A DNA stretch of 24,000 bases from an uncultured Geobacter sp. (GTDB lineage: Bacteria; Desulfobacterota; Desulfuromonadia; Geobacterales; Geobacteraceae): NCBI GenBank assembly GCA_964389825.1, contig CAYMFO010000031.1, positions 1 through 24,000 on the forward strand, given 5' to 3'. The translations under genes and the position numbers were made by a program. Numbering within the stretch: the stretch's first letter is position 1; each line of letters opens with the position of its first letter. The notes below the pieces were generated by a model. It was given only the letters and a program-made list of their open reading frames with translations. It did not search any database and was not told the origin of the DNA. Below are positions 1 to 24,000 of this stretch, piece by piece.

Positions 1-158
1 GCATGTTCGGCGCCAGGCTGGCTGACGGCTGTCCCAGCGGCCACGGCCTCAGCGGTTCCATGCAGCTTGCCGTCAGCGGCTTCGTCGCCCTGGTATGCTT
101 CTTCGCGGGCGGCATGATCGTGGCGCGCATTCTTTACGGAGGAGGTGAGAACAAATGA
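1..158 (+). CDS. YeeE/YedE-family (sulfur/selenium compound transport) membrane protein, C-terminal fragment; 5' end lies outside the window
   Basis: Frame +3 is open from the window edge and reads ..FGARLADGCPSGHGLSGSMQLAVSGFVALVCFFAGGMIVARILYGGGENK*. The DGCxSGHG motif followed by a hydrophobic helix is typical of YeeE/YedE repeats. Its TGA (156-158) overlaps the next ATG (ATGA). Confidence 0.7.
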   Translation, partial: MFGARLADGCPSGHGLSGSMQLAVSGFVALVCFFAGGMIVARILYGGGENK

Positions 159-682
159 CATCCCTCATCTACGGCCTGATCACCGGCGTCCTCTTCGGAT
201 TTCTGCTGCAGAAAGGACGGGTGCTGCGCTACGACATGCAGCTCGGCGCCCTGCGCCTCAGGGACATGACCATCGTCAAATTCATGCTATCCGCCGTGCT
301 CGTCGGCATGGTTGGAGTCTATCTGTTGAACGACCTGGGCCTGGCAAAGCTGTCCATCAAGCCGATGATATTCGGCGGGGTGGTAATCGGAGGCCTCATT
401 TTCGGCATCGGATGGGGGCTCCTGGGTTACTGCCCCGGAACCTCCCTGGGCGCATTGGGCGAAGGCCGATGGGATTCACTGTGGGGCATAGCCGGCATGC
501 TGGGCGGCGCGGCCCTTTATGCCGAGGCATATCCGCTCATGAAGTCCACGGTCCTGACCTGGGGAAATGTCGGCAAGATTACCCTGCCCCAGATCCTGGG
601 CGTGAACCACTGGGTCATCATACCCCTGTTCATCATCGGCGGGCTGCTGCTCTTCCGCTGGTTCGAGAAAAAGGGGTTATAG
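155..682 (+). CDS. YeeE/YedE-family membrane protein (half-size, second member of a split pair)
   Basis: 175-aa ORF, strongly hydrophobic with several predicted helices, and a GWGLLGYCPGTS Cys motif characteristic of YeeE/YedE. The ATGA overlap with the upstream paralogous fragment suggests translational coupling. Confidence 0.8.
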   Translation: MTSLIYGLITGVLFGFLLQKGRVLRYDMQLGALRLRDMTIVKFMLSAVLVGMVGVYLLNDLGLAKLSIKPMIFGGVVIGGLIFGIGWGLLGYCPGTSLGALGEGRWDSLWGIAGMLGGAALYAEAYPLMKSTVLTWGNVGKITLPQILGVNHWVIIPLFIIGGLLLFRWFEKKGL

Positions 683-768
683 CGCAAACAGACCGGCGGC
701 GGGAAGGCGCGGACATGTCAAGCGGATACTGATCCGGGCCGGGTCATTTCCGGAGCGGGAAAATGTCC

Positions 769-797
769 TTGCCGTAAATTATGTAAACGGATATATA
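769..797 (+). promoter_or_regulatory. Candidate sigma70 promoter for the ABM-fold gene
   Basis: TTGCCG (769-774), 17-nt spacer, TATATA (792-797). The recurring ACGGATATAT motif (787-796) overlaps the -10 element. An inverted repeat CGGATactgATCCG lies at 723-736. Confidence 0.3.
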
Positions 798-863
798 ACG
801 AAGGGGCATGATTAACGGCCGGCTCCTTTTGCGGGAGCGACGTTCCGCCGAGATTCAGACTAA

Positions 864-916
864 GGCGCTCGGCAATGAGCGCCTGATCACGATGGCGCCC
901 CGGCAATCGGGCGCCA
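864..916 (+). promoter_or_regulatory. Tandem hairpin leader element (two stems with the same GGCAAT loop) just upstream of the ABM gene SD
   Basis: Hairpin 1: GGCGCTC (864-870) / GAGCGCC (877-883), loop GGCAAT. Hairpin 2: TGGCGCCC (893-900) / GGGCGCCA (909-916), loop CGGCAATC. Alternative pairing GCCGAG (848-853) / CTCGGC (868-873) competes with hairpin 1. The SD region AAAGGAGCGCTC (925-936) repeats the GAGCGC arm. Confidence 0.4.
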
Positions 917-937
917 TCCAACGAAAAGGAGCGCTCT

Positions 938-1300
938 ATGGCGACTGACGACAAATGCTGCACCATCGTACCCTACTTCAAAATCAAGGAAGGCAAGGAC
1001 GGGGAATTCAGACGGCTGGGCGATGAAATGGTCGAGAAAACAAAGGGAGAGCCGAAGTGCCTGTACTATGGTTTCTCCTTCAACGGAGACGAGGCCCACT
1101 GCCGCGAAGGTTATGTCGATGCGGAAGGACTCCTGGCCCACCTGGAGAACGTGGGCGAGCTATTGGGTCAGGCATTGAAAATCGCGGATATCATCCGCCT
1201 GGAAGTCCATGGGCCCGAGCAGGAACTGGCCAGGCTCCGGGAACCCCTGGCTGGACTTAATCCCCGCTTCTTCCAGTTGGAGTGCGGTTTCCGCCGCTGA
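938..1300 (+). CDS. ABM-fold (antibiotic biosynthesis monooxygenase-like, dimeric alpha/beta barrel) small protein
   Basis: 120-aa ORF with SD AAAGGAG 7 nt upstream. Sequence pattern (CTIVPYFKIKEGK..YYGFSFNGDEAHCREGYVDAEGLLAHLENV..LEVHGP) resembles ABM/ferredoxin-like barrel proteins. Family call is from recognition only. Confidence 0.6.
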   Translation: MATDDKCCTIVPYFKIKEGKDGEFRRLGDEMVEKTKGEPKCLYYGFSFNGDEAHCREGYVDAEGLLAHLENVGELLGQALKIADIIRLEVHGPEQELARLREPLAGLNPRFFQLECGFRR

Positions 1301-1321
1301 CCCGGAGCATGGGAAAAAGCC

Positions 1322-1346
1322 GCGCCCCGATGGCCCCTCGGGGCGC
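1322..1346 (+). terminator. GC-rich hairpin after the ABM gene (possible terminator, no U-tract)
   Basis: Perfect 9-bp stem GCGCCCCGA (1322-1330) / TCGGGGCGC (1338-1346), 7-nt loop, 22 nt after the stop codon. No T-run follows, so intrinsic-terminator status is uncertain. Confidence 0.3.
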
Positions 1347-1450
1347 CTGACATCTCATGGCAAACATCTCGGGAAAAATGAAACAGAAACGGAATATAAC
1401 GCAAACCCCGGTGTCGCATACCGGACAGAACGCAAAAAAAGGAGAATCCC

Positions 1451-1753
1451 ATGCCTGAGTTCGGTTCGCCCTTTTCCGGGCTGGCGCACGACAGGAAGCT
1501 TACCGAAGCGGAACTGATCCGCGCCATACGTTTCATGGTCGCGGCGGAGTATGAGGCGATACAGCTGTATATGCAGCTCGCCGAATCAACGGACAACATG
1601 CTCGCCATCGAGGTGCTCAAGGATATCGCGGATGAGGAAAGGGTCCACGCGGGCGAGTTCCTCCGGCTCCTCCACGAGCTTGATCCGGATGAGAAAAGAT
1701 TCTACGACGAAGGCGCGGAAGAGGTCGAAGAAGAGATAGAGAAGATGACATAA
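1451..1753 (+). CDS. Small ferritin-like / rubrerythrin-like diiron-motif protein (half-ferritin, about 100 aa)
   Basis: 100-aa ORF with SD AAAGGAGAA upstream. Carries a helix pair with AAEYEAIQLY and DEERVHAGEF (E...ExxH ligand pattern) and an acidic C-terminus. Confidence 0.7.
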   Translation: MPEFGSPFSGLAHDRKLTEAELIRAIRFMVAAEYEAIQLYMQLAESTDNMLAIEVLKDIADEERVHAGEFLRLLHELDPDEKRFYDEGAEEVEEEIEKMT

Positions 1754-1808
1754 CCCTTCTGCCGCACAAAGTTATCAATACGCCGTGAAAGGACCTTGAA
1801 ACGCTCTA

Positions 1809-2561
1809 ATGGAATACGGTACCGGCTGTCTCGTCTGCGGGGAAGATGTAGTCTACTCCGTGACATTATCAAGATCCACATGCTTCTACTGTGGAGCCAT
1901 TAAAGAAACAAACACCTCCTGTCGGCTTGGCCACTATGTCTGCGACACATGCCACAATGCTGGCGCAAACGACCTGATCGAGAGGTACTGTTCAGGCGCA
2001 AGTCGCCCCTCTCCCCTTGCCACGGCTATTAACCTGATGAAGAATCCGGCGGTCAAGATGCACGGGCCGGAGCATCATTTTCTCGTCCCGGCGGCGCTGC
2101 TCTCCGCTTTCCATTCAGCGACGAATCTCTCCGGATTAAACGCAGCGGAGAAAATTCGGGAGGCGAGAAGCAGGGCTGAAGAGGTTAAAGGAGGTTTCTG
2201 CGGCTTTCAGGGAGCGTGCGGCGCAGCCATTGGCGCCGGGATATTCATGAGTATCATCACCAGCGCCACCCCACTTTCAGACAGGGAACGGCAACTCTCC
2301 AACCTGATCACGGCCGAATGCTTGCTGGCCATTGCCGAAAACGGCGGTGCCCGCTGCTGCAAGCGTGAATCACTTCAGACCATCATCAGCGCCGCGGCAT
2401 TCGTGCAAAGGGAGATGGGGATCACCCTTCCCATCGATTGCCTGCCACCCTGCCCCTTTACTTCCAGGAACCGGGAATGCCTACGGGAAAGATGCAAATT
2501 TTTCCAGGGAACGGAGCGAAAACCAGGCACAAGCTCAGCAACACAAGGGAAAAGGAAATAA
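1809..2561 (+). CDS. Cys-rich putative metal/redox protein: N-terminal zinc-ribbon-like CxxC pairs plus a CGAxxG-type domain (DUF5714-like)
   Basis: 250-aa ORF. N-terminus has CLVCG..CFYCG..C..CDTCH. Central part has MHGPEHHFLVPAALL and GGFCGFQGACGAAIGAGIF, reminiscent of the C_GCAxxG_C_C redox family. C-terminal Cys residues are present (RCCKRE, CLPPCP). Family name is from memory, not searched. Confidence 0.55.
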   Translation: MEYGTGCLVCGEDVVYSVTLSRSTCFYCGAIKETNTSCRLGHYVCDTCHNAGANDLIERYCSGASRPSPLATAINLMKNPAVKMHGPEHHFLVPAALLSAFHSATNLSGLNAAEKIREARSRAEEVKGGFCGFQGACGAAIGAGIFMSIITSATPLSDRERQLSNLITAECLLAIAENGGARCCKRESLQTIISAAAFVQREMGITLPIDCLPPCPFTSRNRECLRERCKFFQGTERKPGTSSATQGKRK

Positions 2562-2587
2562 GCATACAACCCGGAAACGGCATTTGA

Positions 2588-2723
2588 TCACGCGAAGACG
2601 CAAAGAAATTCAAATAGCCGCGGAACAAGCTGGTATCACCGGTCAGGTAAATGGCCTCATTTGACATGTTCTTGATTTTCCTTCGCGTTCTTTGCGGCTT
2701 TGCGTGAGACCGACATTTTCAGG
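2588..2723. repeat. Copy A of a ~125-bp element with ~20-bp imperfect terminal inverted repeats (MITE-like or structured RNA)
   Basis: TCACGCGAAGACGCAAAGAA (2588-2607) pairs with TTCTTTGCGGCTTTGCGTGA (2689-2708), 20 bp with one mismatch and one G-U. Hand alignment to 22050-22178 gives roughly 80% identity with one ~9-nt indel. Intergenic. Confidence 0.7.
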
Positions 2724-2780
2724 CACAGTACCGCCGGCCATTCACACACCCTCCCGAATCCGCTACTTTCCGGTTTTCAT

Positions 2781-2809
2781 TTGACTCCCCGCGCGCCATC
2801 CACTAAAGT
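2781..2809 (+). promoter_or_regulatory. Candidate sigma70 promoter for padR
   Basis: TTGACT (2781-2786), 17-nt spacer, TAAAGT (2804-2809). An imperfect inverted repeat GTTGCCGG..CCGGCAAAC (2808-2838) lies immediately downstream. Confidence 0.3.
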
Positions 2810-2886
2810 TGCCGGAATTTGTCCCGTCGCCGGCAAACCTATTTCCCGTCAGACACGGGACCTTCCCGAAAAAGGAGTTCAATACG

Positions 2887-3336
2887 ATGCCCAGAGGAAT
2901 CTGTCGAAGACACGGCCCCGACACACCCTGCTCCTGCGGCATGGGCAACCTGTACCGCTTCGTGGAACCGGTAACCCTGTATCTGCTGAAGACAAAGGGA
3001 CGGACCCACGGTTACAACCTGGCGGGGGCGCTCAACGACAACACCTTGACCGATTCCCGCATCGAACCGGGGGCGCTCTACCGGACGCTGCGCCGCCTGG
3101 AAGAGAACGGCTTTGTTGTTTCCACCTGGGATGTGACCGGTTGCGGACCGGCGCGCAGGCTGTACGACCTGACACCCGAAGGTGAAGAGCATCTGGGGGA
3201 GTGGCTGGTGGTCCTGGAGCGACTCTCCCTGTCCCTTGCCAGGTTTGTGGCCGACGCGGGCGCCGTTCTCCAGGAAGCCCCGTCCGGGAAAAAAAGGAAG
3301 CGAAAACCACGGGAAAACAACACAGACGCGAAATAA
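2887..3336 (+). CDS. PadR-family transcriptional regulator
   Basis: Internal ATG at 2887 is preceded by AAAAGGAG. Winged-helix pattern LYRFVEPVTLYLLKTKGRTHGYNLAGAL...PGALYRTLRRLEENGFVVSTW...RRLYDLTPEGEEHL is classic PadR. N-terminal CRRHG..CSC and a basic C-terminal tail. Confidence 0.85.
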   Translation: MPRGICRRHGPDTPCSCGMGNLYRFVEPVTLYLLKTKGRTHGYNLAGALNDNTLTDSRIEPGALYRTLRRLEENGFVVSTWDVTGCGPARRLYDLTPEGEEHLGEWLVVLERLSLSLARFVADAGAVLQEAPSGKKRKRKPRENNTDAK

Positions 3337-3366
3337 GGCAAAAACCATCTCTTCGCATGAAAGGCA

Positions 3367-4764
3367 TTGTCCGTGCTGAAAAATATTCCGAAAGTCGACA
3401 AGGTAATGGATTGGCCGGAGATCAGCGGTCTTCTGGAGGAAAACCCGAGGCCGGTGGTGCTGGAAGCGGTGCGCCGCGCGCTGGACATGCTGCGTGCAGA
3501 GGCTCTGCGGGGAACCGCGACTGAAGAGGATTTCACGGAGAAATCCGTCACCGCCAGGGTCCGGGTCTCCCTGGACCGGGCAAACGCACCCGGACTGCGA
3601 CGGGTGATCAACGCCACCGGCGTCATTCTGCACACCAACCTGGGGCGCGCGCCTATATCGGAATCCCTTCGGGAATCCATCCTTGAAGCAGCTTTCGGAT
3701 ACAACACCCTGGAATTCGACCTGGAAATGGGTGTTCGCGGCCACCGGGCCATACACGTTGAGAAACTGGCGCAACAACTGACCGGCGCCGAAGCGGCGGT
3801 GGTGGTAAACAATAACGCGGCGGCGGTGATGCTGGCCCTCACCTCCCTTGCCAAGGGACGTGAGGTGATCGTCTCCCGGGGCGAACTGGTCGAGATAGGG
3901 GGCTCGTTCCGCATTCCCGAGGTGATGGAGCAGAGCGGAGCGATCCTGCGGGAGGTAGGCGCCACCAACAAGACCCATCTCCGGGACTACAGATCGGCAT
4001 TGACCCCTGACACGGCCCTCCTCCTCAAGGTCCATACCAGCAATTTCGCCATGGTCGGTTTTACGGCTGAGGTTAGCGTGGAGGATATGGCCGCCCTGGG
4101 CCGGGAGTCGTCCATTCCGGTGATGGTGGACGCGGGGAGCGGCTGTTTCGTGGATCTGGCCGCGCGCGGAATCCCCGGCGAACGCACGATCCGTGATTAC
4201 CTCGACGCGGGCGCTGACCTGGTGACCTTCAGCGGAGACAAGCTCCTGGGCGGCCCCCAGGCGGGGATAATCGTCGGCAAACGGGAATTCGTGGACCCCA
4301 TGAAAAAACATCCGCTCCTGCGGGCGCTGCGCGTGGACAAGGTTACCCTCGCGGCCCTCGAAGGGACACTGCGCCTCTACCGCGACGAACGTCTGGCCCT
4401 CTCCAGCATACCCACCCTGCGGATGCTGACCATGAGCGACTCCGAGCTTGCCTCACGCGCCTCCACCATGGTAAGGCGCATGCGCAGGGCTCTCCCTTCC
4501 TCCGTGGCGACAAAGACGCTGCGCGGGACATCGCCCGTGGGCGGCGGCTCTTACCCCCTGCTGGAAATCCCCTCGACCCTCGTCTCCGTCTCTATCCCCG
4601 GACTCTCCCCCCGGCAGCTTGAAGAAAAGATGAGGACCGGCCATATCCCCGTTATCGGCAGGATAGCGCGCGAAGAATACCTGCTCGACCCTCGCACCCT
4701 CCTGGACGGCGATATCGCGGATATTATCGACGCCATCAGGACCATCGCGGAAACGCCCCGGTAA
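3367..4764 (+). CDS. selA: L-seryl-tRNA(Sec) selenium transferase
   Basis: 465 aa, collinear with E. coli SelA as I recall it: INATGVILHTNLGRA, VVNNNAAAV, VSRGELVEIGGSFRIPEVM, and FSGDKLLGGPQAGIIVGK containing the PLP lysine. Start is TTG at 3367 (GTG at 3373 is an alternative). Confidence 0.95.
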   Translation: MSVLKNIPKVDKVMDWPEISGLLEENPRPVVLEAVRRALDMLRAEALRGTATEEDFTEKSVTARVRVSLDRANAPGLRRVINATGVILHTNLGRAPISESLRESILEAAFGYNTLEFDLEMGVRGHRAIHVEKLAQQLTGAEAAVVVNNNAAAVMLALTSLAKGREVIVSRGELVEIGGSFRIPEVMEQSGAILREVGATNKTHLRDYRSALTPDTALLLKVHTSNFAMVGFTAEVSVEDMAALGRESSIPVMVDAGSGCFVDLAARGIPGERTIRDYLDAGADLVTFSGDKLLGGPQAGIIVGKREFVDPMKKHPLLRALRVDKVTLAALEGTLRLYRDERLALSSIPTLRMLTMSDSELASRASTMVRRMRRALPSSVATKTLRGTSPVGGGSYPLLEIPSTLVSVSIPGLSPRQLEEKMRTGHIPVIGRIAREEYLLDPRTLLDGDIADIIDAIRTIAETPR

Positions 4765-4846
4765 TGAGGTACGATTACCCCGAAAACGGCAATTGGAGTT
4801 GTCCGAAGAGAACAACTCGGGCTTGATTCGTTGCTACTCCCCAAAT

Positions 4847-4938
4847 CCCCTCACCCGGCCTTCAGCCACCCTCTCCCACAGGGGGAGAGAGGGTTCGTGT
4901 TTTCCCTCGCCCTCCGGGAGAGGGGCAGGGGTGAGGGG
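4847..4938. repeat. Compound imperfect palindrome, REP-like intergenic element between convergent selA and selB
   Basis: Outer arms CCCCTCACCC (4847-4856) / GGGTGAGGGG (4929-4938). Inner hairpins CCCTCTCCC-aca-GGGGGAGAGAGGG (4869-4893) and CCCTCGCCCTCC-ggga-GAGGGGCAGGG (4904-4930). Composition is of the CCCTCTCCC/GGGAGAGGG type seen in REP-like elements of many proteobacteria. Confidence 0.6.
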
Positions 4939-5110
4939 AAAAAACGCCGACTTTACCGCAAATGATGAATCAGGCGATTCGGCGCGGGGGCTTTTATCCA
5001 GATTTTCATAATGTTCTGAAGTTACATCGGCTGTAGCGAAAGGAACTTAGAGCAGCAGAAGAAGGGCATCCGGAGTGAACGAAGGATAACTCCAGCTGCC
5101 GAATCAAGGA

Positions 5111-7021
5111 TTATTTCCTCCTGGGCAGACGCTTGTCCCCTACCCTGATGGTCACTTTTTCCTGATCGAAGTATTCCAGCAGCGGCATCATGAACTTGCG
5201 GGAAAGACCTGTTATCTCCCGGAATTCCGGCGGCGTGATCTCTCCCTTTTCCCTCAGATATCCCACGAGGCGCGCCCTGATCTCCGCCAGAGCTTCCGGC
5301 GCGTAGAAGACATCACTCTTGATCTTCACCACCCTGCCGGTCCGCGCCAGAAGGTTGATGTGATCCATCAGTTCCTTTTCCCCCCTGCCGAGACGCTGCC
5401 CCAGCTCCTTCAGGTTGGGGGGCTCCATGCCGGCATCCCGCAGCGCGGCCTCGATCTTTTCCAGCAGCTCCTCTCCCGAAGGTTCGCCTCCCGCCTTCCA
5501 CCCCGGTTTTTTCACCAGGTCCCTGTCCACGATGGCCTTTTCTTCCTTCTCCAGGGACGCAAGGAGCGGACCGAAGAAGCGGAGGTCCGACCTCCTGGGG
5601 ATGCGGGCCTTCAGCTCTTCCTTGCCGATCCCCTCCTTCAGGGGATTTTCCCGCAGATATGCGTCAAGGCCTTCGAGCAGCAGCGTCTTCAGGGCCTCGA
5701 ACGACTCCTTGGCCAGCAGGATGCGCGGCTCGCGCACCATCTGCGACACCAGTCCCTTGGAAAGAAGGGCGGCAAGAGCGGCCTCGGTCCGTTTCGCCGA
5801 AATGCCGCCGCGGATGACGAGCTCATCCATGGTGATGCCGGTGAGCAGGCTTTCCCTGGTCAGGAGGAGTATCCTGTCCGCGTCCTCCCCCCCTTCCAGC
5901 GATTGCAGGAGCTCCAGCGCCTGGGCCGAACGGCGGCGGCGGCGCGGAGGCGCCGGGTCCAGCACCTGTCCGCCACCAACGGTAATCTCCGGGGAATAAC
6001 TGCGCATGATGAACAGGTCTCCGGGCAGGAGCAGCACCGGTTTCTTGAGGCGCAACTGGACCAGGGTGGAATCCCCCGGCTTGAGGGTGTCCCGGTCCAG
6101 CAGGATCACCTGGGCGGACACCTCATAGGTGGCGGAATGAAGGCGGAGGGTGGCCCGGTGCTTCAGTTCACGGGGCGCGGAAGGGAGAAAACCCAGACGG
6201 GCATCCACGGCCCGGGTGGATCGGAACGCCCCGCGGGGCGCCACCACGTCGCCGCGCGCGATATCGGTATATTCCACCCCCTGGAGATTGACCGCCACCC
6301 GCTGCCCGGCTGAACCCAGGTCCGCTTTCCGGCCGTGGGTCTGGACGCTGCGCACCCGCGTCTCAATGCCGGAAGGGAGAAGCTCCACCTCGTCGCCGGT
6401 GCGGATCTCCCCGGAAAGGAGAGTGCCGGTCACCACCGTGCCGAAGCCGGCCACGGTGAACACCCGGTCCACGGGAAGCCGGAACGGACCGCCCGTGGAT
6501 TTTTCCTCCACCTCGACCGCCAGCGCGGCCAGCCCGGCCTTGATATCCTCCAGTCCCTCGCCGGTCCTGGAAGAGACAGGGATAACCGGCGCGCCCTCGA
6601 GAAAGCTGCCCATGAGGTACTCACGCACCTCTTCGGCGACCATGTCCAGCCATTCCGCTTCCACCATGTCGCTCTTGGTAAGGGCCACCAGGCCCTTCTT
6701 CACTCCGAGCAACTGGCATATCTCCAGGTGCTCCCGCGTCTGGGGCATAACCCCCTCATCAGCGGCAATCACCAGCATCACCAGGTCCATGCCGCCAACG
6801 CCGGCAACCATGGTGCGGACGAATTTTTCATGGCCGGGCACGTCCACGATGCCGAAGCGGATATCGCCCGGCAGGTCCATGTGGGCGAATCCCAGTTCGA
6901 TGGTGATGCCCCGCTCCTTTTCTTCCTTGAGGCGATCGGTGTCGATGCCCGTAAGCGCCCTGACGAGGGATGTCTTGCCGTGGTCGATGTGGCCGGCGGT
7001 TCCGAGAATAAGGTGTTTCAT
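5111..7021 (-). CDS. selB: Selenocysteine-specific translation elongation factor
   Basis: 636 aa. G-domain motifs [19 protein letters not shown] and TKSD, followed by a long C-terminal winged-helix extension as in bacterial SelB. SD AAAGGA upstream of the ATG at 7021. Confidence 0.95.
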
Positions 7022-7291
7022 GGGATGTCCTTTTGACCTTTATTTCAATGGTGGGCGCATATGTAAATGCCGATTCGGCGCAAGTCGCATGCGGACGTAT
7101 TGTACCCATGGCGGCAATGATAGCCAACAAAAAAGAGCCCGTTTCTTCTTTAGCCATCTCCGGCAATCTGAATACGGGAAGACGCTGATTGGCTTTGCAA
7201 TTATATATTGCATAGTGATAATATATTTCCATAAACACTTTCCGTATTCCAACCATCTCTTCCCGGATCAAACACCCACAAGGAAAGGATC

Positions 7292-8299
7292 GTGAAAGCA
7301 TTTCATTTTTTCGGAATAATCTGCTGCGCCATTCTATCTCTCATCCCTCCGCTCCTTGTGAGCATAATTCTTGCGGCGCTAGTCCTTAATACGCACACCG
7401 GGGCGGCGACCGACTATACGTCCGGAATGCATCTCACTTCTCCGCCGCCTCCCATTGAACAGCCCCTGACTCTCAGGATCATCACCTATAATATTGCTGA
7501 CGGATACCTTTTCACAAATAACCGGCCTGAGCGCATGCGCGCAATCGGCGCCCTACTGACGAAACTGGATCCCGACATCGTGGGAATACAGGAATCCTTT
7601 GTGGGGAAAGACCGGAAAATTCTGCTCGAAGCGCTGTCTGAATCACGCCTCCGGTATCACGCGGACTACCCTGCGGCAACAGTAGGTAACGGACTCTTGA
7701 CGCTCAGCGCCTATCCAATTGTCGAAACCGTATTCCACCGCTTCGAAAATAACAATCCCTGGTACAAAATTCATCAGGGTGACTGGTGGGCGGGCAAGGG
7801 CATTGGACTGGCAAGGATCCGCCTTCCGTCCGGGGGCAGGATTGACTTTTACAACCTTCATGCGCAGGCCGAACGCAACGATGAAGCCAACAGCAAGGTG
7901 CGCTACCGGCAGATGGGCGAGCTGGTAACTTTTGTCAACGCCACGAGGACCATCACCTCCCCGGCATTCGTTCTAGGAGATTTCAATACGAGAATGGAAC
8001 AACCCGACCTGCGGAGAGCAATGGAAGGCGCCCACCTGATCCCTGTTGTAACTATGGATTCGGGGATCGACGCAATCTTTGCCGCAAAGACACCAGGCTA
8101 TTCAATCACAGCTGTCGAAACTTTACCCATAAGCGGTGAAACAACAGGGAGCAATCCCCCCATATTTCTGTCCCGGGCGCCGACACCGTCAGAACTCTTG
8201 CGGATGCTTTTCGGACCACGCGAGGTCACTCCCCTGAGCGATCACCTGGGTTTCATGAGTACAGTTATAATCTCACCCGCCACTGTCTCATACAATTGA
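7292..8299 (+). CDS. Endonuclease/exonuclease/phosphatase (EEP) family protein with N-terminal membrane anchor (sphingomyelinase-like)
   Basis: GTG start after AGGAAAGGA. N-terminal hydrophobic helix. EEP signatures [32 protein letters not shown] and LSDHLG. Confidence 0.8.
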
Positions 8300-8412
8300 G
8301 TTCAAAACTCGATGCAGCTTGGGGAAGAGCCGCGGTCCTGGTTTTTCATAGGCAAGACAAATCAATATTGCCGCATATCGAGTCATTCCACACTGTTACG
8401 GGAGCGCTAAAC

Positions 8413-8742
8413 ATGGAAAACAAAACAATCCGCAGAACGGAAGCAACGGTAGCAACCGTCTTTTTTGTTATCATCCTGATGACCATCAATCTTATGCTCC
8501 CCGCAAAGGCAACAGGTTCGATGCCGGTGGAAAAGACGCTTACCGGCTGCGTAATCAAGGGGCAATTCTACAGCATTACAATGGATTCTCGAACAAACAG
8601 GCCGGTTAAGGCATACCCGATCCGGATTGGGCAAGACCTCGACCTTGCCGCCTATGAGGGGAAAACCGTTTCCATGACCGGCGCCCTCCTGCCGGGTGAT
8701 CGGTTTATTCTCGAGCGAGGCGCCAGGCCTGCAGTGATTTAA
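8413..8742 (+). CDS. Small secreted or membrane-anchored hypothetical protein
   Basis: Internal ATG at 8413 with GGGAG upstream. N-terminal hydrophobic segment VATVFFVIILMTINLMLPAKA resembles a signal peptide or anchor. No recognisable family. Confidence 0.5.
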   Translation: MENKTIRRTEATVATVFFVIILMTINLMLPAKATGSMPVEKTLTGCVIKGQFYSITMDSRTNRPVKAYPIRIGQDLDLAAYEGKTVSMTGALLPGDRFILERGARPAVI

Positions 8743-8790
8743 GGCGCCTGTGATAATGACAGCATCAGCGTTATACGCAAAGAGTTTGTC

Positions 8791-9159
8791 ATGGAGTACA
8801 GGGTCTCCGCATATCAGGCCGCCAGGAAGAAGAATTTCGCTGAAGCGTTAATACTGGTGAACCGGGCCCTCGATTTGGATAAAACCCTCTGCGGGACCTA
8901 CATTGATCGCGCCCACATCCATTATCTTAAAGGCGATTTCGCCTCTGGAGCGGCCGACATCAAGTCGGTCAGGGATGGTCGATGCGCCGACCGGCAGGAT
9001 GTCAACTTCCTGATACTGGAAGAGATAGGGGCAACCCTTGAGAAAGCGGGAAAAATGACCGACGCCATCGAGATATATTCTATGGGGCTCGATTCCTGCC
9101 GGTCGGACATGTGCAGGGAGACGATGAACAGGGACATGAAACGGGCAATGGGGAAGTAA
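8791..9159 (+). CDS. Hypothetical protein with TPR-like helical repeats
   Basis: 122-aa ORF. YQAARKKNFAEALILVNRALDLD and AHIHYLKGDFASGAADI resemble TPR helices. SD is weak. Confidence 0.5.
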   Translation: MEYRVSAYQAARKKNFAEALILVNRALDLDKTLCGTYIDRAHIHYLKGDFASGAADIKSVRDGRCADRQDVNFLILEEIGATLEKAGKMTDAIEIYSMGLDSCRSDMCRETMNRDMKRAMGK

Positions 9160-9214
9160 CGAAACCGGGTCGCGATTAGGAACCGCAACAAAAGGACCGT
9201 CCGGGCTATATGGC

Positions 9215-9970
9215 TTAAGGCTGCGCATTTCTTCCGCCCCGGCACAGTTTCAGATTTGTGCGGGCGGCATTCAGAATCGGCCAGTAGGTGTCGGCGTCGG
9301 CCGGCGGATACTCCTCGCGGATCTGTTCGTCCGTCTTTGCGGCGTCGGCTTCGAAACCTTTCAGAAGAGAAAGACAGATATCATCACGCTTCATCCTGTG
9401 ATAGGCGAGGGCGAGGTCGTTTTGTATCCAGCCCCTGTCCAGCCAGGTCATGGTCTTTGCACACTCCGTCAGCACAGGTTCCAGGAGGGCAACCGCTTCC
9501 GCATAGGCCTTCCTGTCATAGAGAACCTTGAAATCACGCCGGGATTTCCGTATCGCCCTGGGCAGGCAGGCCGGAGCGGGCTTGAAATATTCACCTTCAA
9601 AATAGGCGCGCATGCCGCAATAATAGTGACACGGTTCGTACGTCTCGGAACTGACCTTGATCGCGGCGCCCTTCGGGTCGAATCTGATGACGCACGCCTC
9701 GCCGGACTCGGTCAGGGTTGCGCTGCCATTCCTTATGACACCTTCCAGGCTGCACATGTGGGCGTTTCCACCCAGGGCGAATATGGTGAAGGAAAGCATG
9801 CCGTCCTTACCCTGCTTGATGGTCAGGTCACCCCACCCCCCTTCCGTTATATAGATTCCAGGATCGATAGCGCCCCCCTGCGCGCAGAGAGATTGTGGCG
9901 CCGCCAGAAAAATCAAGAACATCGACAAAAGCGGCAGTATCCGGCGCCAAAAGTTGAACGGCATTTTCAT
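9215..9970 (-). CDS. Secreted hypothetical protein (signal peptide, Cys-containing beta-rich domain plus C-terminal TPR-like helices), immediately downstream of hgcB
   Basis: ATG at 9970 preceded by GGAAGGAAG. N-terminus MKMPFNFWRRILPLLSMFLIFLAAPQSLCAQG is a typical signal peptide. Same strand as hgcAB, 116-nt gap. Confidence 0.65.
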   Translation of the reverse strand: MKMPFNFWRRILPLLSMFLIFLAAPQSLCAQGGAIDPGIYITEGGWGDLTIKQGKDGMLSFTIFALGGNAHMCSLEGVIRNGSATLTESGEACVIRFDPKGAAIKVSSETYEPCHYYCGMRAYFEGEYFKPAPACLPRAIRKSRRDFKVLYDRKAYAEAVALLEPVLTECAKTMTWLDRGWIQNDLALAYHRMKRDDICLSLLKGFEADAAKTDEQIREEYPPADADTYWPILNAARTNLKLCRGGRNAQP

Positions 9971-10086
9971 ACGGCTTCCTTCCAGGAACATATCTCCTTT
10001 CCCTCCCATTATCTTCAATAGCCGGGGGAATTCAACCGGTTCACTTTTCACGAAGACCGGGCGGCACATTCAGCCGGAACCCGATT

Positions 10087-10377
10087 TCAGGAACAGCAGC
10101 CTCTGTCGGAACGACCGATACCGTGCTTGCGCAGCCAGCGGTGTATCATGCCCGAAGCGCAACCGACCCCCGCATCCACCCGGATTGCGTCGAAGGGACA
10201 ATTTCTCATGCATGCCCCGCACTCCATGCAGGCATCCAGGTCCACGATGCGGGCAAGGCCTTTTTCCATACCGAATACCTGGTGAGGGCAGACCTCCACG
10301 CACCAGCCGCAGCCTTTGCATTTCTCCCTGTCCATCCTCAACGTAGCCACGTTCCGCAAGTACCTGAAACCCTTCAT
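10087..10377 (-). CDS. hgcB: Mercury methylation ferredoxin HgcB (2x[4Fe-4S])
   Basis: 96 aa from the ATG at 10377 (SD AAAGGAGA). Two CX2CX2CX3CP motifs (CKGCGWCVEVCP, CMECGACMRNCP), an additional Cys in GVGCASG, and a C-terminal vicinal Cys pair (RGCCS*). Begins 17 nt after the hgcA stop. Confidence 0.9.
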   Translation of the reverse strand: MKGFRYLRNVATLRMDREKCKGCGWCVEVCPHQVFGMEKGLARIVDLDACMECGACMRNCPFDAIRVDAGVGCASGMIHRWLRKHGIGRSDRGCCS

Positions 10378-10394
10378 AACGTCTCCTTTGCCCG

Positions 10395-11414
10395 TTAACG
10401 GGGCAATCCGGCGAGGACAAGGAGTCCGCCGATAATCAAGGCGAACCCCATTGCCGGCAACGCGAACCTCATCTCCTTTCTCACCCCCGATGGCGAGGTG
10501 AAGGTGGTGCAACCGGTGAAATTGAGGGTGTAGAATGCGCTCACCGCCGGAAGGGCAAGAAAGGCGCCGCCAATCGCAGCGTAATTCATACCCTGGATAC
10601 CGATGGCAAGGAAGTATGCCGCGGTCCAGACAATTCCCACCAGCGCCCCCTTGAAAGAAAAACTCCGGCCGGGAAGAAGGCCGAACAGGAGGGGTCCGAC
10701 GACTATTCCGGACAGCGCGGCGCCGATAAAGGCGACCAGCGCCCGAAGCGCGGCGGCCGGCCCCAGGAAGAAAGCAACCGTCAGAAACAGAAGCCCGCCG
10801 GCAACGCCCAGAGGCTTCAGAGCCGTCACCAGCTCCACCGGCGTCAGCGCCAGCCGCTCCCGGAAAGTAAATGTCAGCTCCCGCATGGCCGGCGTTGTCA
10901 CCATACCGTTGTCCAGGTATTCCGGCAGGTCGTTCGCCCGGATGGCCGCATAACGCACTTCGAAACCGGTCCGCTTTTTCACTTCATGGGCCGCAACGCC
11001 CGGCGCTCCCAGGATCGGTAGTATCAGGGTCGCCCGGCCGGCGAATGACTTCAGATTGGTCGCCTCAATCCTCGCTATCAGCTCTCCGGTACCGAAAGTC
11101 CCCTTTCCCGCCGCACACCAGACGTTGACTCCGAAGGTCTCGAGGACGAGGAGCCAGATGTTCCGTCCCGCCAGGGAGCGGCGCACGATGTCGTAACTCA
11201 TCTTGTAATTGGCGGTCACGACCACCGGATCTCCGGGCGACGGCGCGCCGACGGCGTACAGGCCGGGAGGAACCAGATAACTCATGCGGCCAATCCCCCA
11301 CCGGGCCTTCCATGCGCCGCAACGATCCGAAAAGGCGAGTTCCGGAGATATTCGCGCAACCCTGCCGGATTCCGTAACCAGCCATCCAAGAAAGCCCGGA
11401 ACCGATTCATCCAC
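10395..11414 (-). CDS. hgcA: Mercury methylation corrinoid protein HgcA
   Basis: 339 aa from a GTG start. The N-terminal corrinoid-binding domain carries the diagnostic cap-helix motif NVWCAAGKGTFG (codons at 11103-11126, Cys codon 11115-11117). The C-terminal half is a hydrophobic domain of about 5 helices. Followed by hgcB. Confidence 0.92.
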   Translation of the reverse strand: MDESVPGFLGWLVTESGRVARISPELAFSDRCGAWKARWGIGRMSYLVPPGLYAVGAPSPGDPVVVTANYKMSYDIVRRSLAGRNIWLLVLETFGVNVWCAAGKGTFGTGELIARIEATNLKSFAGRATLILPILGAPGVAAHEVKKRTGFEVRYAAIRANDLPEYLDNGMVTTPAMRELTFTFRERLALTPVELVTALKPLGVAGGLLFLTVAFFLGPAAALRALVAFIGAALSGIVVGPLLFGLLPGRSFSFKGALVGIVWTAAYFLAIGIQGMNYAAIGGAFLALPAVSAFYTLNFTGCTTFTSPSGVRKEMRFALPAMGFALIIGGLLVLAGLPR

Positions 11415-11601
11415 TACTCCGCCGCCGGCGGAGGTTTCCGGTCCTCAACAGGGTGGTTTTTCCATGCCTTGCGCCGGAGAATCACAACCATTGGATGATT
11501 CCACCTTCTTCTTTTCAGCAAGGATGTTTCCGGTTTCCATTTCACAAGATTCCATTTCAGGGCCTTCCGTTTATGCGCCTGGGCAACAGCTATCGTGCAA
11601 G

Positions 11602-11630
11602 AGCATAAATCAATTGATCGCAATTGGCAA
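11602..11630 (-). promoter_or_regulatory. Candidate sigma70 promoter of hgcAB with an embedded perfect palindrome
   Basis: On the minus strand: TTGCCA (rc of 11625-11630), 17-nt spacer, TATGCT (rc of 11602-11607). The spacer contains the perfect 10-bp palindrome ATCAATTGAT (11609-11618). Predicts a 5' UTR of about 180 nt. Confidence 0.35.
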
Positions 11631-11745
11631 TTTGATTGACAGCTTCTGTCCCACCCCGGAAATCACGCGAAGGCGTACTCTTGAAGCATGAAATCACCAT
11701 GAAATACTGTATGAAAATATTGACTTGACGAATGCGGTAAACAGC

Positions 11746-11771
11746 ATTATATGATTATGCAATCATATAAT
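11746..11771. promoter_or_regulatory. Perfect 11-4-11 inverted repeat, candidate ArsR/SmtB operator overlapping the arsR promoter
   Basis: ATTATATGATT (11746-11756), atgc, AATCATATAAT (11761-11771). Contains TATAAT (11766-11771) 17 nt before the arsR ATG. TTGACT/TTGACG -35-like hexamers lie at 11720-11730. Confidence 0.55.
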
Positions 11772-11788
11772 ATCGGAACAGGGGTGAC

Positions 11789-12103
11789 ATGAACGACAGA
11801 GACGTACTACTTGCGGACATCCTGAAGGCCATGGCTCAACCGACCCGTCTGAAGATCATCGAATTCCTGCGGGACGGGGAGCGATGCGTCTGCGAGATAT
11901 TCCCGGCCATTGACGAAGAGCAGTCCAACACATCCCGCCACCTGAACCTTATGATGAACCTCGGGATACTCAGGCGCCGCAAGGAAGGCGTAAAGATCTT
12001 TTACGCCCTGAAGTACCCGGAGGTCCTGGAGATACTGGGCCTGGCATCATCGATCCTGAAGAAGGAGATAAACGGCAAGAGCGACCTGCTCCGGGCTGTG
12101 TAA
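11789..12103 (+). CDS. arsR: ArsR/SmtB-family metalloregulator (divergent from hgcA)
   Basis: 104 aa. KAMAQPTRLKIIEFL, a CVC motif (GERCVCEI), and recognition helix SNTSRHLNLMMNLGILRRRKEG. Confidence 0.9.
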   Translation: MNDRDVLLADILKAMAQPTRLKIIEFLRDGERCVCEIFPAIDEEQSNTSRHLNLMMNLGILRRRKEGVKIFYALKYPEVLEILGLASSILKKEINGKSDLLRAV

Positions 12104-12211
12104 ACGGAAGCCTTCGCGCGATATGCGCCAATGATACTGGGGTCTGCTGTGGAAAAAAAGATATTCTCCCCGCCAGGACTCCATAACAAACGACCGAAAA
12201 GGAGAAAGAGG

Positions 12212-12439
12212 ATGAAGATCGAGATTCTGGGAACCGGATGCGCGAAATGCAAGAAGCTGTATGAAAACACCCTGGAAGCGGTGAAACTGAGCGGCAGGCA
12301 AGCCGAGGTGGGAAAGGTTGAAGACATCAGGAAAATCAGTGAATACGGAGTCATGGCCACCCCCGCCATCGTAGTGGACGGCGAGGTAAAGGCATCGGGC
12401 AAGCTCCTTTCACCTGACGATATCATGAAGCTTCTGTAA
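12212..12439 (+). CDS. Small thioredoxin-fold protein (redox-active disulfide protein 2 / TM0996-MTH895-like)
   Basis: ATG at 12212 after AAAAGGAGAAAGAGG. 75 aa: MKIEILGTGCAKCKKL (CxxC) ...ATPAIVVDGEV, as in the small Trx-like proteins that commonly accompany ArsR plus permease genes. Confidence 0.8.
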   Translation: MKIEILGTGCAKCKKLYENTLEAVKLSGRQAEVGKVEDIRKISEYGVMATPAIVVDGEVKASGKLLSPDDIMKLL

Positions 12440-12454
12440 GGTCGAGCCAGCGCC

Positions 12455-13759
12455 ATGAATGCTTCAATTGTAAAGAAGCCGGCGGGAAGCGCCGGAATTC
12501 TCTTCCGCGCGCTTCTGTTGCTCCTTGTTATTACGGCTCTCCCGGCGCCCCTTCCCGCCCTTGCGGACAGCGCGTCGCGGGCGGACAACCCGGCCTTGTT
12601 CTTCTTCTGGGGGATCGGCTGCCCCCACTGTGAGGATGCCAAGCCGTTTGTTGAATACCTTGGACAAAGCTATCCCGGAATACGGATCCACTCCCTGGAG
12701 GTTGTTAAAAACAAGAATAACCTGAATCTGATGGAAAGAATGGTTCGGGAAAGGGGCGCGGAATCCAGCGGCGTGCCGGTATTCATCATTGGAAAGAGCG
12801 TTTTCTCTGGATTCAATCACACCATGACACGCGGGATCGAAGAAGCCGTTTCGGAAGAGATCGCCCGCAAAAAGCCCGGCGGCGAGCCTTCCGCCCGGCC
12901 TCCGGCACGAAAAGAAGCGGATACCATCTCCCTTCCCTTTATCGGGAAAAGGGACGCCGCCTCTTTTTCCCTCCCGGTCTTTACCGTTGCGGTCGCGGCC
13001 CTGGACAGCTTCAATCCCTGCGCCTTCTTCGTCCTCCTCACCCTTTTGAGCCTGCTCGTCCATGCGCATTCACGCAGGCGAATGCTGCTCATAGGGGGGG
13101 TGTTCGTCTCCGTTTCCGGCATTCTCTACTTTTTCTTCATGGCCGCCTGGATGAACCTCTTTTTCGTTGTCGGGCACCTCTCCGTGGTAACCAGGGTCGC
13201 GGGAATAACGGCCCTCGCCATAGCAATCATCAACATCAAGGACTATTTCCTGTTCAGAAAGGGCATATCCCTTAACATCCCGGAGAAATCAAAACCGAAG
13301 CTGTTCGAACGCATGCGGGGACTCATGCGCGCGGAATCCCTCCCCTCGGCGCTCACCGGCACAATCATCCTGGCAGTCGCGGCAAACAGCTACGAACTGT
13401 TATGCACCGCCGGTTTTCCCATGGTGTATACCCGTTTTCTCACCATGCATTCCCTGTCGACAGCCGGTTACTATGCCTATATTGCCTTCTACAATCTTGT
13501 CTACGTCATCCCCCTGGCCATCATTGTTTCCTTCTTCGTCATTACCATGGGGAGCCGCAAGCTCAGCGAATGGCAGGGACGCGTCATGAAGCTCGTATCC
13601 GGGATGATGATGTGCGGTCTTGCCTTCGTTCTCCTCCTGAAACCGGAACTGCTGCAGGATGTCAAGGCCTCGGTCCTTCTCTTCCTGGGGGTCCTCATCA
13701 CCTCTGCCCTTATCGTCCTGGTGACGCGAAAAAGGCTTCAGTCCCGTCGGGCGCCATAA
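12455..13759 (+). CDS. Fusion protein: signal peptide, periplasmic thioredoxin-like CxxC domain, and a DsbD/CcdA-like polytopic membrane domain
   Basis: 434 aa. Signal-like N-terminus ending PALADS. Trx motif FFFWGIGCPHCEDAKPF, charged linker, then about 6 hydrophobic helices with membrane-embedded Cys motifs (LDSFNPCAFF, YELLCTAGFP). Confidence 0.75.
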   Translation: MNASIVKKPAGSAGILFRALLLLLVITALPAPLPALADSASRADNPALFFFWGIGCPHCEDAKPFVEYLGQSYPGIRIHSLEVVKNKNNLNLMERMVRERGAESSGVPVFIIGKSVFSGFNHTMTRGIEEAVSEEIARKKPGGEPSARPPARKEADTISLPFIGKRDAASFSLPVFTVAVAALDSFNPCAFFVLLTLLSLLVHAHSRRRMLLIGGVFVSVSGILYFFFMAAWMNLFFVVGHLSVVTRVAGITALAIAIINIKDYFLFRKGISLNIPEKSKPKLFERMRGLMRAESLPSALTGTIILAVAANSYELLCTAGFPMVYTRFLTMHSLSTAGYYAYIAFYNLVYVIPLAIIVSFFVITMGSRKLSEWQGRVMKLVSGMMMCGLAFVLLLKPELLQDVKASVLLFLGVLITSALIVLVTRKRLQSRRAP

Positions 13760-13895
13760 ACCGCACTTAAACGCCACAAGCCATTTGCGAGTTACGACGA
13801 AACGGCCTCAGGGGTTCCGGAACGCGCCAGTAAGCAGTTTTTCAGAAACCGCCTGGACGAACGGGCGCACATCAAGCAAAAAGAGAGGAACCGGA

Positions 13896-14276
13896 GTGAA
13901 AAAGATATTATTGGCATCATTGGCTCTCATTCTATTCGTAACCTCGGCCTTCGCCAACGACAGGGGATCCGAGCCGATCATCCGGCAGGCGCTTGCTTCG
14001 GGCAGGCCTACCCTTGTCGATTTCGGCGCCGCCTTCTGCGTCCCCTGCAAGCGGATGAAACCGATACTGGATGCGCTGAAAACGGAATACTCAGGCAGGG
14101 CAAACGTTATCTTCGTGGACATCAAGCAGGAACGTGATATGGCTTCCCGGTACCGCATAATGCTCATGCCGACCCAGGTCTTCTATGATGCCGGGGGAAA
14201 AGAGATGAAAAGACACATGGGGTTCATGGACAAACCGGAAATCATAGCGGAATTCAAGGCCCTGGGCGTAAAATGA
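13896..14276 (+). CDS. Periplasmic thioredoxin-family protein (TlpA/ResA-like) with signal peptide
   Basis: GTG at 13896 after AGAGAGGA. VKKILLASLALILFVTSAFA signal peptide. LVDFGAAFCVPCKRMKP CxxC motif. Its stop overlaps the ccdA start (ATGA). Confidence 0.8.
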   Translation: MKKILLASLALILFVTSAFANDRGSEPIIRQALASGRPTLVDFGAAFCVPCKRMKPILDALKTEYSGRANVIFVDIKQERDMASRYRIMLMPTQVFYDAGGKEMKRHMGFMDKPEIIAEFKALGVK

Positions 14277-14959
14277 GCTTCCTGGACAATATCGAGCACA
14301 TCATCGCGGCATACCCTATCATCGCCTTCGGCGCGGTGTTTCTGGCCGGGATTATTTCATCCGCCTCCCCCTGCGTCCTGGCCACAATCCCCCTGGTGGT
14401 CGGGTACGTGGGCGGGTATGCGGACGGAGACCGGAGAAAGGCCTTTCTCTATTCCGTCGCCTTTATCCTGGGACTTTCCCTTACCTTCACCGCATTCGGC
14501 GCGGCCGCGGGCATGCTCGGCGTCATGTTCGGGATGATCGGCGGCTGGTGGTACGCGGCCCTGGGCGTGGTCGCGGTGGCCATGGGGCTTCAGATGCTGG
14601 GCTTGTATCAGCTTCGCCTTCCCTTTCATGTGGAGGTGAAGCCGAAGCGGAAGGGGATTTTCGGGGCCTTCCTGCTGGGCCTGTTTTTCGGCGTCGTGTC
14701 CTCGCCATGCGCCACGCCGGTACTGGTGGTGATCCTTACCCTGGTGGCCAGCAAGGGCGAGGTAGCCTACGGCACGGCGCTCCTCTTCGTGTACGCCGTC
14801 GGCCACTGCATGCTCATGCTGCTGGCCGGGACCTTTACCGGCTTTGTCGAGGCATTTGTCAAGGCAAAGGGCGTGAGGAACTTTTCCGAATGGTCGAAGC
14901 GGATCGGCGGCGCAATCATATCTCTGGTGGGGGTGTATCTGCTGTATCAGGCGTTCTGA
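14273..14959 (+). CDS. ccdA: CcdA/DsbD-family transmembrane thiol:disulfide electron transporter
   Basis: 228 aa, about 6 TM helices, with conserved Cys motifs SSASPCVLATIPL and VSSPCATPVL. ATGA-coupled to the upstream thioredoxin. Confidence 0.85.
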   Translation: MSFLDNIEHIIAAYPIIAFGAVFLAGIISSASPCVLATIPLVVGYVGGYADGDRRKAFLYSVAFILGLSLTFTAFGAAAGMLGVMFGMIGGWWYAALGVVAVAMGLQMLGLYQLRLPFHVEVKPKRKGIFGAFLLGLFFGVVSSPCATPVLVVILTLVASKGEVAYGTALLFVYAVGHCMLMLLAGTFTGFVEAFVKAKGVRNFSEWSKRIGGAIISLVGVYLLYQAF

Positions 14960-15079
14960 GTCTGCTGTCCGGGAATGGCGTGGGGATTTTCAGAAAGTTA
15001 CATCATGATTGGAATCCGACAAGCATGAACTGAGTTTCCAGGTTGGCGGGGAAGAAAATGGATGTGAAAGGACAACAGT

Positions 15080-16381
15080 ATGAACTGGAAGGATGAGTGG
15101 AAACCACTCACACTGATTATTGCGGTGTTTCTCGCCTGCTACTACCTGCCCGTGGGTACGGGACGCTTCGACAATGCAATTCTGGAAGCATTTCATCTGG
15201 TCAAGTGGTACGCGCAGGAGCATGTGATCCTGTGTCTGGTGCCGGCCTTTTTCATTGCAGGCGCCATTGGCGTGTTTGTCAGCCAGGCATCGGTGATGAA
15301 GTACCTGGGACCCAGGGCCAACAAGGTGCTGGCCTATGGTGTGGCGTCGGTATCCGGCACCATCCTGGCGGTCTGCTCCTGCACCGTGCTGCCGTTGTTT
15401 GCCGGCATCTATTTCCGCGGCGCCGGCTTGGGTCCTGCGTCGGCCTTTCTCTATTCGGGACCGGCGATCAATGTCCTGGCCATCGTTCTCACTGCGCGGG
15501 TGCTCGGTCCGGAACTGGGCATAGCCCGGGCCGTGGGCGCGGTTGTTTTCAGTGTCGTCATCGGCGTGTTGATGCACCTTATCTTTATCAAGGAAGAGCG
15601 GGAAAAAGCGGAAGCCCAGGTGGTCCTGCCCGAGGACGGGGTGAGTCGGCCTCTGTGGCAGAACGCGCTCTACTTCGCTTCCATGGTCGGCATCCTGGTG
15701 TTCGCCAACTGGGGAAAACCGGCAGAGCCGACCGGCGTCTGGGCAGCCCTCTATCAGAACAAGTGGATTCTCACTTCGCTCTCGGCGCTTGCCCTGAGTA
15801 TCATGATGGTGGCGTGGTTCGGCGTGAAGGCCTGGAAGGTGGTTTCGTCGGTGATAGTGGTTGCCGTTCTGGCGTTCATTTTTCCCGGGCAACCGATGGT
15901 CCCCTTCATTGTCGGCGTAATAGCCCTCTCGCTCATCACTACCACCGGCACGGAGGAAACCTCCGAATGGTTTTCTTCCACCTGGGATTTCGCGAAAAAG
16001 ATTCTCCCTCTGCTGCTGTTCGGCGTGCTGATTGCCGGAGCGCTTCTGGGACGGGTCGGGTACGAGGGAATCATCCCCTCGGAATGGGTGGCTCGTGCGG
16101 TGGGCGGCAACTCCCTGTGGGCCAATTTCTTCGCATCGTTCGCCGGGGCTTTCATGTACTTCGCAACCCTGACCGAGGTGCCGATCCTGCAGGGTCTGAT
16201 TGGTTCGGGTATGGGCAAGGGGCCGGCCCTGGCTCTGCTGCTGGCCGGACCGGCCCTGTCGCTCCCCAACATGCTGGTGATCCGCAGCATCATGGGGACC
16301 AGGAAGACGGTGGTGTTCGTATCGCTCGTCATTATCATGGCGACCATAACCGGTATGATATTCGGCGCCTTTTTCGGATAA
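15080..16381 (+). CDS. Polytopic permease of the PF03773 (ArsP/YraQ-like, 'predicted permease') type
   Basis: 433 aa with SD GAAAGGA. Multiple TM helices and a vicinal Cys motif LAVCSCTVLPLF, like the Cys pair in ArsP-type permeases. Substrate unknown. Confidence 0.75.
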   Translation: MNWKDEWKPLTLIIAVFLACYYLPVGTGRFDNAILEAFHLVKWYAQEHVILCLVPAFFIAGAIGVFVSQASVMKYLGPRANKVLAYGVASVSGTILAVCSCTVLPLFAGIYFRGAGLGPASAFLYSGPAINVLAIVLTARVLGPELGIARAVGAVVFSVVIGVLMHLIFIKEEREKAEAQVVLPEDGVSRPLWQNALYFASMVGILVFANWGKPAEPTGVWAALYQNKWILTSLSALALSIMMVAWFGVKAWKVVSSVIVVAVLAFIFPGQPMVPFIVGVIALSLITTTGTEETSEWFSSTWDFAKKILPLLLFGVLIAGALLGRVGYEGIIPSEWVARAVGGNSLWANFFASFAGAFMYFATLTEVPILQGLIGSGMGKGPALALLLAGPALSLPNMLVIRSIMGTRKTVVFVSLVIIMATITGMIFGAFFG

Positions 16382-16866
16382 TGGGAATCGCTACCCTTTC
16401 AATCACAGGTATCGGCGCCATGCTCAAGATCGTAGGGAAAGCCCTGTGCATATTCGTCCTGATACAAATTTTCCTTCTTCATCATGCTGAAGCGGGAGTG
16501 ATTGGCATAACAAACAAAGAATTGTCGGCTTTGCTCGAACAAGGAGTACCTGTCATAGACATCCGCACTGAAAGGGAATGGCGGGAAACCGGCGTTATAC
16601 CGGGCAGCCATCTGCTGACCCTGTTCGACGAAAGGAGGCGGATGCTGGATCCCGGGGTCTGGCTGGAAAAGGTCCGGGCACGGGTTCCAATGGACAGACC
16701 GGTTATCCTTGTCTGCCGCGTCGGCAACCGCACCGTTCCGGCAACGAGATTTCTGGCAACATCAGGATACAAAACTGTGTACAACGTAACCGACGGTTTA
16801 GTGCCATGGATCAAGGCCGGCAAGCCGATAGTGAAGTATCCCGGCTCCTTGTCGGGGTCAATCTGA
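16381..16866 (+). CDS. Rhodanese-domain sulfurtransferase with N-terminal signal/anchor
   Basis: ATG overlaps the permease stop (TAATG); an alternative ATG lies at 16420. Hydrophobic N-terminus, then a rhodanese fold with the active-site loop CRVGNRT. The 589-aa ORF in the track is real only in its last ~161 codons. Confidence 0.75.
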   Translation: MGIATLSITGIGAMLKIVGKALCIFVLIQIFLLHHAEAGVIGITNKELSALLEQGVPVIDIRTEREWRETGVIPGSHLLTLFDERRRMLDPGVWLEKVRARVPMDRPVILVCRVGNRTVPATRFLATSGYKTVYNVTDGLVPWIKAGKPIVKYPGSLSGSI

Positions 16867-16900
16867 GAGGAGTGGCGCATGCAAGGTAAACGCATTGTAA

Positions 16901-17014
16901 GCATATAAAGCGTTGACCAGTTTCGAGAAGTGGGCCAGGAGGGTCACTGGATCTATTTTTATTGCTATCGGCATCTACTACAGTCTAACCAACATTTTCG
17001 GGCTTTCTTTCTGA
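16901..17014 (+). pseudogene. Possible C-terminal remnant of a CcdA/DsbD-family gene (or a 33-aa TTG-initiated membrane peptide)
   Basis: Reads AYKALTSFEKWARRVTGSIFIAIGIYYSLTNIFGLSF*, directly after a TAA. Its pattern matches the C-terminus of the intact ccdA here (FSEWSKRIGGAIISLVGVYLLYQAF). No upstream body of the gene remains. Confidence 0.35.
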
Positions 17015-17064
17015 TTTCCCATCCCCGGGATGGAGTATCTCCACCCACAGCAGTCCTCGTTGTT

Positions 17065-17121
17065 TTGTGTTATCCGTGTATCCGTATATACTATGAGGTA
17101 GAAGAATTCTGTAAGCGGATA
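17065..17121 (+). promoter_or_regulatory. Candidate promoter/operator of the 17147 cluster with three CGGATA half-sites
   Basis: TTGTGT (17065-17070), 16-nt spacer, TATACT (17087-17092). Tandem TATCCGT repeats (17071-17077, 17079-17085) are the reverse complement of CGGATAcaCGGATA. A further CGGATA lies at 17116-17121. Confidence 0.35.
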
Positions 17122-17146
17122 GAAACCGTTTGCCAAGGAGGTTGTC

Positions 17147-17506
17147 ATGGGAAAAAGAGGATTTGTGCTGTGCGTCTGCCAGGGAACTTGCCCCAGTTTC
17201 ACCAAGATGGATATTTTCGGCGTACTATCCGATGTGCGGCGGGAGAAGCTCTTTGATTACGTCTGCCTCCATCCGCAGTTGTGTGTCGGTGACGGTGACG
17301 AGTTTATCAAGGTGTTGCTTTCCGGCGGGGAGACGGAAAAACTCTATGTGGCGGGATGCGACCCCAGAATGCAGGAAAAAATGTTTCGTGACGCCTTCGA
17401 AGCCGCGGGTTTCGACAAGGAAAAGCACGTGGCGCTGGATATTCGCAACAAGACCACGGAAGAGGCTGTCGCAGCCATCAAGAAAATGGCGGTTGGAAAC
17501 CCGTAA
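17147..17506 (+). CDS. Cys-rich putative Fe-S protein, distantly MvhD/FlpD-like (tentative)
   Basis: Strong SD AAGGAGG. 119 aa with FVLCVCQGTCPSF, YVCLHPQLCVGDG and YVAGCDPRMQ. Cys spacing and overall layout resemble hydrogenase/heterodisulfide-reductase delta-subunit-like domains. Family assignment is uncertain. Confidence 0.6.
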   Translation: MGKRGFVLCVCQGTCPSFTKMDIFGVLSDVRREKLFDYVCLHPQLCVGDGDEFIKVLLSGGETEKLYVAGCDPRMQEKMFRDAFEAAGFDKEKHVALDIRNKTTEEAVAAIKKMAVGNP

Positions 17507-17517
17507 AGCGAGGGCTC

Positions 17518-17799
17518 ATGAAAGAGTGGCGGGGAATACCCAGAGAAGAGATCCCATGGTTTCCAACCATCGAAGGGGAGAAGTGTGTCGGTTGCAGATC
17601 CTGCGTGGAGTTCTGCCCCAATGATGTGCTGGCTTTCGATGAAGTCGCGGGGAAAGCTCGGGTCAAGAATCCGTACAACTGCGTGGTTGAGTGCAAGACC
17701 TGCGCAAAGTTTTGTCCCGCAGATGCGATATCGTTTCCGGGCGAAAAGGAATTCTCCACGTTCATCAGGAAAAAACTCGCGGGAGTGGAAACGGCATGA
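17518..17799 (+). CDS. 4Fe-4S dicluster ferredoxin
   Basis: 93 aa, 11 nt after the previous gene. CVGCRSCVEFCP and C..CKTCAKFCP motifs. Confidence 0.85.
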   Translation: MKEWRGIPREEIPWFPTIEGEKCVGCRSCVEFCPNDVLAFDEVAGKARVKNPYNCVVECKTCAKFCPADAISFPGEKEFSTFIRKKLAGVETA

Positions 17800-17853
17800 A
17801 ATCCTGATTCGGGACTGCCTTACGAAAAGGTGAAAAACAGGGAGGTGATTGGC

Positions 17854-18096
17854 GTGAAACGGAGAATATGCCGTAATTGCGGTCAGGAAATGAAGAAAGA
17901 GCTTACACCGGAAAAGGTGAGGTTTTTCTGCATGCAGTGCGATGGGTATACCCCGTTCGACGAGCTCGACATGGAACCCTTCTGTCCCGAATGCCACAAA
18001 AAGCTGCAATTCTGCGCCAAATGCAGTTCCGCATTCTTCTGCGACACGTGTAATGCCATTATTTCCAGAAAAAAGATTGTCTGGAAGGAGAAATGA
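17854..18096 (+). CDS. Small zinc-ribbon protein with five CxxC pairs
   Basis: GTG at 17854 preceded by GGGAGG (ORF opens at 17830). CRNC, CMQC, CPEC, CAKC and CDTC motifs in about 80 aa. Confidence 0.6.
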   Translation: MKRRICRNCGQEMKKELTPEKVRFFCMQCDGYTPFDELDMEPFCPECHKKLQFCAKCSSAFFCDTCNAIISRKKIVWKEK

Positions 18097-18149
18097 TCAG
18101 GTTGTTCTTCCACCGGGAAAAGGGACACATCGAAACCCGGAATTTGGAC

Positions 18150-18178
18150 TTGCATTAAGCCGGATATACGGATATATT
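18150..18178 (+). promoter_or_regulatory. Candidate sigma70 promoter of arsR-arsC-acr3 overlapped by a tandem CGGATA repeat
   Basis: TTGCAT (18150-18155), 17-nt spacer, TATATT (18173-18178). CGGATAtaCGGATA lies at 18161-18174, and TATACGGATAT at 18165-18175. The -10 ends 6 nt before the arsR ATG. Confidence 0.4.
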
Positions 18179-18184
18179 CAAGGC

Positions 18185-18523
18185 ATGAAAAACACCGCTC
18201 GCATGTTCAAGGCCCTTTCCGATGAAACCCGCCTTCGCATTCTCTGCCTGCTGCTGGAGGGAGAGTTGTGCGTCTGCGACTTGATGGCGGTGCTCCAGCT
18301 TCCCCAATCCACTGTTTCGCGGCACCTGGCCTACCTGAAGAACTCCGGATGGGTGGATGACCGCAGGTGCGGGGTGTGGATGTACTATTCCATCACGGGC
18401 AACGGCGGCCAATTACGGAATGGGTTGCTCGAAAGCCTGCGCAATGCCGTGCCCGGCCTCGAAGTCGCCGCCTCGGATCGCGGGCGCCTGAACGAGATGG
18501 GACAAAACAGCAGGTGCGCATGA
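18185..18523 (+). CDS. arsR: ArsR-family arsenic-responsive repressor
   Basis: Internal ATG at 18185. FKALSDETRLRILCLLLEGELCVCDLMAVLQLPQSTVSRHLAYLKNSGWV carries the ELCVCDL As(III)-binding motif and the HTH. Confidence 0.9.
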   Translation: MKNTARMFKALSDETRLRILCLLLEGELCVCDLMAVLQLPQSTVSRHLAYLKNSGWVDDRRCGVWMYYSITGNGGQLRNGLLESLRNAVPGLEVAASDRGRLNEMGQNSRCA

Positions 18524-18587
18524 GTATGCGGATAAATGGCTGAAGACGTAAGGGAAACCGATATATTTTTTGCCACATTAACCCGCT

Positions 18588-18598
18588 TATACGGATAT
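18588..18598 (+). promoter_or_regulatory. Second exact copy of the TATACGGATAT motif, 16 nt upstream of the arsC start
   Basis: This 11-mer is identical to 18165-18175. A related CGGATA lies at 18529-18534, and ATCCGTAT at 19056-19063 upstream of acr3. Confidence 0.35.
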
Positions 18599-18613
18599 CC
18601 CGAAGGAGAGATT

Positions 18614-19048
18614 ATGCCTAAAAAGAGAGCTCTTTTTCTCTGCACCGCCAACTCCTGCCGCTCGCAGATGGCGGAAGGGATTGCCGGCCATTTCCTGGGA
18701 GACCTGCTGGAGGCGTTTTCCGCGGGTACCGAGGCATCCTTTGTCAACCCGCGGGCCATCGAGGTGATGCGGGAAATCGGTGTCGATATCTCCGGGCAGC
18801 GCTCCAAGAACTTGGACGAATTTTCGGGCCGGTCCTTCGACTACGTGATTACCCTGTGCGGGGACGCCAATGAAAAATGTCCCCTCTTCTTCGGTGGAGT
18901 GCCAAGGACCCACATGGGTTTCCCGGATCCAGCCGGGGCGAGGGGTACGGAAGAAGAGATCATGGCGGAGTTCAGAAAGGTCAGGGATGACATGAAGGAC
19001 AGACTGACGGATTTCTTCAGGAAACAGTTGAAACAGGTTCCCGTGTAA
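18614..19048 (+). CDS. arsC: Arsenate reductase, LMW-PTP / thioredoxin-coupled type
   Basis: ATG after GAAGGAGAG. P-loop LFLCTANSCRSQMAEG (CX5R) and the downstream Cys pair TLCGDANEKCP, as in pI258-type ArsC. Confidence 0.9.
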   Translation: MPKKRALFLCTANSCRSQMAEGIAGHFLGDLLEAFSAGTEASFVNPRAIEVMREIGVDISGQRSKNLDEFSGRSFDYVITLCGDANEKCPLFFGGVPRTHMGFPDPAGARGTEEEIMAEFRKVRDDMKDRLTDFFRKQLKQVPV

Positions 19049-19081
19049 GAATCAAATCCGTATCGCAAGGAGGAGAGAGTC

Positions 19082-20161
19082 ATGGTACAGGGACTTACCA
19101 AAAGGCTTTCGTTTCTCGACCGTTATCTCACCGTATGGATCTTCGCGGCCATGTTTCTCGGCCTGGCGCTGGGATACTTTGTGCCGGCGTCAAAAACCCT
19201 CATCAACAAGTTTCAGGTGGGAACGACCAATATCCCCATCGCCATCGGCCTGATCCTGATGATGTATCCTCCCCTGGCCAAGGTCAAGTACGAGGAGATG
19301 CCCGAAGTGTTCAAGAACAAGAAGGTGCTCCTCCTTTCCCTGGCTCAGAACTGGCTGGTGGGACCGATCCTCATGTTCGCCCTGGCCCTGATTTTCCTGC
19401 GCGACTACCCCGAGTACATGGTCGGCCTCATCATGATGGGAATGGCGCGCTGCATCGCCATGGTCATCGTCTGGAACGACCTTGCCTGCGGCGACCGTGA
19501 GTATGCCGCCGGCCTGGTTGCGTTCAACTCAATCTTCCAGGTGCTGTTCTTCTCGGTCTACTGCTATGTTTTTGTTACGGTTCTGCCGCCGCTGTTCGGC
19601 ATCAAGGGGGCTGTGGTGAACATCACCATGGGCGAGATCGCCAAGAGCGTCTTCATCTACCTCGGCATACCGTTCCTTGCCGGAATGATAACCCACTTCA
19701 GCCTCACGCGCATCAAGGGCAAGGAATGGTTCGAAAAGTCTTTCGCCCCCGTCATCAGCCCACTTACCCTGATCTTCCTCCTGTTCACCATCTTGGTCAT
19801 GTTCGCCACCCAGGGAGACAAGATCCTGAGCAGGCCCTTTGACGTGGTCGTGATTGCAATCCCGCTTCTCATCTACTTTGTGGTCATGTTCGTTGTATCC
19901 TTCTTCATGAGCAAGAAGCTGGGCACCAACTACGAGAAGAGCGCCACCTTGTCGTTCACGGCGGCCAGCAACAACTTCGAGCTTGCCATTGCCGTTGCCA
20001 TCTCCGTGTTCGGCCTCAACTCCGGCCAGGCATTCGCCTCGGTCATCGGCCCGCTGGTGGAGGTGCCGGTCCTCATCAGCCTGGTCAATCTGGCATTCTA
20101 TTTTCAGAAAAAATATTTTCCCAAGCCCCTTATTATGCCTAAAAGATGCGATGTACCGTAA
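19082..20161 (+). CDS. acr3: ACR3-family arsenite efflux transporter
   Basis: 359 aa, about 10 TM helices. [13 protein letters not shown]-terminus and the conserved GMARCIAMV motif. SD AAGGAGGAGAG. Confidence 0.92.
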
Positions 20162-20197
20162 ATTCCATACCCGCAAAGGAGCCATAGAAACCGAACA

Positions 20198-21544
20198 ATG
20201 AACGGCGCCGAACTGAAAAAAATCGAAAACTTTTCCGAATCCGAACAGCTTCCCTCCGTCAGGAGCTATCCGTCGCGCCTCTTTGTGGAGACGACCACCC
20301 GCTGCAACATGAAATGCCACATGTGCGTCAAACAGAGCATGGGCAGCGGACTGGTGGAGGGCGACCTTTCCTTCGAGACATTCGAGGCCATTGAACCGGC
20401 CCTTCCCCGGACTGAGGCGCTGCTCCTCAACGGCATCGGCGAGCCCCTTCTACATAGAAACCTGGAGTCTTTCATATCCAGGGCAAAGGAATTGATGCCC
20501 GCCGGAAGCTGGGTGGGCTTCCAGTCCAATGGACTTCTTCTCGACAAAACCCGCGCGTCATCCCTGGTCAGCGCGGGCCTGGACCGGATATGTCTTTCCC
20601 TTGACGCCATCTGTCCGGAAACATTCAGGAAAATCAGGGATGGGGGCGAGGTGAAAGACCTGGAACAGGCATTCACCGCACTCAAAACCGCCCGGAAATG
20701 GCATCCTGAAAGCAACCTTCAGGTGGGTGTCGAGTTCGTCGTCATGCGCGACAATATCCACCAGCTTCCCGACGTATTAAGGTGGGCCGCTGCGGCGGGT
20801 GTTTCCTTCGCTATTGTCTCTCATCTTCTCCCCTATGGCAGGGAACACGTCTCCCAGATTGCTTATGATTACAATACGCGGGAGGCCGTGGAACTATATG
20901 AGAAATGGCTCGGGAAGGCTAAGAAACGGGGAATCGACATCAGCGGATTCTTCCACACCTATCACTGCAAGTTTCTGAGGACCGCGGAAGAGCAGCGCAT
21001 GGTTGATTTTGTTCTGGAGATGCTGGCTGAAGCAAGGGCGAGAGACATCTTCCTGCACCTGGAGAACATCATGAAGAGAGATGTGGCCATGGCCGGCCAA
21101 CTGGCCGAAACCTTCCAGAAGGCCAGGGAGGTCGCCGTGGAGACGGGACTTGATCTCCGCCTTCCCGAAACCTCTCCCAGAAATGAGAGAAAGTGCGACT
21201 TCATAGACAATGGGGGGATGTTCATCTCCTGGGACGGGGATGTCCATCCCTGCTACTTTCTCTGGCACACATTCCAGTGTCACTTCTCCGGCCGCAAGAA
21301 ATATGTGAACAGGAAGATATTCGGAAATATCAACGACAAAGGTATCCTGGATATATGGAACGATCCCATGTATCGGGAGTTCAGGGAGGAGGTCACAAAG
21401 CACGAGTATCCATTCTGCTCCAACTGCAACCTGCTTCCCTGCGAATACATATATTGCGAGGAGTTCGAGCAGGACTGCTACGCCAACACCGTCCCCTGCG
21501 GTGACTGTTTCTGGTGCATGGGGCTATTTCAGTGCCTGTCGTAA
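20198..21544 (+). CDS. Radical SAM enzyme with C-terminal SPASM/twitch-like auxiliary-cluster domain
   Basis: 448 aa. CNMKCHMC (CX3CX2C) near the N-terminus, GIGEPLL SAM-binding motif. The C-terminus has CX13GX4C (CDFIDNGGMFISWDGDVHPC) and CSNCNLLPCEYIYC plus further Cys residues. Last gene of the same-strand ars cluster. Confidence 0.85.
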   Translation: MNGAELKKIENFSESEQLPSVRSYPSRLFVETTTRCNMKCHMCVKQSMGSGLVEGDLSFETFEAIEPALPRTEALLLNGIGEPLLHRNLESFISRAKELMPAGSWVGFQSNGLLLDKTRASSLVSAGLDRICLSLDAICPETFRKIRDGGEVKDLEQAFTALKTARKWHPESNLQVGVEFVVMRDNIHQLPDVLRWAAAAGVSFAIVSHLLPYGREHVSQIAYDYNTREAVELYEKWLGKAKKRGIDISGFFHTYHCKFLRTAEEQRMVDFVLEMLAEARARDIFLHLENIMKRDVAMAGQLAETFQKAREVAVETGLDLRLPETSPRNERKCDFIDNGGMFISWDGDVHPCYFLWHTFQCHFSGRKKYVNRKIFGNINDKGILDIWNDPMYREFREEVTKHEYPFCSNCNLLPCEYIYCEEFEQDCYANTVPCGDCFWCMGLFQCLS

Positions 21545-21553
21545 AGAGTGTCC

Positions 21554-21597
21554 AAAAAATCCCCCCCCGCCATTGGCGTGAGGGGGGGGTATTTTTT
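21554..21597. terminator. Bidirectional rho-independent terminator
   Basis: AAAAAA (21554-21559), an 8-bp C/G stem (CCCCCCCC 21561-21568 / GGGGGGGG 21582-21589), 13-nt loop, then TATTTTTT (21590-21597). Sits between convergent genes. Confidence 0.85.
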
Positions 21598-21690
21598 CAG
21601 GTTCATCCACGAAATACCTGGGGAGCATGGCCTATCATGCGAACCGCCGGCCGCCTTGAGAACAGGCGCCACCTTGATTGCAAAAGCGTA

Positions 21691-22029
21691 TTATTCCGCA
21701 AGCTTTCTGACTACGTCTTCAGGGAATCCCATGCTGAATAATTCCTCAGGTCCTATACCGGTTCCGGCGACAGCTACCTTCCAGTTACCTTTAGACTTGA
21801 CAAGGTACGCCTCACCCCCGTCAATATTGTTCGAAAATCTCGCAAAGGCGTAATTGCCGACAATTTTCGGGCAGAACACCTGATCCACCAAGATATAATC
21901 GGTCTTTTTCAGGACTGAGATGATTTTCTTATAGTCCGAAGGATTTGCATTACATTTTGCTTCCCCGGCTAGAGCGCTGCTACAGAAAATCAAAACCAAG
22001 GCGCCGATGAAAACTCCCTTGATTATCAT
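21691..22029 (-). CDS. Small secreted hypothetical protein
   Basis: ATG at 22029 after AGGATAGGGGG. MIIKGVFIGALVLIFCSSALAGE signal peptide, 112 aa. The N-terminal extension in the ORF track runs through repeat copy B and is not credible. Confidence 0.6.
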   Translation of the reverse strand: MIIKGVFIGALVLIFCSSALAGEAKCNANPSDYKKIISVLKKTDYILVDQVFCPKIVGNYAFARFSNNIDGGEAYLVKSKGNWKVAVAGTGIGPEELFSMGFPEDVVRKLAE

Positions 22030-22049
22030 GCCCCCTATCCTTTCCGCGG

Positions 22050-22178
22050 TCACGGGCAAAGACGCAAAGGAATTCCAACAGAAGCGGAACAAGCTGATAT
22101 CACCAGCAAGGTGAATGGTCCTATTTGGCAAGTTCCTGATTTTCCTTCGCGCCTTTGCGTGAGATCGCCTTTTTCAGG
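22050..22178. repeat. Copy B of the ~125-bp terminal-inverted-repeat element
   Basis: Aligns with 2588-2723 in the same orientation. Arms TCACGGGCAAAGACGCAAAGGAA (22050-22072) and TTCCTTCGCGCCTTTGCGTGA (22143-22163). Located between arsM and the downstream small gene. Confidence 0.7.
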
Positions 22179-22229
22179 TTGGTTAACAAATCAGGGATTA
22201 CCCTTCTTCTCCCATCGTGCGGAAAGACG

Positions 22230-23276
22230 CTAGGAACAGTCAAACGGCCCGTAATGGACAGACTTGTCGCCAGTTACGACAAAATGCCTGCCGAAACGGG
22301 TTTCCTCCACCATCGCCCCCGAGTTACCGCATACCAGCATCGGTTTGTCCTTGATGAACAGGTGATGGTCATCGAGGGGGAAGGCATCGGGGAAACCGGG
22401 CATAGTCCCTTTATAGACGGCAACCTGACCATAGTCTTCGCAGATATCTTCCAGGGGCAGCTTGAAGGTCCTGACGACCCGATAGGTGAAACCGGCCAGA
22501 CCGACCTTTTCCGCGGCGCCAGGTTTGCGCAGGGGCACGGGCTGCCTGCTGATGTTGCGGTAGTCATTGCAGCCAATATCCCGAAGAAGCCTGCGGAAGT
22601 CCTCGCTGTACATGGCGCGCGCGAAACCGGCCCGAAGAACGCACGAATCATCGGCAAGCCGGGGAGGAAGCCGCCGGTCGGCGAGCACCGTTGTGAAACA
22701 CAGCTCCCCGCCCGGTTTCAGGACCCGGAATATCTCGGAAAATATCGCACGCATGTCCGTGGAGATGTTGATAATCTCGTTGGTCACGACAACGTCGATG
22801 GAATTGTCCCCTATGCCGAGGGATCGCAGATCTTCGGGAAACCCCGTCATGAACCGTACATTTGGCTGTTCATAGCCGGATTTTTCCATCTGTCCGGGGA
22901 TGAACTTCTCCGCGACCTTTATCATCTCCTCCCGCATGTCCACGCCAATGACCTTGCCTGTCGGCCCGGCCAGCCGCGCAGCGGCAAAAGCGGTCAGCCC
23001 GTTGCCGCACCCCAGGTCGAGAACCACGCGCCCTTCCAGGTCCGGGGGCAGCGGAGAGCAGCTGCCGTGAGGCGCATCCAGCAACTCGGGAGGCATCTCC
23101 CGCAAGACATCGCCCATGCCCGGATGAAGTTGTTCAGCAACGCAACCGCAGCCGGATCTGATACGTTCCGCGAAAACCTCTTCATAGTAACTTTTCAGCT
23201 CATCGTTCACAGCATAACCCCCTTTATTGTTTTTATAATCATCAAGCAGATCCCGGAAACCGCGTCTCCAGCCCAT
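22230..23276 (-). CDS. arsM: Arsenite S-adenosylmethionine methyltransferase
   Basis: Collinear with ArsM as I recall it: SAM motif VLDLGCGNG, VIGVDM, KPGGEL, and conserved Cys residues (SGCGC, HGSCSPLP, EDICEDYGQ, PMLVCGNS). C-terminus FVVTGDKSVHYGPFDCS. ATG at 23276; TTG at 23285 is an alternative. Confidence 0.88.
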   Translation of the reverse strand: MGWRRGFRDLLDDYKNNKGGYAVNDELKSYYEEVFAERIRSGCGCVAEQLHPGMGDVLREMPPELLDAPHGSCSPLPPDLEGRVVLDLGCGNGLTAFAAARLAGPTGKVIGVDMREEMIKVAEKFIPGQMEKSGYEQPNVRFMTGFPEDLRSLGIGDNSIDVVVTNEIINISTDMRAIFSEIFRVLKPGGELCFTTVLADRRLPPRLADDSCVLRAGFARAMYSEDFRRLLRDIGCNDYRNISRQPVPLRKPGAAEKVGLAGFTYRVVRTFKLPLEDICEDYGQVAVYKGTMPGFPDAFPLDDHHLFIKDKPMLVCGNSGAMVEETRFGRHFVVTGDKSVHYGPFDCS

Positions 23277-23388
23277 CCGCCGCAATTAGATTCACTACAA
23301 AATTTTCCCTCTGATTACAACAAATCTTTCGCAAAGCCCTTCTCCTCTGGAGAAAAAGGCGGCGTGGAACAGTGTGACGGCCCTTCAA

Positions 23389-24000
23389 TCAGAACGCCTT
23401 GGACCAGAGAACCATGAAGCTGTTTCCGGATGTGCCGTTGCGCAGAAACTTGTTGTCATAGGCGTATTCAAGGTAAAGCTGGGAATCATAGAAAAAACCG
23501 GTGGTGAGGCCGACGGAAAAGGCCTCGCCGTCGGCGGAGGTCAGCTTGAGACGAAGTTTGTCTGAGGTGGCGTAGTCCGGGCGGTTGGCGCCCCAGGCAA
23601 AGGTGGCCCGCAGGTGCAGGTACATGAAAAACAGGAGCTCGTACCGGTATTCCAGGGTGCCCACCACGTAGTCGGAAACCGGAAAATCGTTGAAGAGCGC
23701 CCCTGGATAGGGAAGCCGGTAGAGATCGTCGGTCTCGTTGGGAAACGGTCCTCCGCCGGCGCGGAAGGCCGAGAACCGGTCAAGCCTTCCCACCGGAGAG
23801 ACCCCGCCGTGCAGGTAGCCTACCAGGCGGTGACGTTCCGACAGCCACGGAATCCCGCCTGCTCCGATCAGGTATCCGGACAGTTTCATGTATTCCCTGG
23901 TCTCGTCTTTATCGAAGACCAAGGCGCCGAAAGAGCTGTCGGACCATTTGTCGCGCCAGGTGTACTCCAGGTCCCCTCCGGTCGCCCATCCCTCGTGGGG
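23389..24000 (-). CDS. Outer-membrane beta-barrel protein, C-terminal part (5' end beyond window)
   Basis: The frame is open to the window edge (..PHEGWATGGDLEYTWRDKWSDSSFGALVFDKDE..). Alternating beta-strand pattern with aromatic girdle residues and a terminal ..FMVLWSKAF* with C-terminal Phe, typical of OMPs. Confidence 0.7.
   Translation of the reverse strand, partial: PHEGWATGGDLEYTWRDKWSDSSFGALVFDKDETREYMKLSGYLIGAGGIPWLSERHRLVGYLHGGVSPVGRLDRFSAFRAGGGPFPNETDDLYRLPYPGALFNDFPVSDYVVGTLEYRYELLFFMYLHLRATFAWGANRPDYATSDKLRLKLTSADGEAFSVGLTTGFFYDSQLYLEYAYDNKFLRNGTSGNSFMVLWSKAF

Follow-up and report, generated by a model that had tools for sequence, protein, structure and literature searches.

The two-protein mercury methyltransferase HgcAB serves as a genetic marker for predicting environmental methylmercury production, and deletion of hgcAB abolishes mercury methylation in model organisms, a result of Parks et al. 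2013 as later papers summarise it. Cobalamin binding by HgcA and Hg(II) methylation have been shown for Pseudodesulfovibrio mercurii ND132 and Geobacter sulfurreducens; studies of ND132 HgcAB have identified SAM as the methyl donor and assigned roles to C93, C73, C94 and C95, and recombinant ND132 HgcAB from Escherichia coli methylates mercury in lysates. Mercury methylation as the physiological role of HgcAB is disputed in the literature. Most HgcA proteins read UGA as selenocysteine (Sec, U), as first reported in 2022 (Haft 2022 bioRxiv 10.1101/2022.07.06.499078); in that report the motif PCUGP was the same in all 20 HgcA genes that were looked at again, ND132 and GSU1440 among them, its Cys-Sec pair was proposed to bind a soft heavy metal, and a Sec form of HgcB (GVGU at residue 73) accounted for 6.4% of HgcB proteins. 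A 2026 review lists HgcA as a CU selenoprotein. The known selenoprotein forms (NF040863; GSU1440 of Geobacter sulfurreducens and DND132_1056 of Pseudodesulfovibrio mercurii ND132) share one domain order, with a PCUGP arm, a corrinoid domain carrying NVWCAAGKG and a five-helix membrane domain; their N-terminal extension is reached via one UGA read as Sec, and hgcB lies next to hgcA. The large subunit of CFeSP (AcsC/CdhE; PDB 4djd, 2h9a, 2ycl) is homologous to HgcA in its corrinoid-binding domain, a stretch of some 110-130 residues, but has no Cys ligand in the cap helix, no membrane domain and no Cys-Sec arm.

The window analysed here is a stretch of 24,000 nucleotides from an uncultured Geobacter sp. 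(assembly GCA_964389825.1, contig CAYMFO010000031.1, positions 1 to 24,000). From sequence comparison, we read its hgcA-hgcB locus as the HgcAB of an uncultured Geobacter-type bacterium whose HgcA is the selenoprotein form, with a probability of about 0.9 (Table 1). The locus is a real and ordinary member of a known family, and its biology goes no further than what Haft described in 2022; it offers a clean comparative case of 81 genes, in which UGA alternates with Cys codons and a hairpin tracks Sec usage.

Table 1. Positions of the features discussed in the text, in window coordinates
Feature	Position	Strand	Remarks
selA, L-seryl-tRNA(Sec) selenium transferase	3367..4764	+	PF03841 SelA, 497.9 bits, and Se-cys_synth_N
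selB, Sec-specific elongation factor binding SECIS	5111..7021	-	GTP_EFTU, SelB beta-barrel, winged-helix 2 and 3 domains
hgcB CDS including stop	10087..10377	-	96-aa 2x[4Fe-4S] ferredoxin, Cys form, C-terminal CC
Full-length hgcA CDS including stop	10395..11555	-	386 aa, predicted Sec at residue 37, PPCUGPE
C-terminal membrane domain, five predicted helices	10398..10838	-	Hydropathy windows, residues 240-386
Corrinoid-binding domain, related to CFeSP large subunit	10869..11414	-	PF03599 CdhD; query residues 47-157 align with CFeSP chains in the PDB
Cap-helix Cys codon in NVWCAAGKG	11115..11117	-	Cys147 of 386 aa, Cys100 of the 339-aa ORF, equivalent to Cys93 of ND132 HgcA
N-terminal arm, residues 1-47	11415..11555	-	Cys4, Cys24, Cys36-Sec37 pair
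SECIS-like hairpin CUCCGCC-GGC-GGCGGAG	11417..11433	-	17 nt, begins 11 nt after UGA
In-frame UGA, predicted U37, preceded by Cys36	11445..11447	-	Aligns with second Cys of PCCGP in Cys-type homologs
Shine-Dalgarno-like GGAAGG	11563..11568	-	7 nt upstream of ATG 11555, read from sequence
Sigma-70-like promoter, weak candidate, TTGCCA-17-TATGCT	11602..11630	-	Upstream of hgcA; consensus scan, 9/12 matches

Family identity of the gene pair

Against the NCBIfam equivalog models, HgcA scored 418.9 bits (NF040863, HgcA_corrinoid; cutoff 275) and HgcB 128.2 bits (NF040864, HgcB_ferredoxin; cutoff 99), with E-values of 1.3e-125 and 7.9e-38 that place both far above chance. Homologs of HgcA numbered 7509 at E <= 1e-10, the nearest named ones belonging to Geobacteraceae and Desulfuromonadales. 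The closest genomes are uncultured Geobacter MAGs with 98% (L001) and 95% (L002) HgcA protein identity, every close relative belongs to a Geobacter, Geomonas, Syntrophus or Desulfuromonadales genome, and identity to HgcA of cultured Geobacter and Geomonas is 55-68%. HgcB adjoins hgcA in 79 of the 80 related loci. Its Cys residues lie at 20/23/26/30, 50/53/56/60, 73 (GVGCASG) and 94/95, a numbering identical to that of ND132 HgcB with its two CX2CX2CX3CP motifs, Cys73 and Cys94-Cys95; at residue 73 it is the Cys form instead of the rare GVGU form, and this position is Cys in all 80 related loci too. As for HgcA, its cap helix fits the family motif N(V/I)WCA(A/G)GK, and an alignment of 60 sequences shows no variation at the residues N, V, W, C, A, A, G and K; membrane-domain helices at 230-263, 265-289, 298-317, 324-346 and 357-384 are seen in the AF2 model (pTM 0.72) of a homolog with 68% identity. 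The PDB sequence search returned CFeSP chains only and no solved HgcA structure; the top Foldseek match, 9a0b, is a published computational HgcAB model.

An earlier note, made from the letters of the window, had already named an hgcA-hgcB pair, and the equivalog scores, the motifs and the Cys positions bear that identification out. The NVWCAAGKGTFG that it placed in HgcA, with the Cys codon at 11115-11117, can be read directly from the sequence; its hydrophobic domain of about five helices agrees with the hydropathy peaks and with the five helices of the homolog model; and its description of hgcB holds: the gene lies on the same strand as hgcA after a 17-nt spacer, and its product of 96 aa has CX2CX2CX3C at 20-30 and 50-60 each followed by Pro, Cys73 and C94-C95. 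The absence of merA, merB and merR was also recovered, no match being found among the approximately 35 window ORFs scanned. Taken from the sequence, it seems reasonable to regard the host as a probable mercury methylator.

The alternative that HgcA is a CFeSP paralogue of the acetyl-CoA pathway, which the same note gave as its refuting case, or else a non-methylating relative of the HgcAB-like fusion type, has next to no probability left and is already refuted by the models: Pfam does return only the generic CdhD domain (PF03599), and several homologs carry the JGI label of acetyl-CoA synthase gamma subunit, but the ORF, well over the HgcA cutoff, reaches just 44.1 bits with the model for CFeSP/acetyl-CoA synthase gamma, whose cutoff is 306, and 164.8 bits with the fusion model, whose cutoff is 285; it has two features missing from CFeSP, the Cys motif of the cap helix and the membrane domain, and a separate hgcB adjoins it. 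Membership in the CFeSP large subunit was likewise rejected, with no full-length match that would take in the N-terminal [4Fe-4S] and TIM-barrel domains and only the ~110-residue corrinoid domain aligning; the solved CFeSP chains match weakly (E ~4e-4) over this domain alone, and the Foldseek matches to 2ycl, 2h9a and 4djd have a TM of 0.27 over ~130 residues.

Gene model of hgcA and its in-frame UGA

From the ATG at 11555, the hgcA frame is open via a single TGA (11447-11445) to the stop at 10395, and its upstream part translates as ...GMEKPPC*GPETSAGGGVVDES. Long HgcA homologs (382-434 aa) align across this N-terminal extension and carry DKPPCCGPP at the position of PPC-TGA-GPE, and the five residues preceding the TGA are kept down to 55% overall HgcA identity. 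When the window and 80 related genomes are taken together, the column holds TGA in 69 cases, TGC or TGT in 12, and TAA or TAG in none. As in the PCUGP subtype, there is one in-frame UGA in the N-terminal extension, aligned with a Cys of the Cys-type homologs; judged by this comparison, codon 37 of hgcA is a UGA predicted to be read as selenocysteine within PCUGP.

The earlier note had given hgcA as a 339-aa protein and the pair as complete between 10087 and 11414. The 339-aa ORF is present (10395..11414, minus strand, from a GTG) and the identity of the pair stands, but neither is complete at that boundary: the frame runs 141 nt further upstream, and the pair is complete only at 11555. For the shorter gene to be right, the TGA at 11447 would have to be a true stop, translation would have to begin at GTG 11414 and give a Cys-only HgcA, and the frame upstream would have to be non-coding or a separate short leader peptide, all of which we consider very improbable. 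The GTG-initiated ORF does exist, automated calls have produced similarly short products (296-340 aa, which are 47-90 residues too short) in this lineage and many relatives, and, as the match to the NCBIfam model of HgcA starts only at residue 19 of this ORF, the model can be passed without the extension. Against it, the GTG is missing from the 98%-identical L001, which has GTT GTC there, and is a synonymous accident; a start codon lies no more than 12 codons from the TGA in only 4 of the 69 Sec-type loci; and in 53 of the 69 no start codon precedes the conserved VPGF motif, so that re-initiation would lose conserved sequence because the next start lies inside or beyond this motif. Moreover, the 12 Cys-type relatives encode their Cys at the TGA site inside an uninterrupted ORF, the in-frame stop is always TGA, the KPPC just before it is conserved, and the hairpin described below tracks TGA usage.

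In the full-length model that we prefer, the ATG is preceded by a Shine-Dalgarno-like sequence, the arrangement GGAAGG-7nt-ATG being found also in L001 and L002, and the sigma-70-like promoter further upstream is a weak candidate. The shortened calls lose the sole selenocysteine and the conserved Cys-Sec pair; since hgcAB is the marker by which methylmercury production is predicted, correct gene models matter for surveys as well as for expression constructs.

A predicted SECIS element and the selenocysteine machinery

The bacterial SECIS of the Escherichia coli fdhF type is minimally a 17-nt upper stem-loop located 11 nt after the UGA, and the same 11-nt spacer followed by a 17-nt hairpin is found in hgcA. 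A hairpin with at least 6 of 7 pairs occurs in 65 of the 69 Sec-type genes and in none of the 12 Cys-type genes. Across the hairpin alignment 94.5% of cells are paired and four pairs are changed on both sides, values that were reached by 0 of 500 shuffles, with slid registers giving 44-76%. We relied on comparative evidence because the single-sequence fold of 11400-11470 (minus strand), in which the hairpin appears, has an energy no better than that of shuffles (z = 0.20); an Rfam scan of the whole window gave no family at gathering score and none that matches the hairpin. The comparative evidence points to the 17-nt hairpin as the predicted SECIS for U37. In a subset of HgcA genes, a GGUCA apical loop resembles the GGUC loop of fdhF; unlike the fdhF element, most HgcA hairpins, including the present one, consist of a GGC (or CGGCG) loop on a G+C-rich stem of 7 bp in which no bulged U is evident.

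Both selA and selB lie about 3-7 kb from hgcA. A tRNA-Sec search of the window found no tRNA gene, so no selC in the window, and no selD was seen there; a complete Sec system is assumed for the host. Proximity of selAB was rejected as a conserved trait of Sec-type hgcA, being syntenic only in the 95% relative L002. Two further selenoprotein candidates in the window were also set aside: the DUF5714 ORF at 1809-2561 partially matches the double selenoprotein MbdU, but the sequence past its stop looks non-coding, and the ArsM-like gene at 22230-23285 (minus strand) matches Sec-containing ArsM fusion families, but has no credible continuation after its stop. A generic screen for other TGA-interrupted genes was too noisy, and the hgcA site alone was convincing.

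Possible role of the Cys-Sec arm and the arsenic neighbourhood

In the mechanism that we propose, SelB would recode UGA codon 37 of hgcA as Sec, directed by the 17-nt hairpin 11 nt downstream, and the product would consist of an arm of about 47 residues ending in Pro-Cys-Sec-Gly-Pro, a CFeSP-like corrinoid domain with its cap-helix Cys, and a five-helix membrane anchor. By the literature on the ND132 enzyme, HgcB would reduce the corrinoid to Co(I), SAM would methylate Co(I), giving CH3-Co(III) whose lower axial ligand is the cap-helix Cys, and the methyl group would then pass to thiol-bound Hg(II). Flexibility of the arm is predicted from the AF2 model of a Cys-type homolog (P0006), in which residues 1-35 have pLDDT <50 beside a confident core, although low pLDDT is not proof of flexibility. 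It is tempting to suppose that the Cys-Sec arm, together with the Cys-Cys tail of HgcB, uses ligand exchange to capture Hg(II), or some other soft metal or metalloid, or to pass it on, in which case selenium supply could affect activity. The recombinant ND132 HgcAB construct very probably lacked the Sec arm, and because this E. coli-made enzyme methylates mercury, it is unlikely that catalysis as such requires the arm. Vicinal Cys-Sec or Cys-Cys pairs, located as in HgcA on a segment that is mobile or exposed, are also seen in the metal motifs of mercury proteins (the CC pair of MerT and its rare CU forms; CU in SaoL, SaoB and SaoC); the Mer and Sao proteins share no sequence homology with HgcA, for which the metal role is one that we infer. 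We would tentatively see in Cys36-Sec37 on its flexible arm a possible physiological entry point into HgcAB for Hg(II) or another soft metalloid, e.g., As(III). If true, the methylmercury output of Geobacter-type methylators would be gated by how much selenium they are supplied with and by Sec decoding, and enzymology on armless recombinant HgcA would have missed substrate delivery in vivo.

It seems to us unlikely that, in these genes taken as HgcAB, mercury methylation is a side reaction and the arm serves another native role, whether arsenic or metalloid handling or halomethane dehalogenation; the neighbourhood nonetheless speaks for it in several ways. In the window, hgcAB stands beside arsR, an ArsE-type thioredoxin, DsbD, an ArsP-like permease, a rhodanese, arsR-arsC-acr3 and an ArsM-like methyltransferase. 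Such neighbours, called unusual in the earlier note, are common company for hgcA: of the 80 related loci, about 37 have ars genes within 10 kb of it, and at least 13 have arsR, arsC and acr3 directly upstream on its strand; the arsR link had already been published, an ArsR-like regulator controlling hgcAB in ND132 and responding to arsenic and SAH. A 2026 preprint, in addition, describes CCl4 dechlorination by heterologously expressed HgcAB. On the other side, gene proximity is not function, the deletion result of Parks et al. 2013 ties hgcAB to mercury methylation in model organisms, and the literature searched holds no alternative substrate established by peer-reviewed biochemistry. The arsR adjacent to hgcA in the window is, moreover, divergent, and the palindrome at 11746-11771, rejected as an hgcA operator, looks like a candidate site of the arsR operon itself: it lies 18 nt from the arsR start and recurs before the orthologous arsR of another locus (L060), about 10 kb from hgcA.

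The placing of hgcAB between selAB on one side and the arsR/thioredoxin/DsbD/permease/ars island on the other lends circumstantial colour to the notion of a Cys-Sec entry point.

Comparison with the described selenoproteins

Read as a selenoprotein, the HgcA of this locus falls inside the reported range of 363-400 aa (Haft 2022) and shares with the known forms the domain order, the single UGA and the adjacent hgcB. As such, the locus underlines the question of what the arm does and of a possible coupling between selenium and mercury methylation. Where it differs is in the part of the arm before KPPCU, which is lineage-specific (MESCEMETGNILAEKKK...) in place of the common MKI(R/K)xIRK..., and in a 15-nt insertion in the arm that L001 alone shares with it.

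Identity of the hgcA-hgcB pair

The hgcA-hgcB pair was observed largely as the earlier note had described it. On the minus strand, the 339-aa ORF carries its Cys codon at the claimed place (TGG TGT at 11120-11115, the Cys of NVWCAAGKGTFG) and ends with TAA at 10397-10395; the gene model built on it is truncated, the predicted product being 386 aa. The claims made for HgcB (96 aa, two ferredoxin motifs, an extra Cys, a C-terminal CC and a 17-nt gap) could all be read in the sequence: the spacer between the hgcA stop and the hgcB ATG is CGGGCAAAGGAGACGTT, Cys 20/23/26/30 and 50/53/56/60 form two CX2CX2CX3C motifs with Pro after each, Cys73 lies within GVGCASG, and Cys94-Cys95 precede the last Ser.

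Both proteins match their NCBIfam equivalog models far above chance (HgcA 418.9 bits, E 1.3e-125, cutoff 275; HgcB 128.2 bits, E 7.9e-38, cutoff 99). On HgcA, an HgcAB-like fusion model scored 164.8 bits, below its cutoff of 285, Pfam gave only the generic CdhD domain, and solved chains of CFeSP, the corrinoid iron-sulfur protein of the acetyl-CoA pathway, matched the corrinoid domain (~110 residues) at E ~4e-4. A CFeSP paralogue is ruled out, since the acetyl-CoA synthase gamma model reached 44.1 bits where its cutoff is 306. Searching proteins gave 7509 homologs at E <= 1e-10, and those with names are HgcA from Geobacteraceae and Desulfuromonadales. The placement with CFeSP paralogues that the earlier note had raised was not seen in the HMM check, and the HgcAB interpretation is supported.

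Features of the hgcAB locus and its surroundings
Feature	Position	Strand	Remarks
selA	3367-4764	+	
selB	5111-7021	-	both SECIS-binding winged-helix domains
284-aa secreted protein	9215-10069	-	signal-like hydrophobic N-terminal segment; directly downstream of hgcB
hgcB, 96 aa	ATG 10377, end 10087	-	from ORF list
339-aa ORF	10395..11414	-	GTG start; from ORF list
17-nt hairpin CUCCGCC-GGC-GGCGGAG	11433-11417	-	11 nt after UGA
arsR	11789-12103	+	first of operon-like block 11789-16866
MTH895/ArsE-type thioredoxin	12212-12439	+	
434-aa membrane protein	12455-13759	+	CPHC motif; without family match
Thioredoxin	13785-14276	+	
DsbD-type membrane protein (DsbD_TM)	14273-14959	+	
ArsP_1 permease	15080-16381	+	sub-threshold matches to SO_0444 and SaoE efflux families
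Rhodanese domain	~16510-16815	+	
arsR2-arsC-acr3	18200-20161	+	divergent to hgcA, ~6.6 kb away
Radical SAM/SPASM protein	20198-21544	+	TIGR04311 (rSAM_Geo_metal), 653 bits; putative metalloenzyme maturase; between acr3 and ArsM-like gene
ArsM-like SAM methyltransferase	22230-23285	-	sub-threshold arsenite methyltransferase matches, Sec-containing fusion forms included

A predicted selenocysteine extension of hgcA

Many HgcA homologs are 382-434 aa long and bear an N-terminal extension with a conserved DKPPCCGPP...GG.I.E.VPGF. In-frame translation 5' of GTG 11414 reads MESCEMETGNILAEKKKVESSNGCDSPAQGMEKPPC, then TGA (11447-11445), then GPETSAGGGVVDES, and the TGA aligns exactly to the second Cys of the DKPPCCGPP motif. 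For comparison we used 80 related loci from a scan with one genome per species; the best two are uncultured Geobacter MAGs of 98% (L001) and 95% (L002) protein identity (~93-97% at the DNA level), beyond which identity falls to 68% or less, in Geobacter, Geomonas, Oryzomonas and Syntrophus genomes. When this region was translated in all 80 loci and the codon read, the column held TGA in 69 cases (Sec-type, window included), TGC or TGT in 12 (Cys-type) and TAA or TAG in none. The (D/E)KPPC just before the TGA is among the best-conserved N-terminal stretches, even at 55% overall identity. Wherever a locus is complete on that side, an in-frame start codon precedes the column (median 36 codons).

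Re-initiation downstream of the TGA lacks credibility: the first ATG, GTG or TTG falls inside or past the conserved VPGF in 53 of the 69 Sec-type loci, and only 4 of the 69 have a start codon within 12 codons. The window's GTG 11414 is a synonymous accident, because L001 reads GTT GTC there. A GGAAGG box, common to L001 and L002, lies 7 nt upstream of ATG 11555, and from this start the predicted hgcA product is a 386-aa protein with U37. At the hgcA 5' end, the window and L001 share a 15-nt insertion, ATGGAATCTTGTGAA (MESCE; 11541-11555, minus strand), which is lacking in L002 and gives the N-terminal arm one more Cys (Cys4).

Taken alone, the window hairpin is unremarkable in its G+C-rich context (z = 0.20). 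With the register fixed, 65 of the 69 Sec-type genes form 6 or more of the 7 pairs, versus 0 of the 12 Cys-type genes; the helix is 94.5% paired over the 69-sequence alignment, with changes on both sides in 4 of its 7 pairs (e.g., U-A to C-G, G-C to A-U), while slid registers pair 44-76% only and none of 500 shuffles matched the observed pairing values. The peptide over the hairpin also tracks Sec usage (TSAGGG in Sec-type versus ATT(G/R)GG in Cys-type genes), as expected where RNA structure constrains coding sequence. The comparative evidence for a putative SECIS hairpin is thus strong. Its 11-nt spacer and 17-nt length would correspond to the minimal fdhF SECIS, and in a subset of Sec-type genes a 5-bp stem closes a GGUCA loop, presumably resembling the E. 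coli fdhF apical loop.

This extension is the sole non-obvious feature of the locus and has been described since 2022. In Haft's preprint (bioRxiv 10.1101/2022.07.06.499078), 20 of 20 examined HgcA genes, including those of Pseudodesulfovibrio mercurii ND132 and Geobacter sulfurreducens (GSU1440), were lengthened to 363-400 aa via one UGA, PCUGP was invariant among them, and 6.4% of HgcB proteins had Sec at residue 73. The window HgcA fits that description exactly, and its HgcB belongs to the Cys form, residue 73 being Cys here and in all 80 relatives. The proposal was acknowledged by a 2024 PNAS paper on purified HgcAB, and a 2026 review counts HgcA (NF040863, CU) and HgcB (GVGU) among selenoproteins.

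Within the 24,000-nt window, no tRNA gene was found and no selD was seen. The selA and selB genes are convergent and only ~3-7 kb from the predicted Sec-containing hgcA; this synteny is common only to L002, the other 78 loci being without it, and the proximity therefore looks lineage-specific rather than a conserved linkage. A DUF5714 protein (1809-2561, plus strand, 197 bits) has a partial sub-threshold match to MbdU, a metal-binding double selenoprotein (137.8 bits versus a cutoff of 600). Its ORF was rejected as a selenoprotein gene: the sequence past the stop does not look coding, and the protein thus appears to be a single-domain relative with Cys only.

Possible role of the Cys-Sec arm

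In ND132, cobalamin is bound by HgcA, whose cap-helix Cys serves as the lower ligand. Co(I) becomes CH3-Co(III) with a methyl group from SAM, and the methyl then moves to thiol-bound Hg(II); the electrons come from HgcB, whose Cys73 and Cys94/95 are required. By analogy with these published steps, the window HgcAB most likely works as the ND132 enzyme does. An AlphaFold2 model of P0006, a 68%-identical Cys-type homolog (60 sequences; mean pLDDT 79, pTM 0.72), shows the corrinoid domain and five membrane helices with confidence, with residues 1-35, the CC pair among them, at pLDDT below 50; its Foldseek matches are the published computational HgcAB model 9a0b (43% identity), then CFeSP corrinoid domains. 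The arm is proposed to be a flexible Cys-Sec tether that would capture metal together with the HgcB Cys-Cys tail. Since recombinant ND132 HgcAB produced in E. coli shows activity in lysates, the arm is probably dispensable for catalysis itself.

Gene neighbourhood

The neighbours had been called unusual in the earlier note, a view that does not hold for any of them: ars genes lie within 10 kb of hgcA in ~37 of the 80 loci. In at least 13 loci (L007, L008, L032, L041, L050, L051, L058, L060, L061, L063, L068, L071 and L073), orthologues of arsR2, arsC and acr3 immediately precede hgcA in the same orientation, and arsR alone does so in several Geomonas loci. The distant, divergent arrangement in the window suggests a rearrangement in this lineage. 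Genes on this side of hgcAB are divergent from arsR on, apart from the ArsM-like gene, which is on the minus strand.

A perfect palindrome, ATTATATGATT-N4-AATCATATAAT (11746-11771), lies 18 nt 5' of arsR, which is transcribed divergently. Its 20-mer recurs 5' of the arsR orthologues of L002 (9662-9681) and L060 (20135-20154), in the latter ~10 kb from hgcA. The palindrome is therefore probably an operator for the operon of arsR itself, and is a candidate ArsR site for the arsR-thioredoxin-DsbD-permease genes.

The long ORF 15097-16866 is an artefact, merging an out-of-frame permease shadow with the rhodanese gene, and the 420-aa ORF 22155-23417 (plus strand) is an antisense shadow of the ArsM-like gene. 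The ArsM-like gene itself has no credible continuation past its stop as a Sec read-through gene.

The hgcB side also holds small TPR and unknown ORFs and an endonuclease/exonuclease/phosphatase-family protein, then selB and selA. Neither Pfam nor NCBIfam gave a match for the 284-aa secreted protein, which is conserved in L001 and L002 only. Between its gene and hgcB, both relatives contain ~2.1 kb (L001 1706-3851, L002 11329-13469) that the window lacks at its 10083/10087 junction; judging by ORF translations rather than a family search, the L002 segment contains genes for two AhpD/CMD-like proteins and for one sigma factor of the ECF type.

Follow-up and report, generated by a model that had tools for sequence, protein, structure and literature searches.

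CcdA, thioredoxin (Trx) and Trx_3 proteins were named as determinants of ars operons in 2010 (PMC2963123). Regarding the other components of such operons, PMC9144182 and bioRxiv 10.1101/2022.10.17.512643 cite ArsP as a methylarsenite efflux permease and ArsE and ArsG as components of organoarsenical resistance, and an ArsR-ArsP-ArsE operon is arsenic-induced in ND132 (bioRxiv 10.1101/2022.10.17.512643). Hence, the statement in the initial annotation of our locus that the combination of ArsR, a permease and a small Trx is functionally unassigned is out of date. A CSC motif has been highlighted for the relatives of SO_0444 and SaoE, and a CU selenoprotein form of HgcA has been described (both in bioRxiv 10.1101/2022.07.06.499078). 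The linkage between hgcAB and ars genes has already been published (McDaniel 2020, PMC7438021), and so has the control of hgcAB by ArsR (Gionfriddo 2022/2023).

The window, a 24,000-nucleotide stretch of DNA from an uncultured Geobacter sp., contains between positions 11789 and 16866 seven co-oriented genes on the plus strand, in the order arsR, Trx_3, CPHC-Trx::membrane fusion, CVPC Trx, ccdA, PF03773 permease and rhodanese. The cluster lies head-to-head with a genuine hgcAB, with arsR facing hgcA. Profile searches, translation and motifs confirmed the orientation and the domains initially assigned to all seven genes, and both members of the hgcAB pair, already named as the divergent neighbor, pass their NCBIfam cut-offs. 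The same gene order is seen again in L001/L002, with proteins that are 90–100% identical, and the core of the cluster recurs in six more distant islands, so this is not a chance pattern of open reading frames. The features are the following:

10087-10377, minus strand: hgcB, mercury-methylation ferredoxin (NCBIfam NF040864, 128.2 bits against a cut-off of 99)
10395-11555, minus strand: hgcA with an N-terminal extension (NCBIfam NF040863, 418.9 bits against 275)
11746-11771, hgcA/arsR divergent region: perfect 11-4-11 palindrome, ATTATATGATT-atgc-AATCATATAAT, overlapping a TATAAT box; putative ArsR operator
11789-12103, plus strand: arsR, ArsR/SmtB repressor with a CVC alpha-3 site (HTH_5, 48.6 bits; NF033788, 84.9 bits against 55)
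12212-12439, plus strand: Trx_3 protein of the MTH895/ArsE family, cytoplasmic, 75 aa, CAKC (PF13192, 90.8 bits)
12455-13759, plus strand: fusion of 434 aa, with signal peptide, periplasmic CPHC domain of Trx/Grx fold and polytopic membrane domain
13896-14276, plus strand: secreted thioredoxin (TrxP), CVPC (PF00085, 59.3 bits)
14273-14959, plus strand: ccdA, DsbD-type transmembrane thiol-disulfide electron carrier (PF02683/DsbD_TM, 90.1 bits against 27.1)
15080-16381, plus strand: long-form ArsP_1/PF03773 permease, 433 aa, VCSC (238.3 bits against 32.3)
16381-16866, plus strand: single-domain rhodanese, secreted or anchored, CRVGNRT (PF00581, 53.5 bits against 22.2)
17147-18096, plus strand: conserved companion trio of a Cys-rich 119-aa protein, a 2x[4Fe-4S] ferredoxin and a double zinc ribbon
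18185-20161, plus strand: classical ars operon with arsR2 (CVC; HTH_5, 68.7 bits), thioredoxin-type LMW-PTP arsC (LMWPc, 77.6 bits) and acr3 (TIGR00832, 454.7 bits against 282.8)
20198-21544, plus strand: radical SAM/SPASM 'Geobacter metalloenzyme maturase', marking a conserved end to the island (TIGR04311, 653.3 bits against 400)

The thiol motifs lie on both sides of the membrane, as initially proposed. The Trx_3 protein passes the MTH895/ArsE model TIGR00412 (100.8 bits, cut-off 62), carries CAKC at residues 10–13 and has neither a signal peptide nor a hydrophobic segment, while signal-peptide-like N-termini are seen in the secreted thioredoxin, in the fusion and in the rhodanese. The thioredoxin gene starts with a GTG at 13896, preceded by the Shine-Dalgarno sequence AGAGAGGA, and its stop overlaps the start of ccdA (ATGA, 14273–14276), so that both genes are translationally coupled. 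CcdA bears two membrane-embedded Pro-Cys motifs, ASPC (Cys34) and SSPC (Cys146), and its orthologues show 73–98% identity. The pair is kept in L164–L169 and L172, which gives CcdA a dedicated periplasmic thioredoxin partner and upholds the initial view of a coupled, periplasm-directed reductive pair; the secreted thioredoxin is proposed to play the reductive role, and electrons would flow outward. In the NCBIfam TsoB model, CcdA aligns with positions 182–390 and the secreted thioredoxin with 455–559, and this spanning of a single profile hints that both parts act as one chain.

The permease covers positions 8–293 of the 294 in PF03773 and carries its CSC motif at residues 99–101 (LAVCSCT). It scores below the equivalog cut-offs of SO_0444 (104.5 against 300) and SaoE (103 against 325), and its substrates would be those suggested by the family names. 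The TAATG overlap between permease and rhodanese genes (16379–16383) is present in the sequence, like the ATGA, both as first noted. The rhodanese relatives are 139–146 aa long, so the protein may start at an internal ATG at 16420, in which case this overlap disappears. The rhodanese has an N-terminal hydrophobic segment. A seven-residue active-site loop is typical of Cdc25/Acr2 and a six-residue one of sulfurtransferase-type rhodaneses; the loop found here, CRVGNRT at residue 112, is of the six-residue type, C-R-x-G-x-R. Orthologues of the rhodanese are located 3' of ccdA in L172 and 5' of hgcA in L147 and L143, and also away from hgcAB in L170 and L171.

The membrane domain of the fusion had been labeled DsbD-like, and we could not confirm this by Pfam, hhalign or Foldseek. 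Residues 165–434 gave no Pfam match even at E ≤ 10, the comparison of the family profile with a CcdA alignment in hhalign gave a probability of 0.4%, and a Foldseek search of the AF2 model (pLDDT 73) against the PDB returned no membrane protein with E ≤ 0.001. The credible PDB matches (TM-score to target of about 0.6) were all thioredoxins, in agreement with the Trx fold of the periplasmic domain. The resemblance to DsbD is only at the level of the motif (S-x-N-P-C-A): the membrane helices carry NPC and LLCTAGFP, and their proline-adjacent intramembrane cysteines, C189 and C317, are invariant in 22 homologues. Membership of the fusion in this large, uncharacterized family, which extends over at least 577 species and whose membrane domain lacks a Pfam match, appears to be new. 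The rhodanese gene is immediately preceded by a VKOR::DsbA-like fusion in L143, and in L147 such a fusion separates it from ccdA, so the fusion in our window is perhaps oxidizing (DsbA-like).

An operon structure headed by ArsR, as initially annotated, is real, with a perfect palindrome just upstream of arsR. ArsR carries a canonical CVC site, and in L013, L025, L115, L164, L166 and L169 the same module begins with an orthologue of 65–72% identity. CVC sites of ArsR proteins are able to respond to other soft metals, an observation that counts against an arsenic-island reading. The palindrome has a single match within the window (0.05 expected by chance), and related palindromes immediately precede arsR1 or arsP in L115, L164, L166, L169 and L172; it recurs upstream of the module regardless of the presence of hgcAB. 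On the other side of the divergent region, the conventional hgcA frame comprises 10395–11414, and translation further upstream reads through an in-frame TGA (11445–11447) within a Cys-Sec motif, PPC-U-GPE. The gene reaches an ATG at 11555, so the divergent gap, formerly given as 374 bp, is corrected to 233 bp. The extension holds a 15-nt in-frame indel relative to L001. HgcA shows the cap-helix motif NVWCAAGK, of the form N(V/I)WCA(A/G)GK, and HgcB ends in a cysteine tail, GCCS. Being placed at this control region, hgcAB may be co-regulated with the operon.

The surroundings of the module were compared in six contexts (L164–L169) sampled only by CcdA orthology (76–91% identity). All of them have the arrangement arsR-(arsP315)-Trx_3-Trx-ccdA, running on into arsC-acr3. 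A long arsP after ccdA and a second arsR before arsC-acr3 are present in all except L168, where ccdA is directly followed by arsC-acr3; the gene after ccdA is the same 433-aa permease in L164–L167 and a 439-aa ArsP_1 in L169. The 119-aa/ferredoxin pair stands between the module and arsR2 in L165, L166, L167 and L169, and is also found in L115; the zinc-ribbon gene recurs in L164, L165, L167 and L169, and the maturase gene lies 3' of acr3 in L164–L167 and L169. None of the six contexts has hgcAB within 10 kb. The same is true of seven more module-bearing loci found via the fusion gene (L013, L025, L020, L056, L080, L044 and L066). Sulfuritalea and Sideroxyarcus are represented among these seven, and in two Geobacter MAGs (L013, L025) and two Nitrospirota loci (L020, L056) the fusion, Trx_3, Trx, ccdA and arsP are interleaved with arsR, arsC or acr3. 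The gene most often found next to members of the fusion family is LMW-PTP arsC (14/76 loci).

According to these results, arsR, Trx_3, periplasmic Trx, CcdA and ArsP make up the core of the module, a block conserved among arsenic islands. The initial proposal of an hgcAB-dedicated or Hg-specific system is not supported by this comparison, given that the core is standard in islands of which none of the six has hgcAB nearby. Since the accessory operon of which the cluster is a variant occurs in such islands regardless of a nearby hgcAB, the cluster probably serves in metalloid stress and is not a relay dedicated to mercury. We consider it reasonably likely that an accessory operon of the arsenic-resistance islands of Geobacter-like bacteria, controlled by ArsR, is present here in a form particular to this lineage and without specificity for mercury. 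The rhodanese and the fusion, which distinguish the window, are not found in the six CcdA-sampled islands, so our explanation accounts least for these two genes.

Gene content, motifs, signal peptides, translational coupling, a conserved operator and synteny with arsC/acr3 were all observed in the cluster, and its best reading is an operon for ArsR-derepressed efflux and periplasmic thiol reduction directed at thiol-reactive metalloids. The inducer, a thiol-reactive metalloid and most likely As(III) or a trivalent organoarsenical (methylarsenite, for example), would bind the CVC site of ArsR, which would then leave the palindrome. The ArsP-type permease, with its intramembrane CSC, would extrude the thiol-reactive species, and electrons would pass from Trx_3 through CcdA to the secreted CVPC thioredoxin, which would keep periplasmic cysteines reduced or re-reduce those bridged by metalloids. 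This thioredoxin may also turn over the secreted rhodanese, and the sulfide from persulfide reduction could thiolate or precipitate As or Hg. The CPHC::membrane fusion would be an insertion of this lineage and act as a second thiol-disulfide module across the membrane. As for hgcAB, its membership in the same island under ArsR would explain why it shares the divergent control region.

One could argue instead that the redox genes supply electrons to the thioredoxin-type ArsC, with Trx_3 and the thioredoxin reducing it and CcdA being incidental, as was proposed in 2010 (PMC2963123). arsC does lie in the same island (18536–19048), comes straight after ccdA in L168 and, in many Nitrospirota loci, straight after the fusion gene. 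Cytoplasmic Trx_3 could reduce ArsC. However, ArsC is cytoplasmic, while the CVPC thioredoxin, the Trx domain of the fusion and the rhodanese carry export signals, a topological problem that the authors of PMC2963123 themselves noted. As CcdA moves electrons outward, at most Trx_3 fits, and we regard this explanation as unlikely.

A second alternative keeps the link to mercury: the module would serve HgcAB, with the ArsP-type permease exporting MeHg, or importing or handing off Hg(II), while Hg(II)/MeHg would be buffered outside the cytoplasm on the thiols of the rhodanese and of the periplasmic thiol proteins. The idea of MeHg export is drawn by analogy with ArsM and ArsP for methylarsenite. 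Among the 52 hgcA loci with at least 1.5 kb of upstream sequence, six have module parts immediately upstream of hgcA, sometimes co-oriented, and always on its 5' side. In L147, the run arsP315-Trx_3-Trx-ccdA-VKOR::Trx-rhodanese-hgcA-hgcB is entirely co-oriented and the rhodanese and hgcA frames overlap; VKOR::Trx-rhodanese-hgcAB in L143, Trx_3-Trx-ccdA-hgcA in L112 and the parts in L094/L095 likewise stand directly 5' of hgcA, co-oriented, with a small gap or none. Such placement is not required by simple co-residence in an island. The HgcA proteins at these loci share only 58–70% identity, so several lineages are involved. Moreover, in L164–L166 an arsM, which matches the arsenite methyltransferase structure 5evj from end to end (E = 5e-83), is head-to-head with arsR in the slot held here by hgcAB. 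Both the module parts upstream of hgcAB in several HgcA lineages and the arsM in this slot in three close relatives appear to be new; the searchable literature on hgcAB-ars linkage does not mention the Trx_3/Trx/CcdA/ArsP/rhodanese block, its co-orientation with hgcAB or the arsM exchange. Against this explanation stand the islands without hgcAB described above, the rhodanese orthologues located elsewhere and the lack of MerT, MerP, MerC and HMA domains. In addition, ordinary ars genes lie upstream of hgcA in 20/52 loci, and together with the published linkage (PMC7438021) this can explain the proximity. To the credit of the initial reading, pieces of the module recur directly 5' of hgcA in more than one HgcA lineage, so the lack of enrichment beside hgcAB that would have refuted it does not fully hold. 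Service to HgcAB seems to us quite unlikely, and export of its product distinctly improbable.

That the genes belong to housekeeping envelope redox (cytochrome c maturation or Dsb-type) and adjoin metal genes by chance is the least credible explanation, and a very remote one. The classical pair for cytochrome c maturation does consist of CcdA and a ResA/CcmG-like thioredoxin, the sources label the CcdA orthologues as cytochrome c biogenesis proteins and Geobacter-like organisms make many c-type cytochromes. However, the module is preceded by an ArsR whose operator is conserved, it is flanked by arsR/arsP and arsC/acr3 in six of six contexts, and no ccs, ccm or res genes adjoin.

Turning back to the described systems, the Mer relay for Hg(II) shares with the arsenic-island operon that we favor only a general logic, in which paired cysteines are found on either side of the membrane. 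The protein families differ throughout, and no MerT, MerP (HMA), MerC, MerF, MerE, MerA, MerB or MerR was found in the seven genes or the scanned flanking ORFs. TsoB/TsoR ('rhodanese/DsbD fusion-like selenoprotein') has the same types of components, namely a rhodanese, a DsbD-type domain, a thioredoxin and an ArsR-family regulator, but here these are separate genes without selenocysteine, and CcdA (NF045694, 84.4 against 805) and ArsR (NF045707, 29.2 against 115) fall far below the Tso cut-offs. With CcdA/ResA, CcdA/CcsX and ScsB/ScsC, the cluster shares a DsbD-type membrane protein that bears two Pro-Cys motifs and is translationally coupled to a secreted thioredoxin of the CxxC type; unlike them, it is ArsR-regulated, lies in an ars island and has no link with genes for cytochrome c or copper. 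The ArsR-ArsP-ArsE operons (Campylobacter ArsP, Shewanella ArsEFG and 'operon C' of ND132) have in common with it ArsR, a PF03773 permease with vicinal cysteines and Trx_3. In contrast, it has no ArsF/DGC-domain protein, and its CcdA, which keeps both redox cysteines and scores low against the ArsG model (51.6 bits, cut-off 200), resembles an electron carrier and not the ArsG exporter. The published hgcAB-ars linkage (PMC7438021; Gionfriddo) shares the arsR, arsC and acr3 flanks and an ArsR-family gene 5' of hgcA, and the genes named in those reports are arsR, arsC, acr3 and arsM. Finally, the closest known ars-operon module has the same four gene families and the same type of operon, next to arsR, arsC and acr3, and both ArsP size classes occur (433 aa here, about 315 aa in relatives); compared with it, our window lacks the short ArsP, adds the fusion and the secreted rhodanese, and faces hgcAB.

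Combining an ORF listing with profile searches of the window, we confirmed seven genes on the same strand between 11789 and 16866. Both start/stop overlaps between them were also found in the sequence (ATGA at 14273 and TAATG at 16379-16383), so the initial annotation was correct in describing a seven-gene cluster with two overlaps. In order, the cluster consists of:

arsR, first gene of the cluster: an ArsR/SmtB repressor whose alpha-3 motif reads GERCVCEI.
Trx_3: a cytoplasmic protein of 75 aa with a CAKC motif, which passes the NCBIfam 'MTH895/ArsE family' model (100.8 bits vs 62).
12455-13759, the fusion: a protein of 434 aa in which a signal peptide precedes a thioredoxin/glutaredoxin-fold domain (CPHC) and a polytopic membrane domain.
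Trx, true start at GTG 13896: a secreted thioredoxin with a CVPC motif.
ccdA: PF02683 (90 bits), with cysteines within ASPC and SSPC motifs.
arsP: a permease of 433 aa (PF03773/ArsP_1, 238 bits) with a VCSC motif.
Rhodanese: a single-domain protein whose N-terminus is of the export type and whose six-residue loop is CRVGNR(T).

Membership in the Tso, SaoE, SO_0444 and ArsG equivalogs was rejected, every score being far under the cut-off. Against the NCBIfam TsoB model ('rhodanese/DsbD fusion-like selenoprotein'), CcdA and the secreted thioredoxin align to different parts of the profile, a hint that they act in one chain.

Regarding the surroundings of the module, the genes on its 3' side encode, in order, a Cys-rich 119-aa protein, a ferredoxin, a zinc ribbon, a second ArsR (arsR2), a thioredoxin-type ArsC, Acr3 (455 bits in the profile search) and a radical SAM/SPASM protein. 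The presence of arsR2, arsC and acr3 places the cluster within an arsenic-resistance island. The first three genes form a trio at 17147-18096 on the plus strand (Cys-rich protein, 2x[4Fe-4S] ferredoxin and double zinc ribbon). The 119-aa protein shows weak similarity to the HdrA N-terminus (21 bits), and the top NCBIfam match of the ferredoxin is HgcB, with 46 bits, under the cut-off of 99. Among the loci compared, this pair sits between the thiol module and arsR2 in L165, L166, L167 and L169 and is also present in L115, while the zinc ribbon gene recurs in L164, L165, L167 and L169. The radical SAM/SPASM gene (20198-21544, plus strand) matches TIGR04311, a 'putative metalloenzyme maturase', with 653 bits, and lies immediately 3' of acr3, as it does in L164-L167 and L169. 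Compared with the window, the related contigs L001 and L002 carry about 2.2 kb extra between hgcB and a 284-aa ORF (window 9215-10087; L001 4636-7647), encoding a sigma-70 factor and two CMD genes, plus an Rdx-family ORF in L002. They carry about 3 kb extra between the zinc ribbon and arsR2 (window 18096-18185; L001 15637-18897), with a CMD gene, an MqsA-like antitoxin and hypothetical genes. These size differences on both sides mark the flanks of the hgcAB/thiol block as indel hot spots.

Upstream of the module, on the minus strand, we found genuine hgcA (419 bits) and hgcB (128 bits) genes, each exceeding its equivalog cut-off. The in-frame reading 5' of the conventional hgcA start is ...MEKPPC-TGA-GPETSAGGGVVDESVPGF..., which gives the HgcA motif MEKPPC-U-GPE, with the TGA at 11445-11447 directly after the Cys and an ATG at 11555 (minus strand, 11415-11555). 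L001, which is 96-98% identical, differs from the window by a 15-nt in-frame indel within this N-terminal extension, so the hgcA start is probably 11555. hgcA appears to encode a selenoprotein, given the in-frame TGA after Cys and the presence in the same window of selA (3367-4764, plus strand) and selB (5111-7021, minus strand), 4-8 kb away. This Cys-Sec motif has been reported for most HgcA proteins (bioRxiv 10.1101/2022.07.06.499078). A GC-rich hairpin begins 11 nt 3' of the TGA; a statistically unusual SECIS hairpin was rejected, as the fold z-score of +0.39 is not distinctive.

The gap from the hgcA start at 11555 to arsR measures 233 bp and is 100% identical in L001. Inside this divergent region, a perfect 11-4-11 palindrome (11746-11771) overlaps a TATAAT box. 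No further copy was found in the window, for example 5' of the 119-aa gene or arsR2. Related palindromes lie directly 5' of the arsR1 orthologues of L115, L164, L166 and L169, and of arsP in L172. Given this recurrence in relatives, the palindrome is the putative operator of the module itself, whether or not hgcAB is near.

To sample from the module side, we retrieved 80 genome loci with the fusion. Only two of them (L007 and L008) had hgcAB within 10 kb, with unrelated genes between. Conserved fusion neighbours in general were rejected, since only LMW-PTP arsC, the most frequent neighbour, recurs (14/76 loci). Four loci (L013, L025, L020 and L056) combine the fusion with Trx_3, Trx, ccdA and arsP, interleaved with arsR, arsC or acr3, and none of the four has hgcAB. 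We also examined six contexts through CcdA orthologues at 76-91% identity (L164-L169). All six present arsR-(short arsP)-Trx_3-Trx-ccdA, then arsC and acr3. After ccdA, the long arsP follows in all but L168, the 119-aa protein and ferredoxin in four (L165, L166, L167 and L169) and the zinc ribbon in four (L164, L165, L167 and L169). The block arsR2-arsC-acr3-rSAM comes next in five; in L168, arsC-acr3 directly follows ccdA, with neither a second arsR nor the rSAM gene. hgcAB was found within 10 kb in 0/6, and the fusion or the rhodanese in 0/6. In three of these islands, arsM is head-to-head with arsR on the minus strand (L164 6768-7763, L165 6826-7842 and L166 6823-7839), and its product matches the solved arsenite methyltransferase 5evj over the full length (E = 5e-83). 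This arsM slot is the exact place of the window's hgcAB. L167 carries, directly 5' of the arsR/thiol module (5946-8771), genes for a P-type ATPase that matches HMA faintly and for a MerR-family regulator; they are another soft-metal efflux system joined to the module.

From the hgcA side, we collected 80 metagenomic loci whose HgcA is 57-68% identical to that of the window, and one further locus at 97%, and counted upstream genes in the 52 hgcA loci where the sequence 5' of hgcA extends for 1.5 kb or more. Within 6 kb 5' of hgcA, arsR, arsC or acr3 were present in 20/52 loci and parts of the thiol module in 6/52. The module-adjacent arrangements were:

L147: short arsP, Trx_3, Trx, ccdA, a VKOR::DsbA-like fusion, rhodanese, hgcA and hgcB, all co-oriented, the reading frames of rhodanese and hgcA overlapping.
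L143: VKOR::Trx, rhodanese and hgcAB.
L112: Trx_3, Trx, ccdA and hgcA.
L094/L095: Trx and hgcAB.
L105 and L115: the module plus ars genes, divergent from hgcAB.

HgcA identity between these loci is mostly 58-70%, so several lineages carry the proximity, and the module is on the 5' side of hgcA in every case, which makes the proximity recurrent and non-random. It is yet a minority arrangement from either sampling side, and it parallels the far more frequent ars-hgcAB adjacency.

The rhodanese gene is directly 5' of hgcA in L147 and L143, is part of the island beside hgcAB in the window and L115, and is missing from the six hgcAB-free islands sampled via CcdA. Its role as an exclusive hgcAB-specific element was rejected, as orthologues lie next to mutS in Trichlorobacter (L170) and also within an ars island that lacks hgcAB (L171). 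A Trx_3-Trx-ccdA-rhodanese-rhodanese variant (L172-L179) comes from seven samples, and all eight contigs break off at the second rhodanese gene: two inside it, the others about 100-750 bp past the complete gene. These contigs are therefore uninformative on a link to hgcAB, and their ends suggest a repeat or a strain-variable junction at this point.

Regarding the fusion, CPHC, LDSFNPCAFF and ANSYELLCTAGFPM are invariant over 22 homologues, and the AF2 model (pLDDT 73) gives the N-terminal domain a thioredoxin fold. The membrane domain showed no Pfam match, no PDB sequence or fold match and no profile similarity to CcdA, which reduces its earlier description as 'DsbD-like' to a motif-level analogy. 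CPHC is a DsbA-type active site. Directly 5' of the rhodanese gene, L147 (2374-3471, plus strand) and L143 (67-1092, plus strand) carry the VKOR::DsbA-like fusion, a membrane thiol oxidoreductase that differs from the CPHC fusion of the window and occupies a similar slot of the module. In view of this site and this counterpart, we regard an oxidising or isomerising role of the CPHC fusion as no less likely than a reductive one. The CPHC fusion family is large: it spans at least 577 species, among them Geobacter, Nitrospirota, Gallionellaceae, Sulfuritalea and Methanosarcinales, and is mostly a stand-alone gene.

According to these comparisons, the module is probably an ArsR-derepressed operon for envelope protection and efflux of thiol-reactive metalloids; our confidence applies to this class of function and is lower for the details. 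The ArsP-type permease would clear the toxic species, while Trx_3, CcdA and the secreted thioredoxin would supply the periplasm with reducing equivalents. The rhodanese would be a plausible client of this chain and the fusion an additional, second thiol-disulfide module. hgcAB would have its control region in common with the module as a fellow member of an ArsR-governed island.

One could argue that the module supplies electrons to ArsC. A support role for arsenate reductase was proposed in the work describing ArsP forms of roughly 300 aa and 400 aa, whose authors themselves flagged a topological difficulty (PMC2963123); here the topology fits Trx_3 only, and we consider this role unlikely. 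That the module handles Hg or MeHg seems to us rather improbable: the initial annotation, which read the cluster as a candidate undescribed relay for Hg or soft metals, overreaches. Judged by its own refuting condition, the cluster is common without hgcAB, although some local enrichment beside hgcAB is real. The literature names ArsP as an efflux permease for methylarsenite and assigns organoarsenical resistance functions to ArsE/F/G (PMC9144182). hgcAB might have replaced arsM at the divergent ArsR/ArsP slot, the module being the missing 'back end' of mercury methylation. Its long ArsP would then export MeHg+ as ArsP does methylarsenite, and the CcdA-thioredoxin-rhodanese chain, with the CPHC/VKOR-type oxidoreductase, would handle periplasmic Hg-thiol species. 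What HgcAB does natively is a matter of debate, and in a variant of this scenario its native substrate would be an ArsR-sensed metalloid; we hold the scenario to be a long shot. Housekeeping cytochrome maturation is highly improbable.

To our knowledge, the routes of Hg(II) uptake and methylmercury release in methylating bacteria are still undefined, and the locus offers testable candidates: the rhodanese, the long ArsP permease, and CcdA together with its thioredoxin. It sets hgcAB in an ArsR-controlled island, the 233-bp control region being common to a putative operon for the export of thiol-reactive (organo)metalloids and the supply of reducing power to the periplasm, and offers a regulatory explanation of arsenic-responsive hgcAB expression. 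The CPHC::membrane fusion family is widespread, as is the Trx_3/Trx/CcdA block found in ars islands. In strain ND132, an ArsR-ArsP-ArsE operon is arsenic-induced and hgcAB is controlled by an ArsR-like protein (bioRxiv 10.1101/2022.10.17.512643), and arsR, arsC, acr3 or arsM flanking hgcAB has been documented (PMC7438021; PMC10349881). In the literature searched, we found no description of a Trx_3/Trx/CcdA/ArsP/rhodanese block beside hgcAB. Compared with these known systems, the co-oriented module-hgcAB arrangements, the exchange of arsM and hgcAB in the same slot, and the fusion family seem to be new.

Follow-up and report, generated by a model that had tools for sequence, protein, structure and literature searches.

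The radical SAM/SPASM gene that follows acr3 is the last member of a four-gene arsR-arsC-acr3-rSAM cassette that is conserved in Geobacteraceae, where all four genes come and go together. The gene (rSAM) is conserved in the ars operon of Geobacter-type anaerobes and this linkage is real; we regard it as a new candidate arsenic gene, in which no sequence feature shows action on arsenic compounds. Geobacteraceae play a central part in mobilizing arsenic, both in aquifers and in rice paddies; accounts of their ars islands usually name arsR, arsC, acr3, and arsM alone. A radical SAM/SPASM gene as a stable part of these islands, with a second one in relatives, brings into anaerobic arsenic resistance a component not previously studied. 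As an ars operon component, the encoded 448-aa enzyme seems not to have been reported before, and it is neither ArsS nor ArsL; literature searches returned nothing about the protein, its family (NCBIfam TIGR04311), or any SPASM enzyme encoded in ars operons, and no experimental work on any TIGR04311 member.

Organization of the ars cassette

The window (the whole stretch of DNA analyzed here, 24,000 nt; Table 1) carries an intact 448-aa ORF that opens with ATG 36 nt after the acr3 stop codon, across an unstructured gap. An earlier note, made from the window sequence alone, had described this spacing together with a CX3CX2C motif and auxiliary Cys residues, and all of its listed motifs were present: the SAM-cluster motif C36-X3-C40-X2-C43 (CNMKCHMC), the auxiliary Cys of C333-X13-G347-X4-C352 and C407-X2-C410-X4-C415-X4-C420, and more C-terminal Cys at 427, 434, 437, 440, and 446. 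Besides Cys 36, 40, and 43, 12 Cys were invariant across 77 family sequences (132, 333, 352, 361, 407, 410, 415, 427, 434, 437, 440, and 446), enough, we infer, for two or three auxiliary clusters. Pfam placed Radical_SAM (PF04055) at residues 30 to 196 (48.5 bits) and SPASM (PF13186) at residues 333 to 411 (64 bits).

Table 1. Features of the window in and around the cassette, numbered from its first nucleotide
Feature	Coordinates	Strand	Remarks
Second copy of operator-like motif	17069..17084	-	2 mismatches; upstream of Cys-rich protein/ferredoxin pair
119-aa Cys-rich protein	17147..17506	+	weak similarity to HdrA N-terminus
2x[4Fe-4S] ferredoxin	17518..17799	+	candidate electron donor
Double zinc-ribbon protein, 80 aa	17854..18096	+	PF07191; 10 Cys
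Putative ars promoter	18150..18178	+	TTGCAT-17 nt-TATATT; overlapped by operator-like motif
arsR repressor	18185..18523	+	first cassette gene
ArsC, arsenate reductase	18536..19048	+	thioredoxin-type, LMW-PTP fold
acr3 arsenite efflux permease	19082..20161	+	TIGR00832, 455 bits
Radical SAM/SPASM enzyme, TIGR04311	20198..21544	+	motifs, NCBIfam, Pfam, family alignment
Bidirectional intrinsic terminator	21552..21597		A-tract, G/C stem, T-tract; -28.7 kcal/mol, z = -2.55
146-aa ORF	21691..22131	-	N-terminal hydrophobic signal-like segment; no family match
ArsM-like SAM methyltransferase	22230..23285	-	convergent with rSAM

No terminator-like site was found between acr3 and the radical SAM ORF. The arsR-arsC-acr3-rSAM unit ends instead at the strong hairpin beyond rSAM, with an A-tract before it and a T-tract after it, so the terminator follows rSAM and not acr3, as the earlier note had it. 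Its assignment of rSAM to the ars transcription unit is likewise upheld at the sequence level by the spacing, the terminator, and the conserved linkage described below. At the other end of the unit, a tandem operator-like motif (CGGATATACGGATATA, 18161 to 18176) overlaps the putative ars promoter, and the arsR ATG lies 6 nt past the -10 hexamer. In its conserved form, CGGATAnnCGGATATA, the motif lies across the promoter before arsR both here and in relatives, and in locus L003 it stands directly upstream of rSAM. Two matches were found in the window against 0.12 expected, and the motif core recurred in 15 related loci, where it mostly stood shortly before arsR or the gene for the Cys-rich protein. 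We infer that the motif is a putative ArsR binding site, and a putative operator for Geobacteraceae ars islands can now be proposed. The true start of ArsC is probably an internal Met near 18614, judging by the N-termini of orthologs.

Several genes around the cassette bear on its possible role. The gene for the 119-aa Cys-rich protein was always paired with the ferredoxin gene. The earlier note had named this ferredoxin module as reductant; the module is syntenic with rSAM, and the ferredoxin gene lies directly upstream of it in L081. The zinc-ribbon gene is located 2.1 kb upstream of rSAM, just upstream of arsR and outside the arsR promoter. No small precursor-type ORF was found in the immediate flanks of rSAM, where the note's statement that no precursor gene flanks the enzyme holds; however, the 80-aa zinc-ribbon gene adjoins rSAM in some relatives. 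The arsM gene that the note had placed 0.7 kb beyond rSAM is there but is only ArsM-like, with a best NCBIfam score of 122 bits against a cutoff of 263 and below every NCBIfam ArsM cutoff. Between the two, the 146-aa ORF, whose probable true start is an internal Met, was present only in the closest relatives (L001 and L002).

Linkage to ars genes in relatives

We compared 160 related loci from genomes and metagenomes, labeled with the ars proteins of the window itself; all close relatives were metagenome-assembled genomes. At least one of arsR, arsC, acr3, arsA, or arsM lay within 6 kb in 20 of 24 orthologs (≥73% identity) compared to 7 of 116 lower-identity paralogs (Fisher P = 9 × 10−15, shared ancestry uncorrected), an enrichment near arsenic genes that supports the linkage claimed in the earlier note. 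Since all loci of the ars-linked clade (clade A) come from one bacterial family, the 20 linked loci cannot be counted as independent. Three of the four nonlinked orthologs had less than 300 nt of upstream flank. In the fourth, L003, an intact rSAM is directly preceded by the operator-like motif, the ars promoter, and 13 initial arsR codons (MKTTARMFKALSE); this locus is a deletion derivative that has lost arsR, arsC, and acr3 but kept rSAM.

The position of rSAM within the ars genes varied. It followed arsC and preceded arsA/arsD-acr3 in L170, L007, L010, and L014, with ars genes on both sides in L170; it also followed arsR alone in L007 and the ferredoxin gene in L081. The same chromosomal site (ccdA and zinc ribbon, then the N-ATPase operon) occurred without arsR-arsC-acr3-rSAM in L173, indicating that the four genes behave as a cassette. 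Further clades were linked to ars genes as well: L043/L046/L122/L125, L062 from Deferrisomatales, and a 560-aa TIGR04311 paralog with a duplicated helical insert, which occupies the same ars islands of relatives. This paralog (rSAM2) was divergent from arsR-(trx3)-arsM in L015/L089 and L088 and belonged to an arsR-arsP-trx3-rSAM2 operon in L007.

Other genes accompanied the enzyme with varied regularity. An ArsM-like or CMAS-type methyltransferase was the immediate downstream neighbor in about ten loci, and some two-thirds of the orthologous loci had arsM within 10 kb, with none in the remaining third or so. ArsP-type permease modules accompanied both the 448-aa-type enzyme and the 560-aa paralog. 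The zinc-ribbon gene was present in most ars-linked loci and adjoined rSAM in five of them (L043, L046, L122, L125, and L081). GcvH-like and XdhC-like genes were rejected as conserved partners, each occurring in only three or four loci.

Family membership and paralogs

The 448-aa protein is, by profile match, a full-length, ordinary member of TIGR04311 (rSAM_Geo_metal): residues 24 to 447 aligned to positions 1 to 423 of the 423-position profile with 653.3 bits, above the cutoff of 400. All clades, ars-linked or not, scored above this cutoff with at least 578 bits. The protein has all family-invariant Cys and the same helical insert between the radical SAM core and the SPASM domain; it differs from the rest of the family in that the conserved neighbors of the ars-linked clade are ars genes and no metalloenzyme. 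TIGR04311 is titled "radical SAM/SPASM family putative metalloenzyme maturase" and is thus named but uncharacterized, the name being a guess from gene neighborhoods. The earlier note had held that placement in a well-characterized clade, for example a peptide or cofactor maturase, would speak against a role in organoarsenical chemistry; the clade carries a maturase name but is uncharacterized, so this expectation was only half borne out.

The next NCBIfam matches were TIGR04317 (tungsten-cofactor oxidoreductase maturase; 261 bits), then MoaA and NirJ. TIGR04317 is the closest other family; it has the same layout of core and SPASM domain as the 448-aa enzyme, and its neighborhood of aldehyde oxidoreductase and ThiS/MoaD-like genes is shared by distant TIGR04311 members. 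However, 261 bits is below the TIGR04317 cutoff of 380, the TIGR04317 profile (349 positions) lacks the helical insert of ~110 residues, and no oxidoreductase gene occurs in the window around the 448-aa enzyme. Outside the ars-linked clade, tungsten aldehyde ferredoxin oxidoreductase was the commonest conserved partner of TIGR04311: an aldehyde oxidoreductase (AOR) gene lay within 3 kb of rSAM at 16 of 56 distant loci and also at L117 (63% identity), together with a ThiS/MoaD-like gene in several loci. Within the same distance, AOR was found in 0 of 25 clade A loci, and neither AOR nor another Mo/W enzyme is encoded in the 24,000-nt window. Genes of XdhC-like type (cofactor chaperone) were seen in four ars loci.

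Most clade A genomes, judged by contig names, also keep a non-ars copy (clade B). These paralogs were 62 to 69% identical to the ars copy of the same genomes and occurred in a context of Dtd, DUF2400, PabB/C, rSAM, and ECF sigma genes. Between clades A and B, 181 positions were conserved and identical and only 1 was conserved but different (F251/Y), a comparison of limited power; other clade pairs differed at 5 to 40 such positions, and clustering merged clades A and B. The ars-linked clade is without a sequence signature of its own. Two Cys residues were considered as ars-specific arsenic-binding signatures and rejected. Cys420 was enriched among ars-linked members yet is no strict marker, being missing from some of them and present in a non-ars subclade, and Cys257 also occurred in 14 non-ars paralogs.

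Comparison with solved structures gave no close relative of the 448-aa enzyme by sequence. In an AlphaFold model (alignment-based, pLDDT of 80), the radical SAM core begins at about residue 25, and an N-terminal peptide-recognition domain was absent from the model and its Foldseek comparison. Foldseek matches were generic SPASM/twitch enzymes (BlsE, SkfB, SuiB, MoaA, DesII, anSME, and PqqE), with which the modeled protein would share its overall fold; query-normalized TM-scores of about 0.5 or less and identities of 12 to 25% indicate no close structural relative.

The earlier note had doubted that the enzyme is ArsS or ArsL, and family scans and architecture ruled out both. The ArsS model did not appear in the top 25 NCBIfam matches (all E ≤ 3.8 × 10−8), nor was an ArsL model among the best matches. 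ArsS, the arsenosugar enzyme of cyanobacteria, carries a C-terminal Cys-rich domain. This domain was not found in the 448-aa enzyme, for which Pfam gave just Radical_SAM and SPASM, the SPASM domain standing in its stead; the likeness to ArsS is that of a radical SAM gene in an arsenic cluster, beside an arsenic methyltransferase gene for ArsS and an ArsM-like gene here. ArsL, from the arsinothricin pathway of Burkholderia gladioli, carries its CX3CX2C motif at residues 194 to 201, has a single cluster and no more than three conserved Cys, and is encoded in arsQML. Like the 448-aa enzyme it is a radical SAM enzyme within an ars operon, beside arsM where the 448-aa enzyme has the ArsM-like gene, but the 448-aa enzyme has its motif at residues 36 to 43, 12 further invariant Cys, a SPASM domain, and no arsQ nearby. 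In aerobes, ArsI (a C-As lyase) and ArsH (a methylarsenite oxidase), both of which depend on oxygen, are accessory genes that end arsR-arsC-acr3/arsB operons. Their position at the operon end is comparable to that of rSAM, and a functional analogy would be speculation; they share neither fold nor chemistry with the 448-aa enzyme.

Possible roles of the enzyme

We tentatively favor the view that the 448-aa enzyme is an arsenite-induced extra copy serving a cofactor or metalloenzyme maturation reaction that is common to the family. In this scheme, ArsR would repress the cassette, so that, judging from the sequence, arsenite would switch on production of the enzyme. SAM would be cleaved by a [4Fe-4S] cluster bound to C36/C40/C43, the 12 further invariant Cys would hold two or three auxiliary clusters, and the Cys-rich protein/ferredoxin pair, with the same operator-like motif upstream, would probably supply electrons. 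The enzyme would perform the reaction of its non-ars paralogs; a maturation-type reaction is suggested because the family resembles MoaA and the tungsten oxidoreductase maturase and elsewhere adjoins tungsten aldehyde oxidoreductases. The extra copy would maintain this function when dithiol, dithiolene, or iron-sulfur targets come under attack by arsenite, and it would not be a dedicated carbon-arsenic enzyme. If the enzyme is such a maturase, this would suggest that anaerobes actively repair arsenite damage to pterin, dithiol, or iron-sulfur systems.

An extra copy is consistent with the full-profile TIGR04311 match (653 bits, with TIGR04317 and MoaA next) and with the close agreement of clades A and B (181 identical positions versus 1 different) where the clade B copy is kept in most genomes. 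Membership in the ars operon (the 36-nt gap, the late terminator, the contrast of 20/24 with 7/116, and loci L170, L003, and L173) fits arsenite-dependent expression of it, and the cofactor theme of the neighborhoods (AOR at 16/56 distant loci, ThiS/MoaD-like and XdhC-like genes) fits the type of reaction. Arsenite is, moreover, a classical inhibitor of Mo/W-pterin enzymes. On the other hand, genes of ars operons usually act on arsenicals themselves, and two TIGR04311 paralogs in one ars island look more like a pathway than a backup. The methyltransferase immediately downstream in about ten loci, the ArsP-type permease modules beside both paralogs, and the lack of an encoded Mo/W enzyme in the window also weigh against an extra copy, as does the limited power of the conserved-difference test. 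A GAPDH paralog works with ArsJ on an arsenic analog; by analogy, an unchanged paralog could usefully act on an arsenic analog of its normal substrate.

That last consideration leads to the alternative of a new anaerobic organoarsenical enzyme, which we hold to be possible but somewhat unlikely: rSAM, with the 560-aa paralog where present, would make or break carbon-arsenic bonds, acting on arsenite or methylated arsenicals. It might, for example, demethylate methylarsenite to arsenite independently of oxygen, with export by Acr3, or build a larger organoarsenical with the neighboring methyltransferase, by analogy to ArsS and ArsL with ArsM. Slightly less likely is the fuller proposal in which the 448-aa and 560-aa enzymes are both ArsR controlled and form or cleave carbon-arsenic bonds without oxygen, either by demethylating methylarsenite or by building an organoarsenical with the ArsM-like/CMAS-type methyltransferases. 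Tight ars operon membership argues for carbon-arsenic chemistry, as do the second (560-aa) paralog in the same islands, near arsM or arsP genes, and the methyltransferase adjoining rSAM in about ten loci. The same islands hold permeases of the ArsP family, whose characterized member exports trivalent organoarsenicals; carbon-arsenic chemistry by radical SAM enzymes has precedents in ArsS and ArsL, and the enzymology of anaerobic demethylation of methylated arsenicals is unresolved and currently attributed to methanogen methyltransferases. Yet one conserved difference against 181 identities, with no strict Cys marker, speaks against a dedicated arsenic enzyme. Paralogs of 62 to 69% identity sit in nonarsenic contexts in the same genomes, TIGR04311 is otherwise linked to tungsten oxidoreductases, the architecture is unlike that of ArsL and lacks the ArsS C-terminal domain, and roughly a third of loci have no arsM within 10 kb. 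The organoarsenical activity proposed in the earlier note is plausible but gained no specific support, the enzyme being an ordinary TIGR04311 member with a single conserved difference from non-ars paralogs. If arsenicals do prove to be its substrates, the 448-aa enzyme would be the first of its type to work independently of oxygen, and a true carbon-arsenic role would supply a step that the anaerobic arsenic cycle, in paddy soils and in aquifers, now lacks. Either outcome, arsenical enzyme or maturase, would be the first functional handle on TIGR04311.

It is improbable that rSAM is a passenger, captured beside ars genes in an ancestor of Geobacteraceae and co-inherited with no part in arsenic biology. 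The confinement of clade A loci to one family of bacteria and conserved sites indistinguishable from those of non-ars paralogs both speak for a passenger. However, the linkage has outlasted repeated rearrangement (rSAM after acr3, after arsC, after arsR alone, after ferredoxin, and before arsA), separate clades are ars-linked too (L043/L046/L122/L125, L062 from Deferrisomatales, and the 560-aa clade), and L003 has lost arsR, arsC, and acr3 yet keeps an intact rSAM behind the ars promoter.

Least probable of all is a protein maturase that installs a crosslink or other modification on the zinc-ribbon protein or a GcvH-like lipoyl carrier, on the model of QhpD acting on QhpC or anSME on sulfatases: most characterized SPASM enzymes modify peptides or proteins, the zinc-ribbon gene is directly adjacent in the five loci listed above, and a GcvH-like gene follows rSAM or rSAM2 by 8 to 240 nt in L006, L007, L010, and L099, but the latter is limited to these four loci, the zinc-ribbon gene is missing from L005 and L003 and occurs with no rSAM within 10 kb in L173 and likewise in L084-86, and the 448-aa enzyme has no N-terminal recognition domain, its core starting at about residue 25. 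The zinc-ribbon protein was rejected as an obligate substrate on the ground that arsR-arsP-trx-ccdA operons lacking the enzyme also carry the zinc-ribbon gene; the protein belongs to the ars island and may be a partner of rSAM, though not an obligate one. Finally, the sole match of a plasmid search was a family member of 40% identity on Desulfovibrio vulgaris pDV1, where it lies beside a chromate-resistance cluster.

Radical SAM paralogues and their neighbors

A 560-residue paralogue of the radical SAM/SPASM gene (rSAM, family TIGR04311), here called rSAM2, was absent from the window but found in the ars islands of relatives (L-numbered loci; see the table). It belongs to the same family, carries the helical insert in duplicate, and lies either divergent to arsR-(trx3)-arsM or within an arsR-arsP-trx3-rSAM2-gcvH-like operon. 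Two further genes recurred beside these enzymes: at four loci each, a GcvH-like lipoyl-carrier gene directly 3′ of rSAM or rSAM2, and a CMAS-family (cyclopropane-synthase-like) SAM methyltransferase immediately 3′ of rSAM or 5′ of rSAM2 in the ars island. Because lipoyl dithiols are among the classical targets of arsenite, the GcvH-like protein could be a substrate or serve as a sink for arsenite.

Positions of features in the window and related loci
Feature	Position	Strand	Remark
GcvH-like gene	L006 11442-11936; L007 17635-18168; L010 16370-16996; L099 1345-1821		
CMAS-family methyltransferase	L093 3219-4316; L096 11443-12498; L011 18301-19431; L170 16111-17229		
rSAM2	L088 10055-11737; L089 10001-11683; L016 7948-9693; L007 15918-17627		
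Tandem CGGATAnnCGGATATA motif	window 18161-18176	+	overlaps arsR promoter
Second CGGATAnnCGGATATA copy	window 17069-17084	-	precedes Cys-rich protein/ferredoxin pair
Palindrome before ArsR-type gene	window 11740-11775		
Palindrome before ArsR-type gene	L088, L089		between arsR and rSAM2
Double zinc-ribbon gene (PF07191)	window 17854-18096	+	80 aa, five CxxC pairs
Second ArsR-headed module	window 11789-16866	+	
CPHC membrane protein	window 12455-13759		
Deletion derivative	L003 9840-10000		
TIGR04311 member	L177 130707-132206		40% identity
SelB	window 5111-7021	-	selenocysteine elongation factor
DUF5714 gene	window 1809-2561		
Sulfur-transport gene	window 155-682		
hgcA-hgcB	window 10087-11414	-	mercury-methylation pair
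hgcA	window 10395-11414	-	cap-helix motif GVNVWCAAGKGTF
hgcB	window 10087-10377	-	C-terminal Cys-Cys pair

Regulation and accessory modules of the island

Judged by sequence, the CGGATAnnCGGATATA motif is probably an ArsR operator; the other two ArsR-type genes are preceded by palindromes unlike it. The double zinc-ribbon gene is kept across Geobacteraceae ars islands, adjoining rSAM in some relatives and, in L173, ending an arsR-arsP-trx3-trx-ccdA operon without rSAM. The second module, with an ArsR-like gene at its head, encodes a Thioredoxin_3 protein, a CPHC thioredoxin-fold membrane protein without a Pfam match, a periplasmic thioredoxin, CcdA, an ArsP-family permease, and a rhodanese, and looks like a candidate thiol-reducing and export system.

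Rearranged and chromate-linked loci

In the deletion derivative L003, the ars promoter, the operator-like motif, and 13 arsR codons are fused 5′ of an intact rSAM, and no other ars genes lie within 10 kb of it. The member on plasmid pDV1 of D. vulgaris Hildenborough (L177) adjoins an MFS transporter, with a chrA-chrB-rhodanese chromate-resistance cluster 2 kb away, and is a further oxyanion-stress setting for the family. The strain is a model organism, and the locus offers a possible experimental entry point. DVUA0095, a gene near it, is induced by chromate.

Selenium and mercury genes of the window

The organism is a selenoprotein producer, since it encodes SelB; the DUF5714 and sulfur-transport genes lie further upstream. 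The hgcA-hgcB pair borders the ars island and is oriented divergently to the ArsR-like gene (11789-12103). In L006, L007, and L010, too, the ars islands have HgcA-like genes beside them.
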